DNA from: an uncultured Planctomycetia bacterium
Lineage (GTDB): Bacteria; Omnitrophota; Gorgyraeia; Tantalellales; Tantalellaceae
NCBI GenBank assembly: GCA_964528025.1
Contig: CAZGOZ010000001.1
Location: forward strand, 4,398-68,397
Direction: 5' to 3'
Length of the DNA stretch: 64,000 nucleotides
Positions 1 to 64,000 of this stretch are shown piece by piece. Position numbers and translations under genes: made by a program. Positions within the stretch are counted from its first letter, which is position 1, and each line of letters starts with the position of its first letter. Under the pieces are notes generated by a model. That model was not told the DNA's origin and made no database searches. It worked only from the letters and a program-made list of their open reading frames with translations.

Positions 1-2998
1 GCTTTTCCCTGTCGGACACCTCCTTGGGCGTTGCATCATCGTCGCCTTCAAATCCTACAATTTCCGGAAAAACTTCTCCTGTCTCTCTCTTTGCTCTCTT
101 CTTCGCAATCTCTTTCAGAATATCAATCAAAACATCGTTCATTTCATCGGTATCCGGAACGTCTTTACTCGTCAGACCGGATTCCTTAAAAGAGGCATTA
201 ATTCTTTCTCTGACACCGAGCGTTATCTTTCCTTTTTCGGCTTCGTTCAGATCCGCGGCCGTGATACCCATATCCGCAATCAGTCGGTCTGCTGCCTGTT
301 TTATTACCGGTCCTCTTCTTTCTATAATTGCGGCTATAGTCGCCTGCTCTGCTTTATCTGATTCCTCGGGCGAGACGCGTTTTTGGATATCTGTCTTTTT
401 AGGATTTTTTCTTACCCCTTTTCCCCTAAAAAGAAGATTATTGCTTATTGCCTCTCTCCCTACCGCGACTCTTCCCAAAATAGCATTTAATATTTCCTTA
501 TTTTTCGCATATTTAGCGCGAATTTTCTCCGATATACCCGCATTCATAAAAGCGGCATCGCACCTTTCATAAATCAACTGAGAGAATATCCATTTATCCA
601 CCAGAGAAAGATCTCTGTCCATCAGGCCCGGGTCCTCCACGAGCGTCTTCACAGCCTCGGAGATCTGTTCTTCAGACGCAACTGCCGCATCTTCCTTTAT
701 GCGGCGAATTTCATCTTCGCGTTCCTGTTCAATCTTTTCCCTGAGCTTTTCTTCTTTTTTTATTTCGCTTCTTTTCTCCCGGGCTCCTTTCACCATTTTG
801 AGCAAAACGTCCGGGCTCCACATGATCTTTGCAGCGTCAGCTCCCCCGATTTTTTCGGCTTTTTCTTGAATTTTCATCGCCATGTCTTCGTTTATACTTT
901 TTCCTTCATCCGCGGTCATCAGATCTCGATCCGTCAGTGACGTATCTGCCGCGATCGCCGCAATAAGTTTCTCTCCATATTTTTCGGCAGCTGTATTTGC
1001 AAGAGAATTTCTTTTATCCAGAGCTTCCCTACAAAGCTTTACGAGTGACAACGGACCAATATGTCTCACCTTTATTTCTTTTTGCTCCAGCAGTTTATTC
1101 AGCTGGGTCTCCAGTTGCTTGGGCATTTTGATGGTCTTTAAAAAAACGCTTATATCCTTACTGTCTATATCCACTAGCTCAGCCAGAAGATTCAACAGCT
1201 CCGCGTATTTCGCCTCAAATATTCCTTCGTTTCGTTTCTGACGCCCGGCAGCATAATCTCTCGTCAAGAGATTTTCATCGAGATCTATGACGGTGAAGGA
1301 TTTTGACAAAAGGCTTTCCAATCCCTCTTGTTTTAAAATGGCGGCCGCGTTATCAAAGCATTCTTCAACCGAAAGATCACCGTTGATTTTCCTTAAAAGA
1401 CCTTCTTTCTCATAGTATTTAAGAAGATCCCCTATTTTTTCATTATATACAGACAGCCGTTTCTTTACTGTCTCCGGCTTATCATCGTCTCTTTGCCTAA
1501 GCTCGTTCCCACAGTTATCACATATTCCTTTTTCTTTCGGTGCCGTGGTGCCCGTGATGTTATAAATCTTGCTACATTCCTTACATACCAGACGTCCGGA
1601 AAGTCTTTCGATAATAACTTCTTCGCTTGTTTCAAAATACAAAATAGCATCCAGAGAACGTCCTCTTTTCTTCAACTCATTATCAAGAAATTCAGCCTGT
1701 GGCCTGTTCCGCGGATATCCGTCAAACATCACGCCGTCTGCCGAGTCCAGCTTGATTATCCAATTGATCAAGACACTCTTAACAACAGAATTGGGAACAA
1801 GTTCCCCGGCATCCATATATCTCTGGGCCTCTAACCCGATCTCGCTGCCTTCCTCAACGGCCGCCCGCAACATATCGCCGGTGGAGACATGTAATAAACC
1901 ATGGTTGTCTTTTAACACATTAGCCAGCGTTCCCTTGCCAGCGCCGTTCGGTCCTAAAAGCACCAGATTAATCCCGCTCGCGTTATTCGCGCTGTATCTT
2001 ACGTCAATCTCGTTAACAGGAACGCCGCCGTTGAAGGATTCAACCGGACAGCCGAACATGACGCCTAGTTCATGCGCGAGACGTTCGCGCAGCATCTCCT
2101 CTGAATACACTTCCGGCAGGAAAATATACGTGGCGTAAGCGCTTGAATGGGCGTATGCCGTGACTTCACGGCTGTTGCTGTCTTTATTGATAACAGTAAC
2201 TTTATTTTTTTCAAGACGTTTTTCAAACGCATCCCCGTCACGATACGTAACCACATAAAATTTTCTATTTTGCGTAAGTTTATCTTTATTTTCAACGGTT
2301 ATGTTAGCCTTCTCCAGAATTGCGTCAATATGTTCTCGTGCGTCTATCTCCCTCACAAGGCCTTCTTGATCATGCGCCCACTTAATTACGTTTTTGTCAA
2401 ACTGCTCATGTTGACGATATCTTTCCACAGTGGCCGGGCCTTCCGCGGAAGAGAATATTGCATCCGTCTCCTGCGCCGCGTCCTGAGCCGCACGCAGCTC
2501 GTCTTCAGTGCATACCACGACGGGAAAACCGCCATGCGCGTCTTTTTTTGTGGAAAAAGCCAGAAGGTAATTCTGGCGTGTGTTAGAAACTAGTTTTTTA
2601 ACATGAACAGGCACCGAAAATACCGCCCCTGCGACATGTTGGATATCACGAAAATAACACTTCACCTCCGCCGGGTCATTTAGCGTGGCCTCGTTCCACT
2701 TCTTATATAGAAAACGCCCCGAGTCATTGATGACCTTCTTAATAGCGCCTAGATCACTCACGTTATTAATAGCCTGGGTTTTTCCGTCAAGCTTATGCAG
2801 TTCACTTTGAAGCCCAATCATGGCAAGGGCGGCAAATTTATGTTTGTATGGATCCAACCCGATGGCCTTACCAAAAACAAGCTCCGGCCCAAGACAAGCG
2901 TCTCTAACTGGAACAACGGTGTCGCCATAAGCGGCCACGATGCCATTCATCATCAGACATAAAGCCATGGCTATAGATACTATTTTGCGTAAAAACAT
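1..2998 (-). CDS. Giant secreted multidomain protein (over 999 aa, 3' end off window) with a complete adenylate-kinase-like domain in the middle
   Basis: Hand translation of the reverse complement starts at ATG 2998-2996 (MFLRKIVSIAMALCLMMNGIVAAYG, a signal-peptide-like N-terminus). The frame was checked at 2821, 2041, 1975, 1381, 1201, 841, 541, 301, 121 and 1 with no stop. The P-loop GINLVLLGPNGAGKGT falls at nt 1975-1930, followed by HVSTGDMLR, DGYPR and a CxxC...CxxC lid, about 60% identical to the canonical adk at 13065-13760. Not in the ORF track because it has no in-window stop. Confidence 0.8.
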   Translation of the reverse strand, partial: MFLRKIVSIAMALCLMMNGIVAAYGDTVVPVRDACLGPELVFGKAIGLDPYKHKFAALAMIGLQSELHKLDGKTQAINNVSDLGAIKKVINDSGRFLYKKWNEATLNDPAEVKCYFRDIQHVAGAVFSVPVHVKKLVSNTRQNYLLAFSTKKDAHGGFPVVVCTEDELRAAQDAAQETDAIFSSAEGPATVERYRQHEQFDKNVIKWAHDQEGLVREIDAREHIDAILEKANITVENKDKLTQNRKFYVVTYRDGDAFEKRLEKNKVTVINKDSNSREVTAYAHSSAYATYIFLPEVYSEEMLRERLAHELGVMFGCPVESFNGGVPVNEIDVRYSANNASGINLVLLGPNGAGKGTLANVLKDNHGLLHVSTGDMLRAAVEEGSEIGLEAQRYMDAGELVPNSVVKSVLINWIIKLDSADGVMFDGYPRNRPQAEFLDNELKKRGRSLDAILYFETSEEVIIERLSGRLVCKECSKIYNITGTTAPKEKGICDNCGNELRQRDDDKPETVKKRLSVYNEKIGDLLKYYEKEGLLRKINGDLSVEECFDNAAAILKQEGLESLLSKSFTVIDLDENLLTRDYAAGRQKRNEGIFEAKYAELLNLLAELVDIDSKDISVFLKTIKMPKQLETQLNKLLEQKEIKVRHIGPLSLVKLCREALDKRNSLANTAAEKYGEKLIAAIAADTSLTDRDLMTADEGKSINEDMAMKIQEKAEKIGGADAAKIMWSPDVLLKMVKGAREKRSEIKKEEKLREKIEQEREDEIRRIKEDAAVASEEQISEAVKTLVEDPGLMDRDLSLVDKWIFSQLIYERCDAAFMNAGISEKIRAKYAKNKEILNAILGRVAVGREAISNNLLFRGKGVRKNPKKTDIQKRVSPEESDKAEQATIAAIIERRGPVIKQAADRLIADMGITAADLNEAEKGKITLGVRERINASFKESGLTSKDVPDTDEMNDVLIDILKEIAKKRAKRETGEVFPEIVGFEGDDDATPKEVSDREK

Positions 2999-3289
2999 TT
3001 ATTCCCTTTTCTTTCTCTTAAAATACCATTATCCAAATTTCACCCGTTCTACCGATGCTCTATACTAACAGATTACACCCCCCACTGTCCACCAAAATAA
3101 CCATCTTTTTTCCCCTAACTTCCAGCCCCGGGCCGGAAAAGAGTGGCTAGACCAATAAAAAATGGGCTTGTGAGCATTAGACGCTGGCTGAGAGCATTGG
3201 AACAGTTGAGCAGTAGACCGCAATGGATCCCCGCTTTCGCGGGGATGACACATAAATCTACTATCCAGTGACCAGTGACATACTACTGC

Positions 3290-3949
3290 TCAAATGCTCC
3301 ACTGCTCCATTGCTCCACAAACTTTGTCCTTATAAGGACAAAGTTTGTTCAAGGGACATTCGGGGCAGAGGGGCTTGCGTGCCGTGCAGAACTTGCGTCC
3401 GTGGGATATTAGGAGATTTGACAGATTGCCCCATTTTTGCCTATCAAAAAGCGCCATGAGGTCACGTTCTATCTTGACTGGATTTGTGTGCTTTGTAAGG
3501 CCCAGGCGGCCGCTGAGGCGCTGTACATGAGTATCTACGGCTATTCCCTCGTTTTTTCCGTAGGCGTGGAAAAGTACTATATTCGCGGTTTTTCGGGCCA
3601 CTCCGGGCAGGGTAATGAGGTCTTCCATGTTATCGGGGACCTTTCCGCCGAAATCGCGAACGAGCATTTTAGCGGCGGCGATAATGTTTTTCGCCTTGTT
3701 CCGGTAAAAGCCTGTTGACCTTATTTCCTCTTCAAATTTTGATTTTTTCGCATTCGCGTAATCTGCCACTTTTTTATACTTTTTAAAAAGGTGTTCCGTG
3801 ACCATGTTAACGCGTTTATCCGTGCACTGCGCGGACAATATCGTAGCCACGAGAATCTCCAGGGCGTTCGCGTGTTTCAGCGCGGTCGTGACTTCCGGAT
3901 ATTCCGCCTCAAGCGTTTTATATATTTTGTTTGCTGTTTTTTTGTCCAT
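3290..3949 (-). CDS. nth: Endonuclease III (Nth), start chosen at internal Met
   Basis: HhH-GPD motif LPGVARKTANIVL and a C-terminal Cys cluster CTARKPLCPECPLNKLCPYK. The ORF continues upstream to 4087 but that part overlaps a hairpin repeat. Confidence 0.8.
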   Translation of the reverse strand: MDKKTANKIYKTLEAEYPEVTTALKHANALEILVATILSAQCTDKRVNMVTEHLFKKYKKVADYANAKKSKFEEEIRSTGFYRNKAKNIIAAAKMLVRDFGGKVPDNMEDLITLPGVARKTANIVLFHAYGKNEGIAVDTHVQRLSGRLGLTKHTNPVKIERDLMALFDRQKWGNLSNLLISHGRKFCTARKPLCPECPLNKLCPYKDKVCGAMEQWSI

Positions 3950-4107
3950 GATGGTTTGTCCTGTTTCGTTTCGGGCGGGCACAAGGCCCGCCCCTACGAA
4001 TTTTATGACCTTACTTCCGTTCCGGAAAAGAAAAAGAGATTGGGTCACTCCGGAAAGCTTTTCGAAATTCCAACAACCCACAAACACACTGATTTTTACC
4101 GCGAAAG

Positions 4108-4163
4108 ACGCGTTGTGAGTGTTTCGTACGGACTATGTCCGGTAGAAATACTCACAACGTGTC
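4108..4163 (-). terminator. Imperfect inverted repeat just downstream of the mutL stop, a candidate terminator
   Basis: acgcgttgtgagtgtttc ... gaaatactcacaacgtgt, a roughly 15 bp stem with a roughly 20 nt loop. Confidence 0.3.
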
Positions 4164-4188
4164 CCACACAAATACATTGATGCGATTT

Positions 4189-5916
4189 CTATTTTCTTCG
4201 GAATCGTTTCTCCAATTCCTCTATCGTAACCTTCGTTGTGGTTGGGCGGCCGTGGGGGCAGGTGAAGGGGAGGGAACACCTGCTGAGTTGATCCAGGAGT
4301 GAGATCATCTCTTCTTTCTCCATTGCATCGCCGGATTTTATTGCCGCGCGGCAGGACGTCATTTTGACGAGCTCCTCGGAAAGGTTCATTCGCGCGAGGT
4401 CGCGCGATGCCAGATCCGTAAGGATATCATGTATGACCGTGGTTATGTCCCTATCCTTCAAGATGGCGGGCACTGCCTGGGCTATAAATGTCTTTCCTCC
4501 GAACGGTTCAATATGAAAACCAAGATTTTTGAAATCCCCTATTACTTTTTCCATGATGACCGCTTCGCCGGCAGAAAGATCTATACGCGCCGGGAACAAA
4601 AGATTCTGTGTCTCCGGTGGATTTTCTTCCGTGGCTCTCGTGAAAAATTCATATAGCACCCTTTCATGCGCCGCATGCTGATCCGTAATCATAATACCAT
4701 CCGGGGCCAATTGCACGATGTAACAGGCTCCTATCTGGAACAAACCGGAGCTTTCTGAGAGAAAGCGGTCTTCATCCCGGGAGAAAGACGCAATCCCTTT
4801 CGTCTGAAACGGGCCTTTCCGCAGGTTATACCCGAACTCGCTCTGGACCTCGTCGTTTTCCTCAAACACGCTGTCCGGCGCCGCTGAAGTGCCGTCTTCC
4901 GGGCCGCAGGGGAAAACCTCGGGAACCGTTCTGCGAATCTCGCTGAATTTATTCTTTATTGCCCCTACAACAAGGTTTTTCACTGTCTTATCATCGTCAA
5001 ATTTTACCTGAAGTTTCGTCGGGTGCACGTTTACATCAACCGCGCTCGGGGAAACCTTCAGAAAAAGCACGGCGGCAGGGTATCGCCCTCTCTCCAGCAG
5101 GCTCCTGTAAGCCCCATAAACAGCGTCATTGATGAGGTTGCTCCTGAAAAATCTTTTGTTGACGAAAAACATCTGCCCGCGGCGGTCTTTTCTGGTATGA
5201 GAAGGACTGCTCACATATCCACTGATCTCATATCCTTCAAAAGAATGCGTTATTTCTACCATGTGGTCGGAAACGTCTCCCCCAAGCACCAGCCGTATTC
5301 TTTCTTTCATGTCCGCGTTTTTTGCGCCGTCCAGAAGGCGTCTTCCGTCCTGCGTTAACCTAAACTCAATATCCGGATGCCCTATGATAAATTTTCCGAC
5401 GACATCCACGACTGCGGCCAGCTCCGTGGATTCTCTTTTCAGGAATTTCCGACGAGCCGGAACATTATAAAAAAGGTTTCTGATCTCTACCGTCGTTCCA
5501 GTCGTGCGCGCCGCCGGGCGCGTCTTCAACATCTGGCCGCCCTCAAGATAAACGTATACACCTGAGCCGGCCGCCGCTGTCCGGGTCGTGACCTCCGTCT
5601 GTGAAACGGCGGCTATACTTGAAAGCGCTTCCCCCCTGAATCCCAGGGTGGTGATTTTCTCAAGATCATCAATACTCCTCAATTTACTCGTAGCATAACG
5701 TCCGCACGCCATTTTCGCGTCTTCCGGCGTCATGCCCGACCCGTCATCCGCAACCCTGATGAGTTCCTGCCCCGCAGCGCTCAGTTCTATCTCAATGCTC
5801 TTTGAGCCGGCGTCAATCGCGTTTTCCACCAGTTCTTTGACAACGGATGCCGGACGTTCCACGACTTCTCCCGCGGATATCTTCCCGATAACGGCATCAC
5901 TGAGTATGTTTATCAT
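4189..5916 (-). CDS. mutL: DNA mismatch repair protein MutL (endonuclease-type)
   Basis: GHKL ATPase N-terminus (ELVENAIDAG) and a C-terminal DQHAAHERVLYE metal-binding endonuclease motif. Confidence 0.9.
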   Translation of the reverse strand: MINILSDAVIGKISAGEVVERPASVVKELVENAIDAGSKSIEIELSAAGQELIRVADDGSGMTPEDAKMACGRYATSKLRSIDDLEKITTLGFRGEALSSIAAVSQTEVTTRTAAAGSGVYVYLEGGQMLKTRPAARTTGTTVEIRNLFYNVPARRKFLKRESTELAAVVDVVGKFIIGHPDIEFRLTQDGRRLLDGAKNADMKERIRLVLGGDVSDHMVEITHSFEGYEISGYVSSPSHTRKDRRGQMFFVNKRFFRSNLINDAVYGAYRSLLERGRYPAAVLFLKVSPSAVDVNVHPTKLQVKFDDDKTVKNLVVGAIKNKFSEIRRTVPEVFPCGPEDGTSAAPDSVFEENDEVQSEFGYNLRKGPFQTKGIASFSRDEDRFLSESSGLFQIGACYIVQLAPDGIMITDQHAAHERVLYEFFTRATEENPPETQNLLFPARIDLSAGEAVIMEKVIGDFKNLGFHIEPFGGKTFIAQAVPAILKDRDITTVIHDILTDLASRDLARMNLSEELVKMTSCRAAIKSGDAMEKEEMISLLDQLSRCSLPFTCPHGRPTTTKVTIEELEKRFRRK

Positions 5917-6001
5917 GTTTGTTGTTTCCTTCCCATCTTTTCATGCCCTTAAACAGATGACGTTCCTATTTATCACACTAATAAATAGGTGACGTCCCTA
6001 T

Positions 6002-8620
6002 TTAATCGCCGTTCCCGACTTCTTTTTTAAGCTCTGCTAGTTTTTTTAGGGCTTCTAGTGGGGTTAGGCTGTCGGGGTTTAGGTTCTTGATCTTGTCTAT
6101 AATGGGGTGTTCTTTTTGTTCGGCGTTGAAAAAATTTAGTTGGTCATTTTGTGTTTTTTTCTTTTTTGAAAAACGCAGACGGATATTGCCTGTGGTAGAA
6201 TCTTTTTGCAGATTATCCAGGATCTCACGCGCTCGCGTGATTACGGCGCCGGGCATGCCGGCCAGACGCGCAACGTGTATGCCGAAACTTTCGTCACAAC
6301 TCCCCTCGGTCACCTTATAAAGGAATATGATTTCATCACACCATTCCTTAATCGCAAGATGATAGTTCTTAACCCCGCGCATGACATCCGCCAATTCCGT
6401 GAGTTCGTGATAATGCGTGGCGAACAGCGCCTTTGCGCCCGGAAGATGCCCGTGTATGAATTCAACTGTCGCCCACGCAATGGCTACACCGTCAAATGTG
6501 CTCGTTCCCCTTCCAATCTCATCCAGGATAATAAGGCTTTTCCCGGTAGCATTGTTAAGTATGTTAGCCGTCTCCAGCATCTCCACCATGAACGTGCTCA
6601 TGCCGTGATATAATCTGTCCGAAGCGCCGACACGCGTGAAGATCCTGTCCACTATCCCGATATCCGCGGAGGAGGCCGGAACAAAACTCCCCATCTGGGC
6701 CATTATGATAATGAGCGCCATCTGCCGTATGAATGTCGATTTGCCCGCCATGTTAGATCCGGTTATTATAAAAACCCGTTTGTCCTCGTCGTTCATAGAA
6801 ACATCATTCGGCACGAACGCCTTGTCTTTCAGTATTTTCTCAAGAACGGGATGACGACCATCAACAACACTTATGCCGCTGCCGGTATTCATCTCCGGAC
6901 GACAGTAACGGTTCACGACAGCGCTTTCCGCGAGATTTGACAGGACATCTGTTTCGGCAACACGACGGGCCGTTTTTTTTAATCGTTCAATCTCGGCCCC
7001 GACCTTATCACGCAGGCAAGAAAACGCTTCATATTCCATGACCCTCGCGCGCTCGGAGGCCCCTATTATCTTTGATTCCTGCTCTTTCAGCGCCTGAGTG
7101 ATAAACCGTTCCGCGTTCACGAGGGTCTGCTTGCGCACATAATCGGACGGAACGGCGTCCAGATTGGCCCTAGTAACTTCAATATAATACCCGAACACAC
7201 TGTTAAACCCTACCTTGAGAGAGTTTATCCCCGTCCGCTTGATCTCACTTTTTTGAAGATCCGCGACCCAGTCCTTTCCTCCGTTCACCAAACGTCTCAA
7301 CTCGTCAATCTCCGGAGAATATCCCTCCTTTATCAGCCCACCCTCATGCAAACCGACCGGTGGCGATGCCACGAGACAGTCATCCATCCATTTTATCACA
7401 TCGCTGAAATCGTCCAGCTCCGTTATAATATCCTGCAGACCCGGCGGTATTTTTCCGGAAAAACCGGTCCGCATCCGGCCGACATTTTTAAGAGAGGCCC
7501 CAAGCGCCGTCATGTCTCTGGCGTTGGCCATGCCCATATTTACCCGGCCGGAAAGCCGTTCTATATCGTACATGTCGTTGAGAAGTTCTCTTACTTTGCG
7601 GCGGCATGACGTGTTGTCGTAAAAATACTGCACGACATCCAGGCGGTTCTTTATTTCATCAACACTTGTAAGAGGGTTTAATATCCATTCTTTGAGTTTT
7701 CTTTTTCCCATCGGGGTTTTTGTCCCGTCAAGAACCTCAAAGAGCGTCCCCCTGGCGGATAGGTCCTCCTGGTTCCGTATAAGTTCCAGGTGGCGATGAG
7801 AATTCCGGTCCATGGCCATGAAGTGATCCGCGCGGCGCGTGGATATAACGTCTATATTCCCCAGTCGGTTTTTCTGCGTGTTCTTCAGATATTTTAAAAG
7901 CGCGCCGGCGGCTTCCACCGCGGCGTTCAATTCGGAGCATCCAAATCCTTCAAGACTTTCCACCGCAAAATGATGTTTAATCTCCTTCAGGGACAATTCA
8001 TGATCAAACATCCAGTCGTCGTTCACGGTCAACACGCCGAGGTTTGCCTTATTAAATTCATGGAAATCTTTATTTTTGTGGAAACTTTCGGAAACCAGAC
8101 ATTCTGAAGGTGAGATTTTATAGAGTTCAGCAAAAAGGTCTTCTTTGTTGTCAAACTCCATGACGCAGAATTCGCCGGTTGATATGTCCGCGTACGCAAT
8201 GCCGAATTTCGCGCCGGATACGCTGAGTGAAAGAATATAATTGTTTACCGCCCCTTCCAGCAGGGTATCTGCCGTGACCGTCCCCGGCGTCACTATACGC
8301 GTGACCTCTCTTCGAACAATGCTTTTGCCCGCGACCGGCGCTTCCATTTGGTCGCAAATAGCGACTTTTTTTCCGTGTTTTATAAGTCGTGCGATGTAGT
8401 TGTCTGCGGCGTGATAAGGAATGCCGCACATCGGCACTTTTTTATCCTTATCTTTACCTCTGGAAGTCAGCGTGATGTGAAGTATGCGCGTGGCCTCGAC
8501 GGCATCATCGAAGAACATCTCATAGAAATCGCCGAGTCGGAAGAAAAGAATAGAATCGGTATGCTGCTGCTTGATATCCAGATATTGCCGCATCATCGGC
8601 GTAAGAGCTGATCCCATGTT
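6002..8620 (-). CDS. mutS: DNA mismatch repair protein MutS
   Basis: Walker A GPNMAGKSTFIRQ and an N-terminal mismatch-binding domain. The ORF extends to 8668; start chosen at MGSALTPMMRQY. Confidence 0.9.
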   Translation of the reverse strand, partial: NMGSALTPMMRQYLDIKQQHTDSILFFRLGDFYEMFFDDAVEATRILHITLTSRGKDKDKKVPMCGIPYHAADNYIARLIKHGKKVAICDQMEAPVAGKSIVRREVTRIVTPGTVTADTLLEGAVNNYILSLSVSGAKFGIAYADISTGEFCVMEFDNKEDLFAELYKISPSECLVSESFHKNKDFHEFNKANLGVLTVNDDWMFDHELSLKEIKHHFAVESLEGFGCSELNAAVEAAGALLKYLKNTQKNRLGNIDVISTRRADHFMAMDRNSHRHLELIRNQEDLSARGTLFEVLDGTKTPMGKRKLKEWILNPLTSVDEIKNRLDVVQYFYDNTSCRRKVRELLNDMYDIERLSGRVNMGMANARDMTALGASLKNVGRMRTGFSGKIPPGLQDIITELDDFSDVIKWMDDCLVASPPVGLHEGGLIKEGYSPEIDELRRLVNGGKDWVADLQKSEIKRTGINSLKVGFNSVFGYYIEVTRANLDAVPSDYVRKQTLVNAERFITQALKEQESKIIGASERARVMEYEAFSCLRDKVGAEIERLKKTARRVAETDVLSNLAESAVVNRYCRPEMNTGSGISVVDGRHPVLEKILKDKAFVPNDVSMNDEDKRVFIITGSNMAGKSTFIRQMALIIIMAQMGSFVPASSADIGIVDRIFTRVGASDRLYHGMSTFMVEMLETANILNNATGKSLIILDEIGRGTSTFDGVAIAWATVEFIHGHLPGAKALFATHYHELTELADVMRGVKNYHLAIKEWCDEIIFLYKVTEGSCDESFGIHVARLAGMPGAVITRAREILDNLQKDSTTGNIRLRFSKKKKTQNDQLNFFNAEQKEHPIIDKIKNLNPDSLTPLEALKKLAELKKEVGNGD

Positions 8621-8713
8621 GCACTCTCCACGTGGTAGGTTTAAAACCCTTTGATCTGCGGCAGGCAAGCCCGCCGAAGGCGGGTCCGCCTTTGGCGGGA
8701 AAATCGGTGATTG

Positions 8714-9319
8714 TTATCCGATGGATTTTCTCTGGAACCTTTTGAAAAGACCTCTCTTAGTGACCTTTTCACGTTCCGTTTTCGCTTTTTCTTTTTTGAC
8801 GTCGATGGCGGAATGTTTATCTTTTTCTTCCGTTTTTGCGTTGGGGTGAACGGTTTTTGTTGTTTCCCGTTCTTCTTTCTTTCCCTTTTGCGCTTTCGGT
8901 TTCCGCTTTTTTTCTTTCTCTTTTGTATCGATGCCTAAAAGTTCTTCATCCGAGATGGTTCTCTTCGTCAGTTCCATGATGGCCAAGCGCGCGCCATCAC
9001 CTCTTCTGTCACCAAATGCCATTATACGCGTGTATCCACCGTTCACGTCTTTATACAAAGGGGCCAGGTTGGTAAACAGTTTTTTTACGATATCTTTATC
9101 TGAGAGTCTTTGGAACGCCCGCCGCATCGCGGTTATCGAACCGGGATTTTTTTTCGCCAGCGTTATCAGCGGTTCCGCGAAACTTCGCAAAGCGCGCGCC
9201 TTGGCCATCGTAGTTTCTATACGCTCATGCAGGAAAAGATCGTTAGCGAGACTCTTGAGCGTGGCTTTCCGCCAGGCCGTGTTTCTTGAAAGCCTTCCCT
9301 TTTTCTTGCGGTGTCTCAT
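8714..9319 (-). CDS. rplQ: 50S ribosomal protein L17 with an approximately 80 aa Lys/Glu-rich C-terminal extension
   Basis: MRHRKKKGRLSRNTAWRKA is an L17 N-terminus; at 201 aa it exceeds the typical ~125 aa. Confidence 0.85.
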   Translation of the reverse strand: MRHRKKKGRLSRNTAWRKATLKSLANDLFLHERIETTMAKARALRSFAEPLITLAKKNPGSITAMRRAFQRLSDKDIVKKLFTNLAPLYKDVNGGYTRIMAFGDRRGDGARLAIMELTKRTISDEELLGIDTKEKEKKRKPKAQKGKKEERETTKTVHPNAKTEEKDKHSAIDVKKEKAKTEREKVTKRGLFKRFQRKSIG

Positions 9320-9327
9320 TTTACCGT

Positions 9328-10326
9328 CTACGCCTCCTCTTCCCCGTCATCGTCCAGCTCCAGACCAAGATGCAGCCCCATTGAGGAGAGAACGCTGTTA
9401 ATCTCATTCAGTGATTTCTTTCCGAAATTCTTATACTTGAGCATTTCTGCTTCTTTTCTTCCCACGAGATCTCCGATTGTCCGAATATTCGCATCAGCCA
9501 GACAATTTGAGCTTCTCACGGATAATTCAAGCTCGGAAATAGGTTTAGTCAATTTATTCCGGAGTTCCGTTTTCTCTCTGGATTCCTCTTCTTTTCCCTC
9601 TATCTCCTCTGTTAATTTTCCTATACCCACAAAAACATCAAGATGCCTCTGAAGCACGTTGGAGGCATATAAAAGCGCCTCTTTCGGTTCCATACTGCCA
9701 TTCGTGAATACATCAAGAATAAGCTTGTCATAGTCGGTAATATGTCCCACTCTTGTATTCTCAACATTCATATTCACTCTTTTCACCGGAGAAAACAGAG
9801 AGTCAATGGCAATCATGCCTGCCGGACTATCCCCGCTCTTGTTCCTCTCTGACGTAACATATCCCCGGCCGCGTTCAACTCTCATTTCAACTTCAAAAGT
9901 GGTGTTTTCCGTCAACGTCGCTATGTGGTGTTCCGGATTCACTATTTCAACCGTTTCATCGGTCTTGATGTCTTTCGCCTTGACCTCTCCCTTTTTCTTC
10001 ACGCTCAGAAATATCGGTTTCGGGGTCTTGAAGTGTGACCGTAGAACCAACCCTTTGAGGTTCATTATTATCTGCGACACGTCTTCATATACTCCCGGAA
10101 TAGTCGAAAATTCGTGAAGCGCCCCTTCAATCTTAACGCGCGTTACTGCCGTTCCCTCCACAGACGACAGCAAAACCCTTCGCAGTGAATTCCCTATCGT
10201 CACGCCGTATCCTTTTTCGAAAGGTTCCGCAATAACCTGCCCGTAAGTCGGAGTGTATGTTTTCTCGTCAAAGATTATTTTCTTGGGTAACTCAAAGTTC
10301 TTCAATTTCATTCCCATCGCGCGCAT
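9328..10326 (-). CDS. rpoA: DNA-directed RNA polymerase alpha subunit
   Basis: 332 aa with an alpha NTD and a CTD HhH (SVRSSNCLADANIRTIGDL). Confidence 0.9.
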   Translation of the reverse strand: MRAMGMKLKNFELPKKIIFDEKTYTPTYGQVIAEPFEKGYGVTIGNSLRRVLLSSVEGTAVTRVKIEGALHEFSTIPGVYEDVSQIIMNLKGLVLRSHFKTPKPIFLSVKKKGEVKAKDIKTDETVEIVNPEHHIATLTENTTFEVEMRVERGRGYVTSERNKSGDSPAGMIAIDSLFSPVKRVNMNVENTRVGHITDYDKLILDVFTNGSMEPKEALLYASNVLQRHLDVFVGIGKLTEEIEGKEEESREKTELRNKLTKPISELELSVRSSNCLADANIRTIGDLVGRKEAEMLKYKNFGKKSLNEINSVLSSMGLHLGLELDDDGEEEA

Positions 10327-10378
10327 CCCTCCTTCGTCGTAACCCCTGTTCTATTCAACACTTACAAAATGCAACTGA

Positions 10379-11011
10379 TTATTTTGAATATAATTCAACT
10401 ATCAGGCTTTCCTCTATAGCCATCCCGACATCTTTCTTTACCGGCAGCCGTTTTATCTCTGCGGTAAGATCTTCCGGCGAGACCTTAAGCCATTCCGGGG
10501 TTCCCCGATCTTCAAGCATCTTTGTGGTTTCCCTTATGGTTTTCAGCTGTTTTTCTTTTCCTTTTAACACTATTTTATCCCCGGTCTTCACGAGATAAGA
10601 CGGGATATTGACCTTTCGGCCGTTTACCTTCGCAAACCCGTGAGTCACAAGCTGCCGCGCCGAAGAACGACTCACGGCAAAACCGGATCTTTGAACTACA
10701 TTGTCAAGCCGCCGTTCCAGCAATTGCAGAAGCACCTCTCCCGTTGCTCCTCTTGCCCTCTCGGCCTTTTCGAAATAGTTTCTGAACTGCCGTTCAAGAA
10801 TGCCGTATACTCTTTTGGCCTTTTGTTTCTCTCTCAGCTGGGCCTCATACTCCGAGGACTTTCTCCGTTTTCTTTTCTGACCGTGCTGTCCGGGAGCGTA
10901 TTCCCTCCTGGCAAAAGCGCACTTGTCAGAAATGCACCTTACGCCCTTTAAAAACAATTTCTCGCTCTCTCTGCGGCAAAGCCGGCAGGATGCCGCCACG
11001 TTTCTTGCCAT
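10379..11011 (-). CDS. rpsD: 30S ribosomal protein S4
   Basis: [15 protein letters not shown]... zinc-type S4 with an S4 RNA-binding domain. The start overlaps the rpsK stop by 1 nt. Confidence 0.85.
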
Positions 11012-11403
11012 TATACTCTTCTCCTTTTCTTCGGCCTGCATCCATTGTGCGGAGTCGGTGTCAGGTCTATTATGGTGCGCACACTAAGGCCTTCGGATCT
11101 GATGCTTCTCACGGCGCTTTCCTTGCCCGAACCGGGCCCTCTGAGAAACACTTCAACGTCCTTTATCCCAAATGACTTCGCCTTCCTGACCGCGTCTTTT
11201 GCCGCCACGGTCGCCGCGAAGGGTGTAGATTTTCTTGATCCCTTGAACCCAACCATGCCGGGCGAACTCCAGCACAGGGTCTTCCCCGCGGTGTCCGTTA
11301 CGGTAACTATGGTATTGTTGAACGTCGCATGGACGTATACCTTTCCGGCGGATACTTTTCTTGTTATTTTCTTACGTTTTTTTGTCTTCGGCCTTTTTTG
11401 CAC
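11011..11403 (-). CDS. rpsK: 30S ribosomal protein S11
   Basis: 130 aa; conserved S11 core plus operon position. Confidence 0.9.
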
Positions 11404-11435
11404 GGTTTCCTTTCCTGTCGGGGTTCATCCCGTTA

Positions 11436-11837
11436 TTATTCACTCGGCTTTGCGGGCTTTCTGGCTGCTTTATCCTTGAAGGCCCCTACTGTTTTTTTAG
11501 GCCCCTTTTGAGTCCTGGCATTCGTTTTTGTCCTCTGCCCTCTCACAGGGAGGTTTCTTTTATGCCGCATCCCTCTGTATGTTCCGGCGCTCATCAGTCG
11601 CTTTATATTCCCCGTAACGAGACGCCTAAGGTCTCCCTCAACCTGATATTTCTCCCGGATAATATGCGTGATAGCGTTGAGTTCCTTGTCATCCAGATCC
11701 TTCGCCCTCTTATCGGGAGAAATTCCGGCCTCTTTCAATATTGCACATGAAACCGTTTTTCCTATCCCAAAAATATAAGTAAGCGCTACTTCTATTCGTT
11801 TTTCTTTCGGTATGTCAACTCCAATAATCCTCGGCAT
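11436..11837 (-). CDS. rpsM: 30S ribosomal protein S13
   Basis: [26 protein letters not shown]. The ORF extends to 11900 through the upstream repeat. Confidence 0.9.
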
Positions 11838-11859
11838 TTTTACTCCTCTTTGTATCGCA

Positions 11860-12005
11860 AAGTCCAAATAACCAATAACCAAGATACAAATAATATTCAA
11901 ATCACAATACCAAAACAGTAACTTTTTTCCTCTTGTTTGATTATTTGAATTTGGTTATTGGTCATTGTTTGGTTATTGTCTCTTGTTTCTTGTTTCTTTT
12001 AGCTC
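11860..12005. repeat. Family B AT-rich palindromic intergenic element (aataaccaa / caagaaacaag arms)
   Basis: ccaaataaccaataaccaagatacaaat ... gtttgattatttgaatttggttattggtcattgtttggttattg, an inverted repeat. A second copy lies at 15750-16020. Confidence 0.7.
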
Positions 12006-12009
12006 TCTA

Positions 12010-12123
12010 TTATCCCTGCCGCTGCTTATGCTTTGGGTCCTGGCAGATTACCCGCACAACACCTTTTCGTTTTACTATCTTGCACTTCGTGCACATTTTT
12101 CTTATACTCGGTCTTACTTTCAT
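12010..12123 (-). CDS. rpmJ: 50S ribosomal protein L36
   Basis: Hand-translated [37 protein letters not shown]. It starts 2 nt after the infA stop. Absent from the ORF track because it is under 60 aa. Confidence 0.9.
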
Positions 12124-12125
12124 GA

Positions 12126-12347
12126 TTACTTCTCTCTTTGCGTTATTCTTCCCCTGCCCAAATCATACGGGGAAAGTTCAACTGTTACCTTGTCTCCCGG
12201 AACAATACGGATAAAATACATTCGCATCTTTCCCGAAACATGCGCAAGCACTATATGTCCATTTTCCAACTTGACCCTGAACATGGCGTTCGGGAGGCAT
12301 TCCGATATCTCACCGATAGCAACAATAGCTTCTTCCTTGGGACTCAT
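12126..12347 (-). CDS. infA: Translation initiation factor IF-1
   Basis: 73 aa S1-like OB fold ([20 protein letters not shown]). Confidence 0.9.
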
Positions 12348-13087
12348 GTTATTACCTCCGCTTTCCTGCGCCCGACTTTAACCGTATCTTCAAAATGGGC
12401 CGATAACTTTCCGTCCACCGTCACGGCCGTCCATCCATCCGGCAGGACCTTAATCTTTCTGGTCCCCGCGTTTATCATCGGCTCTATCGCCAGAAGAAGC
12501 CCTTCCTTGAGCACAGGTCCCTTGCCTTTCTCTCCCCAGTTCGGTATCTCGGGAGATTCATGCAGTTTTCTTCCGATCCCGTGCCCTACAAACATTCGGA
12601 CTTCCTTGAATCCTTTTTTCTGGGCAAATACCTGAATGGCATTGGATATATCCGAAACCCTGTTGCCTTCAATGGCCTGCTCTATACCCTTCACAAGACA
12701 TTCTCTCGTGACATCAATCAGATGCCTTGCGCTATCGCTTATTTTTCCGACACTAAATGTCCGCGCCGCGTCCGTGTAATAACCGTTCTTTTTAACCCCA
12801 ACGTCAATTCCGATTATATCCCCTTCAGCAAGAACCGCCTTCCGTGAAGGCATTCCGTGGACAACAACATCGTTAATGGAAGCGCATATCGTCGCCGGAA
12901 AACCCTTGTATCCTTTGAACGCCGGTTCCGCGCCTCTTGCCAGGATTATGTCTTCAGCGCCCTTATCCAAAACTGCGGTGGACACCCCTTCGGCTATGTT
13001 CTTCTTCATCCAGGAAAATATCTCTCTTATTATTTCCCCGCCTTCACGGATTCGCCGGATTTCATTATTGTCCGTTATCACCGTCAT
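12344..13087 (-). CDS. map: Methionine aminopeptidase type I
   Basis: Metal-ligand motifs across GDIIGIDVG ... HGIGRKLHE ... LAIEP. Confidence 0.9.
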
Positions 13088-13760
13088 TTATCAGGCCTTC
13101 CTGACGAAAAAGAGCGTCTATATCATCAAAGAGCTGTTTAGCCGGGAGATCACCGTTAACTTCTCTTAAAAGACCTTTTTTCATGTAATACTCAATAAGG
13201 TCTTTCGTGCGTTCCTTATAAACTGTTAACCGATTTTTTACCGTTTCCGGTTTATCATCTTCCCGCTGTATAAGTTCTCCGCCGCAAACGTCGCATATTC
13301 CATCTTTTGTCGGAGGCATGTTAGTAACGTGATAGTTCTTATTACACTTACCGCAAACTCTCCGTCCGGAAAGCCTCTCAATAGCAACTTTCTCGGTTGT
13401 TTCAAAATACAGCACAACATTCAAAGAACGTTCTTCCTTGATCAGCGCGTCATCAAGCGATTTTGCCTGCGGAACAGTTCTCGGATATCCATCAAATATC
13501 ACGCCGCCTGCAGCGTCCGGCTTGGCCATCCGCTCTACCATGATACGCGTCACGACGGAATCGGGAACAAGCTCCCCGGAATTCATATACTTCTCGGCCT
13601 CTATCCCTGTTTCGGTGCCTTCTTTCACGGCTTCGCGCAGCATGTCGCCCGTAGAAACATGGAGCAGATGATACGCTTTTGTCAAATAGCCTGCCTGCGT
13701 TCCCTTGCCGGCGCCGGGAGGTCCCAGAAGGACCAAATTAAACTCCTTATTCACCATCAT
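13065..13760 (-). CDS. adk: Adenylate kinase (canonical copy, with zinc lid)
   Basis: GPPGAGKGT P-loop and a CGKC...CDVC lid; it sits in the spc-operon position after secY. Confidence 0.9.
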   Translation of the reverse strand: MMVNKEFNLVLLGPPGAGKGTQAGYLTKAYHLLHVSTGDMLREAVKEGTETGIEAEKYMNSGELVPDSVVTRIMVERMAKPDAAGGVIFDGYPRTVPQAKSLDDALIKEERSLNVVLYFETTEKVAIERLSGRRVCGKCNKNYHVTNMPPTKDGICDVCGGELIQREDDKPETVKNRLTVYKERTKDLIEYYMKKGLLREVNGDLPAKQLFDDIDALFRQEGLINDGDNGQ

Positions 13761-15106
13761 GCCATTCGTCCCCGTACTCGTCCTTTTTTCATGAACCCCT
13801 CATAATGCCTCGTAAGCATGTGCGATTCCACCTGTCTCATCGTGTCCAGCATAACTCCGACAACGATCAGCAGGCCGGTGCCGCCGAAAAAACTGGCAAC
13901 GAGAAAGGGTATGCCCATCTGACTGTTTATCACGCTCGGCAAAACCGCTATGACGGTAAGAAACAAGGCGCCCGGCAACGTTATGCGCGTCATTATAAAA
14001 TCAAGATATTCGGCAGTTTGCTTCCCGGGCCTTATCCCCGGCACGAACCCCCCGAACCGTTTCATGTTATTTGCCATATCAATAGGGTTAAAAGTTATTG
14101 CCGCGTAAAAATAACAGAAAAATAATATAAGAAATGAATACACCACATAATAAAGTGGTCTTCCCATCATGAGGGAACTCGCAAGTGTCTGCACTGTTCT
14201 GTGCGGAACAAAACCGGCAATCGTTGCCGGAAATAATATAATTGACTGCGCGAATATAATGGGGATAACACCGCCCTGGTTAACCCTCAAAGGTATATAT
14301 GTGCTCTGTCCGCCGTATACCCTTCTTCCGATAACCCTTTTGGCATACTGAATCGGAATCTTCCTCTGCCCCTGCGTTATGAGGACAACGGCAACAATAA
14401 CACCCACGAACATGAGCGCAAGAAAAACCAGCTTGAACGGGTCTATCTGCGCCTCACCACTGCTTCCCGGCGATGCCAATGAACCAAGCTGTATAATAGC
14501 CGCCGGCAACCTTGAAACGATACCGGCCGTAATTATCAGTGAAATACCGTTGCCGATTCCCTTTTCCTGTATCTGCTCGCCAAGCCACATGATAAACGCC
14601 GTTCCCGTCGTAAGCGTGATAACGGACAATATCCGAAAGCCCAATCCCGGATACTGGACAATCTGCATGCCCTGGAAATGCGCGGGGTTTTCCAGCCACA
14701 ACGCTATAAAAAATGACTGCACGAGAGCAAGCCCTATCGTACAGTATCTCGTATATTGAGTTATGGCCTTGCGGCCTTCCTCTCCCTGCTTCGCAAGGCG
14801 TTCCAGTGCCGGAATAACCGTCGTCAAAAGCTGTAGAATGATTGACGCGGATATATATGGCATGATACCAAGAGCAAATATGGTTAACCGCTGCATGGCA
14901 CCGCCGGAAAACATGTTCATTATGCCTAACAGCGTTCCGCCCTGTGTCTTCGCAATATTATCAAAGAACTGCGCCAACTGCTGACCGTCTATACCCGGCG
15001 TCGGAACAAAAGCGCCTATCCTGTACACGGCTATCAACCCGAGAGTGAACAGGATCTTTTTTTTCAAATCTGGAATTTTGAAAATATTTACAAAAGCGTC
15101 AAACAC
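13757..15106 (-). CDS. secY: Preprotein translocase subunit SecY
   Basis: 449 aa polytopic membrane protein with the conserved SecY N-terminus. Confidence 0.9.
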   Translation of the reverse strand: MFDAFVNIFKIPDLKKKILFTLGLIAVYRIGAFVPTPGIDGQQLAQFFDNIAKTQGGTLLGIMNMFSGGAMQRLTIFALGIMPYISASIILQLLTTVIPALERLAKQGEEGRKAITQYTRYCTIGLALVQSFFIALWLENPAHFQGMQIVQYPGLGFRILSVITLTTGTAFIMWLGEQIQEKGIGNGISLIITAGIVSRLPAAIIQLGSLASPGSSGEAQIDPFKLVFLALMFVGVIVAVVLITQGQRKIPIQYAKRVIGRRVYGGQSTYIPLRVNQGGVIPIIFAQSIILFPATIAGFVPHRTVQTLASSLMMGRPLYYVVYSFLILFFCYFYAAITFNPIDMANNMKRFGGFVPGIRPGKQTAEYLDFIMTRITLPGALFLTVIAVLPSVINSQMGIPFLVASFFGGTGLLIVVGVMLDTMRQVESHMLTRHYEGFMKKGRVRGRMA

Positions 15107-15149
15107 CCATTACTCCTATCTCAAATCTCAAAAACAACAGATGACCAAT

Positions 15150-15285
15150 CGTTAAATTCAAATGACAAAGCACAAAATCCAAAATAAATCCAAAACCTCA
15201 AATCCAAATAACTAAACATTTGTTCCTTATGAGTTTTGTCATTTGTGCTCATTTTGTGCTTTGAATTTTGTCATTTGACATTATT
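15150..15285. repeat. Family A AT-rich palindromic element (CAAAAT-like repeats, then their inverse ATTTTG)
   Basis: caaatgacaaagcacaaaatccaaaataaatccaaaac ... ttttgtcatttgtgctcattttgtgctttgaattttgtcatttgac. Copies also at 20575-20745 and 24625-24745. Confidence 0.7.
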
Positions 15286-15735
15286 TATTGCTTTACCGCC
15301 GGCTTCTTCAATGGCTTTTTTCGCCGCCAGTGAAAACGCATCGGCCTTCACGGTTATCGCCTTGTCTAATCTTCCTTTTGCCAGAACCTTGAGCTGTAAT
15401 CCTTTTTTTCGGATAATCCTCTTCTCAAGCAAAAAAGCGTTATCAATAACCGCTCCGTCCACGATCGCCTCGACCCTCTGCAGAGTGCCTGTGTTTATAA
15501 CATTTTTTGCCCGTCTAAACTTGTTCGTAAACCCTCTCTTGGGAATGCGTCTCACCAGAGGCATCTGTCCACCCTCAAACCCGGGATTGTAAACGCCGCC
15601 GCCGGATCGCGATTTCGCCCCTTTGTGCCCGCGGCCACTGGTCTTTCCGCGCCCTGAACCTATACCGCGTCCTTTGCGTTTACCCGGCTTTTTTATTCCC
15701 CGCGGTCTCTTGATGTCTTCTATTCTAAGTGCCAT
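15271..15735 (-). CDS. rplO: 50S ribosomal protein L15
   Basis: 154 aa Gly/Arg-rich L15. Confidence 0.85.
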   Translation of the reverse strand: MALRIEDIKRPRGIKKPGKRKGRGIGSGRGKTSGRGHKGAKSRSGGGVYNPGFEGGQMPLVRRIPKRGFTNKFRRAKNVINTGTLQRVEAIVDGAVIDNAFLLEKRIIRKKGLQLKVLAKGRLDKAITVKADAFSLAAKKAIEEAGGKAINNVK

Positions 15736-15749
15736 CTATCCACCCTTTT

Positions 15750-16020
15750 TAATGCAATGTTTAAATAACCAATAATCAAGAAACAAGATACAAATAAATT
15801 CCAATAATCAATAACCAAACATAATACTGTCAACAACTATTCAAAATTTGCCTGGGACATTGTCATTCTGAGGCCTCGAAGAGGCCGAAAAATCCAATCC
15901 TCTAGATCCTTCGTCGCTTCGCTCCTCAGGATGACGGCTTGGCTTCGTTTCTTGTTTGATTATTTGAATTTGGTTATTGATCATTGTTTGTCTCTTGTCT
16001 CTTGTTTCTTGTATCTTTAT
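15750..16020. repeat. Family B palindromic element carrying a nested GC-rich hairpin insert (15846-15950)
   Basis: Outer arms aataaccaataatcaagaaacaagatacaaat / cttgtttgattatttgaatttggttattgatcattg. The inner insert is gtcattctgaggcctcgaagaggccg...cctcaggatgac. Its 3' arm encodes the C-terminal tail of the S5 ORF. Confidence 0.65.
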
Positions 16021-16609
16021 CTATTATCTTGTCTCTTCTTCTCTCTGACCGCAGCTGTTCAAGTCCACACAGAGCGGCTTTAACAACATTTATGGCGTTT
16101 CTTGATCCGAGACTTTTCGTGAGAATATTTTTTATGCCTGCCGCCTCACAAACCGCTCTCACGGGTCCACCTGCGATTACCCCTGTTCCCGGCGAGGCCG
16201 GCTTCAAAAGTACCCTCGATGCCTTGTACTTGCCTATCACTTCATGCGGTATGGTATCGCCCTTTAGATTAATCGAAACAAGGTTCTTTTTCGCCTTTAC
16301 CACGCCCTTTTTTATTGATTCCACTACTTCATTGGATTTTCCGAATCCCACACCGACGCGTCCTTTACCATCGCCCGTAACAACAAGAGCGCTGAAAGAA
16401 AAATTTCTGCCGCCCTTTACGACCTTTGATACCCTGTTTATCTTCACGACGTGTTCAGGGAATTCCTTGTCGGTTTTTTTCCCAAAACCGCCCCCGCCTC
16501 TTGAGGGCCTTCTTGCCGGTCTATTTTTATTTTCGCGGCCCGCGTCTCCGGGGGTTACAACAGGTGTTTCTCCGGGTGTTACGACGGGTTTTTCTTCTTT
16601 GTTCTGCAT
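15974..16609 (-). CDS. rpsE: 30S ribosomal protein S5 with N- and C-terminal extensions
   Basis: S5 core ([25 protein letters not shown]). The N-terminus contains a [15 protein letters not shown] direct repeat. The C-terminal 20 aa are encoded by the family B repeat. Confidence 0.85.
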
Positions 16610-16629
16610 CTATCCTCCTGGCGAAAAGC

Positions 16630-16992
16630 CTAAAATTCCAACCCTTTTTTTCTTGCCGCTTCGGCAACAGCCTTCACAACCCCGTGATACTGATATCCCG
16701 ATCTATCAAACACTATTTTTTTTATGCCCTTTTTTGTAGCGATGTCCGCTATTTTTTCGCCCAGAATTTCTGCGAAATGCGCGTTCTTTCGCGTATACTG
16801 ACCGGGCTTGTCCTTTGAGGCCAAAACGGCGGTAGATACGCCGCATAGCGTTTTGCTATTCACGTCATCCACTACCTGAACATAAATGTTCCGATTGCTC
16901 TTATGCACACACATCCGGGGTTTTTCAGGCGTACCGGAAATTTTTTTCCGTATTGATTTTTTTCGTCTTTTTCTTTGTTTCGCCGCATCCAT
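16630..16992 (-). CDS. rplR: 50S ribosomal protein L18
   Basis: 120 aa; operon position and conserved C-terminus. Confidence 0.85.
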   Translation of the reverse strand: MDAAKQRKRRKKSIRKKISGTPEKPRMCVHKSNRNIYVQVVDDVNSKTLCGVSTAVLASKDKPGQYTRKNAHFAEILGEKIADIATKKGIKKIVFDRSGYQYHGVVKAVAEAARKKGLEF

Positions 16993-17010
16993 TTTTACAC
17001 CGCAACTTTC

Positions 17011-17547
17011 TTAAGCCACACTCTTACCCTGTTTCTGTCTCACATATTCGCCTTCATACCTGATTCCTTTACCCTTATATGGTTCGGGAGGATAAAACTG
17101 GCGTATCTTAGCCGCAACTTCACCGACCTTCTGTTTGTCTACCCCTTTGACCGAAATCTCTGTGGGGCTCACGATTTCCACCTTTACATCTTCCGGCGGA
17201 ATATAATTTATACTGTGCGAAAAACCCAAATCCAGAACCAGCGTTTTACCCTTCATCTGCGCTTTATATCCTACGCCCTGAATCTTAAGCTTCTTCTGAA
17301 AAGCAGTTTTAAGCCCCGTAACCATATTCTGAATAAGGCTTCTCGTCGTGCCATGCAGCGCCCTCATCGTCCGCGAATCGGAAGGCCTGACAATAATGAC
17401 CTGATTATCCTTGAGCTCTGCGATAAACCCCTCCGGTATGGTGTGTTCAAGGGATTTTCCGCCTCCCTCAACCTTTACCAGGGTTTCTTTTATTTCAATC
17501 TTTATCCCGGCCGGAATATCAATCGGCCGTCTTCCTACTCTTGACAT
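17011..17547 (-). CDS. rplF: 50S ribosomal protein L6
   Basis: 178 aa; MSRVGRRPIDIPAGIKIEI. Confidence 0.9.
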   Translation of the reverse strand: MSRVGRRPIDIPAGIKIEIKETLVKVEGGGKSLEHTIPEGFIAELKDNQVIIVRPSDSRTMRALHGTTRSLIQNMVTGLKTAFQKKLKIQGVGYKAQMKGKTLVLDLGFSHSINYIPPEDVKVEIVSPTEISVKGVDKQKVGEVAAKIRQFYPPEPYKGKGIRYEGEYVRQKQGKSVA

Positions 17548-17564
17548 TTTTATTTACTCCTTAT

Positions 17565-17635
17565 GTCATTCCCGCGCAAGCGGGAATCTATCTGGTCCTT
17601 TTCATTCTGGATCCCCGCTTCCGCGGGGATGACAG
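17565..17635. repeat. Two family E GC-rich hairpins in the rplF-rpsH spacer
   Basis: gtcattcccgcgcaagcgggaatc and tggatccccgcttccgcggggatgaca. Same family at 3224-3250, 44786-44813 and 52378-52478. Confidence 0.7.
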
Positions 17636-17643
17636 AGCCTTTG

Positions 17644-18042
17644 TTACCATATCTTACAGATAATCTCTCCGCCGAGGCCAAGCTCACGCGCTTGGCTATC
17701 GGTCAAAAGACCTTTGCTTGTAGAAAGAACTGAAATTCCCACACCACCCATCACGCTTTTTACTTTTTTTGCCGAAAGATACGTGCGGCGGCCCGGTTTT
17801 GAGATCCTATTCAGTGTATTCATCACCGGGGTTCCGTCCTCAAGACTCTTCAGATACACCTTTATTTTCCCCTGCCGGGTATCTTCAATAACCTTGTAGT
17901 TCTCGATAAAACCCTCTTTTTTCATTATCTCAACGATTCCCTCTATAATACCGGATCGCTTTATGATAACATCTTTTTTGCCGGCCATGATGGCATTTCT
18001 CATCACTGTCAGCTGGTCTGCAATTAAATCCGTGACACTCAT
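17644..18042 (-). CDS. rpsH: 30S ribosomal protein S8
   Basis: 132 aa; MSVTDLIADQLTVMRNA. Confidence 0.9.
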   Translation of the reverse strand: MSVTDLIADQLTVMRNAIMAGKKDVIIKRSGIIEGIVEIMKKEGFIENYKVIEDTRQGKIKVYLKSLEDGTPVMNTLNRISKPGRRTYLSAKKVKSVMGGVGISVLSTSKGLLTDSQARELGLGGEIICKIW

Positions 18043-18105
18043 GTATTACCTTTCCTGATTATTTCTCAACCGTTTTCTCCGGAGCTCCGCTTTCCTCGCG
18101 GAACT

Positions 18106-18291
18106 CTACCAACTTGCCTTTTTAACACCCGGGATATCACCGCGCGAAGCCAATTCCCGGAAACAGATACGGCATAATTTAAACCGCTTCAGATATCCCT
18201 TCTTTCTTCCGCAGATCTGGCATCTGGTGATGACTCTCGTTGAGAATTTTGGTTTTCTTTTTGATTTTTCTATAAGCGCTTTCTTAGCCAT
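18106..18291 (-). CDS. rpsN: 30S ribosomal protein S14 type Z (zinc-binding, 61 aa)
   Basis: [23 protein letters not shown]. Confidence 0.9.
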
Positions 18292-18428
18292 ATGATTTTC
18301 TTTCCCATTGCGACACTGAATGCACTGAATTTTGCAGAGAACACTGGATTCAGTGCCGTCTATCCCCTTCAGTATCCTCTGTGTTGCATTCTTCAGTGTC
18401 CTCTGTCTTTTTCTCAGTGTTCTCTGTG
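18292..18428. repeat. Family C leader element (cactgaat palindromes)
   Basis: cgacactgaatgcactgaattttgcagagaacactggattcagtgccgtctatccccttcagtatcctctgtgttgcattcttcagtgtcctctgt. Homologous to 29279-29339 and 37775-37931. Confidence 0.7.
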
Positions 18429-18995
18429 TTACCGCTTCTCAAAAGGCATTCCGAACCCCTCAAGCAACGCCTTCGATTCTTCTTTAGCACAGGCAGTCAT
18501 AACAAAACAGATATCCATACCGTGAGTTACCGGCACCTTGTCCAGCTCCAGCTCGGGGAATATCGTCTGTTCTTTTATCCCTAATGTATAATTTCCCTGC
18601 TGATCAAAAGATGTCACGGATACACCGCGAAAATCCCGTATTCTCGGAATAACAAAATTTATCAGCCGGTCCAAAAATTCATACATGCGAACCCTTCGCA
18701 ATGTTGTTTTATATCCAACGGGGGCTCCTATACGCACCTTAAAATTGGAAATCGCCTTTTTGGTTCTTCTCAGAGAAGGTTTCTGCCCGGTCAAAGACGC
18801 AATTTCATCTCTCAACGGCTCTACCAAATCTTTCTGCTGGGACATCTCGCCCATTCCTACGTTAACCACAATCTTTTCGAGACGCGGAACGTTCATTCTG
18901 TTCTTGTATCCGAATTTCTTCATCAACGCAGGAACAATATCCTTTTCGTATAAATCTTTAAGCCGTGCTGTGTTTGTTTTTTTATTATCTGTCAT
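18429..18995 (-). CDS. rplE: 50S ribosomal protein L5
   Basis: 188 aa. Confidence 0.9.
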
Positions 18996-18996
18996 T

Positions 18997-19308
18997 TTAT
19001 AACGCCTCTTTACATTTCTTGCAAAAACGGGTCTTACTGCCGTCCTTTAGTATGTCTTTGCCTGTCCTGGTGGGGCGGTTACAGCCCTTGCAGAGAATGG
19101 CCAGATTCGAAACATGAATAGAGGCCTCTCTATGCATGATACCGCCTTCCGAGTCCTGCTTCGTCTTTTTGAGGTGTTTTATCGCAAAATTCACCCCTTG
19201 CACGATAGCGCGCTTTTTTTCAGGGTTAATTCTCAACACTTTTCCGGTTTTTCCTTTATCTTTACCGGCCATAACTTTTACTGTATCGTTTTTTATTATA
19301 TGTCCCAT
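18997..19308 (-). CDS. rplX: 50S ribosomal protein L24 with C-terminal CxxC...CxxC zinc-ribbon-like tail
   Basis: KOW motif (VMAGKDKGKTGKV) and a tail CKGCNRPTRTG...RFCKKCKEAL. Confidence 0.85.
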   Translation of the reverse strand: MGHIIKNDTVKVMAGKDKGKTGKVLRINPEKKRAIVQGVNFAIKHLKKTKQDSEGGIMHREASIHVSNLAILCKGCNRPTRTGKDILKDGSKTRFCKKCKEAL

Positions 19309-19320
19309 AACATTCCTCGT

Positions 19321-19689
19321 TTAAATAACTTCCGGCGCCAGAGATACAATCTTCATGAATTTCTTCCCGCGAAGTTCGCGAGCGACCGGTCCAAACACGC
19401 GCGTTCCGCGCGGATTTCCGTCTTTATCAATTACTACTACGGCGTTGTGATCAAATTTAAGAACCGTCCCATCCTTGCGCAATATCGGATAGGCCGTTCG
19501 CACGACCACGGCGCGAACCACTTCGCCTTTTTTAACCTCCGCGGCGGGCGTAGACTCCTTGATATTACACGTAATCACGTCGCCTATCGTTGCCATGTAT
19601 TTTCCGGATCTCCCGATAACACCTATCATAGAGGCTTTTTTAGCGCCGCTGTTATCAGCAACATCCAACCTGCTGCCCATTATAATCAT
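19321..19689 (-). CDS. rplN: 50S ribosomal protein L14
   Basis: 122 aa. Confidence 0.9.
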
Positions 19690-19695
19690 AGCCGA

Positions 19696-19962
19696 TCAGC
19701 CTCTCTGCTTTTTTTCCAGAATTTCCACGAGGCGCCAGGCCTTGTTCTTGGAAATCGGACGCGTTTCGATTATCCGGACCATGTCCCCGGCTTTTGATCT
19801 ATTTTCCGCATCATGCGCCTTAACCTTCATACGCTGTTTTATGAATTTTCCGTATATGGGATGTCTCTTACGAGTTTCCCATCCAACCGTGATGCTCTTA
19901 TCCATGCTCGCGCTTATAACCGTGCCGGTTATTTCTTTTTTATTGGGTCTAGTGCCCTTCAC
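19696..19962 (-). CDS. rpsQ: 30S ribosomal protein S17
   Basis: 88 aa. Confidence 0.85.
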   Translation of the reverse strand: MKGTRPNKKEITGTVISASMDKSITVGWETRKRHPIYGKFIKQRMKVKAHDAENRSKAGDMVRIIETRPISKNKAWRLVEILEKKQRG

Positions 19963-20146
19963 TATTCTTCTCCTTCAAAATGGTGTAACATCTGGCTATA
20001 TCGCGCCTCAGGGAACAGAAACGGTTCGGTCTCTCTATCCTGCCGGTCGTAATCTCCGCCCTCAGTTTGAACAATTGCTCTTTTATATCCAAAAGCTTGT
20101 GTTCAACCTCGGGTACGGTCATGTTCCTTATTTCGCTCGCTTTCAA
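19949..20146 (-). CDS. rpmC: 50S ribosomal protein L29
   Basis: 65 aa. Confidence 0.8.
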
Positions 20147-20559
20147 GCCCGTCCTCCTCTTGATACAAATTTTGTCTTCATCGGAAGCTTATGCGCCGAT
20201 AACCGAAAGGCCTCCCTGGCCATGTCATGCGGAACACCTTCCACTTCAAAAATAATCCGCCCTTTTTTCACGGGGGCAACCCATCCAACGGGAGAGCCCT
20301 TCCCCTTGCCCATACGTGTTTCCGCGGCCTGTTTCGTTACGGGCTTATCGGGAAATACCCGAATCCACAACTTGCCGGCTCTTCCGGTCTCCCTCATGAG
20401 AGCCACTCTTGCCGCCTCTATCTGTTTGTCGGTTAACCATGCGGTTGCCAAAGCCTTGAGCCCGAATTCTCCAAAATTAAGTTTTGAAGACAAACTCGTG
20501 CCTTTGCGCCGGCCCCTCTGTTGTTTCCTGAATTTTACCCTCTTGGGCATTAAAGCCAT
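20143..20559 (-). CDS. rplP: 50S ribosomal protein L16
   Basis: [20 protein letters not shown]. The ORF continues upstream to 20658 through the family A repeat; start chosen at the internal Met. Confidence 0.85.
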
Positions 20560-20574
20560 AATGTCGCCCCTTAA

Positions 20575-20745
20575 ACAATAATCAAGATACAATAAAATAA
20601 ATGTCAAATGACAAAATTCAAAGCACAAAATAAGCACAAATAACAAAATCCAAAACACAAATAAAAGTTTTGTTATTTGAATTTAAGATTTTGGATTTAT
20701 TTTGGATTTTGTGCTTTGTCATTTGAATTTTGACGCGTTATCTTC
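20575..20745. repeat. Family A palindromic element (largest copy) between rpsC and rplP
   Basis: gtcaaatgacaaaattcaaagcacaaaataagcacaaataacaaaatccaaaacacaaataaaag / ttttgttatttgaatttaagattttggatttattttggattttgtgctttgtcatttgaattttgac. Confidence 0.75.
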
Positions 20746-20783
20746 CTTTTTTCACTCTTTTTTCCAGAACCTCAGTAACGCCT

Positions 20784-21467
20784 TCACCTTTGTTTCTTCT
20801 TTTTAACGTCCGTTTCTTCCGGCTCTACGGGAGCATCCAACTTGTCACCTTTGTAGATCCACACCTTCACCCCGATTATTCCGTATGTGGTGCGGGCTTC
20901 ACTGAACCCGTAATCTATGACGGCCCTTATTGTCTGTAGCGGGATCTTGCCCCACTTATAACCTTCAACTCTTGCTATTTCCGCGCCCCCCAGACGTCCG
21001 GAACACTTAATCTTTATGCCTTTCCCACCGGCGTCTTTGTGCGCCTGTATGGTTTTTTTCATCGCACGCCGGAAAGCGATCCTTTTCACGAGCTGCAGTG
21101 CGATATTATCAGAGACGATCTTCGCGTCCAGTCCGGGATTTGCCACCTCTTTGATATCAATAAAAAGTTTTGCCCGATCCCCTACGATATTCTGTACGGA
21201 TTCTTTAAGCAGCTCGATCTGAGCACCCTTCCGCCCTATCAGTATTCCCGGCCGTCCGGAAAAAATAGCAACACGCACGAGGTTACGCGTGCGCATTATA
21301 TCTACATGAGATATCAGAGCCGCGAACATCTCTTTTTCTATTAATTTGCGTATTCGCGTGTCCTGCAGCAGTTTGTCCGCGAACTCTTCTTTCGTGGCGT
21401 ACCAACGACTGTTCCAGTCACGTCCCGCTCCCAGACGAAAACTTATCGGATTGACCTTCTGCCCCAT
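20784..21467 (-). CDS. rpsC: 30S ribosomal protein S3
   Basis: 227 aa with a KH domain. Confidence 0.9.
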   Translation of the reverse strand: MGQKVNPISFRLGAGRDWNSRWYATKEEFADKLLQDTRIRKLIEKEMFAALISHVDIMRTRNLVRVAIFSGRPGILIGRKGAQIELLKESVQNIVGDRAKLFIDIKEVANPGLDAKIVSDNIALQLVKRIAFRRAMKKTIQAHKDAGGKGIKIKCSGRLGGAEIARVEGYKWGKIPLQTIRAVIDYGFSEARTTYGIIGVKVWIYKGDKLDAPVEPEETDVKKKKQR

Positions 21468-21468
21468 G

Positions 21469-21852
21469 CTATTTACTCCCTGACTTTATTTTTTTGTTTT
21501 TCTTAGCAGGCACAACTGCCTTATCCAGTTCAACCCGAATATGCGTTGTCCTGTGCCTTATAGGCGCGGCGCGTCCCATTGTCGCTGCTCTGAAACGTTT
21601 AAGCATGTAGGCGCCGTCTGCCATTATTGTTGAGATCATCACGTCTTTAGCAAGTAGTTTCTCCTGCCGCTTAAAATTTGCGTTGGCAAAAGCCGAGTCC
21701 AAGACCTTCCTTATAGGCACGCAGGCACTCTTCGGGGTATTATCCAGAATAGCTCTCGCCATTTCAATCGTTTTGCCCCTTACCAGGTCAACGACCAGTC
21801 TTGTCTTACGTGTCGATATCCTGACGTATCTGGCTTCCGCTTTTGCAATCAT
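21469..21852 (-). CDS. rplV: 50S ribosomal protein L22
   Basis: 127 aa. Confidence 0.85.
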   Translation of the reverse strand: MIAKAEARYVRISTRKTRLVVDLVRGKTIEMARAILDNTPKSACVPIRKVLDSAFANANFKRQEKLLAKDVMISTIMADGAYMLKRFRAATMGRAAPIRHRTTHIRVELDKAVVPAKKNKKIKSGSK

Positions 21853-22136
21853 TATGTTTTCTCCAATGAAACTTTCGTCGCTGCTCCGTGGCTGCGAAAC
21901 TTACGCGTCGCCGCGAACTCACCCAATTTATGACCTACCATATTCTCCGTTATAAACAGAGCGATGAAGGTCTTTCCGTTATGCACGGAAATTGTCAAAC
22001 CTACGAAATCAGGTAATACAACAGACCTTCTGGACCAGGTCTTTATCGGCTTCTTGCTGCCGGTTTCCGCCCTTTTTCGCACCTTTTTCAAGAGACTCTC
22101 GTCCACAAAAGGGCCTTTTTTGGTAGAACGCGACAT
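21852..22136 (-). CDS. rpsS: 30S ribosomal protein S19
   Basis: 94 aa. Confidence 0.9.
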
Positions 22137-22139
22137 ATC

Positions 22140-22964
22140 TTACTTCCTCCGTTTGATTATCTTACTGCTTGACGCTTTCTTCTTTTTCCGCGTCTTTAAA
22201 CCTTTGGTAATCTTACCCCACGGCGTAACCGGATGTCTTCCGCCGGAGGATTTTCCTTCACCGCCACCCATGGGGTGGTCAACCGGGTTTTTTACCACGG
22301 CTCTGGATTTCGGCCGTATTCCACGATGTCTTGATCTACCGGCTTTTCCTAAAGAGATATTTTCATGTTCGGCGTTTCCCACTTTTCCGATTGAAGCGTA
22401 ACATCCCTCGTTAACCAGCCGGACTTCCCCGCTCGGCATGCGCAGGTGTATGTTTTTTCCGTCCTTTGCGTCAACCATGGCGCCATTGCCCGCTGATCTG
22501 GCTATCTTCGCGCCGCAACCCGGTTCCATTTCAATACAATAAACTTCCGCCCCAAGAGGAACATTTTTGAGCGGCATTGAATTCCCTATTTCTATCTTCG
22601 CCGTGGGACCGCACTGAATTGTGCCGCCGACCTTGATCTGCGCAGGCGCGATTACATACATCAGTTGCCCATCCTCATACTTCACTAGCGCGATACGCGC
22701 CGAACGGTTCGGATCATACTCCACCGCCGCAACAACTCCCTGAATGCCTTTTTTCATATAACGAAAATCTACGAGACGATACCGTCTCTTGTGACCGCCC
22801 CCTATGCCTCTCGAGGTTATACGGCCACGATTATTTCTTCCGCCCGTTTTCCGCAGCGCTCGCGTGAGAGATCTTTCCGGACGTTTTTTTGTGATATCAC
22901 TAAAATCAGAAACGTTCCCGCCGCGGGTGCCGGGTGTCATTGCTTTATATTTTCTTATACCCAT
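22140..22964 (-). CDS. rplB: 50S ribosomal protein L2
   Basis: 274 aa. Confidence 0.9.
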   Translation of the reverse strand: MGIRKYKAMTPGTRGGNVSDFSDITKKRPERSLTRALRKTGGRNNRGRITSRGIGGGHKRRYRLVDFRYMKKGIQGVVAAVEYDPNRSARIALVKYEDGQLMYVIAPAQIKVGGTIQCGPTAKIEIGNSMPLKNVPLGAEVYCIEMEPGCGAKIARSAGNGAMVDAKDGKNIHLRMPSGEVRLVNEGCYASIGKVGNAEHENISLGKAGRSRHRGIRPKSRAVVKNPVDHPMGGGEGKSSGGRHPVTPWGKITKGLKTRKKKKASSSKIIKRRK

Positions 22965-22967
22965 AAG

Positions 22968-23246
22968 TTATGTTACCTCTATCGTGCTTCCGGATTTCAG
23001 CGTCACAATGGCCTTTTTCCACGAGGCCGTCATACCCTCGTGAAGCCTTACCCGTCTTCTTTTTCCTTTGATGTTCATCACGTGGACCTTATCCACTTTA
23101 ACGTTGTAAATCTCCTCCACAGCTTTTCTTATCTCCACCTTGTTGGATCGTTTATCAACCTTGAATAGGTGCTTGTTCTGCGAACCCATCCCTGACCCTT
23201 TTTCGGTCCGTAATATATTTTTTATGACATCGTGTGTCGTTCTCAT
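22968..23246 (-). CDS. rplW: 50S ribosomal protein L23
   Basis: 92 aa. Confidence 0.85.
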   Translation of the reverse strand: MRTTHDVIKNILRTEKGSGMGSQNKHLFKVDKRSNKVEIRKAVEEIYNVKVDKVHVMNIKGKRRRVRLHEGMTASWKKAIVTLKSGSTIEVT

Positions 23247-23902
23247 TTTAATTTTTCACCCAAGTTTTCAAGCGCCGTTTTTTCCACCAAAATACACCCG
23301 TTCAACAAAACATCTCTCACATTTATATTCTTTCCCTCTTTCAGGCTCACCCGTTTCAGGTTGCCTGAAGAACGTTTTACATCCTTGGTTATGGCCTCAA
23401 CCACAACAAGCACTTTTCCTTCCACCTTCAGATTATCAAGAATCGCCTTGAACGCACTGGTCTTGGGCTTATCCAGCTTGATTTCTACCACCGCTTTCAC
23501 CATATTTTCGGACAGTCTGGCGTTCAGACCGGATATCAACGCTTTTTTCAGCGCTTTTTTCGGCATGGAATACGAAAAATCACGCGGTCTCGGACCAAAT
23601 GCCACGCCGCCGTGACGCCAGACAGGATTTCTGGAGGACCCGACCCTGGCTCGACCGGTACCTTTCTGTTTCCATGGTTTTGCTCCGCCGCCCGAAACCT
23701 CGCTCCTCGTTTTAGACGAAGCAGTTCCTCGGCGGCAATTCGCTTCATACATCTTCTTCGCTTCATAAAGAAGCGTTTGATTAACACGACCGTCAAACAC
23801 CTCTTCATCCAGCTGTATTTTATCAACGGCCTTGCCATCCAGACCAAAAACATCCAGCCTTGTATTAAACTCTTTTATTTTCCGCTCTTTATTTCTTTTC
23901 AT
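23243..23902 (-). CDS. rplD: 50S ribosomal protein L4
   Basis: Start set at internal [12 protein letters not shown]. The longer ORF to 24085 would overlap rplC by about 200 nt. Confidence 0.8.
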   Translation of the reverse strand: MKRNKERKIKEFNTRLDVFGLDGKAVDKIQLDEEVFDGRVNQTLLYEAKKMYEANCRRGTASSKTRSEVSGGGAKPWKQKGTGRARVGSSRNPVWRHGGVAFGPRPRDFSYSMPKKALKKALISGLNARLSENMVKAVVEIKLDKPKTSAFKAILDNLKVEGKVLVVVEAITKDVKRSSGNLKRVSLKEGKNINVRDVLLNGCILVEKTALENLGEKLK

Positions 23903-24605
23903 CGTTCGGCTTTTCTGCTGTTTTTTCTTCTGTTTTTCCCTCGGCCTTTTCTTCTTTCTTCTCGCGCGCCGCAAGGGTTTTCTTTTTAGCGTACCGAAGA
24001 ATAAGATACGTGCCGTTCGCTCCGGGAATAGCGCCTTTAACCGCAATCGTGTTATTGGCGGCATCCGTCTCAACAATCTGGACATTCTGAATTGTAGTTC
24101 GCACGTTCCCCATATGACCCGGCATGCTTTGTCCTTTAAAAACGCGCGATGGATAAGAACTGGCGCCTATGGAACCCGGCGCGCGGTGCGACATTGATCC
24201 ATGCGACTCCGGTCCACCGTTCCAGTTGTGTCTTTTCATGCCACCCTGAAAACCTTTTCCCTTTGAAAGGCCGGTGATATCCAGGAAATCGCCTTTTTGA
24301 AAAATCCCGAGCGTTACCTCATCTCCGACTTTTACTTCCAAATCTTCGTCACACCTTATTTCCCGGACAAATCCCTTCGGTTTCAGATTACGGGCCTTGA
24401 GATCTTCTCTCTGGGGTTTTTTAAGACGTTTTTCCTTTACGTCTTCATACCCCATACAAACGGCATTATATCCGTCTTTCTTCGGGGTCTTTACTGCCTG
24501 CACGGAACAGGGGCCCGCTTTCACGACCGTAACAGGCGTTCTTCTGCCGTCTTCCCCGAATATCTGTGTCATGCCTATTTTTTTTCCAAGTATTCCCGGA
24601 ACCAT
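23889..24605 (-). CDS. rplC: 50S ribosomal protein L3 with Lys/Glu-rich C-terminal tail
   Basis: [16 protein letters not shown]. Confidence 0.9.
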
Positions 24606-24624
24606 TCAATTACCCCACTATTTT

Positions 24625-24745
24625 AAGTACAAATATCTTCTTAAAATTCAAATGACAAAGCTCAAAATTCAAAATAAATCCAAAATCTTAAATTCCAATG
24701 CCCAAACTTTTATTTTGTGCTTTGAATTTTGACATTTGTCATTAT
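24625..24745. repeat. Family A palindromic element between rpsJ and rplC
   Basis: aattcaaatgacaaagctcaaaattcaaaataaatccaaaat ... ttttgtgctttgaattttgacatttgtcatt. Confidence 0.7.
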
Positions 24746-25059
24746 TTTATCTCTACATCTACACCGGCCGGAAGATCCAGCTTGCGCAAAGAGTCTATCG
24801 TCCTTGCTGTGGAATCCACGATATCCAGAAGCCTTTTATGCGTTTTGAGTTCAAACTGCTCCCGTGATTTTTTGTCCACATTCGGCGACCTTAAAACAGT
24901 ATAAAGCTCACGTCTGGTCGGAATCGGCACCGGACCCACCACGGTTGCACCGGTTTTCTTGACCGTCTCCACTATTTCTGCCATTGACACGTCAAGAAGC
25001 TTATGGTCAAACGACTTCAAGCGTAAACGTATCCTTGCTGTTTTTATTTTCTTAGCCAT
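24742..25059 (-). CDS. rpsJ: 30S ribosomal protein S10
   Basis: 105 aa; [20 protein letters not shown]. Confidence 0.9.
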
Positions 25060-25077
25060 TTTATCCTCGCTCCGTTA

Positions 25078-26274
25078 TCAGGCAATCACTTCCGAGACTA
25101 CTCCCGCTCCTACAGTGCGGCCGCCTTCACGTATCGCAAATCTTAACTCTTTTTCCAACGCTACCGGCGATATGAGTTCCACTTCTATCGTGACGTTATC
25201 TCCGGGCATTACCATCTCTACCCCTTCGGGTAGCTTTGCCACTCCCGTTACATCCGTTGTCCGGATATAAAACTGCGGCCGGTATCCGTTAAAAAACGGC
25301 GTGTGCCGCCCGCCTTCTTCCTTGCTCAATATATATACTTCCGCTTTGAATTTTGTATGCGGTGTGATCGTTCCCGGCGCCGCAAGCACCTGTCCTCTTT
25401 CCAGGTCTGTCTTCTCTATGCCGCGCAAGAGCACTCCCACGTTATCTCCCGCTTGACCTGAATCCAACAGCTTACGGAACATCTCTATTCCCGTTACCGT
25501 CGTCTTCCTCGTCGCGCCGAGACCCACTATCTCAATCTCTTCGCCCACTTTTACCTGGCCCCGTTCTATCCTTCCGGTGCCCACTGTTCCTCTTCCCGTT
25601 ATGCTGAACACGTCTTCAACGGGCATCAGAAACGGTTTGTCTATATCTCGCACCGGCTGAGGTATAAACGTGTCCACCGCGTCCATAAGCTCGCCTATAA
25701 ACTTGCAATCCTCACTGTCCAACGCGCCTTTCGCTTCCATCGCCTTTAACGCGCTGCCCTTGATTATCGGCGTATCATCGCCCGGGAAATCATATTTGCT
25801 TAAGAGTTCCCTTACCTCAAGTTCTACGAGGTCCAGAAGCTCTTTGTCGTCTACCATGTCCACCTTGTTCATGAACACAACCAGCGCCGGCACGTTTACC
25901 TGTCTGGCCAGTAATATGTGCTCTCGTGTCTGCGGCATCGGACCGTCAGCCGCCGATACCACCAATATCGCTCCGTCCATCTGGGCCGCTCCCGTGATCA
26001 TGTTCTTGATGTAATCCGCGTGCCCGGGACAATCTATATGCGCATAATGTCTTTTATCCGTCTCGTATTCCACGTGCGCTACCGCGATTGTTATGCCTCG
26101 TTCCTTCTCTTCGGGCGCCTTATCAATCGTATCAAACGCGCGTATTTCCGCCTGCCCCTTGTTCGCCAGGTACATCGTGATCGCGGCTGTGAGTGTCGTC
26201 TTGCCGTGGTCTACGTGCCCTATCGTTCCAATGTTCAAATGCGGCTTTGTTCTCTCAAATTTTTTCTTGGCCAT
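25078..26274 (-). CDS. tuf: Elongation factor Tu (copy 1)
   Basis: 398 aa with a [10 protein letters not shown]-loop. Protein-identical to the 40707-41903 copy. Confidence 0.95.
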
Positions 26275-26334
26275 TTTTTGCCTCCTTAAAAAGTCGTTAT
26301 ATGCCGTCTCTCTTATACTTACACTATAAAAACA

Positions 26335-28407
26335 CTATTTTTCCGGCGTGCCTGTAATAACCTTCTCCATTATGTTTTTAGGCACTTCCTTGTAAAACGA
26401 AGGCTCCATTGTATACGTTGCCCTACCTTGTGTCAAGCTTCTTAAGGCCGTTGCGTAACCGAACATTTGCGCAAGCGGAGCGGCGCCGGATATTATCTTT
26501 GTCGTCGCTTTCTGCTCAATGTTTTCTACCTTAATTCTTCTCATATTCATGTCCCCGATAACGTCCCCGAGATACTCATCCGGCGTTGTTACTTCAAGCT
26601 GCATTATGGGTTCCAGAAGAACAGGTTTTGCTTGCTGAACCCCCGCTTTCATCGCTATCGATGCGGCGCTGTTAAAGGCCAGTTCCGAGGAATCAACATC
26701 ATGATAAGACCCATCGTAAAGAACGACTTTAATGTCGGTAACGGGATATCCCGCGATGGCTCCCGTCTTTGCGGCGTTTCTGACGCCCTGTTCAATCGCC
26801 TTGAAATATTCCCTCGGAATGCTGCCGCCTTTTATCTTTTGCTCGAATACGACGCCTTCGCCTTTTTCTGACGGCCCAATTTTCAATTCAACGTGCCCAT
26901 ACTGACCGTGTCCGCCTGTTTGCTGTATAAACTTGCCCGTTGACTCAACCTGTTGGGTTACGGTTTCACGATATGCCACCTGCGGACTGCCGACGTTCGC
27001 GCCTACCTTAAACTCCCTTTTCAACCTATCAATAAGAATCTCTAAATGAAGTTCACCCATACCGCTGATAATCGTCTGTCCCGTCTCCTCGTTATATTTG
27101 ACCTTAAAGGAAGGGTCTTCGGTCTCAAGCTTTTTAAGCGCCATTCCCAGTTTGTCCTGATCAGCCCTGGTCTCCGGTTCTATCGACATAGAAATAACTG
27201 TCTCCGGATATTTTATTCTATCAAGCGCCATCGGATGCTTTTCTTCGCAAAGTGTATGCGCTGTGGACGTCGCCTTAAGCCCTGCCAGACCGACTATCTG
27301 GCCCGGACCGGCTGACGTAATAATCTCTCTCTGGTCGGCATGCATGCGGACAATCTTCGCCACCCGTTCCCGTTTTTCCGTAGTCGTGTTAAAAACATAC
27401 GTTCCCGACTCCAGCTTGCCCGAATAGATACGCACGAAAGTCACTGACCCCACGAAAGGATCCGTCATGACCTTATATGCATACGCGCAAAGAGGACTTT
27501 TCTCTTCGGGAACTATTGTGATTTCCTCCCCCGTATCGGGGTGCACAGCCTTCGGAGCTGCCACATCCAGCGGAGACGGCAGATAATCACAGACGGCATC
27601 CAGGACAAACTTCATGCCCTTGTTCTTCAGGGCGGATCCGCACATGACGGGAATGAATTTATTTTTGCTCGTAATCCTTCTTATATGTTTCTTGAGATCC
27701 TCGGGATAGATACCCGTATCTGTCAAATAGAGTTCTTCAACTTCAGAGTCCACGTCCGCAAGTTTTTCTATGAGATTGTGTCTCCAGTGGCTGGTAATCT
27801 CCTTCATGTCCTCGGGAATTTCCTGCTCCACCGCATCCTTGAGATCCCCCTCTTCGTCAAACATGTATGCCTTGCATTTTATAAGGTCTATCACCCCGCA
27901 AAATTTATCTTCTTTTCCGATCGGTATCTGTATCGGTGTCGCATTGGCGCCCAGCTTTTTATGCATGTCTATAATAACCTTGTAAAAGTCGGCTCCGACA
28001 CGGTCTATCTTGTTTATAAGCGCTATCCGGGGTATGTCGTAATGGTCGGCCTGACGCCATACTGTTTCTGTCTGCGGCTGAACGCCGCCAACGGCGCAGA
28101 AAACGACAAGCACACCGTCAAGCACCTTGAGAGAACGCTCTACCTCAATCGTGAAATCCACGTGCCCGGGTGTATCTATAATATTAATATTTTTGTCCTG
28201 CCACTGACAGGTCGTAACGGCGCTGGTTATGGTAATGCCCCGCTCCTGTTCCTGCTCCATCCAGTCCATAACCGCCGTGCCGTCGTGGACTTCACCCATC
28301 TTATGAATCTTACCCGTATGGAAAAGCACTCTTTCCGTAACGGTTGTTTTCCCGGCGTCTATATGCGCGATTATTCCTATATTTCGTATATCTTGTATAT
28401 TTCCCAT
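26335..28407 (-). CDS. fusA: Elongation factor G
   Basis: 690 aa; AHIDAGKTT. Confidence 0.95.
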
Positions 28408-28419
28408 AATCTTCCGTTC

Positions 28420-28890
28420 TTACCACCTGTAATGAGCAAATGCCTTATTCGCTTCGGCCATCCTGTGCGTGTCTTCGCGTTTTTTCATCGTTGGCCCTTC
28501 CCTCTTGTAAGCGTTCATTATCTCGTCGGCCAACCTTACCTTCATTGATTTGCCTTTTTGCTGTCTGGCAAAATCCCGTATCCATCTCATGCCTATGAAC
28601 TGCCCGCGATCAACCTTAACCTCAAGCGGCACCTGATACGTGGCGCCCCCTATCCTTCTGGACTTGATTTCCAAGAGCGGGCGCGCGTTCTCAAGCGCCT
28701 GCAGAAATACTTCAAGCGGATCGGCATCCTTAATCTTTTCCTTGATAATATCCAGCGCGCCGTATACGATCTTTTCGGCCACTGATTTCTTCCCGCTTTC
28801 CATTACCATGTTCATAAATTTACCCAAAACTTTACTTTTGAATTTTGGGTCCGGTGATGGTTTGCGTTTTTCCGCTCTGCGCCTTCTCAT
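28420..28890 (-). CDS. rpsG: 30S ribosomal protein S7
   Basis: 156 aa. Confidence 0.9.
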
Positions 28891-28906
28891 TTTTTATCCT
28901 TTTCTG

Positions 28907-29278
28907 TTACTTCGGCCTCTTGGTGCCGTATTTAGATCTGCCTCTTCTCCGGGATTCCACGCCCGAAGCATCCAATCTTCCCCTGATTATGTGATACCTT
29001 ACGCCCGGTAAATCTTTTACCCTGCCGCCCCGTATCGTCACGATGGAGTGCTCCTGAAGATTGTGCCCCTCTCCGGGAATATACGCCGTGACCTCAAGGT
29101 TGTTCGTCAGACGCACTCTCGCGATTTTTCTCAGGGCCGAATTAGGTTTTTTCGGTGTGCGTGTCTTCACCTGAAGACAAACCCCTCTGCGCTGCGGACA
29201 CCCGACGAGCGCCGGCGACTTTGTTTTCGTCCTGATAGCTTTTCTTCCCTTACGTATCAATTGGTTTATTGTCGGCAT
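28907..29278 (-). CDS. rpsL: 30S ribosomal protein S12
   Basis: [14 protein letters not shown] family C element supplies AGGAG 7 nt upstream of the start. Confidence 0.9.
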
Positions 29279-29339
29279 TTATTGCTCCTTTGCAACACTG
29301 AGAGCTCTGAATTTTCTGAGAACACTGAATTCAGTGCTC
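29279..29339. repeat. Family C leader element (short copy) between rpoC and rpsL
   Basis: cctttgcaacactgagagctctgaattttctgagaacactgaattcagtgctctcag, a near-perfect 28 bp palindrome centred on GAATTC. Confidence 0.7.
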
Positions 29340-32300
29340 TCAGTTCTTTTCAGTGTCCTCAGTGTTACCTTCTTCTACTTTTTTTATTTCTTCTTTTAAT
29401 ACCTCACGGACCAGCGAGATTTTTCTGTGCTCTTCATATCCCGTTCCCGCTGGTATCAAATGCCCCATGATGATATTCTCTTTCAGTCCCGTCAAATTGT
29501 CCGTTTTTCCGGCTGCGGCCGCTTCCGTCAAAACCCTCGTGGTTTCCTGAAAACTCGCGGCCGAGATAAAACTTTCCGTAGTGAGCGAAGCCTTCGTTAT
29601 GCCCTGAAGAACGGGCTCGGCAGACGCGGGTTTTTTCTTCTTCTTTATCATTCTCTCGTTCTCTTTTTTAAAAATAGTCTTCTCCACTTTATCACCGTCG
29701 AGAAAAATGGTATCCCCGGAGTCCGTTATTTTGACGCTCCTGAGCATCTGTCGGATAATCGTTTCAATATGCTTGTCGTTTATCTGTACGCCCTGCAAAC
29801 GGTATACTTCCTGAATCTCATTAAGAAGATATTCCTGGAGTTTTTTCTCTCCGGAAACCCGCAAGATATCCTGCGGTACCACAGGTCCGTCAACAAGCTG
29901 TTCCCCCGCTGCAACGACATCCCCGCGATATACATTGAGATGCTTACCGTGCGGAATAACATATTCTTTTCTCATCCCCGCTTCACTTTCAACGATTATC
30001 CTTTTCTCACCCTTTTTCGATTCGCCAAACTCAACCGTTCCCGCTATCTCACTGATAATGGAAGGATCTTTCGGTTTTCTGGCCTCAAAAAGTTCAGCCA
30101 CACGCGGTAGACCGCCTGTGATATCCTTTGTCTTTGTCAACACCCTGTGCATCTTGGCAAGTACGTCACCGGCTTTGACCTCTTCCTTGTCCTTGACCGC
30201 AATATGAGCATTGACCGGAAGAGGATAAATCGCCTCAACATCACCCTTTTTGTTCAGGATAAGAAGCTGCGGGTGATAGTCGCCTTTCTGATCGATCACG
30301 ACTCTGTTTTTCACGCCCGTTGCCTCATCCGTCTCAATCTTCATCGTAATATCTTTTTTGATGTCCTCATACTGAACCTTACCGTTAACTTCCGTCAATA
30401 TCGGAATCGTATACGGATCCCACTCGGCGTATTTCATCTTTTTCTTTATGCCCGCGCCGTCCGCATAAAAAACAGAGGACCCTTGCGGAATTATCTGCCG
30501 CTCTATCTCGCGGCCGTCAATCTCGTCGATGCTTATCTGGCCGCTTCTGTTAAGAACAACGAACACGCCCTTCTCCCTGCTCTCAACGACTTTAAGGTTG
30601 TGATATTTTACAACGCCCGGTTCCTTGTTCTTGAAAAAGGACTGCTCTATTATCCTGCTGGCGGTTCCTCCGATGTGAAACGTCCTCATCGTAAGCTGAG
30701 TGCCCGGTTCCCCGATGGACTGCGCCGCAATTATACCAACGGCTTCCCCGGCATCCGCGATCTTTCCGGTAGCGAGATTCCGTCCGTAACATTTTGCGCA
30801 AACTCCCTGTTCCGCTTCACACGTCAGAACGCTTCTGATACGCACGCTTTCCAGCATGGGTATTTTTTCTATTTCCTCGGCCTGTTCATCGCTTATAACT
30901 TCGCCTGATTTAATAACGCTATTCCCTGTGAGGGGATCCGCAATGTTATCCAGCCCGACTCTGCCGGAAATACGTTCCGCGAGGGAAGCAACCACTTCAT
31001 CGCCTTCAATTATGGCCGAGACGGTGATACCGTTGAGTGTTCCGCAGTCAGGCTCACGAATTATAACATCCTGCGCAACGTCAACCAGCCTTCTGGTAAG
31101 ATACCCGGAATCCGCTGTTTTCAACGCCGTGTCAGCCAGTCCTTTACGCGCGCCGTGAGTGGAAATAAAATATTCCAACACTGTCAGGCCTTCTCTAAAA
31201 TTCGCGGTAATGGGAGTTTCAATAATCTCGCCGGAGGGCTTGGCCATGAGTCCCCTCATCCCCGCAAGCTGACGAATCTGCTGCCGTGATCCTCTGGCCC
31301 CGGAATCGGCCATCATGAAAACAGGGTTGAAACTGTCAAGATGGCGAAATACCAGGGCTGAAACGTCTTCGGTGACATGCGTCCATGTGTCAATGATCTT
31401 GTTATATCTTTCACCGTCGGTTATAAGCCCTCTCTGGTATTGACTATGGACCTTATCCACCTCGACTTGCGCAAGAGCCAGTTTTTTAGCCTTTTCCGCG
31501 GGAACACTGAGATCGGAAACAGCCATGGAAGCCCCTGAAAGCGTGGATTCTTCAAACCCAAGCCTCTTGATTTCATCCAGCAACTCAACTGTCGCCGCGT
31601 GCCCCTTTAACCTATAACAATCGGAAATAACCTGACTCACGGCTTTCTTATTCATCGGTTCATTGTAAAAGGGCATCCCTTCGGGAAGGATATCGTTGAA
31701 GATAGCTCTTCCGACGGTGGTCTCTATGAGTTCCCCCTTCACACGGAGTTTTATCTTGGCAAACTTATCAACCTCTTCGTCCTGATAAGCCATTATGACT
31801 TCTTCTTTATCCGCAAATATCTTTCCTTCCCCCTTGGCCTTCATCTTCATTTTGGTGAGATAATACACGCCCAGAACTATATCCTGTGAAGGAGTTGCTA
31901 TCGGACGGCCGTTCGCGGGCGAAAAGATATTATTAGCGGCATTCATTATAAGCCGGGCTTCCATCTGTGCTTCCATAGACAGAGGTAAATGTACCGCCAT
32001 TTGGTCGCCGTCAAAGTCCGCGTTAAACGCGGCGCAGACCAGCGGATGAACGCGTATAGCTTTACCTTCAACCAGTTTGGGCTGAAACGCCTGTATTCCG
32101 AGACGATGCAGGGTCGGAGCCCGGTTTAGCATTACGGGATGGTCTCTGATAACGTCATCAAGTATGTCCCATACCTCGGGGTTTTCCTGCTGGACCATTT
32201 TTTTCGCGCTTTTTATAGTATGGACAAACCCTTTTTCTCTCAGTTTTCTGATAATGAACGGCTGATACAGTTCCAGCGCCATGACCTTGGGTAGTCCGCA

Positions 32301-33395
32301 TTCATTTAGTTTAAGTTCCGGTCCAATCACGATAACGCTACGTCCGGAATAATCCACGCGTTTTCCGAGCAGGTTCTGCCGGAAACGGCCCTGTTTGCCT
32401 TTAAGCATATCCGCAAGCGACTTTAACGGCCGTCCGCCGGATCCCACGACTTCGCGCCCATGCCTGCCATTATCAAACAAGGCATCAACGGCTTCCTGCA
32501 ACATCCGTTTCTCGTTCCTCACAATAACTTCCGGGGCTTTCAGCTCAAGAAGCTTTTTAAGCCTGTTGTTCCTGTTGATCACTCTCCGATAAAGATCGTT
32601 AAGATCGCTTGTCGCAAATCTGCCGCCTTCCAATGGAACAAGCGGCCGAAGATCGGGAGGAATAACCGGAACAACATCAAGTATCATCCATTCCGGTTTA
32701 TTACCACTCTTTCGGAATGTCTCAATGACCTTCAACCTTTTCATCAACCTTTTTTTAGTATTCAAATCTTTTTTCTCGCTCATTTTCGCGATTAATTCCG
32801 CGGATATGGCGTTAAGATCCATCTCTTTCAATAATTCGCGAACACCATCAGCCCCCATCATGGCTTTGAAGCCGTTTCCATATTCTTCTTTCGCCTTGAT
32901 GTACTGATCTTCTGTCAGCATCTCTTTCTTTTTAAGAGGCGTCTCGCCGGGATCCGTCACCACATACTGCTCATAGTAAAGAACCCTCTCCATGTCCCTC
33001 ATTTTCATGTCAAGCATATTGGACATGCGGGAAGGAATGGCCTTAAAAAACCACACGTGTGAAACGGGCGCGGCCAGTTTGATACAGCCCATTCTTTCGC
33101 GGCGAACATTTGATTTGATTACTTCAACGCCGCAACGGTCACAGACAATGCCCTTATGCTTTATTCTCTTGTATTTGCCGCAGTTACATTCAAAATCCTT
33201 GGTAGGACCGAATATGCGCTCGCAAAAAAGCCCGTCTCTTTCAGGTTTCAATGTCCGGTAATTGATCGTTTCCGGCTTCTTTACCTCAAATAGCATGCTC
33301 CTCGAGCCAATCTTGCGCGTGGCCCAAGCCTTGATTTTTTCAGGAGAAGCTATCTGTATCTTGACCTTGTCAAATCTGTTTACCTTGCGCAACAT
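29340..33395 (-). CDS. rpoC: DNA-directed RNA polymerase beta' subunit
   Basis: 1351 aa; NADFDGD catalytic motif. Confidence 0.95.
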
Positions 33396-33400
33396 ATTTT

Positions 33401-36400
33401 TTACACTCCTTGGGAATATTTTTCGCTTTGCTCAAAATTGACATCAAGACCCAAACTCTGCAGTTCCTTGACAAGAACATTGAACGACTCCGGGGTGCTC
33501 GGTTCCAGCATGTTTTCCCCCTTGACTATGGTCTCGTATATCTTTGTGCGGCCAACCACGTCATCGCTCTTGACCGTGAGAAGCTCCTGAAGTGTATACG
33601 CGGCGCCGTACGCCTCAAGCGCCCATACTTCCATTTCCCCAAACCTCTGCCCGCCGAACTGGGCTTTCCCTCCAAGGGGCTGCTGGGTAACCAGCGAATA
33701 TGGCCCTATGGATCTGGCATGCATCTTATCATCGGCCAGATGCGCCAGTTTCATCATGTATATATATCCGACCGTAACATGCTGATCGAACGGTTTCCCG
33801 GTAAATCCGTCGGAAAGCGCCGTCTTACCCGTTTCCGGCAGTTTAGCTTCTTTCATTATATCGCGTATGTCTTTTTCATTCGCGCCGTCAAAAACGGGCG
33901 AGGTAAACTTCCTATTCAGCACTTTTGCCGCCCACCCAAGCTGTGTCTCCAGCAACTGTCCGATATTCATTCGGCTCGGAACCCCGAGCGGATTCAGAAC
34001 GATATCCAGAGGCGTGCCATCCGGAAGATACGGCATATCTTCTTCCGGCACTATTTTGGCAATAACCCCCTTGTTACCGTGTCTTCCTGCCATTTTATCG
34101 CCGGCCTGAAGTTTTTTCTTACTCGCGACAAAAACGGTTATCCGACGCAAAACCCCGGGCGGAAGTTCATCGCCGTGTTTTATCCTGTCCAGATCCCTTT
34201 CCTTCTCTATCACTGTCTGCTCAATCTGGCTGTTGGCAGTCGCAACGATATTGTTAATCCTTATCTGGAGTTTTTCGTCGTTATCCACGCAAAGGTCATC
34301 CAGTATCGCCTGCTTAAACTTTGGAAGGTCTTTCTCTGTTATCCGTTTCCCTGCTTTTATTAGGATCTTTCCCGTTTTAAAGTCTTCAATTCCGTTTACC
34401 AGTTTGCTCCCGACCAAACGCTGAAAAATTCTCTCGGCCTTTTTGAGCTCCAGCTGTTCAATAATGTTACGATAGCCTTCTTCAACAATCTTTCTCTCCT
34501 CGGAATCGCTTCTCCGCTGTTCCCTTGTCAGAGTTTTTCTGTTCTTGCGCGAGAGTTCCTTGACATCAACAACTATGCCGTTAATCCCCGAAGGGACCCG
34601 AAGCGACACATCCTTAACATCACCGGCTTTCTCCCCGAAAATCGCGCGCAGCAGTTTTTCTTCCGGTGAAAGCTCGGTCTCGGATTTTGGAGCGACCTTT
34701 CCTACCAATATGCTTCCCGCGACCACTTCCGCGCCAATGCAAATAATACCGTTCTCATCCAGATTTTTGAGAGTTTCCTCGCCGACGTTGGGAATGTCTC
34801 CCGTCACTTCTTCGTTGCCGAGTCTTGTATCGCGCGCTTCCAGCTCAAATCGGTGTATGTGAACGGATGTAAACGCGTCTTCCTTCAGCAGATTCTCGTT
34901 TATGAGAATCGCGTCTTCAAAATTGTATCCCCGCCATGACATGAAACCGACCAGAACGTTCTTTCCGAGCGCAAGTTCACCGTTATCCGTTGAAATGCCG
35001 TCAGCAAGGAGATCCCCTGCTTTGACAGTTTCTCCGAGTTTCACGACCGGTCTCTGATTAACGCTTGTTCTGGCATTGGTCCTCTCAAATTTCTTGAGGG
35101 GATATTTTTCTCCGGACACCACTATCTCTTTTCCGTCAATCCTGGTAACATTTCCGCCCTTTTGCGCAATGACCAGCGCGCCGGAATCTTTCGCCGTGCG
35201 ATATTCCAGTCCCGTTCCGACAAGCGGAGCCTCGGGAAACAGGAGCGGAACAGCCTGTCTCTGCATGTTGGACCCCATGAGCGCTCTGTTTGCGTCGTCA
35301 TGTTCCAGAAAAGGTATGAGCCCCGCGCAGATACTCACGAGTTGAAGCGGGGAAACATCCATATACTGAACGTCAGCGGCTGAAGCAAGAATAAAATCGT
35401 CCTTAAACCGACAGAATACCTTATCTTCTTTAAAATGTCCCCGTCCGTCGAGCGGCGAGTTCGCCTGGGCGATAATGTATTTATCCTCTATATCCGCGGA
35501 AAGATACTCTACGGTATCCAGAACCTTTTTTTTCTCTACCTTGCGATAGGGCGTAACCAAAAACCCGAATTCATCAACTCCGGAATAGGTGCTGAGCGAA
35601 TTGATAAGGCCGATATTAGGACCTTCCGGGGTCTCAATCGGGCATAACCTGCCGTAATGCGAATAGTGAACGTCACGAACTTCAAAACCGGCGCGTTCAC
35701 GGTTAAGACCGCCCGGACCAAGCGCGCTCAATCTTCTGAGATGCGTCAGCTCGGCAAGCGGGTTCGTCTGGTCCATGAACTGAGATAATCTCCCCCTTGC
35801 AAAAAAATCATGAATCACGCTCGTGATGAGTTTCGTGTTGACGATATTATGCGGCATGACTTCGCTCATCTCGTAAACGCTCATTCTCTCCCTGGCCACT
35901 CGTTCAACACGGGCCATGCTTATGCGTATCTGATTGGAAAGCTGCTCACCTACGCATCTTATACGTCTGTTGCCAAGATGATCAATATCATCTATGCTTC
36001 TTTTTCCCGACTTTATTTCAAGAAGGGCTTTGATTGCCTGAACCAGCGTTTCGCCGTCAAGCAGTTGAGCATCAAGCGCGCGGTTCATCCCGAGTTTGCG
36101 GTTTATCATGCGCATGCCGACATCGGTGAGATTGTACCGTCTCTTGTCAAAAAACATCTGAGCAAGCAAATCCTTGGCGGCCGCAAGGGTCGGAGGATCA
36201 CCCGGACGAAGCTTGCGGTAAACATCAAGATATGCTTCTTCTCTGGTTTTTGTTCCGTCGTGCTCCAGCGTGTTTATTATCTCTTTGGGGATTGACTGCA
36301 ATAATTTGACTTTTCGGACCTTGTTTCCCCACATCCGTTTCGCGATAGAAGGCGTAATCTGTTCCATCTGTTGGGCCAGTATGGAGGACGAATTCTCGTC

Positions 36401-37150
36401 AACAATATCTTCAGCAAGAACGCGGTCTATCAGCTCTTCGCACTGTTTCTCGCGCGTTAACAGCACTTCTTCCACGCCGCCGAACGCCTTGAGAATCTCT
36501 CCGTCGCTGGACAGACCGAAAATCCTCAGAAATGTCGTGGCCAGAAATTTTCTCTTGCGATCAATATATACATAAAGCAAATCATTCTTATCAAACAGAA
36601 ACTCTATCCACGCGCCTCTGTCAGGGATAAGCCGAGCCGAATAAATCGGTTTGGTGCCGGGCGAAGTGCTTTCCTCAAACGATATCCCAGGTGACCGGTG
36701 GAGTTGACTAACGACGACCCGTTCGTCACCGTTGATAATATAGGTGCCAACATCTGTCATGAGGGGAATCTCCCCCATGTAGACTTCCTGCTCTTTTATC
36801 TCGTTTTCCAGCCGCAGGCGCAGTTTTACCCGAAGAGGCGCCGCATACGTGAGAGAACGGTGCTTGCACTCCTCCGTATTATATTTTGGACGAGCTATAT
36901 CGTAATACAGATATTCAAGCCGATACACGCCGTTCTGGCTCGTGATTGGAAACACTTCACGAAAAAGACATTCCAATCCGCGATTTGCCCTTTTTGTCTT
37001 CGGCACAAAACGCTGCAGGAACTCCGCGTACGAGTCAACCTGGATCTTGAGCAGATTGGGAATATCATAAACCTGTTTCAGCCTGGTGTAACTTTTTCGC
37101 GCGACTTTAACAGTCATTCTGCACTCCGTCCTCTTTTTTTGTGTTACCAA
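33401..37150 (-). CDS. rpoB: DNA-directed RNA polymerase beta subunit
   Basis: 1249 aa. Confidence 0.95.
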
Positions 37151-37237
37151 CGTTCCGGAGACCCCATAAAAAGGTCAAAGGCCCAAGGTTCAAGAAAAAC
37201 CTTTAACCTTTAACCTCTCGGAACTCCCAAAGTATAT

Positions 37238-37774
37238 TTACTTCAGCTCGACTTTTGCACCGACAGCTTCAAGCTGTTTCTTCATTTTCTCGGCTTCGTC
37301 TTTCAGCAAACCTTCTTTGATCTCTTTCGGAGCCGCTTCTACCAGGTCTTTTGCTTCTTTAAGCCCAAGATTCGTCAAAGCCCTGACCTCCTTGATAACA
37401 TTGATCTTTTTCGGACCAATCTCGGCAAGAACAACAGTGAAGACATTCTTTTCTTCCGCGCCAGCGGCTGCCGCTCCTGCGCCTGCTGCCCCGGCGACTG
37501 CCATGGCCGCTACCGGAGCGGCGGCACTGACATCAAATCTGTCCTCAATGGCCTTTACAAGATCGGAAAGCTCAAGAACACTCATTTCTTCTATATTCTT
37601 GATAAGCCCTTCCATCTTGGCTGAGAGCTTCACCTTGGGTTTTTTCACCTCGGCTTTTTTTTCGGCTACAACGGTCTCGGTTTTTTCCGGGGCCGGTGTT
37701 TTTTCAGCAGCCGGCGCCTTTTCGGGTGCCTCAGCGGCTTTTGCCTGTTCTTTTTCTTTCTTTTCCTCTACCAT
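37238..37774 (-). CDS. rplL: 50S ribosomal protein L7/L12 with an approximately 53 aa Lys/Ala/Pro/Glu-rich N-terminal extension
   Basis: The canonical N-terminus [29 protein letters not shown] is preceded in frame by [19 protein letters not shown].... A strong SD (AGGAGG, 5 nt) sits before the ATG at 37774. Confidence 0.8.
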
Positions 37775-37931
37775 TTTTCCTCCTTTGCAACACTGAATAT
37801 ACTGAATTTTGCGCCACTGAATACACTGAATTTGCAGAGAACACTGAATTCAGTGCCCTCTATCCCCTTCAGTGTCCTCTGTGTTGCATTCTTCTGTGTC
37901 CTCTGTGTTTCTATTGTTGACGTAACAAAAA
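37775..37931. repeat. Family C leader element (longest copy) between rplJ and rplL
   Basis: cctttgcaacactgaatatactgaattttgcgccactgaatacactgaatttgcagagaacactgaattcagtgccctctatccccttcagtgtcctctgtgttgcattcttctgtgtcctctgtg. Confidence 0.75.
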
Positions 37932-38480
37932 TCAGCTGTCGCTCTTTTCTTTTTTTTCTTTCACTGCATCCAACGCATACATCACACTCTTTATGATGGC
38001 TGCTAACACGCCGGCAAACCGCGTTATCGGAGCGTTCAACGTGCCGGCGACCATGGCAAGAAGCTGTTCGCGTCCGGGCAGATTGGAAAGCTCTTCTATT
38101 TTTTTTGCCTCAAGGGTCTGCCCGTCCAGGTATCCTCGCAAAACCACAAAACCCTTGTTCCCTTTTGAGAACTCCATCATGAGCCTGGCAACACACACGG
38201 GATTGTCGTTTATTATCCCGAGGCCAAGAATTCTTTTTTCGCCGATTGTTTCGGAAAGACCATCATCTATTCCGAGATCCTTGAGCGCAAGAGAGGCCAG
38301 ACGGTTTTTAACGACCATGTACCGCGACCCTGATTTTCTCATTTTCTTGCGGAACACGTTCATGTCAGTAGCTTTCACGCTCTCAATGCCGGCAACCACA
38401 AAACCCTTATTTTTCGAGAAGACATCCTTCATCTCGGCGGTCATTAACTCTCTGACTTTTCTTCCGTATTTTACTGCCAT
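37932..38480 (-). CDS. rplJ: 50S ribosomal protein L10
   Basis: 182 aa. Confidence 0.9.
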   Translation of the reverse strand: MAVKYGRKVRELMTAEMKDVFSKNKGFVVAGIESVKATDMNVFRKKMRKSGSRYMVVKNRLASLALKDLGIDDGLSETIGEKRILGLGIINDNPVCVARLMMEFSKGNKGFVVLRGYLDGQTLEAKKIEELSNLPGREQLLAMVAGTLNAPITRFAGVLAAIIKSVMYALDAVKEKKEKSDS

Positions 38481-38510
38481 AATATTATCTCCCTAAATAC
38501 TCAACAATAC

Positions 38511-39206
38511 TCAACCTTGCCTGAACTGGCTCTTGTCCAGCCTGAGCCCGGGACCCATTGTTGAACTAATGACTGCCGACCGCAAGCTTTGGGTCTTCTG
38601 TATTTTTGGATTGGCTGTCAAAACCGCCTTTATAAAAAAATTGATGTTTTCTTTCAGAACCTCTTCACTGAAAGAAAGTTTTCCAACGGGTGCTTTGATA
38701 CCCGACTGTTTATCCAGTCTGTATTCAATTTTACCGGCTTGCAATTCCCGCACCGCCTTGCCAATCTCGGTCGTAACCGTTCCGGATTTTGGGTTCGGCA
38801 TCAGCCCGCGCGGCCCAAGCACCTTGCCGAGTTTCGCAAGTTCTCTCATCATGTCGGGTGTCGCAACCGCCACGTCAAAATCCATCCATCCGCCGGCAAC
38901 TTTCTGCACCAATTCGTCGCCGCCTACATAATCGGCGCCCGCTTCTTTGGCCTGGTCCACGAAATCGCCCTTGCAAAAAACCGCAATACGGGTCTTTTTT
39001 CCCGTGCCGTGCGGCAAACTGACGGTTCCTCTTATGGGATTGGCTGCCTGATCCAGCGAAATTTTTATCGCCACTTCAATCGTCTGGTCAAACCCGGTCT
39101 TCGGACCGTTCTTTAACACAGAAACAGCTTCTGTCAGCGTGTATTCTTTTTTGCTATCAACAAGTTCTTCTATTTTTTTTCGTCTCTTGCTTGTTCTGGC
39201 CATCAT
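38511..39206 (-). CDS. rplA: 50S ribosomal protein L1
   Basis: 231 aa. Confidence 0.9.
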
Positions 39207-39625
39207 TCAACCTCTATCCCCATGCTTCGGGCGGACCCCTTTATGATCTCCACTGCGCCGTTCATGTCAATCGCGTTGAGATCCTCCATCTTTTGCTTCG
39301 CTATCTCCTTGACCTGATTTAGAGACACCTTACCAACCTTCTCCGTTTTCGGATTCCCGCTTGCTTTCGCGATTCCGGCCGCTTTTTTCAGAAGAACGCT
39401 TGCCGGAGGGCTTTTTACGATAAACGAAAACGTCTTGTCTTCATACAGGCTTATCACGACCGGCAGAGTCAGACCCTCTCTGTCTTTTGTTGCGTCGTTA
39501 AACTTCTTGCAGAAATCCATTATCGGAATACCGTGCTGACCCAGCGCCGGACCGACCGGAGGGGCCGGAGTTGCCTTTCCTCCCGAACAATAAAGCTTTA
39601 TCGTAGTTTTGATCTTTTTTGCCAT
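39203..39625 (-). CDS. rplK: 50S ribosomal protein L11
   Basis: 140 aa. Confidence 0.9.
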
Positions 39626-39639
39626 TTATCTACCGCTCC

Positions 39640-40173
39640 CTATATTTTCTCTATCTGCCAGGCTTCCAGTTCCACCGGCGTGGTTCTGCCGAAAATCGAA
39701 ATCATTACCTTAATCTTTCCTTTTTCCATGTTAGAGTCCTCAATGGTTCCGGAAAAATTCTTAAACGGACCTTCCTTAACGCGAACCGCCTCTCCCTGTC
39801 TAAAGAGCACTTTCGGAACCGGTTTTTCCTTCGCCTCTTTCGTCTGCTGCAGAATCTCTTTCACTTCACTCTCAGCAAGCGCCACGGGCTTTGTCTTGGC
39901 ACCGACAAACCCGGAAACTCCCGGGGTATCTTTCACGAGATACCAGCTCTTATCGTTAAGCTCCATTTCTATGAGGATATAACCCGGGAAAAATTTTCTT
40001 TCCGTTATTTTTTTCTCACCTTCACGGATCTCGGATACCTTTTCTGTTGGTATCAATATCTGGCTTATGAATTTTTTGTTTTCGGGGTCGCTTTCCAGCC
40101 GTCCCTCAAGGGCCTTCTTTGCGGTATATTCCTTCCCCGTCAACGTATGTATCACGTACCATTTTTTCGCCAT
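39640..40173 (-). CDS. nusG: Transcription termination/antitermination factor NusG
   Basis: 177 aa with NGN and KOW domains. Confidence 0.9.
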   Translation of the reverse strand: MAKKWYVIHTLTGKEYTAKKALEGRLESDPENKKFISQILIPTEKVSEIREGEKKITERKFFPGYILIEMELNDKSWYLVKDTPGVSGFVGAKTKPVALAESEVKEILQQTKEAKEKPVPKVLFRQGEAVRVKEGPFKNFSGTIEDSNMEKGKIKVMISIFGRTTPVELEAWQIEKI

Positions 40174-40364
40174 CAGAAAACCCCTCGTATCAGCACATTA
40201 ACAATGCGCGAAATAACCACATCGCACAACCCAATAAACACGGCAAGCATGAGAGTTGTTACAAGCACGATAATCGTGGAATTGAGCAGTTCCGGCCGCG
40301 ACGGCCAGGCAACTTTTCGCATCTCGCCTCTTACCTGTCCTATAAAGGTTCCGATTTTTATCAT
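40173..40364 (-). CDS. secE: Preprotein translocase subunit SecE
   Basis: 63 aa with a single TM helix. Confidence 0.8.
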   Translation of the reverse strand: MIKIGTFIGQVRGEMRKVAWPSRPELLNSTIIVLVTTLMLAVFIGLCDVVISRIVNVLIRGVF

Positions 40365-40396
40365 ACGCTTATACCTTCATGTCTCTCTGATTCTCG

Positions 40397-40472
40397 TGGC
40401 AGGAGAGACAGGTCTCGAACCTGCAACCCCCGGTTTTGGAGACCGGTGCTCTACCAATTGAGCTACTCTCCT
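40397..40472 (-). tRNA. tRNA-Trp (anticodon CCA)
   Basis: The reverse complement folds as a cloverleaf: AGGAGAG acceptor, anticodon loop CTCCAAA, T-loop TTCGAGA, encoded CCA. Confidence 0.85.
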
Positions 40473-40517
40473 TCTAAAAACACGCCTATACCGGGATACT
40501 GCTGTATTCTTCTCTTG

Positions 40518-40688
40518 TTAGTTCTTCGCTTCTTTATGCGGCGTATGCTTGCGCTCAAACCTGCAATATTTACTCCGCGTCATACGATCCGGGTTGTTTT
40601 TTTTGTTCTTTATTATCGTATAATTACGCTGCTTACAGTTTTCACATTGCAGCGCTACTATTTCTGTTGAGCCCTTTTTCTTAGCCAT
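40518..40688 (-). CDS. rpmG: 50S ribosomal protein L33
   Basis: Hand-translated [56 protein letters not shown]. Not in the ORF track because it is under 60 aa. Confidence 0.85.
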
Positions 40689-40706
40689 TTTATCCTCGCT
40701 CCGTTA

Positions 40707-41903
40707 TCAGGCAATCACTTCCGAGACTACTCCCGCTCCTACAGTGCGGCCGCCTTCACGTATCGCAAATCTTAACTCTTTTTCCAACGCTACCGGCGAT
40801 ATGAGTTCCACTTCTATCGTGACGTTATCTCCGGGCATTACCATCTCTACCCCTTCGGGTAGCTTTGCCACTCCCGTTACATCCGTTGTCCGGATATAAA
40901 ACTGCGGCCGGTATCCGTTAAAAAACGGCGTGTGCCGCCCGCCTTCTTCCTTGCTCAATATATATACTTCCGCTTTGAATTTTGTATGCGGTGTGATCGT
41001 TCCCGGCGCCGCAAGCACCTGTCCTCTTTCCAGGTCTGTCTTCTCTATGCCGCGCAAGAGCACTCCCACGTTATCTCCCGCTTGACCTGAATCCAACAGC
41101 TTACGGAACATCTCTATTCCCGTTACCGTCGTCTTCCTCGTCGCGCCGAGACCCACTATCTCAATCTCTTCGCCCACTTTTACCTGGCCCCGTTCTATCC
41201 TTCCGGTGCCCACTGTTCCTCTTCCCGTTATGCTGAACACGTCTTCAACGGGCATCAGAAACGGTTTGTCTATATCTCGCACCGGCTGAGGTATAAACGT
41301 GTCCACCGCGTCCATAAGCTCGCCTATAAACTTGCAATCCTCACTGTCCAACGCGCCTTTCGCTTCCATCGCCTTTAACGCGCTGCCCTTGATTATCGGC
41401 GTATCATCGCCCGGGAAATCATATTTGCTTAAGAGTTCCCTTACCTCAAGTTCTACGAGGTCCAGAAGCTCTTTGTCGTCTACCATGTCCACCTTGTTCA
41501 TGAACACAACCAGCGCCGGCACGTTTACCTGTCTGGCCAGTAATATGTGCTCTCGTGTCTGCGGCATCGGACCGTCAGCCGCCGATACCACCAATATCGC
41601 TCCGTCCATCTGGGCCGCTCCCGTGATCATGTTCTTGATGTAATCCGCGTGCCCGGGACAATCTATATGCGCATAATGTCTTTTATCCGTCTCGTATTCC
41701 ACGTGCGCTACCGCGATTGTTATGCCTCGTTCCTTCTCTTCGGGCGCCTTATCAATCGTATCAAACGCGCGTATTTCCGCCTGCCCCTTGTTCGCCAGGT
41801 ACATCGTGATCGCGGCTGTGAGTGTCGTCTTGCCGTGGTCTACGTGCCCTATCGTTCCAATGTTCAAATGCGGCTTTGTTCTCTCAAATTTTTTCTTGGC
41901 CAT
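40707..41903 (-). CDS. tuf: Elongation factor Tu (copy 2, identical to copy 1)
   Basis: The 398 aa protein matches 25078-26274 exactly; overlapping antisense ORFs are also identical, indicating nucleotide identity. Confidence 0.95.
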
Positions 41904-41984
41904 TTTTTTTTTCCTCCTTACGGCTTAGATTCAATTCCAATTCCGCGAACTCTATTCAGGCCTTTTAACGTAAGACCATACATT

Positions 41985-42060
41985 GCTGGAGCCCACGGCC
42001 GGAATTGAACCGGCGACCCCATCCTTACCATGGATGTGCTCTACCAGCTGAGCTACATGG
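41985..42060 (-). tRNA. tRNA-Thr (anticodon GGT)
   Basis: The reverse complement GCCCATGTAGCTCAGCTGGTAGAGCACATCCATGGTAAGGATGGGGTCGCCGGTTCAATTCCGGCCGTGGGCTCCA folds as a cloverleaf. Confidence 0.8.
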
Positions 42061-42194
42061 GCCGTCTTGCCGAATAAAAAAATTTTCACCCGGCCCTCTT
42101 TCGAAAATGACAATAAACTACCCCATTAGCTTGGCTCGTGCAAGCGATTTACATAGGAATTTACTATAGTAAAACCAATACTATGAGATGTCGG

Positions 42195-42232
42195 AATATT
42201 GATTCTACCAAAAAAGTTTTTTATGTCAAGCG
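42195..42232 (-). promoter_or_regulatory. Candidate sigma70-type promoter for the tRNA-Thr / tuf / rpmG transcript
   Basis: On the minus strand: TTGACA (42229-42224), 16 nt spacer, TAGAAT (42207-42202). Confidence 0.45.
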
Positions 42233-42267
42233 TTATTTGTTATTTCTTATATATATGGGGGAAACGT

Positions 42268-42332
42268 AAAAAACCGGCTCTTAATTGGAGCCGGTTTTTT
42301 AATTCAACTGGAGCGAGCGATGGGAATCGGCG
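42268..42332 (-). pseudogene. 3' fragment of tRNA-Gly (about 22 nt, no cloverleaf) with its own downstream terminator hairpin
   Basis: tggagcgagcgatgggaatcg is identical to the 3' end of tRNA-Gly at 42549-42570, but the upstream sequence cannot form T, anticodon or D arms. It is followed by aaaaaccggctcttaattggagccggtttttt. Confidence 0.5.
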
Positions 42333-42509
42333 CCTCCGGGCTCGTATTATTCTACCGGCTCTCGCTATCGCTCATGCCGGAAAATATTCTCGCCCTCCGG
42401 TCGGCCACCCGCATCTTCGGTTGTGCTCGTTTCCTCCTATCCTCGGAAACTTCGCTTTATTAAAGGCTCAGATGCTCCCTTCGATTCCCTCTGTATACCC
42501 GATAGATAA

Positions 42510-42548
42510 AAAAGCCGGCCATGAAATCATGGCCGGCTTTTTAATCTA
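42510..42548 (-). terminator. Intrinsic terminator after tRNA-Gly
   Basis: On the minus strand: GCCGGCCATGATTTCATGGCCGGC followed by TTTTTTATC. Confidence 0.6.
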
Positions 42549-42622
42549 TGGAGCGAGCGATGGGAATCGAACCCACGTAGGAAGCTTGGAAGGCTTCTGC
42601 ACTACCATTGTGCTACGCTCGC
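42549..42622 (-). tRNA. tRNA-Gly (anticodon TCC)
   Basis: The reverse complement GCGAGCGTAGCACAATGGTAGTGCAGAAGCCTTCCAAGCTTCCTACGTGGGTTCGATTCCCATCGCTCGCTCCA folds as a cloverleaf. Confidence 0.8.
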
Positions 42623-42641
42623 TCCGTATGAGTTTTCCGGG

Positions 42642-42959
42642 CTATCTGTTCGCCGGCTGGAAGACCACTACTGTCTTATCTGTATCTTTTCTGGAACTCG
42701 CCAGTACGATTGGCTCCTTTGATATTATGGATATCTCAATATCGTCGTTCATTCTATCCGTCGTCCGAAAAGTTGACTTGAGCATGCCATCCGCAAGAGC
42801 TACATGAGATGTTTTCTTAAAAGCCGTTTTGCCGAAAGTTTCCGCGATTTCGTTACGCACTTTGAGACACACCGACGCAACACCGACGCGGTATTTCCAT
42901 GCCGCATAAATACCTCCAACAAGAGCGATTATAACAAGCAGGATGATTATTTTTTTCAT
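42642..42959 (-). CDS. Hypothetical small membrane-anchored protein
   Basis: MKKIIILLVIIALVGGIYAAWKY forms an N-terminal TM helix; no recognisable domain. The ORF extends upstream to 43073. Confidence 0.4.
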   Translation of the reverse strand: MKKIIILLVIIALVGGIYAAWKYRVGVASVCLKVRNEIAETFGKTAFKKTSHVALADGMLKSTFRTTDRMNDDIEISIISKEPIVLASSRKDTDKTVVVFQPANR

Positions 42960-42960
42960 A

Positions 42961-43344
42961 TTATTGCTTCTCCTCTTTTTCGGATTCTTTTCTCTGAATG
43001 GCGTCCAGATAGCTGTCAACTTCTTCCAAGCTTTTGAAAACAGCATCTTTCGGCAAAAGTTTAACAATCTCAAAAACCTTATTAATCTGCGGTTTGAGGT
43101 TAGTCATTATAAAAACACCGCCCGCGACCTCAACAATTTTCCTCGCCTGAAATATTACTCCGATACCCGCGCTACTTATATAATCCAGCTTATTCATGTC
43201 AAATATCAGGGCTTTTACGGGTTTGTCCAAGAGCGGCATTACACCCTCTTTGAACATGGGATACGTGGTGGAATCCAAACGGCCTTCCGGTCTGATTAGA
43301 TAAACACCGTCTTTCTGTTTTTTTATGTCAACACTGAAACTCAT
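42961..43344 (-). CDS. STAS-domain protein (anti-sigma-factor antagonist-like)
   Basis: 127 aa; ...LDYISSAGIGVIFQARK... is a SpoIIAA-like fold signature. Confidence 0.65.
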   Translation of the reverse strand: MSFSVDIKKQKDGVYLIRPEGRLDSTTYPMFKEGVMPLLDKPVKALIFDMNKLDYISSAGIGVIFQARKIVEVAGGVFIMTNLKPQINKVFEIVKLLPKDAVFKSLEEVDSYLDAIQRKESEKEEKQ

Positions 43345-43769
43345 TTTTCTTCCCCGGGCGAGCCCGGAACGTCTTTCTTTTCGCCGGACAACACTTTTTT
43401 TATCTGTTCAAGCAGCGCTTCGCCGCGGTATGGTTTTGCCACGTACTGTTCCGCGCCGAGCTCCATCCCGTATTCTTCGTCAAACTGGCCCCCTCGTCCG
43501 CTCAGCATGAGCACGGGGATATCTTTCATCTCCTCATCTTTCTTAAGGTTTATGAGTACGTCCCGGCCGTCCATGTCGGGCATTGCGATATCCAGTATCA
43601 CAAGATCGGGTTTTTCCTGTTTAACGACCTCTAACCCTTTCTTGCCGCCGAACGCGGATATCACCTCAAAACCCCTTTGCTCCAGAAACTCCTTTATGGT
43701 ATTAACCAGTTCTTTTTCATCGTCTATTATAACTATTCTGATTTTTGCGGCACCCTCATCCATAAACAC
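43341..43769 (-). CDS. Stand-alone response-regulator receiver (CheY-like)
   Basis: IVIIDDE ... LVILDIAMPDMDG ... a receiver domain with the phospho-acceptor Asp. Confidence 0.8.
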   Translation of the reverse strand: MFMDEGAAKIRIVIIDDEKELVNTIKEFLEQRGFEVISAFGGKKGLEVVKQEKPDLVILDIAMPDMDGRDVLINLKKDEEMKDIPVLMLSGRGGQFDEEYGMELGAEQYVAKPYRGEALLEQIKKVLSGEKKDVPGSPGEEK

Positions 43770-43781
43770 TCCCCTTTTTAT

Positions 43782-44213
43782 TTAGGCTGTCCTATCAGGG
43801 CGTTTTGCCTGGTTAACCAAAAAAGTTTTCTGCCCGAAAATCTTATCGTTGGAGTAAATCCTGAATTCATATTTCCCCGGATGCGCAAACTTGAGAGCCC
43901 CGAGGTTAAAAACAAGATCATGGATCTCAAGAGGGCTGCAAATCCTAATTTCCTTGGGTATCTCCGCCCTGCCGATAACGGAATCATTCTCCAAATCAAC
44001 CAGTTCCAGGCAGAAACGATATTTTCCGTTCAGATCCGTGAGTTTTATATACACGGCAAGAAAATGATGCACGCACGGAAACTTGAAAGCCGAGATGTTC
44101 TCAAAAATTCCGATAAGACTTTTTTTGTTCGTGCCGGCTTCCGTTATAACTTTATCGCATACAAGCATCGCATTCACTACCGGTTTGGTAACACTCGCCA
44201 TTCGTTCCTCCAT
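43782..44213 (-). CDS. Hypothetical protein, no recognised domain
   Basis: 143 aa intact ORF in an operon-like arrangement with the PilZ, REC and STAS genes. Confidence 0.4.
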   Translation of the reverse strand: MEERMASVTKPVVNAMLVCDKVITEAGTNKKSLIGIFENISAFKFPCVHHFLAVYIKLTDLNGKYRFCLELVDLENDSVIGRAEIPKEIRICSPLEIHDLVFNLGALKFAHPGKYEFRIYSNDKIFGQKTFLVNQAKRPDRTA

Positions 44214-44238
44214 ATATTTTTATATAACGAAAACCGTG

Positions 44239-44646
44239 TTAAAGCGTCGGATGTTCATCCTGCTCAAGATCCGGCGACGCCCATTTGGAATAACATTCAT
44301 CAACAACTCTGATTATTCGTTCTCTGTCTTTCTTCGTAATCTCCGAAAAAATCAACGCTACGAGAAATAGATACGGCGCCCGCAGGTCCTCAACCCGTAT
44401 CACCTCTCCCACACAACTTATGGGATCTTCTTCCGGTGAAAAGTTTACTTTGAGGTCAAGCAGCGACCCGACCTCCACTTTTTTGTTGTAATAGAAAAGC
44501 GCCCCGCCGGCCCCTATATCCAAAACGGCCACCATATCCCACCCCTCAAACGCCTTCTTGCGCCCCTTATGTTCCTTGATCTGAAACCCTATAATGAAAG
44601 GTTTTTTTACCCTCTTATATTTTCGCCGCTCTTTTCCCTTAAACAT
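44239..44646 (-). CDS. PilZ-domain protein (c-di-GMP binding)
   Basis: RRKYKR (RxxxR) motif and DIGAGGA (DxSxGG) motif. The ORF extends to 44868 across a hairpin repeat; start chosen at MFKGKERRKYKR. Confidence 0.7.
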   Translation of the reverse strand: MFKGKERRKYKRVKKPFIIGFQIKEHKGRKKAFEGWDMVAVLDIGAGGALFYYNKKVEVGSLLDLKVNFSPEEDPISCVGEVIRVEDLRAPYLFLVALIFSEITKKDRERIIRVVDECYSKWASPDLEQDEHPTL

Positions 44647-44850
44647 ATCAGCATATCCCCTTTCATAAAACGAAAAACCGCATATATACAGGATAAATAC
44701 TATTATACCCGTCCGCGCCGGATATGCAAGCGTCTCCTTGCCCGCTCGTCCCGTAGCAGAACAAGAATCACCCGCCTCTCCGTCTGTCATTCCCGCGGAA
44801 ACGGGAATCCATTCGATATGAGAAATATGCAAAAAACGGCTGTTTTTCGT

Positions 44851-44905
44851 GCTCAGGGGTGTCCCCAAAAGGCATGTCCCCCGGATGGATGTCCCCCCGG
44901 ATGGA
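44851..44905 (+). repeat. rTGTCCCC direct-repeat cluster 1 (shares a 33-mer with clusters 2 and 3)
   Basis: cgtgctcaggggtgtccccaaaaggcatgtcccccggatggatgtccccccgg. Confidence 0.8.
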
Positions 44906-44918
44906 AATAGAATTCGTA

Positions 44919-44955
44919 GGGGCGAATAATTATTCGCCCGTACGTCTTTTATTTT
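44919..44955 (+). terminator. Hairpin plus conserved CTACGTCTTTTATTTT tail (family D, plus-strand orientation)
   Basis: gtaggggcgaataattattcgcccgtacgtcttttatttt. Confidence 0.45.
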
Positions 44956-45061
44956 GAATTTCCCGGGAACGGAACGCTCTGGCCAGATGAAAGAAAAAGA
45001 AAGTAAATACTTGTATTTTCTTTCTTTTCGTGATATCCTTTAGTCAAAAGGGGGCAATAAA

Positions 45062-45301
45062 ATGACTGTACAATTATCGACCAGAATAGATTCTAAGGCA
45101 AAACAGGCGTTAGATCAGCTGCACAAGAAAACCCATGTGCCTATATGCGTTCTGACCGAAAAGGCGATCTTTTTGCTCAAGGAGAAATACGAGCGCATAA
45201 GTTCGGTGGGAAAAAAGGGCGCGGTTGATGAAGTATTTATGGGCTTACTGGACCACAGCATGAAGAAACACGATGCCACATACAAAAAACTCGCCGATTG
45301 A
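45062..45301 (+). CDS. Antitoxin (Phd/RHH-like), partner of Doc
   Basis: A 79 aa ORF overlapping the Doc gene start. The N-terminal beta-strand/helix pattern MTVQLSTRIDSKAKQALDQL looks like an RHH fold. Confidence 0.6.
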   Translation: MTVQLSTRIDSKAKQALDQLHKKTHVPICVLTEKAIFLLKEKYERISSVGKKGAVDEVFMGLLDHSMKKHDATYKKLAD

Positions 45302-45704
45302 GCCGGTTAAATATCTCAGATTAGAACAAGTGCTTGCCGTTCACACTACCCTTATCGAGCGCTACGGAGGAAGGCACGGCATCCGCGATAAAGGACTTGT
45401 TGAATCCGCTGTCTTTAGACCACAAACTACGGTTTTTGGCCGGGAAGCTTACCCCGATTTTTTCGGGAAATGCGCTGTCCTGGGATATTCCCTTATCCAA
45501 AACCATCCTTTCATCGACGGCAACAAGCGAACAGGTTTTGCTGCCATGCATCTTATGCTACTTATGAACGGCTATGATCTGACTTCCTCCACCACAGAGG
45601 AAGTCAAAATGGCAGAAAAAACAGCTTCCGGAAAAATGAAGGAATCTGAAATAGCCCTCTGGCTCAAAAAACACTCCAAGAAGAAAAGACCAAAGACAAA
45701 ATAA
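45273..45704 (+). CDS. doc: Doc/Fic-family toxin
   Basis: Fic motif HPFIDGNKRTGFAAM. The N-terminus KYLRLEQVLAVHTTLIERYGG resembles P1 Doc. The ATG at 45273 overlaps the antitoxin by 29 nt, so the true start is uncertain. Confidence 0.75.
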   Translation: MPHTKNSPIEPVKYLRLEQVLAVHTTLIERYGGRHGIRDKGLVESAVFRPQTTVFGREAYPDFFGKCAVLGYSLIQNHPFIDGNKRTGFAAMHLMLLMNGYDLTSSTTEEVKMAEKTASGKMKESEIALWLKKHSKKKRPKTK

Positions 45705-45706
45705 TG

Positions 45707-45740
45707 ATTACACTCCGGGTTTGTACACTCCCGGAGTGTA
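45707..45740 (+). terminator. Hairpin after doc
   Basis: ttacactccgggtttgtacactcccggagtgtaa followed by tttctgg. Confidence 0.45.
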
Positions 45741-45769
45741 ATTTCTGGGCCTGCTCAAAAGTGTAAAGG

Positions 45770-45895
45770 ATGTCCCCGGGTTAAAGTGTAAAGCATGTTC
45801 CAGTTGCACAGTTCTAGATGTCCCCTGTTCTAGAAGGGGGCATGTCCCCAGTTCTAGAATATACAGGGGTGTCCCCAAAAGGCATGTCCCCGGTT
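45770..45895 (+). repeat. rTGTCCCC direct-repeat cluster 2 (five motif copies)
   Basis: ggatgtccccgggtt ... agatgtcccctgttctaga ... gcatgtccccagttctaga ... caggggtgtccccaaaaggcatgtccccggtt. Confidence 0.8.
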
Positions 45896-45913
45896 ATTAC
45901 ATTAGGCGGTGAG

Positions 45914-48900
45914 TTAGGCTGCGGACCTGATATTCTTTTTTATGATTCCATTCAGTATTGGGATTATATTAACATCCATTTTTCTGACGGGCAGGCGGAA
46001 CAGGAGCTCTTTGGCCAGCTGGTTAATATCCGTTGCTTTAGTCGTCCAGTCTTCTCCCGTGAGAGTCCGATAAGCGCTGAGAAGCTTATTCATATCACCG
46101 GTTTCGAGAGCCCGAAGAGCCATCATGATACCTTCAACTTGGATTATATCGCCTTCTCCATCTTTAGTGAAGGCGAGAGCTTTCATGCCTTTGGCCTGTA
46201 CCTTTTCAACAAGTTCTTTTCCAGGACAGGCAACATCAAATTGGACCTTGTAATTTTGATACTGAGATTCTATCTGCGTTTTCAATGTTTCTAATTTTTC
46301 CATAAACTCTTCCGGCTTGACTGAATCCGCCATTGAGAGTGATACTATTTTCTCGCCATATTTTTCGTCTCTCATCTCCTGCTCAAGTGTTTTAAGTATA
46401 TCCCTTTGCTGAACAGGTAGTATTGAATCTGTAACTATGTGGCAGATAATCGTCTTGTCCGGAATACTCGGGGTAAGGCTGAGGTTTTCGGTGTGTATTT
46501 TATCGGCTTTTTCTACCTCACGCGCATCGCTGGAGCATAGCAACTCTACAAGCGCCTTCGTATCTCTAAAATCGGGCCGTGTAAAGTCGGCTAAAGCCCC
46601 GAACTTCGCCGGTTCGCCTATACCCAAACCTAAAGCGCGTCTCATTGAGGTTTCTGTTTTCGCGTATTTTAAATCCTCCGGGGAGTCACCGATCATGACA
46701 ACTTGATTGCTTTTCAAGCCGTATCTCTTTTTGACGGCTTTAATAACTTCAGATTTTTTGACAGGAGACCCTATAACCCTGGAAGAAAGCGATTCGCCCT
46801 CTTTGAGCACTTTATCGCGAAGTATTTCACCTATCTCGGTCTCGCGAACCGCCACATCCAAAACGTCTTGGGTTATGCCGCTGGCGATATATATCTCAAT
46901 CCCGTTTCTTACAAGCTCTTTTATGAATTCAACTGCACCCGGTATGTACACCTTCGGCCTGCTCTGGATGTATATAATCTGCAACCCGTTGTAGGCAATA
47001 ACGAATCTCTTGGCTATATCGGGTTCGGCTTGAATGCTGTCTATCTTTTCCTGACTTAACTTGAATTTGTTCGCCAGTTTTACGGCTAACTCCGAAAGGT
47101 CTTCGTCACTATGCCCGTTCTGTTTCGCTATACCAATCAACATATGCATCTGCTCTATACAAGGCCTGCCGGTGGTCTCACCTACAAATTTGTAGCCCTC
47201 TTTCAAATCTTCTTCCTGAGACGCATCGTCAACAGTGCAATGTGTAATATACCACCAGTTTTTAGCCCACAGCTCTTTCTTCCAGCTCAATGTCTCAAGC
47301 ATAGTCCCATCCCAGTCAATAACAGCTGCTTTTACATCCGGTTTAATACGCGCGTTAGCGGTGGGATTTTTTGCCGGTGTCTGGGTATTCATCTTAGGGT
47401 GGACGGATAAATCCACCTGTTCTGCAAGCCCTATTTCTCTAATCGATTTTTCAGCTAAATTTTTTGCTCTTTGATTTGGGCGGAAAATTAAATCAAATCC
47501 TGTTTGCTCCGGTAAAGTTTCAGGAGCTACCCCTGTTAATAGCAACTGTTCAATTTGAGGATAAATTTCTCCAATTCTATTCAACAAATCTAGCGGACTT
47601 GATAAACCTAATTGGGCATAAGAAACTACACCCGCAAAGGGATAAGCTTCTTCGTCTGGCAATACTACTTCAGCTACAATTCTTTCCCTGGCCATGATTT
47701 TTATAGCTCTTAATGGTAATTTTGATGCCTCTAACTTTTTATAATGTAGTTCGTTTTCTTGCTTAAGGTCCTCAATTTGATCCTTTAGTGTCTCCGCGCT
47801 CATTTCTTTTCTCTTTGGGGGCTCAGGAGTGTGCAAAATGGTTTCTAGGTCAGTTATTAAAAATTCATTAAGCGCTATTTGTCTAGTTAGCGTAAATTCT
47901 ACTTCAACGTATTTAGCCGTTTCTTTTCGTACAAATTCAAGAAACTCTTCTGAAGTTGGGTCTACAATTCTAACACTTATCCTGCCTACAATAGGCTTAG
48001 TACTCATACCAATGCCATTCACATAGTCTCTAATTTCTAAATCAACTCCAGGCACAAAGTAAGCAAGTCTTCTGTGTTTGTCTAACACTTCATACACCTT
48101 AAGTTCTTGCTCCCTTGTCAAGTCTCCGTACAAATGGAAATTATTAGGCTCTTCCTTTATAAGCAATTCTTCTTGTACTATGCCGCTTTCATCAATGTAA
48201 AAGTTATCAATCAACTCTTCCCATAGCACACTCACATCAGATACTATTTCACTAAAATCCTCTTTTTTGACTGGAAGACTATCTCCTTTTGTACGAATTT
48301 TAAGTGAGAGCAAAGCCTCTTGAGAATCATTTACTTGACGTACCAGTCTGAAATTATAGCTACCTGTAACCCTCATCGGGGATTCTAACATCCAACCGCT
48401 TGTGTGATGATGAAAGTCGTAATAAATAAAACTGGTTGAGAATGGAGACTCTCTTTTTTCTGATTCACTTTTAAAACGCCTGGCTAGATTCACATAACGA
48501 TGCGTGACTTCCTGTAGTGTTGCCCCAAGTACATCAACATCGGAGATAGCTGCTATACCTAAAAGCTCTTTCTCTAAATCTCTGCTTCTTTGCTCAACAT
48601 CTTCATCAGGTTGACTATCAAAACTCAAATCCATATAAGCATCTGAGCTAACTTCTCCCCTAAAGGGTTTATGTTGAATAGAATACACATCCTCTAACCA
48701 ACTGGTATCCAGAGCAAGTATCGTAGCTTGTTTCTCGTCTTGCACGTCGGCTTCGGTTTCTGGCTTTGTTTGTTGTAAATGCTTTCTTAAGAGTGTTTCA
48801 TATTGTCCGGAAACTACATCATAGAATTGGTTTATCCACTTTTCGCTTTTTTCATCCAATTCATGATTCTTCTCTTTTCCCGTTGTTTCAATAAATTCTA

Positions 48901-50059
48901 TTGCTTCTAAATAATTAATTTTTTTTCTGTCGTCACTAATCAAGTTTAGATATATGCTTGCGACAATTAATCGCATTAGAACTGTTCTGTAACGTTTCCT
49001 ATCTGTTTCCTCACGAAAATAAGTTTTATTTAATCTTTGGGCAGCATTGTTAATAAGCGAAAATGTTATTGGCAAGACATTTCCGAGCGGTAATTGCGGC
49101 TCAACGAAGTCTTCACCCCAAAGAACGAAATTTCGGAATAATAATTGCGCTCTTGTACTATTAATAACACTGGCAACATCCCCGATATTTTTTCTTTCAG
49201 GGCCATTATAGAAATCTCCCCTTACAAGATTGTCTTCGCCTATAACGGTAATATCTATACCGCTTATGCCATTTCTTCCTTCACCACAATCTTTTGGGAA
49301 TATTTTCGAAAAGTTTTCAATTTCTATATGCTCCATGGACTCACATGCATTGCCTTTAACGATAATATCCAGATCAATATCATTGGGATTATCGCTCCAG
49401 AGAAAGCTTCCAAAAACTGAAATGTTTTTTATTTCGTACTGCGGATAGTGTTCTTTAAAATAATCTATAATAGATGCTGTTCTGTTCGCCAAAACGTGAC
49501 AGGAAGACAATATCTCTTCTTGTTTTTTTTGCGGATTACCTGCATAAAAGAGATTACGTTGTAGTCTTTTTCGCAACAAATCTCTGTGCTCAGCTTCAAC
49601 TTGCTCACCTGAAAAAACTTTTGCGGGAAATTCAAACTTAAAATCTATTGGCGTGGGGAATTCAACTTGCTGCTTGTTCCCGTGTAAATCATCTAAATGC
49701 TCTTTTATTACCCTTTTCACTCCACTCTGGCTCAAGCCCATCTTCTTAACTCTATCTCTCAATAGGTTGAAATATATTATTTCAGCCTCACTTTGAAAGT
49801 TGTCCCGAAAAATACTTCTGGCATCTTCATTTAGCTCGGTGATAACGACATTACCGTTTGTTGTCTTTATGTCAACTACTGGATTGAAGAGAGATTGTAT
49901 TGCCAAAGCTGAAGTAATTGGACCCTGAAGGGAGTAACCCTGCCCGGTCATAGAAAAGGCAAGAATCACTATTATTGATATTACCCGCAATAGATAATTA
50001 TGATTATGGACGTACTTACACATGTGGGTTAGCATAACAAAAGCGTTGTTAATAAGCAA
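45914..50059 (-). CDS. Giant 1381 aa protein with an N-terminal TM/signal anchor, a minimal nucleotidyltransferase (Pol-beta superfamily) motif and a HAD-superfamily hydrolase domain
   Basis: N-terminus LLRVISIIVILAFSMTGQG. The NTase signature is VFGSFLWSDNPNDIDLDIIV (GS-x11-DxD). HAD motifs: I VIDWDGTML, II IASGIT, K KKSEVIKAVKK, IV MIGDSPED. The region and its codon usage are AT-rich. Confidence 0.7.
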   Translation of the reverse strand: MLINNAFVMLTHMCKYVHNHNYLLRVISIIVILAFSMTGQGYSLQGPITSALAIQSLFNPVVDIKTTNGNVVITELNEDARSIFRDNFQSEAEIIYFNLLRDRVKKMGLSQSGVKRVIKEHLDDLHGNKQQVEFPTPIDFKFEFPAKVFSGEQVEAEHRDLLRKRLQRNLFYAGNPQKKQEEILSSCHVLANRTASIIDYFKEHYPQYEIKNISVFGSFLWSDNPNDIDLDIIVKGNACESMEHIEIENFSKIFPKDCGEGRNGISGIDITVIGEDNLVRGDFYNGPERKNIGDVASVINSTRAQLLFRNFVLWGEDFVEPQLPLGNVLPITFSLINNAAQRLNKTYFREETDRKRYRTVLMRLIVASIYLNLISDDRKKINYLEAIEFIETTGKEKNHELDEKSEKWINQFYDVVSGQYETLLRKHLQQTKPETEADVQDEKQATILALDTSWLEDVYSIQHKPFRGEVSSDAYMDLSFDSQPDEDVEQRSRDLEKELLGIAAISDVDVLGATLQEVTHRYVNLARRFKSESEKRESPFSTSFIYYDFHHHTSGWMLESPMRVTGSYNFRLVRQVNDSQEALLSLKIRTKGDSLPVKKEDFSEIVSDVSVLWEELIDNFYIDESGIVQEELLIKEEPNNFHLYGDLTREQELKVYEVLDKHRRLAYFVPGVDLEIRDYVNGIGMSTKPIVGRISVRIVDPTSEEFLEFVRKETAKYVEVEFTLTRQIALNEFLITDLETILHTPEPPKRKEMSAETLKDQIEDLKQENELHYKKLEASKLPLRAIKIMARERIVAEVVLPDEEAYPFAGVVSYAQLGLSSPLDLLNRIGEIYPQIEQLLLTGVAPETLPEQTGFDLIFRPNQRAKNLAEKSIREIGLAEQVDLSVHPKMNTQTPAKNPTANARIKPDVKAAVIDWDGTMLETLSWKKELWAKNWWYITHCTVDDASQEEDLKEGYKFVGETTGRPCIEQMHMLIGIAKQNGHSDEDLSELAVKLANKFKLSQEKIDSIQAEPDIAKRFVIAYNGLQIIYIQSRPKVYIPGAVEFIKELVRNGIEIYIASGITQDVLDVAVRETEIGEILRDKVLKEGESLSSRVIGSPVKKSEVIKAVKKRYGLKSNQVVMIGDSPEDLKYAKTETSMRRALGLGIGEPAKFGALADFTRPDFRDTKALVELLCSSDAREVEKADKIHTENLSLTPSIPDKTIICHIVTDSILPVQQRDILKTLEQEMRDEKYGEKIVSLSMADSVKPEEFMEKLETLKTQIESQYQNYKVQFDVACPGKELVEKVQAKGMKALAFTKDGEGDIIQVEGIMMALRALETGDMNKLLSAYRTLTGEDWTTKATDINQLAKELLFRLPVRKMDVNIIPILNGIIKKNIRSAA

Positions 50060-50104
50060 CTTTTGAGGTTATAACACGGGTCCTCCGATGAGGGTTCGGA
50101 AAAA

Positions 50105-50215
50105 CGGGGTATTCCCGTGCTCAGGGGTGTCCCCAAAAGGCATGTCCCCGGTTATGGGTTTTCCAGGGGTGTCCCCAAAAGACATGTCCCCGGTTCTGGA
50201 TGTCCCCGTCCCGGA
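50105..50215 (+). repeat. rTGTCCCC direct-repeat cluster 3 (five to six copies) directly upstream of the giant gene start
   Basis: cccgtgctcaggggtgtccccaaaaggcatgtccccggttatgggttttccaggggtgtccccaaaagacatgtccccggttctggatgtccccgtcc. Confidence 0.8.
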
Positions 50216-50528
50216 CCGGACGGTCCCGGGCCGGAAATGGGGTTCCCGCCCTACCGCCGCGCGGGATCGCTTGGGGCTGTTGTTAAGAGGTAAATGTTTG
50301 TTTTGGATGTGGGGTGTTAGTATGGGGTTACTTCGATTTTCGGGGGCTGACCCCGTTTGTGTGATTTGCTTCTCTTGTATCATATGGTATAATTTAAGTA
50401 GAATACTGTGAGGGCTTATTTAGTTTGACATATGTTTTTTTCGTGGTATACTTACCGCACTTTCTTGAAAAGGCTTGGGTAATAATTTGAGATGTCAATC
50501 CCAGAATTGACTATCGCTATCAAAATTA

Positions 50529-51377
50529 TCAACCTGAGCCTTTCTCTTTTTTAGGCACCTCTTTGGATTGTTTTACATACCTGATATTAAACTTATTCCT
50601 TATTTTGACCGAAACTTTTTTAGAAGCTTCTACCCAAGTATTCACAGTTAAATCTCTTATGCCTATTTTTTTAACTAAATACTCTCTAACCAAATTTTTA
50701 TTCATAGACCCTTTGTTTTTACTTCCTTTTATTGGAAATAGATTGTTTAAAATACATCCTTGCAATAAATCGCAAACACCCATAAGCTCATATCCCTCGG
50801 CTCCAGAAACCACATCTTGTATGTGTCTTATGCGAGGTCTTGTTAAACCTTTAGAATATACATTATCTGGTATACAAAAATTTTGTTTCAAGGTATTCAT
50901 GAATTGTTTTGGATCACATCTAGACATTTTATCCAAAAAAAGTACTGCATCGTCGACTTCTCTCATTTCTTTGTTTAATAAATGCTCAGCAAGAGTACGA
51001 TAAACTCTCTGTCTTTTTATTTTATCTGGCTCTGTTGCGTCACCATATCTATGCAATTCAAGCGAATTATCCGTTCGGATTGCTACAGCAGCAAAGTAGC
51101 TATCGCTATCGATAAATTTATCAATTACTTTTTCATATACTTCTCTTGTTTTTTTTGTATAACACCAATTATATTTAATCTCTCGAAGTCGACCATTTGG
51201 TAAAATAAAATGCTCTTTCATTAGTAATTTTTTAATTTCATTAAAAAACTTTTTATGGTGGGGATTGAATAATCCTCCTAAAATAAGCCATGTATGGTTA
51301 TGGTCATATGTTTCATCTAAATATATTTTCACAATACTGCTCCCAACTTTCGCTTTATCTTTTGTGGTTTCCAGCAA
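50529..51377 (-). CDS. Hypothetical protein, possibly DUF3800-like
   Basis: 282 aa. The N-terminal KIYLDETYDHNH resembles the YxDE[ST] start of DUF3800 proteins, recalled from memory only. AT-rich. Confidence 0.3.
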   Translation of the reverse strand: MLETTKDKAKVGSSIVKIYLDETYDHNHTWLILGGLFNPHHKKFFNEIKKLLMKEHFILPNGRLREIKYNWCYTKKTREVYEKVIDKFIDSDSYFAAVAIRTDNSLELHRYGDATEPDKIKRQRVYRTLAEHLLNKEMREVDDAVLFLDKMSRCDPKQFMNTLKQNFCIPDNVYSKGLTRPRIRHIQDVVSGAEGYELMGVCDLLQGCILNNLFPIKGSKNKGSMNKNLVREYLVKKIGIRDLTVNTWVEASKKVSVKIRNKFNIRYVKQSKEVPKKEKGSG

Positions 51378-51436
51378 AACGTGTTAGACGCTTTGCCGAA
51401 ATCACGGGTCTCCCTCAGAACCTCAGCAACGCAATC

Positions 51437-51763
51437 TTAAGCCACAAGGTTTGTCTTAAGCTTTTTTCTTTTAAGCTTCCCCGTTTCCATGTGTTCATCG
51501 ATACACTCATCACATTTTGATAATCGATCAAATGCTTCTGCAATATTTTCCGCTCTGTGAGATTTTATTAATCGTACATAATCGTCATGAAACGACTCCC
51601 CCATTTTTCTCAAAAGCTCCCTGTATACATCAAGGATTCTCCCTGTCATTTGAGATAAAGAGCGATCATCACTTTCTGCTAATCGTTCCAGAAACTTTTT
51701 GCTTTCTTTCGTCAGCCTAATCTGTATTCTTTCATCTTTTTTCATAAGCTTCATTGTACGCAT
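51437..51763 (-). CDS. Ribbon-helix-helix (CopG/ParD-like) DNA-binding protein
   Basis: IQIRLTKESKKFLERLAESDDRSLSQMTGRILDVY shows a beta-strand then two helices; 108 aa. Sits upstream of the DUF3800-like gene. Confidence 0.5.
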   Translation of the reverse strand: MRTMKLMKKDERIQIRLTKESKKFLERLAESDDRSLSQMTGRILDVYRELLRKMGESFHDDYVRLIKSHRAENIAEAFDRLSKCDECIDEHMETGKLKRKKLKTNLVA

Positions 51764-51802
51764 TTGTCACCATTTGTCAACCCCCTTCCAACCCGCCTCG
51801 AA

Positions 51803-51959
51803 GAATCCCCCGGTGCCTGCCCTTGCGGGGCTTAAATTTCCCGAACGGGCAGGGTTCCCGAAGGCCGAAAGGCCTGAGGGGGAGCGAGGGAAATTTCAGA
51901 GGTCAATTTCCTCGCTGGGGAAATTGACCGTCCCCGCGGGGGCAGGTGCCGGGGGATTC
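51803..51959. other. Long inverted repeat (about 30 bp arms) enclosing nested sub-hairpins; a candidate structured RNA or regulatory element
   Basis: gaatcccccggtgcctgcccttgcggggc ... gtccccgcgggggcaggtgccgggggattc, with inner hairpins aggccgaaaggcct and gagcgagggaaatt..aatttcctcgctg. Confidence 0.4.
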
Positions 51960-51961
51960 TC

Positions 51962-52150
51962 GTGAGGGGACAACACAAAGGGCGGGGGAACCCCGCCCCT
52001 ACGTCTTTTATTTTTGTTTTTACGTTCCCGATTCAATCGTGGGCGGACAACACAAAGGGCGGGTTTGGAACCCGCCCCTACGTCTTTTATTTTTACATTT
52101 AATCGTGGCCGGACAACAAAAAGGGCGGGCACGAGGCCCGCCCTTAGGGA
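51962..52150 (+). repeat. Three tandem family D units (about 65-75 bp each), each a GGGCGGG-loop-CCCGCCC hairpin plus a CTACGTCTTTTATTTTT tail
   Basis: ggacaacacaaagggcgggggaaccccgcccctacgtcttttattttt / ggacaacacaaagggcgggtttggaacccgcccctacgtcttttattttt / ggacaacaaaaagggcgggcacgaggcccgccc. Confidence 0.7.
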
Positions 52151-52223
52151 TTTTACTTTATTGGTCCCTCGGCGCGTTCGCTTCGCTCACTTGCTCGGGA
52201 TCAATTTTTGCGGAGCAAAAATT

Positions 52224-52307
52224 GGTGGGGAGAGAAGGATTCGAACCTTCGAAGGCAGAGCCGACAGATTTACAGTCTGTTGCGTTTAACCACTTCGCTA
52301 TCTCCCC
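52224..52307 (-). tRNA. tRNA-Tyr (anticodon GTA), long variable arm
   Basis: The reverse complement GGGGAGATAGCGAAGTGGTTAAACGCAACAGACTGTAAATCTGTCGGCTCTGCCTTCGAAGGTTCGAATCCTTCTCTCCCCACCA folds as a type II tRNA. Confidence 0.8.
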
Positions 52308-52377
52308 ACGAGAGAGGGATTCCGGAATGTATTGTAGAAAACCGGAATGCGTTTGTAAAGAACTATTAGTATTAGCA

Positions 52378-52478
52378 ATGGATTCCCGCTTTCGCGGGAA
52401 TGACATCTTAACAATGGATTCCCGCTTTCGCGGGGATGACATCTTAACAATGGATCCCCGCTTCCGCGGGGATGACAT
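52378..52478. repeat. Three tandem copies of a 36 bp unit containing a family E GC hairpin
   Basis: acaatggattcccgctttcgcggggatgacatctta x3, with no unique spacers. Confidence 0.8.
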
Positions 52479-52485
52479 TTGAAAC

Positions 52486-52560
52486 TGGAGCCGGCGGAGG
52501 GATTCGAACCCCCGACCAGAGGTTTACAAAACCCCTGCTCTACCCCTGAGCTACGCCGGC
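52486..52560 (-). tRNA. tRNA-Thr (anticodon TGT)
   Basis: The reverse complement has acceptor GCCGGCG, anticodon loop TTTGTAA, T-loop TTCGAAT and encoded CCA. The anticodon call depends on the stem register. Confidence 0.65.
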
Positions 52561-52600
52561 TCGCTCTGCACCATCACCCCTTCGGGGTTAGGTGCTGGGG

Positions 52601-53461
52601 TTATAAACCTGCTTTATCAAACGCTTCGGGCATGTATGTTAGAATGTCGGAAGCGGTCATGCAAAACTGTCCTTTTTTATCGGCGGCTATGTCGCCGGCC
52701 AGGCCGTGGATGTATACTGCGGCGACTGTTGCGCTGTAAGCGTCTATACTCTGCCCTATGAACGATACGATCATTCCGGTCAGAACGTCGCCCGTGCCGC
52801 CCGAGGCCATGCCGGAATTACCGGTCTTGTTCACATAAACTTTTCCTTGCGGATCCGCAACGACGGTTTCGTGGCCTTTAAGGCATACGATTGCGCCGGT
52901 TAGCTCGGCAACGCTACGCGCGATGCTTTCCCGGCTCGCCTGCACTTCATCCGCGACCTTACCCGTCAGGCGCGCCATCTCACCGGGATGCGGCGTAATG
53001 ACTGTTTGCGCCTGTCTGGCTGTTAAGGGACTAAGATCACCCTCAAGGGCATTTATTCCGTCGGCGTCCAGAACAACAGGCATCGTCAGTTCTTCAAGCA
53101 GTTCTCTGACGAGTTTCTGCGTTTCATTATCGGTTCCCAGGCCGGGGCCTATCGCAACGGCATTACATTTCTTCGCGAAATGCAGTATCTCTTTTTTCGC
53201 CTTGAGCGCCAAAGATAAATTCTTCGTCTCCGGAAGAGGCAGAGTCATGACTTCGGTCAGCTTGGTCTCCATTATTGAGTTCAATAATCGCGGGATACCG
53301 TTCGTGACAAGACCGCTGCCCGAGATGAGCGCGCCCTGTGACGACAGAAACGCCGCGCCCGTCATCCCCCGCGAACCCGCGAGAATTAATACCCTGCCGT
53401 AATCACCCTTGTGAGAATCTTTTTTGCGACCGGAAATCTTCTTTATATGTTCATGCACCAT
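52601..53461 (-). CDS. nnrD: ADP-dependent NAD(P)H-hydrate dehydratase (YjeF C-terminal domain)
   Basis: KGDYGRVLILAGSRGMTGAAFL. Confidence 0.8.
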   Translation of the reverse strand: MVHEHIKKISGRKKDSHKGDYGRVLILAGSRGMTGAAFLSSQGALISGSGLVTNGIPRLLNSIMETKLTEVMTLPLPETKNLSLALKAKKEILHFAKKCNAVAIGPGLGTDNETQKLVRELLEELTMPVVLDADGINALEGDLSPLTARQAQTVITPHPGEMARLTGKVADEVQASRESIARSVAELTGAIVCLKGHETVVADPQGKVYVNKTGNSGMASGGTGDVLTGMIVSFIGQSIDAYSATVAAVYIHGLAGDIAADKKGQFCMTASDILTYMPEAFDKAGL

Positions 53462-53843
53462 CTTTTACCCCCACTGCGCTGGATATTGCAAGATCTTTTG
53501 TATGAGAAATACTTATAAAGACCCGTGAAAGGCCGTATTTTTTCTTTAATCGTTCGGCTTCGCCGTGCAGAACGACATATGGTTTACCATCAGAGTCGTT
53601 CAATATCTCAATTTCCGGCCAGTTGAGCCCTATACGCGCGCCTTCAGGAAGCGCTTTTTTCACCGCTTCCTTGGCGGCGAATTTACCGGCCATGTGCGCC
53701 GGCGCCGGGGTTGTTTTTCCATTGGCATGAGCCAGCTCTTTTTCCGTGAATATTCTCTTCAGAAAATTCATGCCGCGCTGATCTATCACCCGCTGAAACC
53801 GTTCTATTTTTACGGCATCCACGCCTATCCCTAAAACGCTCAT
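53451..53843 (-). CDS. acpS: Holo-ACP synthase
   Basis: MSVLGIGVDAVKIERF. Confidence 0.8.
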   Translation of the reverse strand: MSVLGIGVDAVKIERFQRVIDQRGMNFLKRIFTEKELAHANGKTTPAPAHMAGKFAAKEAVKKALPEGARIGLNWPEIEILNDSDGKPYVVLHGEAERLKKKYGLSRVFISISHTKDLAISSAVGVKDGA

Positions 53844-54556
53844 TTTATAAGATCCTTCATCTCTTTTACCGCCGCGGATATCCCCACGAACACCGCTCGT
53901 GATATTATTGAATGACCGATATTGACCTCATGCATGCCTACGATACGCGCCACAGGAGTTACATTAAGATAATTCAACCCGTGCCCGGCGCATGCTATAA
54001 GCTCTTTACTTATAGCATGTTCTGTCATGCCACGCAAGATCTCAAGCTCTTTTTCATGATCGCCGCCTGAGTTAAACACTTCGGCGTATCGGCCGGTGTG
54101 AAACTCTATCATGCCGGCGCCTGTCTTGCGGGCGGCTTGTATCTGCGACGCCTCCGGATCAATAAAAAGGCTTACCTCTATACCGGATGCCGTCAGCTTC
54201 TCAACGACCTCTTTCACTCTATCAAAATTACCCGCAACGTCAAGCCCGCCCTCGGTAGTTATTTCCTTGCGGTTCTCGGGAACAAGCGTCGCCCGGCGCG
54301 GCCGGGTTCTGCACGCGATATCAACAATCTCGGAATCTACCGACATTTCAAGGTTTAGTTTTGTCGTAACGGTTTTTTTTAGAGCCGCCAGATCCGCATC
54401 GTTTATGTGACGCCTGTCTTTTCGGAGATGACAAACGATTCCATCGCATCCGGCTTTTTCACAAAGAACAGCCGCTTTTACCGGGTCGGGTTCAAACGTT
54501 TTACGCGCTTCCCGCACAGTAGCAACATGATCAATGTTTACTCCGAGTTCAACCAT
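53840..54556 (-). CDS. pdxJ: Pyridoxine 5'-phosphate synthase
   Basis: GVNIDHVATVR. Confidence 0.85.
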   Translation of the reverse strand: MVELGVNIDHVATVREARKTFEPDPVKAAVLCEKAGCDGIVCHLRKDRRHINDADLAALKKTVTTKLNLEMSVDSEIVDIACRTRPRRATLVPENRKEITTEGGLDVAGNFDRVKEVVEKLTASGIEVSLFIDPEASQIQAARKTGAGMIEFHTGRYAEVFNSGGDHEKELEILRGMTEHAISKELIACAGHGLNYLNVTPVARIVGMHEVNIGHSIISRAVFVGISAAVKEMKDLIK

Positions 54557-55022
54557 TGCTCTCTTTTTCCGCCGGAACGGCGGCAGGGGCCGTGGATTCT
54601 ACCGGAAGATAAACTTCCACAATCTTTTCTTCAATCTGCAGAAGGTCTCTGTCGGAATGCAAGCCGAGGTGCAGTGTTACGGTGCGGGTATGTTCATTAA
54701 GGTTGATCGTATCGGTCAGAAGTTCTTTCATGTCGTAGACAACGTCCTTGGGACCATGAATCGCTAACCGCGGCGGAGTTATTTTAACCTTGCTAAGAAT
54801 CGCGCGATACCCTTCCGGAGATTTTCCGGAAAAAAGCGGCTTTATCGGAAGTTCTTTAGTGATGAACGTATACTTGGAGAAAACGTCTTCAGCCGTTTCT
54901 TTCCTCTTAAGAAAAAAATCATTGCTGACAAGGTCAAAAACATAGAACCATGTCGCAACCGCCAAAACGAGCGAAATGACCTTCGGCCAGAAATTACTAA
55001 AAATGACACTCCACAGTTTCAT
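54549..55022 (-). CDS. YbbR/CdaR-like regulator of diadenylate cyclase (membrane-anchored)
   Basis: An N-terminal TM helix with a gene immediately downstream of cdaA; a synteny-based call. Confidence 0.5.
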   Translation of the reverse strand: MKLWSVIFSNFWPKVISLVLAVATWFYVFDLVSNDFFLKRKETAEDVFSKYTFITKELPIKPLFSGKSPEGYRAILSKVKITPPRLAIHGPKDVVYDMKELLTDTINLNEHTRTVTLHLGLHSDRDLLQIEEKIVEVYLPVESTAPAAVPAEKESNG

Positions 55023-55029
55023 GATATCC

Positions 55030-55833
55030 TCAGGGACGCATTCCCTTGCTTTTTGTTAAAAGTCTTTTCAGAACCGCCAGAAAAGACCGTTTTCTTATCT
55101 TGGGCATATAGGCCTTTTCCAGCATTTTTGACACATCTTTATGGTCGTCCACTTCCTTTATTCTGCCGGCCTCAGCCAGAGAAATACGTCCGGTCTCGCC
55201 GCTTACCGCAATTACGATAGCGTCCGTCTCCTCGCTCAATCCCAGGGCCGCTCGGTGTCTGGTTCCCATCGTCTTAGGAACATTCGGATTCTGCGTCAGA
55301 GGAAAAAGACATGCCGCCGCTTCTATGCGTTGTTCCGCCGAAACTATGATTCCGCCGTCATGCAGTGGCGCCCGGGGCGCGAATATCGTGTTTATCAGCT
55401 CGCTTGTAACCCTGCTGTCTATGCTTACGCCGCTTTCAACATAACGCCGCAGGCCGGTTTCTCTTTCAATCGCGATAAGAGCCCCTATTTTTTTCTTTGA
55501 TAATATAACCGCCGCTCTTGCCACTTCACTAAGCGTCTCTTTCTCCCCGGAGAATATTCCAAACCGCCCGATGCTGGCCAAACCGCGCCGGACCTCAGGC
55601 TGAAAAATAACAAGAAACGCTATAACCGAAATAGCCAGAAACCTCGTCAACATCCAGTTGATAATATCAAGGTTCAGCCCTCTTGTCAGCATGATGACCG
55701 CCGTGATTATGATTATGCCTTTCAGCACCTGTTCCGCAACAGTTCCCTTCAAGAGCAGATATATCAGATAAAAAGCACCCCAGAGGATAAGCACTTCAAG
55801 TATTACTTTTCCTGAACCAAATAAAAATACCAT
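55030..55833 (-). CDS. cdaA: Diadenylate cyclase CdaA (DisA_N domain)
   Basis: LHDGGII and GTRHRAA motifs with an N-terminal TM segment. Confidence 0.85.
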   Translation of the reverse strand: MVFLFGSGKVILEVLILWGAFYLIYLLLKGTVAEQVLKGIIIITAVIMLTRGLNLDIINWMLTRFLAISVIAFLVIFQPEVRRGLASIGRFGIFSGEKETLSEVARAAVILSKKKIGALIAIERETGLRRYVESGVSIDSRVTSELINTIFAPRAPLHDGGIIVSAEQRIEAAACLFPLTQNPNVPKTMGTRHRAALGLSEETDAIVIAVSGETGRISLAEAGRIKEVDDHKDVSKMLEKAYMPKIRKRSFLAVLKRLLTKSKGMRP

Positions 55834-55835
55834 AT

Positions 55836-56675
55836 TTATGCACCTGCTATCGCGTCCGTGACACGCGTTACATCGCGCATCATATCAACATCATGCACCC
55901 TTACGATATGGGCGCCGTTCATTACAGCCGCCGCAAGAGTCGCCGCTGTTCCGAATACTCTTTTTCCCGCGTCTTTCCCGGTAAGCTTTCCGATAAACGA
56001 TTTGCGCGACGTGCCGACCATTATGGGTTTATCCAGCACCCCCAGACGGCGCAAATCCCGCAGTATCTCAAGATTCTGTTCCAGAGTTTTACCAAACCCG
56101 ATACCCGGATCAATAATGATCTTGGCCCGATCTATTCCCGCCTCTGTCGCCAAAGCAATGGCTCCCGATAGATACGATGCTACCTCTTTCATCATGTCTT
56201 CATAAAAAGGCTTATCCTGCATGGTTTGCGGCTCGCCTTTCATGTGCATGAGAATAACCCCGGCATCAAAACGCGCGATCGTGCGCGCCATGTCGCGATC
56301 TCCCCTCAGCGCCGTGATATCGTTTACAATAGCAACCCCTTCGGCAAGCGCCGCCTCGGCTACCGCGCTTTTCCACGTATCAATAGACAACGGCACATTC
56401 ACGACGTTCCGCAGCGCCTTGATAACCGGCATGACACGGCCAAGTTCCTCTTCCGCCGTGATACGTTCCGACCCGGGACGGGAAGATTCCCCGCCGATAT
56501 CAATTATATCCACACCTTCGGCGGACATCGCAAGGGCTTTTTCCACCGCGCGTTCCGGATCAAGATACATGCCGCCGTCACTAAACGAATCGGAAGTAAC
56601 ATTCAATATACCCATGATACATGTGCGTTCACTGATCGGCAACACGTGGTTTTTCAGGTATATATTTTCAGGCAT
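55836..56675 (-). CDS. folP: Dihydropteroate synthase
   Basis: GILNVTSDSFSDGG. The ORF extends to 56741 over the ftsH 3' end; start chosen at MPENIY. Confidence 0.8.
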   Translation of the reverse strand: MPENIYLKNHVLPISERTCIMGILNVTSDSFSDGGMYLDPERAVEKALAMSAEGVDIIDIGGESSRPGSERITAEEELGRVMPVIKALRNVVNVPLSIDTWKSAVAEAALAEGVAIVNDITALRGDRDMARTIARFDAGVILMHMKGEPQTMQDKPFYEDMMKEVASYLSGAIALATEAGIDRAKIIIDPGIGFGKTLEQNLEILRDLRRLGVLDKPIMVGTSRKSFIGKLTGKDAGKRVFGTAATLAAAVMNGAHIVRVHDVDMMRDVTRVTDAIAGA

Positions 56676-58701
56676 TATCCTCAATGTCTTTCTGCTTTTT
56701 CTCTTTTTTTTCTTTTTCTTTTTTTTCAACGGGAAGGACAAAACCGAGAAGTTTCCGCACTTCGGCTTCGTTCATTGTTTCTTTTTCCACCAGCTTAACG
56801 GCCAGCATATCAAGCTTTTCCTTGTTTTCGGATAACCTGCTTTCGGCAACCTCATAACAGTGGCCTATAATCCGCTTAACTTCTTCATCAATAATACGCG
56901 CGGTTTCTTCGCTGTAATTACGTTCTTCCGATATGTCCCGGCCGAGAAATATCTGCGCATGCCGTCTTCCGACAGTGATATGCCCGAGCCGGTCGCTCAT
57001 GCCATACTGCGTTACCATGTCACGGGCCAGTTCCGTTGCCTTTTTGATGTCGTCCTGGGCTCCCGTGGAAATCTCGCCAAATGCGATGCTTTCCGCGGCG
57101 CGGCCGCCGAGCATGCCGGCGATTTTTCCGATAAACTGGGTTTTTTTGTAAAGATATCTGTCCTCCCGGGGCAGCTGCATTGTATATCCCAGCGCCATGC
57201 CGCGGGAAACAATCGTAACTTTATGCAGGGGATCCGCGCCGTCAATAAGATATGACATCAACGCGTGACCCGCTTCATGATACGCTATGATATTTTTTTC
57301 TTCATCGCTTATTTTTCTGGATCTTCTCTGCGGGCCCGCGAGAATTCGCTCCATCGCTTCCTGCAGTTCTTCAATGCTGACGGCATCCTTGTTCTTTCTG
57401 GCCCCGAGCAGAGCGGATTCGTTTATAATATTCGCCAGATCCGCGCCGGAAAACCCCGCGGTCTGCTGAGCGATCTTATACAGGTCCAGACCCTTTTCTA
57501 TCTTGATATGCTTGGCGTGCACTTTTAGTATCGCGTCCCGGCCGACGATATCGGGCAGACCCACGACTACCTGCCTGTCAAAACGACCCGGTCTCATCAG
57601 AGCCGGATCCAGAACGTCGGGCCTGTTCGTTCCCGCGAGCAAAATAACCCCGGTTCCCGTGTCAAACCCGTCCATCTCGGAAAGAAGAGCGTTAAGCGTC
57701 TGTTCTCTTTCATCGTGACCGCCGCCTATTCCGGAAAATCTCTGCCGCCCTACCGCGTCTATCTCGTCTATGAATATGATGCAGCCCTTCTTGCTCATAT
57801 TGACTGATTTCTTCGCTTTTTCAAAAAGGTCTCTAACGCGTGAAGCTCCCACACCGACAAACATCTCCACGAAATCGGAACCCGAAAGACTGAAAAAAGG
57901 AACATCGGCTTCACCGGCAACGGCCTTCGCGAGCAGTGTCTTACCCGTCCCCGGAGGGCCCATCAGCAGCACCCCCTTGGGCATTTTTCCGCCGAGTTTC
58001 TGGAACTTGGTCGGTTCTTTGAGAAACTCAATAACTTCTTTGAGTTCTTCCTTGGCTTCTTCAATACCGGCGACATCGTCAAAAGTGACCTTCATCCTGC
58101 CTTTTACCGCAAGTTTAGCTCTTGACTTGCCGAACGACATCATCTTGCCTCCGCCGGACGCCGCGCCTCTGTAGATGAAAAACCACAGAAAAAGCATGAA
58201 GATCAGCATCGGACCCAGCGAATAAAACAGGTTGGACAAAAAGGTTTGCGGCGGTTTGATGTCAAACTCCTGGACATTCTCCCGCAAGAGCTTAACCAGA
58301 CCGGGATCTTCCTGCGGTTCCGGGATATTTACGATAAAAGTTTTTCCGTTGGTGAGTTTTCCTATGATACGAGACCTCATTTTAACAGCCGACTGAATTT
58401 CTCCCGTCGTGCTGTTGGCCTCAACCATCTGGTAGAACGACTTGTAGGTGATTTCTCCGGAGGACTCTTCAATAGAGGAAAAAACCCATTGAAAAACCAG
58501 AAAAAGCCCCACGACAATCATTATCCAGACAAACCTGTCAGGGATATTTTTCTTGTTCTTCGCCGGATCCTTCCGGTTGCCCGGGTTTTTCCTGGATTTA
58601 TTCTCCATCTTGTCCTTCGTCATGCCCCGCCTACATATAGTAAATAATCTTAATATTGATGCTATTGTAGCATACGCATTAGGCTCAGTCAACACGGTCA
58701 A
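56668..58701 (-). CDS. ftsH: ATP-dependent zinc metalloprotease FtsH
   Basis: AAA Walker A GPPGTGKT and the HEAGHA zinc motif. The real start is probably an internal Met (M26 or M32). Confidence 0.9.
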
Positions 58702-58705
58702 ACAC

Positions 58706-59785
58706 TTACTTAGACGGCCGGGAACGCTTAACGAACATTATTTCGTCGGCAGTTCGTTTCACTTTCACGCCGCCGGGAAGATCCAGAGACATATTTTTTG
58801 ACGCCGTTCTTAAAAAATAATCTACGTCCATCCAGTGACGATACGTGAGGCCCTTTATGTCTCCACCCGCTTTTCTGAAAAGTTCTTTGAAGAGTTCTTT
58901 TCTGAGCACGGCGTGCTGAAGCAGAATATCTTTCAGCTTCATGCGCGCGAATGCGCCGGAGTCGGAACCGGACGTATATTTTTGAATGGTTCTTTGTTTT
59001 TGGTCGTGGGAAAACTCGAGATCTTCCCTCAAAATATCCGAAAGGTTCACGAGTGAGCGTTTTAGCCGCGGATTGTATTTTTCCAGAAACGGCAGTATTT
59101 CATGCCGGGTTCTGTTGCGTTGAAACTTCATGTCCGTATTGGAACTGTCTTCGGCGTATCCCAGGGCTTCTTTTTTTAAAAATTCAAGGATATCCCTCCG
59201 CGCGGTTCTGATCAAGGGCCGCACGAGACGCCGCCCGCGTTCTTCCCTCACGGGAGGAATGCCGGTTATGCCGGCAAGAGACGAACCGTTGATGACCCGC
59301 ATTAAAACTGTTTCGGCCTGATCATCCATCGTATGCCCCGTTGCGATAACGTTACATCCGTTCGCGGCGGCCGTTTCCGATAAAAACGCGTATCTTTTTT
59401 CCCGCGCGTGTTCCTCTAATGAAGCGTTCTTTTTTAAAACGCTCTTCAAGTTTATTTTACGGGATACGCATACAAAGCGCAGTTTTTCGGAAAACTTTTT
59501 TACGAACGCCGCATCTCTTTTGGATTCGGCGCCTCTCAGTCCATGGTCCAGAGTTCCGACGACAATATCTATGCCCAGTTTTTTTCGCATGTCAAAAAGC
59601 GCTTTTAAAAGACACACCGAGTCCGCTCCTCCGGAAACAGCAACGAGCACTTTATCCCCCGGATGCAGCATGTCATAATGTTTTATGGTGTCGTTCACCC
59701 TTTTTAGAAAGGCGGAACGCGACAGGTTTTTTTTGCGGGGTGTTTTCATTTTTGTTTTCATCTTACGGACGTTTCGGGCAGACAC
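58706..59785 (-). CDS. tilS: tRNA(Ile)-lysidine synthase
   Basis: PP-loop SGGADS. Confidence 0.85.
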   Translation of the reverse strand: MSARNVRKMKTKMKTPRKKNLSRSAFLKRVNDTIKHYDMLHPGDKVLVAVSGGADSVCLLKALFDMRKKLGIDIVVGTLDHGLRGAESKRDAAFVKKFSEKLRFVCVSRKINLKSVLKKNASLEEHAREKRYAFLSETAAANGCNVIATGHTMDDQAETVLMRVINGSSLAGITGIPPVREERGRRLVRPLIRTARRDILEFLKKEALGYAEDSSNTDMKFQRNRTRHEILPFLEKYNPRLKRSLVNLSDILREDLEFSHDQKQRTIQKYTSGSDSGAFARMKLKDILLQHAVLRKELFKELFRKAGGDIKGLTYRHWMDVDYFLRTASKNMSLDLPGGVKVKRTADEIMFVKRSRPSK

Positions 59786-59797
59786 ATGGGTCTGCCC

Positions 59798-60355
59798 CTA
59801 CTTGTCTTTTTGTTTTTTATTCTTTCGTAATTTGTCTTCTAAGCTGTAAATACATCCGCAGTAATTCTGGCGATATAGGTTCCACTCTTGGGATAACTCG
59901 GCGGCTCTTTGAGATCCGCCTTTTTTTCTGAAGTCCACGGCCATGAAGCGGTCCCCGCCTATCGCGCGCCCGATATCACTTATGAGTTTCGCGTCTTTCA
60001 TGGGGCTCGCCGCCAGCGTGGTAGCGAAGGAGTCAAACATGTTCTTTTTAAGATATTCATACGTCTTTTCTAAACGCATCCGAAAACATGCTTCACAGCG
60101 AATTCCTCCCTCCGGTTCATACTCCTTGCCCTTGACCATTTCAAACCATTTCTCCCGGTTATACGGGCCTTCTACCAGCTCAAACGACAGCTCGCGAGAT
60201 ACCTGCCGCGCCGCCTCAAGACGTTTCGCGTATTCGTCTTGCGGGTGAATGTTCGGGTTATAAAAAAACCCTGTTACGCGGTGCCCTTCGCACATCAGGC
60301 GCTCGGCCGCCGGTATCGCGCATATTCCGCAGCATATGTGTAGTAATACTTTCAT
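59798..60355 (-). CDS. queH: Epoxyqueuosine reductase QueH (DUF208)
   Basis: LLHICCGICA plus conserved Cys. Confidence 0.7.
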   Translation of the reverse strand: MKVLLHICCGICAIPAAERLMCEGHRVTGFFYNPNIHPQDEYAKRLEAARQVSRELSFELVEGPYNREKWFEMVKGKEYEPEGGIRCEACFRMRLEKTYEYLKKNMFDSFATTLAASPMKDAKLISDIGRAIGGDRFMAVDFRKKGGSQRAAELSQEWNLYRQNYCGCIYSLEDKLRKNKKQKDK

Positions 60356-60367
60356 TTGTTCCGCCTC

Positions 60368-60530
60368 AATTGGTAGGTCACCCTAAAGGGTGACCTACGA
60401 CTTTTCTCTTTGCTGGTAGGTCACCCTAAAGGGTGACCTACGACTTTTCTCTTTGCTGGTAGGTCACCCTAAAGGGTGACCTACGGCTTTTCTCTTTGCT
60501 GGTAGGTCACCCTAAAGGGTGACCTACTCT
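60368..60530. repeat. Four tandem 43 bp units, each with a perfect 26 bp palindrome
   Basis: gctggtaggtcaccctaaagggtgacctacgacttttctcttt x4. The spacers are identical, so this is not a CRISPR array. Confidence 0.85.
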
Positions 60531-61468
60531 GTGGATAATTTCCACCCGCGGACCGACTTGCGCAATCCCTCTTCGGTGGAGATTTGCGGATCGTATCCGA
60601 GAAGCTCTCGCGCCCGCGAAATATCGTAAACCCTGTCTTTGAATATCCTGTCCGCTTTTTTTTGGAAAAACGGAGCAAGCATGAGTATCTTCACTATGGG
60701 CGCCGGCACGACCGGCGGGCGGGCCTTGCCTAACTCATCATACAGTATTTCCAGGAGTTTCCGCAAGGTTATGATCTCTTTATCCGCAATCATGAAGGTG
60801 CCCTCGGCGGACTCGTCTTTTTCAATCGCGAGTATCATCGCCTGGACGAGATTTTCAATATATACCAGGGCGAGTCTGGAATCCATGCCCGGCACATTGA
60901 GCACCGGCAGGCGCCGGTGTTTCACCAGTTGCAGTATCTTTCCCAGCCCATGAGGTTCGTCCGCGCCGTAAACGATGCAGGGGCGTATCACAGACACGCA
61001 AAGGCCTTTTCCCCTGAACCCGATAACTATACGCTCGGCCTCAGCCTTGCTCCTGCCGTAAGCGTCAGAAACCTCATATGGCAGATCATCAGTGAGCGGA
61101 CTATCGGGGTTACCGCTGACCACGGCAACAGAACTAAGATAAATAAGTTTTTTAACGCCATAATCAAGGCATGCTTTGCATATAAGGCGAGTTCCCTCAA
61201 TATTACTTTCACGAAGTTTTTTTTCATCGCAAGTCTGCACACTCCCGGCGCAGTGAAAGACAACATCCGGTCTAAGACGACCGAACACGTTATCTACTTC
61301 CCCAGCATGGGCTATATCACCATAAACAAGCGGTATGCGCGCTTGACGCAAAAAATCAATCTTGCTTGTCTTTCTGACCAGACAAACAAGGTCGCTCCCG
61401 TCTTTCGCAAGACGCGCCGCAAGGTGCCTTCCAATAAACCCGGTCGCCCCGGTTACGAGTATTTTCAT
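60524..61468 (-). CDS. NAD-dependent epimerase/dehydratase (SDR family)
   Basis: ILVTGATGFIGRHL Rossmann motif. Confidence 0.8.
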   Translation of the reverse strand: MKILVTGATGFIGRHLAARLAKDGSDLVCLVRKTSKIDFLRQARIPLVYGDIAHAGEVDNVFGRLRPDVVFHCAGSVQTCDEKKLRESNIEGTRLICKACLDYGVKKLIYLSSVAVVSGNPDSPLTDDLPYEVSDAYGRSKAEAERIVIGFRGKGLCVSVIRPCIVYGADEPHGLGKILQLVKHRRLPVLNVPGMDSRLALVYIENLVQAMILAIEKDESAEGTFMIADKEIITLRKLLEILYDELGKARPPVVPAPIVKILMLAPFFQKKADRIFKDRVYDISRARELLGYDPQISTEEGLRKSVRGWKLSTE

Positions 61469-61501
61469 ATTATCGCCCAGTAGGGGCGGGGTTCCCCCGC
61501 C

Positions 61502-61780
61502 CTACGCCTCGCTTTTCACCGTATCTCCCATTATCTTCTTCACCACGATAAACAAGCACAAAATGATTGAGACACTGTTCGCCAGTATAAGCGGAAATTC
61601 TCTTATAAGAAGACCGTAAACCAGCCATAGCGCAATGCCCAGAGACAGCACCAGATACATACAGAGCGATATGTCTCTCACGTGTCCCGTCTTAAGAATC
61701 TTTATTATCTGCGGAATAAACGACACTGATGTGCAAATGCCGGCGATAATACCGATGGTTCCGATATGAAAATCATTCAT
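61502..61780 (-). CDS. SemiSWEET / PQ-loop sugar transporter
   Basis: 92 aa with three TM segments and a PQ motif (IPQIIKILKTG). Confidence 0.7.
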   Translation of the reverse strand: MNDFHIGTIGIIAGICTSVSFIPQIIKILKTGHVRDISLCMYLVLSLGIALWLVYGLLIREFPLILANSVSIILCLFIVVKKIMGDTVKSEA

Positions 61781-63809
61781 TTTTCCCTTCCTCTAATGTT
61801 TTCCGAAGTTCCGCAATCTGATCACGAAAGAATATTGCCTTTTCAAACTGCAGATTCCTCGCCGCCTTTTCCATTTCTCCTTCCAACTCGGACATGACTT
61901 CAAGAATATCATATTCTGCGTCACTTTCACCGGTAACTTCTTGCGTTATCTCTCGCGCAAGTTTATGGGTTTCTATTCCACCTTTTATCTCATTCCTGAT
62001 CGTTGCCGGCGTGATAGAGTTTTCCTCATTGAACACAAGCTGTTTTTTTCTGCGCGCATCCGTGATATCAATGGTTTTTCTCATTGAATCGGTTATACGA
62101 TCGGCATAGAGCAGCACCGTGCCGTTCACGTTTCTCGCTGCCCTGCCGGCCACCTGTATGAGCGCCGTCCAACTGCGCAGAAAACCCTCTTTATCGGCGT
62201 CAAGAACCGCCACGAGAGATACCTCCGGTATATCCAGTCCTTCCCGGAGCAGGTTAATTCCGACTAAACAATCAAATTTCCCCCGTCTTAGATCTCTCAA
62301 TATCTCCACCCGGTCAAGCGCTTTTATCTCCGAATGAAGATACCTAACCCTCAGCTTCAACTCCGAAAGAAATCGCGCAAGTTCCTCTGCCATTCTCTTT
62401 GTCAGCGTGGTCACGAGAGACCTCTCGCCCTTGGCGGCGCGTTTGCGAATCTCCTCCGCCAGATCATAGACCTGACCTTCCGTCGGCCGCACCGTAATCG
62501 GCGGATCAAGCAATCCCGTCGGCCGTATAATCTGTTCCGCCATGACCGGGCTTCTTGAAATCTCATACTCACTCGGCGTGGCCGAAACAAAGAGAATCTG
62601 TTTTGACTTTTCCATGAATTCCTCAAACTTCAGAGGCCTGTTGTCCAGAGCGGAAGGCAGACGAAACCCGTAATCCACGAGTGTCTGTTTGCGCGCGCGA
62701 TCCCCGTTATACATCGCGCGCAGCTGAGGAAGGGCCACATGGGATTCGTCTATGATAACCAGAAAATCATCGCCAAAATAATCAAGCAGACACCACGGAC
62801 GGCTTCCGGGGGGCCTGGCCGAAATATGCCGCGAATAGTTCTCAATACCGTTACAATATCCCAACTCGCTCAGCATATCCAGATCATACCTCGTACGCGT
62901 CCCAAGCCGCTGAGCCTCCAGAAACTTCTCTTCTTTCTTAAGTTCGTGAAGACGTTCTTCCAGCTCCGAGGATATCGTTTTTACGGCTTTTTTTATCCTG
63001 TCCGGGCCGGTAACGAAATGCTTTGCGGGATAAACAGCTACTTTATCAAGAGCAGCAAGTATATCCCCCGATACCGGATGTATCTCGGATATACGCGTAA
63101 CCACATCATCGGAAAATTCTATCCGGAAAGCCGTTTGTTTATATGCCGGAAACACCTCAACCGTCCCACCGCGGACCCGGAACATGCTGCGCTGAAGATC
63201 CGTATCGTTGCGCGTATACTGAATCGCTACCAGTTTTTCAAGAAACTCCCTTCTGGTCATCCGTTGGGACAGTTCCACCCGCGCCAGCATTGTTGAATAG
63301 TCCTCCGGCGAACCGAGACCATAAATGCATGAAACACTTGCCACCACCAGAACATCGCTTCGTGAAAAAAGAGAACTCGTCGTTGAAAGCCGCAGGCGGT
63401 CAATGTCCTCGTTGATTGAAGAGTCCTTCTCTATATACACGTCGGTCTGTGGAACATATGCCTCCGGCTGATAATAATCGTAGTAACTAACAAAATACTC
63501 AACGGCATTCCGCGGAAAAAACGCCTTGAATTCCGAGTAAAGCTGCGCCGCGAGCGTCTTATTATGAGAAATAACCAGAGTGGGCCTGTTAAGCTGTTCC
63601 ACGATGTTGCCCATCGTGAAGGTCTTACCGCTGCCAGTAACTCCCTGAAGGGTCTGAAAAGGGTTCTTTTTTCGGATAGAAGCGGTAATCTTCTTGATTG
63701 CATCCGGCTGATCCCCCGCCGGTTTCAAGTTGGTTATAAGTTGGAATTTTTCCATTGGATTAAAATTAAAAGACGCAGGGCGGGGAAACCCCGCCCCTAC
63801 ATGTTTCAT
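61773..63809 (-). CDS. uvrB: Excinuclease ABC subunit B
   Basis: GVTGSGKTF Walker A; 678 aa. Confidence 0.9.
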   Translation of the reverse strand: MKHVGAGFPRPASFNFNPMEKFQLITNLKPAGDQPDAIKKITASIRKKNPFQTLQGVTGSGKTFTMGNIVEQLNRPTLVISHNKTLAAQLYSEFKAFFPRNAVEYFVSYYDYYQPEAYVPQTDVYIEKDSSINEDIDRLRLSTTSSLFSRSDVLVVASVSCIYGLGSPEDYSTMLARVELSQRMTRREFLEKLVAIQYTRNDTDLQRSMFRVRGGTVEVFPAYKQTAFRIEFSDDVVTRISEIHPVSGDILAALDKVAVYPAKHFVTGPDRIKKAVKTISSELEERLHELKKEEKFLEAQRLGTRTRYDLDMLSELGYCNGIENYSRHISARPPGSRPWCLLDYFGDDFLVIIDESHVALPQLRAMYNGDRARKQTLVDYGFRLPSALDNRPLKFEEFMEKSKQILFVSATPSEYEISRSPVMAEQIIRPTGLLDPPITVRPTEGQVYDLAEEIRKRAAKGERSLVTTLTKRMAEELARFLSELKLRVRYLHSEIKALDRVEILRDLRRGKFDCLVGINLLREGLDIPEVSLVAVLDADKEGFLRSWTALIQVAGRAARNVNGTVLLYADRITDSMRKTIDITDARRKKQLVFNEENSITPATIRNEIKGGIETHKLAREITQEVTGESDAEYDILEVMSELEGEMEKAARNLQFEKAIFFRDQIAELRKTLEEGKNE

Positions 63810-63840
63810 CCTTCGTTTCGGGCGGGCACAAGGCCCGCCC
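63785..63840 (+). terminator. Two tandem GGGCGGG hairpins (family D) immediately after the nadC stop
   Basis: gggcggggaaaccccgcccctac ... cgtttcgggcgggcacaaggcccgcccctac. The second is a 31 bp exact copy of 3968-3998. Confidence 0.5.
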
Positions 63841-64000
63841 CTACATTATTTCTAAACTGAAATCAAGCGGTGATATGGTGGAAGTCAGGGCACCGATTGA
63901 GATGATATCAACGCCTGTTTTCGCGTAACTCTTGATGTTTTTATTTGTAATGCCTCCCGAGGCCTCGTATAGCACTTTTTTTGCGAGACCCATCTTTTGC
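63841..64000 (-). CDS. nadC: Nicotinate-nucleotide pyrophosphorylase (C-terminal fragment; gene continues off window)
   Basis: The hand-translated end is ...GLAKKVLYEASGGITNKNIKSYAKTGVDIISIGALTSTISPLDFSLEIM with stop TAG at 63843-63841. Not in the ORF track. Confidence 0.6.
   Translation of the reverse strand, partial: QKMGLAKKVLYEASGGITNKNIKSYAKTGVDIISIGALTSTISPLDFSLEIM

What the first reader, a model, noticed from the sequence alone, without database searches (positions are those of the whole stretch)
45914..50059. 1381 aa signal/TM-anchored protein combining a Pol-beta-type nucleotidyltransferase motif with a HAD phosphatase domain
Read from the sequence: one N-terminal TM/signal segment. 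A GS-x11-DxD motif (VFGSFLWSDNPNDIDLDIIV) is typical of minimal nucleotidyltransferases. About 700 aa further on is a complete HAD motif set (DxDGT, S/T, K, GDxxxD). Pairing nucleotide transfer with phosphate removal in one exported or anchored protein suggests it makes or edits a nucleotide-derived signal, or modifies a surface or host substrate. Roughly 600 aa between and after these domains have no motif I recognise.
Basis: partly seen in the sequence, partly recalled or inferred. Interest (0 to 1): 0.8.

Follow-up and report, generated by a model that had tools for sequence, protein, structure and literature searches.

The report
Mosaic secreted multi-enzyme protein, Omnitrophota
The 1381-codon reading frame is a real, intact gene of a Candidatus Omnitrophota bacterium that strings together a signal peptide, a nucleotide-transferring enzyme domain, a phosphatase domain and three uncharacterised domains, but the domains look like shuffled parts joined recently, not a conserved two-enzyme machine.

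Summary
Observation confirmed. ORF 45914-50059 (-) is intact and identical in three other assemblies. It has one N-terminal hydrophobic segment, a Pol-beta-type GS/DxD motif and a complete HAD motif set.

The protein is a mosaic of separately shuffled modules:
- a Sec-type signal peptide plus a ~90-aa N-domain, shared with a set of Omnitrophota-affiliated modular proteins;
- a ~300-aa two-lobed nucleotidyltransferase (about 48 homologues, invariant G217, D227, D229; AF2 pLDDT 87; nearest folds are ANT/AadA-type adenylyltransferases and DrrA);
- a ~300-aa domain with no fold match, carrying a nested 70-aa insert;
- a C1-capped HAD phosphatase;
- a ~200-aa C-terminal domain with two homologues, one from an Omnitrophica MAG.

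The functional interpretation is only partly supported. No other NTase+HAD fusion was found. A GC3 change point at codon ~880 (0.31 vs 0.49) suggests the two halves were joined recently. The NTase family does, however, sit in conserved clusters with nucleotide-metabolism genes.

The gene lies in a 9.6-kb insert that splits the conserved tRNA-Thr/Tyr/Gly/Thr-tuf array. It is best filed as a mid-sized relative of the described Omnitrophota multi-enzyme long proteins. Substrates and site of action are unknown.

The parts
45914..50059 (-). Whole ORF, 1381 codons from TTG plus stop. Likely start is ATG at 50023 (M13), giving 1369 aa.
   Evidence: identical in other assemblies; start choice from the N-terminal alignment
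49925..50023 (-). Signal-peptide-like segment, residues 13-45: basic n-region, ~15-residue hydrophobic core, small-residue c-region
   Evidence: Kyte-Doolittle maximum of 1.75; aligned with SP-like N-termini of 13 homologues
49670..49924 (-). Conserved ~90-aa N-domain, residues 46-130 (motifs TSxLAxQSxF and DAEIxYFNLL). Shared at the N-terminus of proteins with varied enzymatic cargo.
   Evidence: found in two Ca. Omnitrophota MAGs; no PDB match
48725..49669 (-). Nucleotidyltransferase module, residues 131-445: N-terminal strand/helices, Pol-beta core, C-terminal helical lobe
49373..49411 (-). Catalytic signature G217-S218 ... D227-I-D229. The probable third carboxylate, E275/D276, lies in IGEDNL at residues 273-278 (window 49226-49243).
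   Evidence: G217, D227, D229 and G274 are invariant in A3; positions
48689..48874 (-). Residues 396-457: weak similarity to the start of the family's 209-aa C-terminal domain (WGQTFxD ... LDTSW). Tentative.
   Evidence: hmmsearch 5.7 bits, E = 5e-4 against a single sequence
47501..48613 (-). Module of unknown function, residues 483-853 (motifs ESPFxxSxIYxDxHHxxSGWxLE and GLxSPLDLL). Mixed beta-sheet plus a long helical hairpin in the model.
   Evidence: homologues P0003, P0006, P0007, P0012; P0003's cluster includes an Omnitrophica MAG protein; AF2 pLDDT 69.6; no fold or sequence match in PDB
48089..48292 (-). Nested ~70-aa insert, residues 590-657. It also occurs in an ankyrin-repeat protein and twice in another protein.
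   Evidence: P0070 and P0065
47410..47430 (-). GC3 change point near codon 880. Upstream GC3 is 0.31 and downstream 0.485.
   Evidence: log-likelihood ratio 21.2; 0 of 500 permutations
46658..47335 (-). HAD phosphatase domain, residues 909-1134, with a ~125-aa C1-type cap. Motif I D915/D917, motif II S1060, motif III K1101/K1102, motif IV D1125/D1129.
   Evidence: PF00702, 52 bits; NCBIfam HAD subfamilies all below cut-off; alignments to 2hi0 and 1f5s; positions
45917..46567 (-). C-terminal domain ('CTD2'), residues ~1165-1381, ending ...NIRSAA
   Evidence: 64% and 57% identical to the C-termini of P0089 (Omnitrophica MAG) and P0090, which have different upstream parts; no Pfam or PDB match
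50124..50191 (+). Two copies of a 26-nt dispersed repeat (GGGGTGTCCCCAAAAGRCATGTCCCC) upstream of the gene
45866..45891 (+). Third copy of the same repeat, 23 nt downstream of the stop codon. It contains a weak terminator-like hairpin on the minus strand.
50529..51763 (-). Upstream low-GC gene pair, probably co-transcribed with the target: Arc-like RHH (51437-51763) and DUF3800 (50529-51377)
   Evidence: Pfam and PHROGs; GC3 0.34 and 0.24; sigma-70-like promoter 51780-51753 on the minus strand and none between DUF3800 and the target
42623..52222 (.). 9.6-kb insert between tRNA-Tyr (52223-52307) and tRNA-Gly (42549-42622). It holds the target, a phd/doc pair, PilZ, DUF6941, a response regulator and STAS.

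Best explanation
**What it is.** The gene encodes a modular multi-enzyme protein of a Candidatus Omnitrophota bacterium. It is a mid-sized relative of the signal-peptide- or TM-bearing multi-enzyme 'long proteins' described for that phylum.

**How it was built (shown).** The protein was assembled by domain shuffling. A Sec-type signal peptide and a family-specific ~90-aa N-domain are followed by a two-lobed ANT/KNTase-like nucleotidyltransferase, then an uncharacterised ~300-aa domain with a nested small insert, then a C1-capped HAD phosphatase, then a ~200-aa C-terminal domain. The boundary before the HAD domain is a recent recombination joint. This last point is inferred from the GC3 change point.

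**How it most likely works (inferred).**
- The precursor is exported through Sec and the signal peptide is removed.
- The catalytic modules act independently, not as a coupled pair.
- The NTase uses its G217-S218 / D227 / D229 / E275 site to bind Mg-NTP and transfer an NMP, most likely AMP, to a hydroxyl group of a protein or small-molecule acceptor, as ANT enzymes and DrrA do.
- The HAD domain hydrolyses a small phosphomonoester through an aspartyl-phosphate on D915.
- Such chemistry needs NTPs. The shared leader also carries radical-SAM, GHKL-ATPase and NAD-epimerase cargo in sister proteins. The likeliest site of action is therefore the cytoplasm or surface of a host or prey cell of this probably host-dependent bacterium. 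This step is speculation.
For: **Origin.** NusG, L1, S7, EF-G and L10 of the window cluster at 90% identity or more with proteins of an Omnitrophota MAG. The leader domain was found only in Omnitrophota MAGs in the genome scan.

**Integrity.** The ORF is identical in three other assemblies.

**Modularity.** An exhaustive HMMER search gave 72 hits, and each covers only one module.
- The leader is shared by 14 representatives. Ten of them also carry a conserved 209-aa C-terminal domain. Pfam finds GDPD, epimerase, HAD, His_Phos, HATPase and radical-SAM cargo among those scanned.
- The NTase module occurs in 48 representatives, both stand-alone and inside proteins of 2-7.5 kaa.
- The C/D module and CTD2 recur with other partners.

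**HAD.** Pfam scores above threshold and all four motifs are aligned.

**Recent fusion.** There is a GC3 change point at codon ~880. The upstream low-GC RHH and DUF3800 genes share a promoter-like site with the 5' part.

**Literature.** Omnitrophota long proteins carry HAD, methyltransferase, HATPase and radical-SAM modules, and 94% have a signal peptide or TM segments. The phylum is read as host-dependent (bioRxiv 10.64898/2026.06.07.730766; bioRxiv 10.1101/2023.11.21.568195).
Against: - No activity, substrate or localisation has been measured.
- The signal-peptide call is heuristic. The start codon is ambiguous, and one gene call (M37) removes the hydrophobic segment altogether.
- The third catalytic carboxylate is conserved in only about 70% of the family, by my reading of the alignment.
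- Structural similarity to ANT enzymes is weak: Foldseek E = 5e-4 and TM 0.31-0.37.
- 35 of 48 NTase-family representatives have no N-terminal hydrophobic segment. The domain is therefore basically a cytoplasmic enzyme, and its function after export is unexplained.
- No secretion-system genes or other conserved neighbours accompany family members.
- A GC3 shift could in principle have causes other than recombination.
Confidence: 0.55

Rival explanations
1. The NTase and HAD domains form a coupled pair on one exported protein. Together they make or edit a nucleotide-derived molecule, for example by nucleotidylating a substrate and then removing a phosphate, or by trimming a nucleotide signal.
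For: Stand-alone homologues of the NTase lie in a conserved cluster with dCMP-deaminase, PHP phosphoesterase, GT1, thymidylate-synthase-like/pterin-binding, APH-like kinase and methyltransferase genes. In one locus the cluster also holds HIT, a P-loop kinase, NUDIX and four histidine phosphatases. P0013 fuses APH-like, NTase and deaminase parts collinear with the operon. A link between this NTase family, nucleotide metabolism and phosphoesterases is therefore real.
Against: No other NTase-HAD fusion was found among the 71 other representatives. About 460 residues of unrelated modules separate the two domains. A GC3 change point lies just before the HAD domain. The HAD and C-terminal parts have host-like composition, while the NTase part resembles the foreign upstream genes. 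In the clusters the phosphoesterases are PHP and His_Phos, not HAD.
Confidence: 0.2
2. The N-terminal segment is an uncleaved membrane anchor and the enzyme domains stay on the cytoplasmic face. The protein would then be a membrane-tethered cytoplasmic multi-enzyme, like the 'TM-only' class of Omnitrophota long proteins.
For: NTases need NTPs. Sister proteins with the same leader carry radical-SAM, GHKL-ATPase and NAD-epimerase domains that normally work only in the cytoplasm. Most NTase-family members are cytoplasmic. The 2026 preprint reads 46% of long proteins as inner-membrane-anchored with cytoplasmic domains.
Against: The hydrophobic core is only ~15 residues. Positive charges lie on its N-terminal side, and the first 40 residues after it are net acidic. 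Homologues have AxA/AxS-type cleavage motifs followed by a conserved TSTLAP motif. All of this predicts N-in/C-out export or cleavage, not a C-in topology.
Confidence: 0.17
3. The gene is a non-functional or decaying chimera: an accidental in-frame fusion created by recombination in a hypervariable island.
For: The full-length architecture is unique. The ORF is compositionally chimeric and has no Shine-Dalgarno motif. It lies in an insert with a toxin-antitoxin pair and dispersed repeats. There is a possible remnant of another C-terminal domain in mid-protein.
Against: A 4.1-kb frame is open in ~40% GC DNA. All catalytic residues of both enzymes are retained. The sequence is identical in several assemblies.
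Confidence: 0.08

Closest known systems
Omnitrophota long or giant multi-enzyme proteins (West-Roberts et al. 2023, bioRxiv 10.1101/2023.11.21.568195; 2026 preprint 10.64898/2026.06.07.730766)
   Same: Same phylum. Both have an N-terminal signal peptide or TM segment followed by a string of cytoplasm-type enzyme domains, including HAD. The target's NTase module is 38-39% identical to modules inside proteins of 5166 and 5746 aa.
   Different: The target has only 1381 aa, against 10,000 aa or more in those catalogues. It has a single hydrophobic segment and no SecA_DEAD, C39 or dockerin-type domains. The shared N-domain, CTD1 and CTD2 modules found here are not mentioned in the passages I read of the two preprints.
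Two-domain aminoglycoside nucleotidyltransferases: ANT(4')/KNTase, AAD(9), ANT(3'')(9)/AadA
   Different: Sequence identity is 10-15% and TM only 0.31-0.37. None of the 32 family members scanned matched an aminoglycoside-NTase Pfam family at E <= 0.1. The target module has an extra ~70-residue N-terminal extension with a conserved FxFxFPxxIF strand. Its genomic partners are nucleotide-metabolism genes, not resistance genes.
Legionella DrrA/SidM AMPylation domain
   Different: There is no sequence relationship. DrrA is a type IV secretion substrate without a Sec signal peptide (my own knowledge). The match is no better than to the ANT enzymes.
MNT-HEPN minimal nucleotidyltransferase toxin-antitoxin modules (MntA/HepT; PADLOC PDC-S09)
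   Different: Here there is one polypeptide, not two proteins. No Rx4-6H motif follows the conserved R363. The module is three times longer than an MNT.
C1-capped HAD phosphatases (phosphoserine phosphatase, phosphoglycolate phosphatase)
   Same: All four HAD motifs are present and the cap is inserted between motifs I and II. The best alignments are to 2hi0 and 1f5s.
   Different: Scores are far below every equivalog cut-off (serB 28 bits against 144). The cap is unusually long at ~125 aa. The domain is embedded in a 1381-aa secreted protein.

Membership tests
Pol-beta-type nucleotidyltransferase fold superfamily | hG[GS] motif followed by [DE]h[DE]h on the next strand | tested here: met
   G217-S218 and D227-I-D229. 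G217, D227 and D229 are invariant in 32 aligned homologues and align with GS/DxD of solved MNTs.
Pol-beta-type nucleotidyltransferase fold superfamily | Third catalytic carboxylate on a downstream strand | tested here: inconclusive
   E275/D276 lie in IGEDNL after invariant G274. The acidic residue is present in most but not all family members. The model's coordinates could not be inspected.
Pol-beta-type nucleotidyltransferase fold superfamily | Significant match to curated family models (Pfam PF01909 / PF18765) | tested here: not met
   15-20 bits against cut-offs of 21 and 26.9. Only 12 of 32 family members match, and at best E = 8e-4.
Pol-beta-type nucleotidyltransferase fold superfamily | Alpha-beta-alpha-beta-alpha-beta core fold | tested here: met
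ANT/KNTase-type aminoglycoside nucleotidyltransferases | NTase core plus C-terminal helical substrate-binding lobe | tested here: met
   Helices 203-306 of the model follow the core. Two-domain alignments to AAD(9) and ANT(3'')(9).
ANT/KNTase-type aminoglycoside nucleotidyltransferases | Sequence membership in, or adenylylation of aminoglycosides by, that family | tested here: not met
   No family-level sequence match. PDB profile E-values to ANT enzymes are 1.0-1.3. Activity is not testable here.
MNT-HEPN toxin-antitoxin | Small MNT antitoxin paired with a separate HEPN toxin bearing Rx4-6H | tested here: not met
   The module is a single ~300-aa unit. No His lies 4-6 residues after the conserved Arg of the helical lobe. 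PADLOC PDC-S09 matches are weak, 14-19 bits.
HAD superfamily phosphatase | Motif I DxDx[TV], motif II S/T, motif III K, motif IV [GS]DxxxD, plus a curated model above threshold | tested here: met
   D915-W-D917-G-T919, S1060, K1101/K1102 and G1124-D1125-x3-D1129. PF00702 scores 52 bits against 26.4, PF12710 34.1 against 27 and PF13419 25.1 against 23.8.
Phosphoserine phosphatase SerB and other named HAD equivalogs | Score above the NCBIfam equivalog cut-off | tested here: not met
   TIGR00338 scores 28.2 against 144. All 15 NCBIfam matches are far below their cut-offs.
Omnitrophota giant proteins (Archaeovorin or Dockerin type) | Length of 10,000 aa or more, many TM helices, SecA_DEAD / C39 / dockerin-type domains | tested here: not met
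   1381 aa, one hydrophobic segment and none of those Pfam domains. Only shared modules link the target to 2-7.5 kaa proteins.
Leader-plus-CTD1 family of Omnitrophota-affiliated modular proteins (defined here) | Signal peptide plus N-domain with TSxLAxQSxF ... DAEIxYFNLL | tested here: met
   49% identity to P0011 over 123 residues. 14 sequences aligned.
Leader-plus-CTD1 family of Omnitrophota-affiliated modular proteins (defined here) | 209-aa C-terminal domain ending ...GQLKAMKSA | tested here: not met
   The CTD1 HMM does not match the target's C-terminus. hhalign of CTD2 against CTD1 gives E = 0.064 and probability below 1%. The target instead ends in CTD2.
Polymorphic toxin / effector systems | Conserved N-terminal trafficking region, variable C-terminal toxin, adjacent immunity gene | tested here: inconclusive
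   A conserved leader with variable cargo is seen, and deaminase partners of the NTase are MafB19-like. The C-termini are conserved, not variable. No immunity-like neighbour or secretion apparatus recurs.
Integron gene cassette | attC sites with RYYYAAC / GTTRRRY cores and a nearby intI integrase | tested here: not met
   The flanking 26-nt repeats lack these cores. No integrase ORF was seen in the insert. The repeat is dispersed across many contigs.

The most novel reading that the evidence does not exclude
The shared signal peptide with its ~90-aa N-domain, together with the conserved C-terminal domains CTD1 and CTD2, mark an undescribed Omnitrophota export or delivery route. This route would carry cytoplasm-type enzymes (NTase, HAD, radical SAM, GHKL ATPases, epimerases, phosphodiesterases) out of the cell and into or onto host or prey cells. 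The target would be one recently re-assorted effector of that repertoire.
Probability: 0.15. Interest if true: 0.8.

Novelty: new member of a known kind. Interest (0 to 1): 0.45.

Why it matters
Omnitrophota are abundant, tiny and mostly uncultured bacteria thought to depend on or prey upon other cells. Their enormous multi-enzyme proteins are an open puzzle. This 1.4-kaa protein is a tractable, complete example built from the same parts.

It exposes four things:
- a leader domain shared by many proteins with cytoplasm-type enzymatic cargo;
- a widespread nucleotidyltransferase family that has no curated model, and that is genomically tied to a conserved nucleotide-modification-like gene cluster;
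- two further domains with no known fold;
- direct compositional evidence that such proteins are re-assorted by recombination inside a variable insert next to the ribosomal/EF-Tu region.

If the leader really is an export tag, it gives a handle for listing the effector repertoire of the phylum. If not, the gene is simply one more lineage-specific hypothetical protein.

Tried and rejected
**Searches for full-length relatives**
- The word-index homology search with the whole protein returned only the protein itself. A close-relative scan of GTDB genomes found nothing.
- The same index searched with the 32-sequence NTase profile returned one protein. It missed sequences that are in the query alignment, so I treated that tool as unreliable for this family.

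**Library scans**
- PADLOC gave only weak MNT-like (PDC-S09) matches, and PHROGs nothing informative for the target.
- PADLOC on the neighbours of a stand-alone NTase gave no defence system.

**C-terminal domain**
- Similarity of the target's C-terminus to the family CTD1 looked plausible by eye. It was not significant by hmmsearch or hhalign. Similarity to the C-terminus of P0004 was also not significant.
- The CTD2 profile hit to the Rad50 head (5dac, E = 0.01) was judged too weak and too short to use.

**C/D module**
- AF2 with 8 sequences gave pLDDT 69.6. Foldseek returned only coiled-coil noise, best E = 0.7. A PDB profile search found nothing.

**Flanking repeats**
- An integron-cassette reading was rejected: no attC cores, no integrase, and the repeat is dispersed.

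**Comparison with relatives**
- I could not test whether a close relative lacks the insert. Its contig starts inside tuf.

**Alternative chemistry**
- A LicD/fukutin-type phospho-alcohol transferase chemistry was considered for the NTase because of kinase, PEMT and GDPD partners. It is not supported: there is no LicD Pfam match and no FKRP or LicD structural hit.

**Literature**
- Searches for DUF4346 and for Omnitrophota with nucleotidyltransferase found nothing relevant.

Full report
**1. The observation**

ORF 45914..50059 (minus strand) is present as described: 1381 codons from TTG. The same DNA occurs with no mismatches in a Logan contig from SRR6481098 covering window 45868-50140. It also occurs over 10.9 kb in an ENA MEGAHIT contig and a JGI contig. 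The assemblies may share reads.

The start codon is ambiguous. Gene callers chose M13 (1369 aa) or M37 (1345 aa). No candidate start has a Shine-Dalgarno motif, although many genes in the window do. Thirteen homologous N-termini align through the hydrophobic stretch, which supports M13 or earlier.

There is a single hydrophobic segment, with a Kyte-Doolittle maximum of 1.75 at residues 23-41. Its core is short (~15 residues), its n-region is basic, and homologues have AxA/AxS-type c-regions. This looks like a cleavable Sec signal peptide. That is a heuristic judgement; no predictor was available.

**2. The two recognised enzyme domains**

HAD domain:
- PF00702 scores 52 bits against a cut-off of 26.4 over residues 909-1134.
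- Pairwise alignments to phosphoglycolate phosphatase 2hi0 and M. jannaschii phosphoserine phosphatase are individually weak (E = 0.025-0.16). They place D915/D917, S1060, K1101/K1102 and D1125/D1129 opposite what I recognise as the HAD motif positions.
- No named HAD equivalog is reached.

NTase domain:
- Curated NTase models score below threshold.
- An exhaustive HMMER search of 1.84 billion cluster representatives with residues 40-905 found 48 proteins matching residues ~130-430.
- In a 32-sequence alignment, G217, D227, D229, G274 and G315 are invariant. The catalytic pair is D227-I-D229, so the spacing is GS-x8-DxD, not x11.
- The family profile hits a solved minimal NTase at E = 5e-6 with these motifs aligned.
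- AF2 on this alignment gave pLDDT 86.8 and pTM 0.84.
- The best Foldseek matches are ANT(4'), AAD(9) and AadA (E from 5e-4, TM 0.31-0.37).

The module is thus an uncurated, KNTase-like two-lobed member of the Pol-beta NTase superfamily.

**3. The rest of the protein is also modular**

Local phmmer mapping and follow-up work divide the protein as follows.
- *Residues 13-130, leader.* A signal peptide plus a ~90-aa N-domain. Fourteen representatives share it. Ten of these also carry a conserved 209-aa C-terminal domain, CTD1, ending ...GQLKAMKSA. Pfam finds cargo of GDPD, NAD-epimerase, HAD, histidine phosphatase, GHKL ATPase, PPDK_N and radical SAM among those scanned.
- *Residues 131-445, NTase.*
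- *Residues 396-457.* A weak match to the start of CTD1. Tentative.
- *Residues 483-853, 'C/D' module.* Shared with P0003, P0006, P0007 and P0012, and interrupted by a ~70-aa insert (590-657) that also occurs in an ankyrin-repeat protein and elsewhere. Its AF2 model is mediocre (pLDDT 69.6), and neither Foldseek nor a PDB profile search finds a relative.
- *Residues 909-1134, HAD.*
- *Residues ~1165-1381, 'CTD2'.* It is 64% and 57% identical to the C-termini of two proteins with different upstream parts, one of them from an Omnitrophica MAG. It has no Pfam or PDB relative and no significant similarity to CTD1.

**4. Organism and locus**

NusG, L1, S7, EF-G and L10 of the window cluster at 90% identity or more with proteins of a Candidatus Omnitrophota MAG. 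The leader domain was found in two Omnitrophota MAGs in the GTDB scan. The cluster of P0003, a C/D homologue, includes an Omnitrophica MAG protein.

The gene lies in a 9.6-kb insert between tRNA-Tyr and tRNA-Gly. The array tRNA-Thr(UGU), Tyr, Gly(UCC), Thr(GGU), tuf is contiguous in E. coli as thrU-tyrU-glyT-thrT-tufB (my own knowledge). The insert also holds an Arc-like RHH gene, a DUF3800 gene, a phd/doc pair, PilZ, DUF6941, a response regulator and STAS.

A 2026 preprint reports that hypervariable regions in Omnitrophota chromosomes often include ribosomal, EF-Tu or EF-G content. This locus fits that pattern.

**5. Evidence that the NTase-HAD pairing is recent**

- No other representative detectably combines this NTase with a HAD domain. 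This rests on Pfam scans of about a dozen of them and weaker phmmer searches over all 71.
- GC3 is 0.27-0.34 across the NTase and C/D modules. The upstream DUF3800 (0.24) and RHH (0.34) genes are similar.
- GC3 is 0.46-0.51 across HAD and CTD2, close to the value of 0.55 for housekeeping genes.
- A single change point at codon ~880 has a log-likelihood ratio of 21.2, reached by 0 of 500 permutations.
- A sigma-70-like promoter precedes the RHH gene, and none lies between DUF3800 and the target. The low-GC block may therefore be one transcription unit.

I read this as an in-frame fusion of a foreign 5' part with a resident 3' part. This is an inference.

**6. What bears on function**

NTase partners in fusions are PCMT, PEMT, SAM methyltransferases, an APH-type kinase and MafB19-like cytidine deaminases.

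Three divergent stand-alone homologues sit in a conserved cluster. It contains dCMP-deaminase, PHP, GT1, a thymidylate-synthase-like/pterin-binding protein, an APH-like protein, two tandem NTase paralogues and a methyltransferase. One locus adds HIT, a P-loop kinase, NUDIX and four histidine phosphatases. P0013 is the fused equivalent.

Thirty-five of 48 representatives lack an N-terminal hydrophobic segment. The domain is therefore natively cytoplasmic. One secreted stand-alone member lies beside two ATP/ADP translocase genes, which suggests a host-dependent organism.

Contexts of leader-family genes show no recurrent secretion apparatus.

**7. Mechanism proposed**

Shown:
- an intact mosaic gene;
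- an NTase fold with conserved metal-binding residues;
- a HAD domain with a full catalytic set;
- a leader shared with diverse cargo;
- a compositional chimera.

Inferred:
- Sec export and cleavage;
- independent action of the modules;
- NMP transfer to a hydroxyl acceptor by the NTase;
- phosphomonoester hydrolysis by the HAD domain.

Speculative: action in or on a host or prey cell. This is suggested by the NTP, SAM and NAD requirements of the family's cargo and by the host-dependent lifestyle proposed for the phylum.

The rivals are a coupled NTase/HAD machine, a membrane-anchored cytoplasmic enzyme and a non-functional chimera. They are scored separately.

**8. Comparison and novelty**

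The protein is best filed as a mid-sized member of the phenomenon of Omnitrophota signal-peptide- or TM-bearing multi-enzyme proteins. Their catalogues list HAD, methyltransferase, HATPase and radical-SAM modules. The target fails the size and domain criteria of the named giant classes.

The NTase belongs to the Pol-beta superfamily and works like ANT or DrrA-type adenylyltransferases. It is not a member of those families by sequence.

The N-domain, CTD1, CTD2 and C/D modules have no curated family. I did not find them in the passages read of the two preprints.

Overall this is a new member of a known kind, with moderate interest. Its value lies in offering a small, complete model for how these proteins are built and possibly exported.

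Noticed in passing
window 44856-44881, 45866-45891, 50124-50149, 50166-50191 (all + strand); loci L005-L035: A 26-nt repeat, GGGGTGTCCCCAAAAGRCATGTCCCC, sits within a ~60-nt conserved unit (AAAAACGG..TTTTCGTGCTCA-repeat-GGTTCT). It brackets the phd/doc pair and the target gene. It occurs in 31 further stretches of two JGI metagenomes, often at contig ends. Wherever two copies share a locus they have the same orientation. Extra ATGTCCCC half-sites cluster beside the copies. Its function is unknown: it could be a REP/MITE-like element, a binding-site array or a recombination hotspot.
   Followed up: partly
window 47419 (codon ~880 of the target); also 50529-51763: There is a sharp GC3 discontinuity inside the ORF, 0.31 upstream against 0.49 downstream. 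The low-GC part continues upstream through the DUF3800 and RHH genes. This suggests a ~4.4-kb foreign block fused in frame to a resident 3' gene part.
   Followed up: yes
window 41987-42622 and 52223-52560: The conserved tRNA-Thr(UGU)/Tyr/Gly(UCC)/Thr(GGU)-tuf array is split by 9.6 kb between tRNA-Tyr and tRNA-Gly. A perfect 21-nt copy of the 3' end of tRNA-Gly (42549-42569) lies 240 bp downstream at 42309-42329. It resembles an old integration scar.
   Followed up: partly
window 52372-52479 and 44785-44813: Three tandem 36-nt repeats (TTAGCAATGGATTCCCGCTTTCGCGGGAATGACATC) lie between tRNA-Thr and tRNA-Tyr. An inverted copy of the 29-nt core sits next to the first copy of the 26-nt repeat.
   Followed up: no
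window 51952-52159: Three ~63-nt direct repeats each contain a GC-rich hairpin followed by a T-run. They look like terminators on the minus strand and lie just downstream of tRNA-Tyr. A related 21-nt piece is at 44935-44955.
   Followed up: no
window 25078-26274 and 40707-41903: Two tuf genes encode identical EF-Tu proteins: ten proteins submitted collapsed to nine. The contig of a closely related MAG starts inside tuf, so the duplication probably fragments assemblies at this locus.
   Followed up: partly
loci L036 (5370-8840), L040 (1-12822), L041 (107-9182): A conserved gene cluster surrounds stand-alone homologues of the NTase. It holds dCMP-deaminase, PHP, GT1, a thymidylate-synthase-like/pterin-binding (DUF4346) protein, an APH-like protein of 408-444 aa, two tandem NTase paralogues and a methyltransferase. 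L040 adds HIT, an SKI/cytidylate-kinase-like protein, NUDIX and four histidine phosphatases. P0013 fuses the APH-like, NTase and deaminase parts. It looks like an undescribed nucleotide or nucleoside modification pathway.
   Followed up: partly
locus L004 (6001-7050 and 10617-13050): A signal-peptide-bearing stand-alone NTase homologue (P0035) lies about 3.5 kb from two TLC-type ATP/ADP translocase genes on a 521-kb NCBI contig. This suggests an energy-parasitic, host-dependent bacterium.
   Followed up: no
window 45062-45704 (+): A phd-like RHH antitoxin (79 aa) overlaps a Doc/Fic toxin (143 aa). The pair is flanked on both sides by the 26-nt repeat and is oriented opposite to almost every other gene in the window.
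   Followed up: partly
window 50529-51763 (-): An Arc-like RHH gene and a DUF3800 gene (GC3 0.24, PHROG 3732) lie directly upstream of the target. A strong sigma-70-like promoter match sits at 51780-51753. This may be the remains of a mobile element.
   Followed up: partly
protein P0007 (705 aa), residues ~200-230: This homologue of the C/D module carries an N-terminal region with an HxHxH-like string (FHMHVIPV) reminiscent of HIT/GalT nucleotide transferases. Pfam did not recognise it.
   Followed up: no
locus L038 (5203-5898): A PAAR-motif protein gene lies about 2.6 kb from the leader-family gene P0011. It was seen only once, so no link to a contractile injection system can be claimed.
   Followed up: no

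Follow-up and report, generated by a model that had tools for sequence, protein, structure and literature searches.

On balance we favor the interpretation that the three tandem hairpin modules between the tRNA-Tyr gene and an RHH gene of this Omnitrophota genome, which are built on REP sequences, form the terminator of tRNA-Tyr on the minus strand, and that the 157-nt palindrome next to them is a unique local element outside the RHH-DUF3800 transcript. The element of interest is the 460-nt spacer between these two genes, which lies in a 64-kb stretch of DNA analyzed in its entirety (the window). The type of element, a GTAG-tagged REP, is already known. The original prediction had tentatively assigned the spacer to a small plus-strand noncoding RNA ending in a triple terminator or, alternatively, to a leader or operator region serving the RHH-DUF3800 operon on the minus strand.

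An insertion hotspot between tRNA-Tyr and tRNA-Gly

The minus strand carries a conserved block of genes (uvrB, ftsH, folP, pdxJ, acpS, and nnrD) followed by two tRNA genes, and the order NnrD, tRNA-Thr, tRNA-Tyr, tRNA-Gly is kept in relatives. The tRNA genes and the small elements close to them are:

52486-52560, minus strand: tRNA-Thr(TGT)
52372-52479, strand not given: three tandem 36-nt units (AATGGATYCCCGCTTYCGCGGGRATGACA) of a second repeat family, between tRNA-Thr and tRNA-Tyr
52223-52307, minus strand: tRNA-Tyr(GTA), with its own promoter-like site (TTTACA-17-TACAAT) at 52359-52331
52200-52222, minus strand: small A/U-rich hairpin AAUUUUUGC-UCC-GCAAAAAUU, directly 3' of tRNA-Tyr
42549-42622: tRNA-Gly, left of the island described below, with tRNA-Thr(GGT), tuf, and ribosomal protein operons as neighbors

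Dispersed copies of the 36-nt-unit family were found at 3222-3250, 17564-17592, 17606-17634, and 44785-44813. The gap between tRNA-Tyr and tRNA-Gly is often 10-75 nt in related Omnitrophota (L024, L028, L031, and L032), whereas here it measures 9.6 kb and is partly low in G+C (32-39% versus ~50%). The genes of this island encode:

one RHH and one DUF3800 protein
a 1381-aa protein that contains nucleotidyltransferase and HAD domains
an RHH_3-Fic pair
PilZ, DUF6941, response regulator, and STAS proteins

The Tyr/Gly spacer is a hotspot for insertions in this lineage, and its cargo varies among relatives: L115 has an IS481-family transposase there, and L048 an excisionase-like gene. No integrase or transposase was found in the 9.6-kb island, nor did the island contain a partial repeat of tRNA-Tyr. 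In the relative L115, nested palindromes follow both tRNAs. In our reading the REP cluster sits where the conserved tRNA-Thr/tRNA-Tyr genes meet a 9.6-kb, low-GC island that was probably acquired horizontally.

The region 50400-52650 was recovered in four contigs from three samples (two from JGI and one from ENA). Three of these were 100% identical and the fourth had a single mismatch to the window, at 51404, which is outside the element. A shorter Logan contig spans 50487-51795 at 100% identity and reaches the edge of the element. Because the sequence recurs in four contigs from three samples, the element is not an assembly artefact.

Tandem modules and the GTAG-tagged REP family

The spacer contains three tandem 63-nt modules at spacings of 79 and 66 nt (chance expectation 0.02):

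51962-52022, minus strand: module 1 (tandem copy at 51952-52014), the last met on the minus strand, with the REP at 51980-52002 (GTAGGGGCGGGGTTCCCCCGCCC) and then TTTGTGTTGTCC
52031-52093, minus strand: module 2, with the REP at 52057-52081 (GTAGGGGCGGGTTCCAAACCCGCCC) and then TTTGTGTTGTCC
52097-52159, minus strand: module 3, the first after tRNA-Tyr, with a hairpin at 52123-52143, a degenerate tag (CTAA), and the best U-tract (TTTTTGTTGTCC)

Along the minus strand each module runs AAAATAAAAGAC-GTAG-hairpin-TTTGTGTTGTCC, with TTTTTGTTGTCC taking the place of TTTGTGTTGTCC in module 3. The three tandem copies of GGGCGGG-loop-CCCGCCC reported earlier are present, but they are not peculiar to this spot. 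The hairpin motif without regard to its tag, GGGCGGG-N3-9-CCCGCCC, occurs seven times in the window versus 0.01 expected, and the tagged motif GTAGGGGCGGG-N3-9-CCCGCCC occurs six times versus 0.00 expected. The plus-strand tail ascribed to all three copies is exact in copies 1 and 2 (CTACGTCTTTTATTTTT), but copy 3 has CTTAGGGATTTTACTTT instead. The REP hairpins have a 7-8 bp stem, GGGCGGG(G), and a loop of 3-7 nt, for a total of 19-25 nt. GTAG lies directly against the stem in modules 1 and 2 and in four other copies, and five of these six tags, those of modules 1 and 2 included, are on the minus (gene) strand. Copies elsewhere in the window are:

3973-3997: intergenic, with mutL on one side and an endonuclease III-like (HhH-GPD) gene on the other
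61480-61502: 11 nt upstream of an epimerase start (61468), overlapping the 3' end of a called PQ-loop gene
63778-63800 and 63820-63844: flanking the annotated uvrB start (63809), with 63778-63800 inside the called N-terminus

All of the REP copies are in spacers or at the ends of annotated ORFs, and the adjacent 10 kb contains two or three more. The family is also polymorphic: a REP cluster between valS and the next gene varies between assemblies that are 99.9% identical, being an inverted dimer in L238 and a head-to-tail dimer in L239. The tagged core was found in at least 120 IMG/VR stretches, some of which have 3-7 copies and inverted dimers, and what the modules and the IMG/VR copies have in common is a core of 24-35 nt only. 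At the loci of the closest relatives the REP family is absent, which fits the published species-specific REP families. No RAYT or Y1 transposase was found among the 19 window ORFs scanned against Pfam. By sequence criteria, the module hairpin belongs to a dispersed, polymorphic family of GTAG-tagged REPs, and the modules are head-to-tail tandem duplicates of one unit having the core GTAG-GGGCGGG-loop-CCCGCCC on the minus strand.

Omnitrophota are commonly placed with the PVC superphylum. REPs measure 20-40 bp, have stems of 6-13 bp, carry GTAG at one end, and occur mostly downstream of ORFs; members with this tag are known from the PVC superphylum, certain REP families are confined to one species, and REP clusters include singletons reiterated in tandem together with flanking DNA (PMC3733652). 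The copies described here resemble GTAG-tagged REPs and BIMEs (PMC3733652, PMC2817692) in their GC-rich 7-8 bp stem, the abutting GTAG, and the dispersed intergenic copies, which are mostly in the orientation of the flanking gene, as well as in tandem reiteration with flanking DNA and turnover between near-identical strains. They differ in that head-to-tail arrays, which are present here, have been described as rare and in that the unit here has a U-rich 3' tail. The published survey of GTAG-tagged REPs did not include Omnitrophota.

The U-rich tail is limited to the tandem modules and one IMG/VR contig, L122, and the REP copies at 3973 and 63820 have no U-tract on either strand. Since these other copies lack a U-tract, the REP hairpin alone is not a terminator, and the tail belongs to the module unit rather than to the REP core.

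Strand of the putative terminators

The modules had been predicted to be intrinsic terminators of the plus strand, but it is the minus strand that fits. In a terminator scan the minus strand yielded a call for each of the three hairpins (10-11 pairs; tails TTTGTTGTCC or TGTGTTGTCC), whereas among the modules the plus strand yielded a single weak 5-pair stem. Each hairpin directly abuts TTTGTGTTGT or TTTTTGTTGT on the minus strand, 78-243 nt downstream of tRNA-Tyr, with the first stem (that of module 3) 78 nt past the tRNA-Tyr end at 52223. On the plus strand the sequence CTACGTC, consisting of the tag CTAC plus GTC, places 7 nt between stem and T-run, where an intrinsic terminator would have 0-2 nt. 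Hence a stem, an abutting U-tract, and a co-oriented transcription unit, the criteria for an intrinsic terminator, occur together on the minus strand and not on the plus strand. The A-rich and T-rich flanks give the modules a bidirectional look, a point against the minus-strand reading. The plus-strand T-run is the conserved A-rich 5' flank of the repeat unit read backwards, parted from the stem by the REP tag.

As for an upstream plus-strand unit, no sigma70-like promoter was found on that strand within ~1.1 kb, the nearest promoter-like site being at 50641-50669. It had been stated that no plus-strand protein gene lies upstream, and this is correct, in that the nearest is the Fic gene, which ends at 45704. 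The relatives L048 and L113 have one canonical terminator ~55 nt after tRNA-Tyr, and in both the TTTACA ... TACAAT pair can be read at the same place as here.

Because of their tails, the spacing of the tag, the position of tRNA-Tyr, and the single terminator of the relatives, we read the modules as a triplicated tRNA-Tyr terminator. Termination of tRNA-Tyr on the minus strand is their most likely role, and module 3 is the most canonical predicted intrinsic terminator among the three. The modules would end tRNA-Tyr transcripts by Rho-independent termination, two of the copies acting as back-up, and would keep read-through from reaching the RHH-DUF3800 cassette, which is under a promoter of its own. 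They resemble the intrinsic terminators found after tRNA operons in that their GC-rich minus-strand stems have 10-11 pairs and run directly into the U-tract. They are unlike such terminators in being triplicated, in being carried on a mobile repeat, and in the interrupted U-tracts of the second and third copies.

Structure of the 157-nt palindrome

The 157-bp inverted-repeat region enclosing hairpins that had been described between the modules and the RHH gene is real, with 29-nt arms and two inner hairpins. Its parts are:

51796-51967, given on the plus strand since it folds better there: composite palindrome, outer stem of 29 + 5 pairs
51832-51899: hairpin A, inside the outer stem, with the tip GGCC-GAAA-GGCC
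51901-51929: hairpin B, inside the outer stem

The arms (51802-51830 and 51932-51960) are 86% Watson-Crick complementary, and all four arm mismatches are G.U on the plus strand. Five additional pairs (51796-51800 with 51963-51967) lengthen the outer stem to 34 pairs. The predicted RNA fold has a free energy of -120 kcal/mol on the plus strand (z -9.4 versus shuffles) and -98.4 kcal/mol on the minus strand (z -6.8), and none of 200 shuffles folded as well on either strand. DNA folding parameters ranked the two strands as did the RNA parameters. In a scan of the whole window the palindrome had the top stability of any 160-nt segment (z -7.9). The palindrome is real, extremely stable, and unique in the window.

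The difference between the strands has a specific basis. Each of the seven wobble pairs is a G.U on the plus strand but an A.C on the minus strand, the GAAA tetraloop at the tip of hairpin A exists only on the plus strand, and the plus-strand fold is 22 kcal/mol the more stable. The strand-biased wobble pairs and the GAAA loop would not be predicted by a purely DNA-level role or by a minus-strand role. The sequences that flank the palindrome, CCTCG and CGTGAGG, are complementary and lengthen it rather than being direct repeats, and no target-site duplication, the mark of a MITE, was found around it.

The palindrome sits between the last terminator module and the RHH promoter and appears to be locus-specific. 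We infer that it probably arose locally by inverted duplication within a repeat-rich spacer. It probably has no function of its own and would at most form a very stable hairpin in any transcript that crosses it.

Searches for relatives of the palindrome

Searching of Rfam, which had been suggested as a check for a known RNA, gave no match over the palindrome. At the gathering threshold the entire window gave only tRNAs, and at E <= 10 the regions 51600-52700 and 51760-52030 gave only noise. A match to the DUF3800-XI model (10.6 bits, E = 5.5) sits on a REP hairpin and is noise; the palindrome itself matched none of the models DUF3800-I to XI.

No second copy of the palindrome was found in ~74 kb of this genome, made up of the window plus an extra 10 kb. 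A low-copy family of the 157-nt element may exist elsewhere in the genome, of which ~74 kb were examined. Orthologous loci were located by means of NnrD in 80 genome and 3 metagenome sequences (related loci totaling ~1.3 Mb), and none gave a BLAST or covariance-model match. The closest of these relatives have an NnrD 74% identical to that encoded here, and no NnrD homologue was found between 74% and 100% identity. Absence of the outer stem from relatives had been named in advance as evidence against an RNA, and the stem was found in none of them, as far as can be tested with a nearest flanking protein of 74% identity. None of the five DUF3800 homologue loci compared contains a homologue of the palindrome, the four other independent ones (53-67% identity) included, and phage and plasmid collections gave no meaningful match.

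A metagenome scan with GAATCCCCCGG-N120-150-CCGGGGGATTC gave 14 unrelated chance matches, mostly in coding sequence; as the collection lacked the source contig, this is a weak negative. Scans of viral contigs with the arm and with hairpin B gave either nothing or one match, in a contig whose first ORF seems to be adapter-like. The four stop-free translated frames of the palindrome had no match at E <= 1 among 5.8 billion predicted proteins.

Several other identities were considered and rejected. A mosaic of the window's other repeat motifs was set aside: AATTTCCCG(GG)AACGG is shared by the palindrome and 44957-44972, but local alignments to ten other repeat-rich spacers scored no better than shuffled controls. 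A retron noncoding RNA was rejected in that the neighboring ORFs have no RT domain and the plus-strand downstream neighbors are REPs and antisense tRNAs. Integron attC sites and 6S, SRP, and Y RNAs were likewise rejected given no integrase, no RYYYAAC/GTTRRRY cores, and no Rfam match.

The RHH-DUF3800 operon and its 3' flank

The sites relevant to transcription of the operon are:

51780-51753, minus strand: RHH-DUF3800 promoter-like site, TTGACA-16-TACAAT (11/12)
51761-51779: direct repeat TGACAAATG x2 (10 nt), overlapping the -35 hexamer of the RHH promoter
50425-50452, plus strand: promoter-like site TTGACA-16-TGgTATACT (11/12)

The palindrome is outside the RHH-DUF3800 transcript because the promoter lies between the palindrome and the gene. 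Transcription of RHH is predicted to start at or near the ATG at 51745, which would give a leaderless mRNA. RHH proteins (CopG/Arc/MetJ family) are autoregulators that bind repeats, and the direct repeat over the -35 hexamer seems a better candidate operator than does the palindrome. Neither the RHH nor the DUF3800 protein matched the PADLOC defense-system models.

DUF3800 proteins have a predicted RNase H-like fold and are partners of type VII retrons and of some Cas12 and Cas13 systems (PMC7736814, PMC10910872, 2026 preprint). Next to DUF3800 genes, 11 structured RNA motifs unrelated to one another have been reported; they occur on either strand and to either side of the gene, several have 3' terminators, and no function is known for any of them (PMC5737381). 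These published motifs raise the prior for a noncoding RNA, although the tests done here were not in its favor. The element resembles the DUF3800 RNA motifs of Weinberg et al. 2017 (PMC5737381) in being structured, near a DUF3800 gene, on the opposite strand, and followed by a hairpin and a T-run. It is unlike them in that the palindrome matches no Rfam model, is a singleton without covariation, is not conserved beside homologues, and is separated from DUF3800 by the RHH gene and that gene's promoter.

Homology among the four other DUF3800 loci is confined to the gene plus ~65 nt of 3' flank, and these loci have neither an RHH gene nor a palindrome. A ~52-nt hairpin is located immediately 3' of the DUF3800 stop codon (about 50468-50520, minus strand) and is kept in all five independent loci. 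Compensatory changes were seen in 6 of its 21 pairs, two pairs are G.U at every locus on the mRNA-sense strand, and none of 500 shuffles reached its covariation score. It is this 3' hairpin, not the palindrome, that is the noncoding element conserved with this DUF3800 subfamily. On the far side of the hairpin, each of the loci contains a promoter-like site oriented back toward the DUF3800 gene; the scores are strong in the window (11/12), L101 (12/12), and L105 (10/12) and near chance in L108 and L111 (9/12 each). A plus-strand transcript from 50425-50452 that reaches the palindrome and REP hairpins, 1.5 kb away, is possible but unsupported.

Alternative explanations

The 157-nt element could instead be a structured plus-strand RNA. 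It might be an sRNA in its own right, or it might form the highly structured 3' end of a long antisense RNA beginning at 50425-50452, crossing DUF3800 and RHH, and ending at bidirectional REP hairpins; it would then be a further, lineage-specific DUF3800-associated RNA. We consider this unlikely, although several properties speak for it. The bias of the wobble pairs has a two-sided probability of ~0.016 under symmetric decay of a DNA palindrome, and it is accompanied by the GAAA tetraloop and the more stable plus-strand fold (-120 versus -98 kcal/mol). A hairpin plus T-run starts 12 nt past the structure, the promoter-like site at 50425-50452 has counterparts downstream of all four other DUF3800 homologues, and there is the precedent of 11 unrelated RNA motifs near DUF3800 genes (PMC5737381). 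However, the T-run lies 7 nt off its stem, no promoter is seen within the ~1.1 kb upstream, the 9/12 promoter matches are near chance level, and the DUF3800 homologues, like Rfam, offer no homologue, their conserved element being the 3' hairpin. Moreover, functional sRNAs seldom contain a near-perfect duplex of 29-34 bp, and such a duplex would be a substrate of RNase III. The small plus-strand RNA with a triple terminator of the original prediction thus retains the plus-favored fold and the DUF3800 precedent, but has against it the dispersal of the REPs, the minus-strand fit, and the want of a nearby promoter. It is quite unlikely that the palindrome is a new structured plus-strand RNA of the RHH-DUF3800 cassette, for example a cis-antisense 3' domain that ends at co-opted REP terminators; if it were, the palindrome would be a twelfth, Omnitrophota-specific DUF3800-associated RNA.

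A role at the level of DNA, as a recombination or mobility site (an att-like island boundary) or as a low-copy MITE, REPIN, or TIR element, strikes us as rather improbable. Such a role would be in keeping with its position bordering a low-GC insertion between the usually adjacent tRNA-Tyr and tRNA-Gly genes, with the different insertions in the same spacer of L115 and L048, and with the nested palindromes after both tRNAs of L115. The long near-perfect arms with self-complementary tracts recall the TIR repeats around RAYT-like genes (PMC3733652), and REP inverted dimers of similar architecture are present in the strain variant L238 and in L122. Indeed, the palindrome resembles REPIN, MITE, and long-TIR repeats (Correia, ERIC, and the TIRs of PMC3733652) in its length of ~150 nt, its ~30-nt near-perfect arms, its intergenic position, and its folding into one long hairpin. 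It differs from them in being single-copy in ~74 kb, in having no target-site duplication, and in having arms unrelated to the REPs of this genome. Also against a DNA-level role are the lack of an integrase or transposase and of a partial tRNA-Tyr repeat in the island, the lack of spurious-ORF copies in the 5.8 billion proteins, and the strand bias of the wobble pairs, which it does not predict. That the palindrome serves the RHH-DUF3800 operon as its leader or operator is very improbable. It lies within 22 nt upstream of the RHH -35 hexamer, and the autoregulation typical of RHH proteins would allow for an operator there. A leader must be part of the mRNA, however, and the palindrome is upstream of a promoter whose predicted transcript is leaderless or nearly so; moreover, the TGACAAATG pair is the more typical RHH operator and other DUF3800 homologues manage without either RHH gene or palindrome. 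A tRNA-Tyr terminator assembled from REP-based modules, beside a palindrome of local origin, is the explanation that we retain.

Implications

The results have corrective value in that a hairpin and T-run read on the wrong strand mimicked the triple terminator of an orphan RNA. They also document GTAG-tagged REPs in the genome of one uncultivated member of the Omnitrophota, where two or more repeat families are present, the repeats differ among strains of near-identical sequence, and REPs appear to be used as terminators. Detection of a plus-strand RNA would bear on the role of the RNAs found next to DUF3800 genes. The hairpin 3' of DUF3800, together with its convergent promoter-like site, is the more promising lead on DUF3800-associated RNAs.

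A conserved hairpin 3' of DUF3800

The stop codon of the window's DUF3800 gene is immediately followed by about 65 nt of non-coding sequence, a block that is retained at all five independent homologue loci, that is, the window and four others (L101, L105, L108 and L111).

Positions of the block 3' of DUF3800
Window 50465-50529, minus strand: 3' block
L101 963-1042: 3' block
L105 ~3441-3510: 3' block
L108 ~5815-5890: 3' block
L111 ~1944-2015: 3' block

Across the five loci 37 columns of the block are invariant, whereas the identity of the DUF3800 proteins is only 53-67%. The predicted fold is a hairpin of 21 pairs, six of which show compensatory changes among the five loci, and two G.U pairs are invariant on the mRNA-sense strand. 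No match for the block was found in Rfam. We consider it a candidate for a new DUF3800-associated RNA motif.

Promoter-like sites directed into the DUF3800 gene

Each of the five loci has, 65-155 nt past the DUF3800 stop codon, a sigma70-like promoter site that is directed into the gene. Agreement with the promoter consensus ranges from complete (L101) to weak (L108 and L111).

Convergent promoter-like sites beyond DUF3800
Window 50425-50452, plus strand: TTGACA-16-TGgTATACT, 11/12
L101 1144-1117, minus strand: 12/12
L105 3534-3506, minus strand: 10/12
L108 5919-5891, minus strand: 9/12, weak
L111 2046-2018, minus strand: 9/12, weak

These sites may give rise to a convergent antisense transcript.

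A separate structured stretch was seen farther downstream at L111 (2290-2540, plus strand; the same locus as L110 6177-6426). It consists of about 220 nt of highly structured non-coding sequence (z = -9.3) with five hairpins, of which one has a GAAA loop, and is located 350-600 nt downstream of the DUF3800 homologue and immediately upstream of radC. This stretch was also without a match in Rfam.

The tRNA cluster and its insertions

The genes encoding tRNA-Thr, tRNA-Tyr, tRNA-Gly, tRNA-Thr and tuf form a conserved cluster, which in the window is split between tRNA-Tyr and tRNA-Gly by a partly low-GC insertion of 9.6 kb (42623-52222) carrying cassettes that resemble toxin-antitoxin and defence systems. 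In relatives, too, this spacer is occupied: by an IS481-family transposase in L115, by an excisionase-like gene in L048 and by inserts of 1-2 kb in L025 and L064. In L115, the NnrD protein of which is 73% identical, a palindrome TTAAGGGGGAACC...GGTTCCCCCTTAA follows both tRNA-Thr and tRNA-Tyr (8950-9110 and 9293-9400), and one copy has about 65 nt nested within its loop, an analogous example of palindrome nesting in tRNA spacers. An inverted repeat of 45 nt (window 42480-42571) extends across the 3' end of tRNA-Gly; in it the tRNA T-arm and acceptor sequence recur as a partial inverted copy, located beyond a terminator-like hairpin.

Palindromic repeats and their turnover

Several other repeats were found in the window.

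Repeat families in the window
3222-3250: second palindromic family, consensus AATGGATYCCCGCTTYCGCGGGRATGACA
17564-17592: second family
17606-17634: second family
44785-44813: second family
52372-52479: second family
44856-44883, plus strand: third motif, GGGGTGTCCCCAAAAGGCATGTCCCCGG
45866-45893, plus strand: third motif
50124-50151, plus strand: third motif
50166-50193, plus strand: third motif
45768 and 45840: third motif, shorter cores

The second family comprises three tandem 36-nt units between tRNA-Thr and tRNA-Tyr, from which the gene caller produced a spurious 51-aa ORF, an inverted pair between rpsH and rplF within the ribosomal operon, and two more single copies. The third motif is confined to spacers between cassettes of the insertion, with every copy on the plus strand. 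The tail CGCCCnTACGTCTTTTATTTT of modules 1 and 2 in the tandem REP array beside tRNA-Tyr is also found on a 25-bp hairpin at 44905-44954 (arms AAATAGAATTCGTAGGGGCGAATAA / TTATTCGCCCGTACGTCTTTTATTT). This hairpin lies between the divergently transcribed PilZ and RHH_3-Fic genes, a position that offers nothing to terminate. Two minus-strand genes are separated by an array of 3.7 copies of a 43-nt hairpin unit, TGGTAGGTCACCCTAAAGGGTGACCTACGACTTTTCTCTTTGC, with 99% identity between copies (60371-60527) and with the T-run on the plus strand; this array differs by one unit between L238 and L239 (near 13283-13440), two assemblies of the same population.

Although L238 and L239 are 99.9% identical, their REP content is unequal just past the window's right end, in the spacer that separates valS from a pseudouridine synthase gene (L238 8270-8345 versus L239 8297-8349). 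The REPs of L238 form an inverted GTAG...CTAC dimer that includes the variant arm GGGCAGG/CCTGCCC, whereas in L239 two REPs are arranged head-to-tail, evidence of recent REP turnover.
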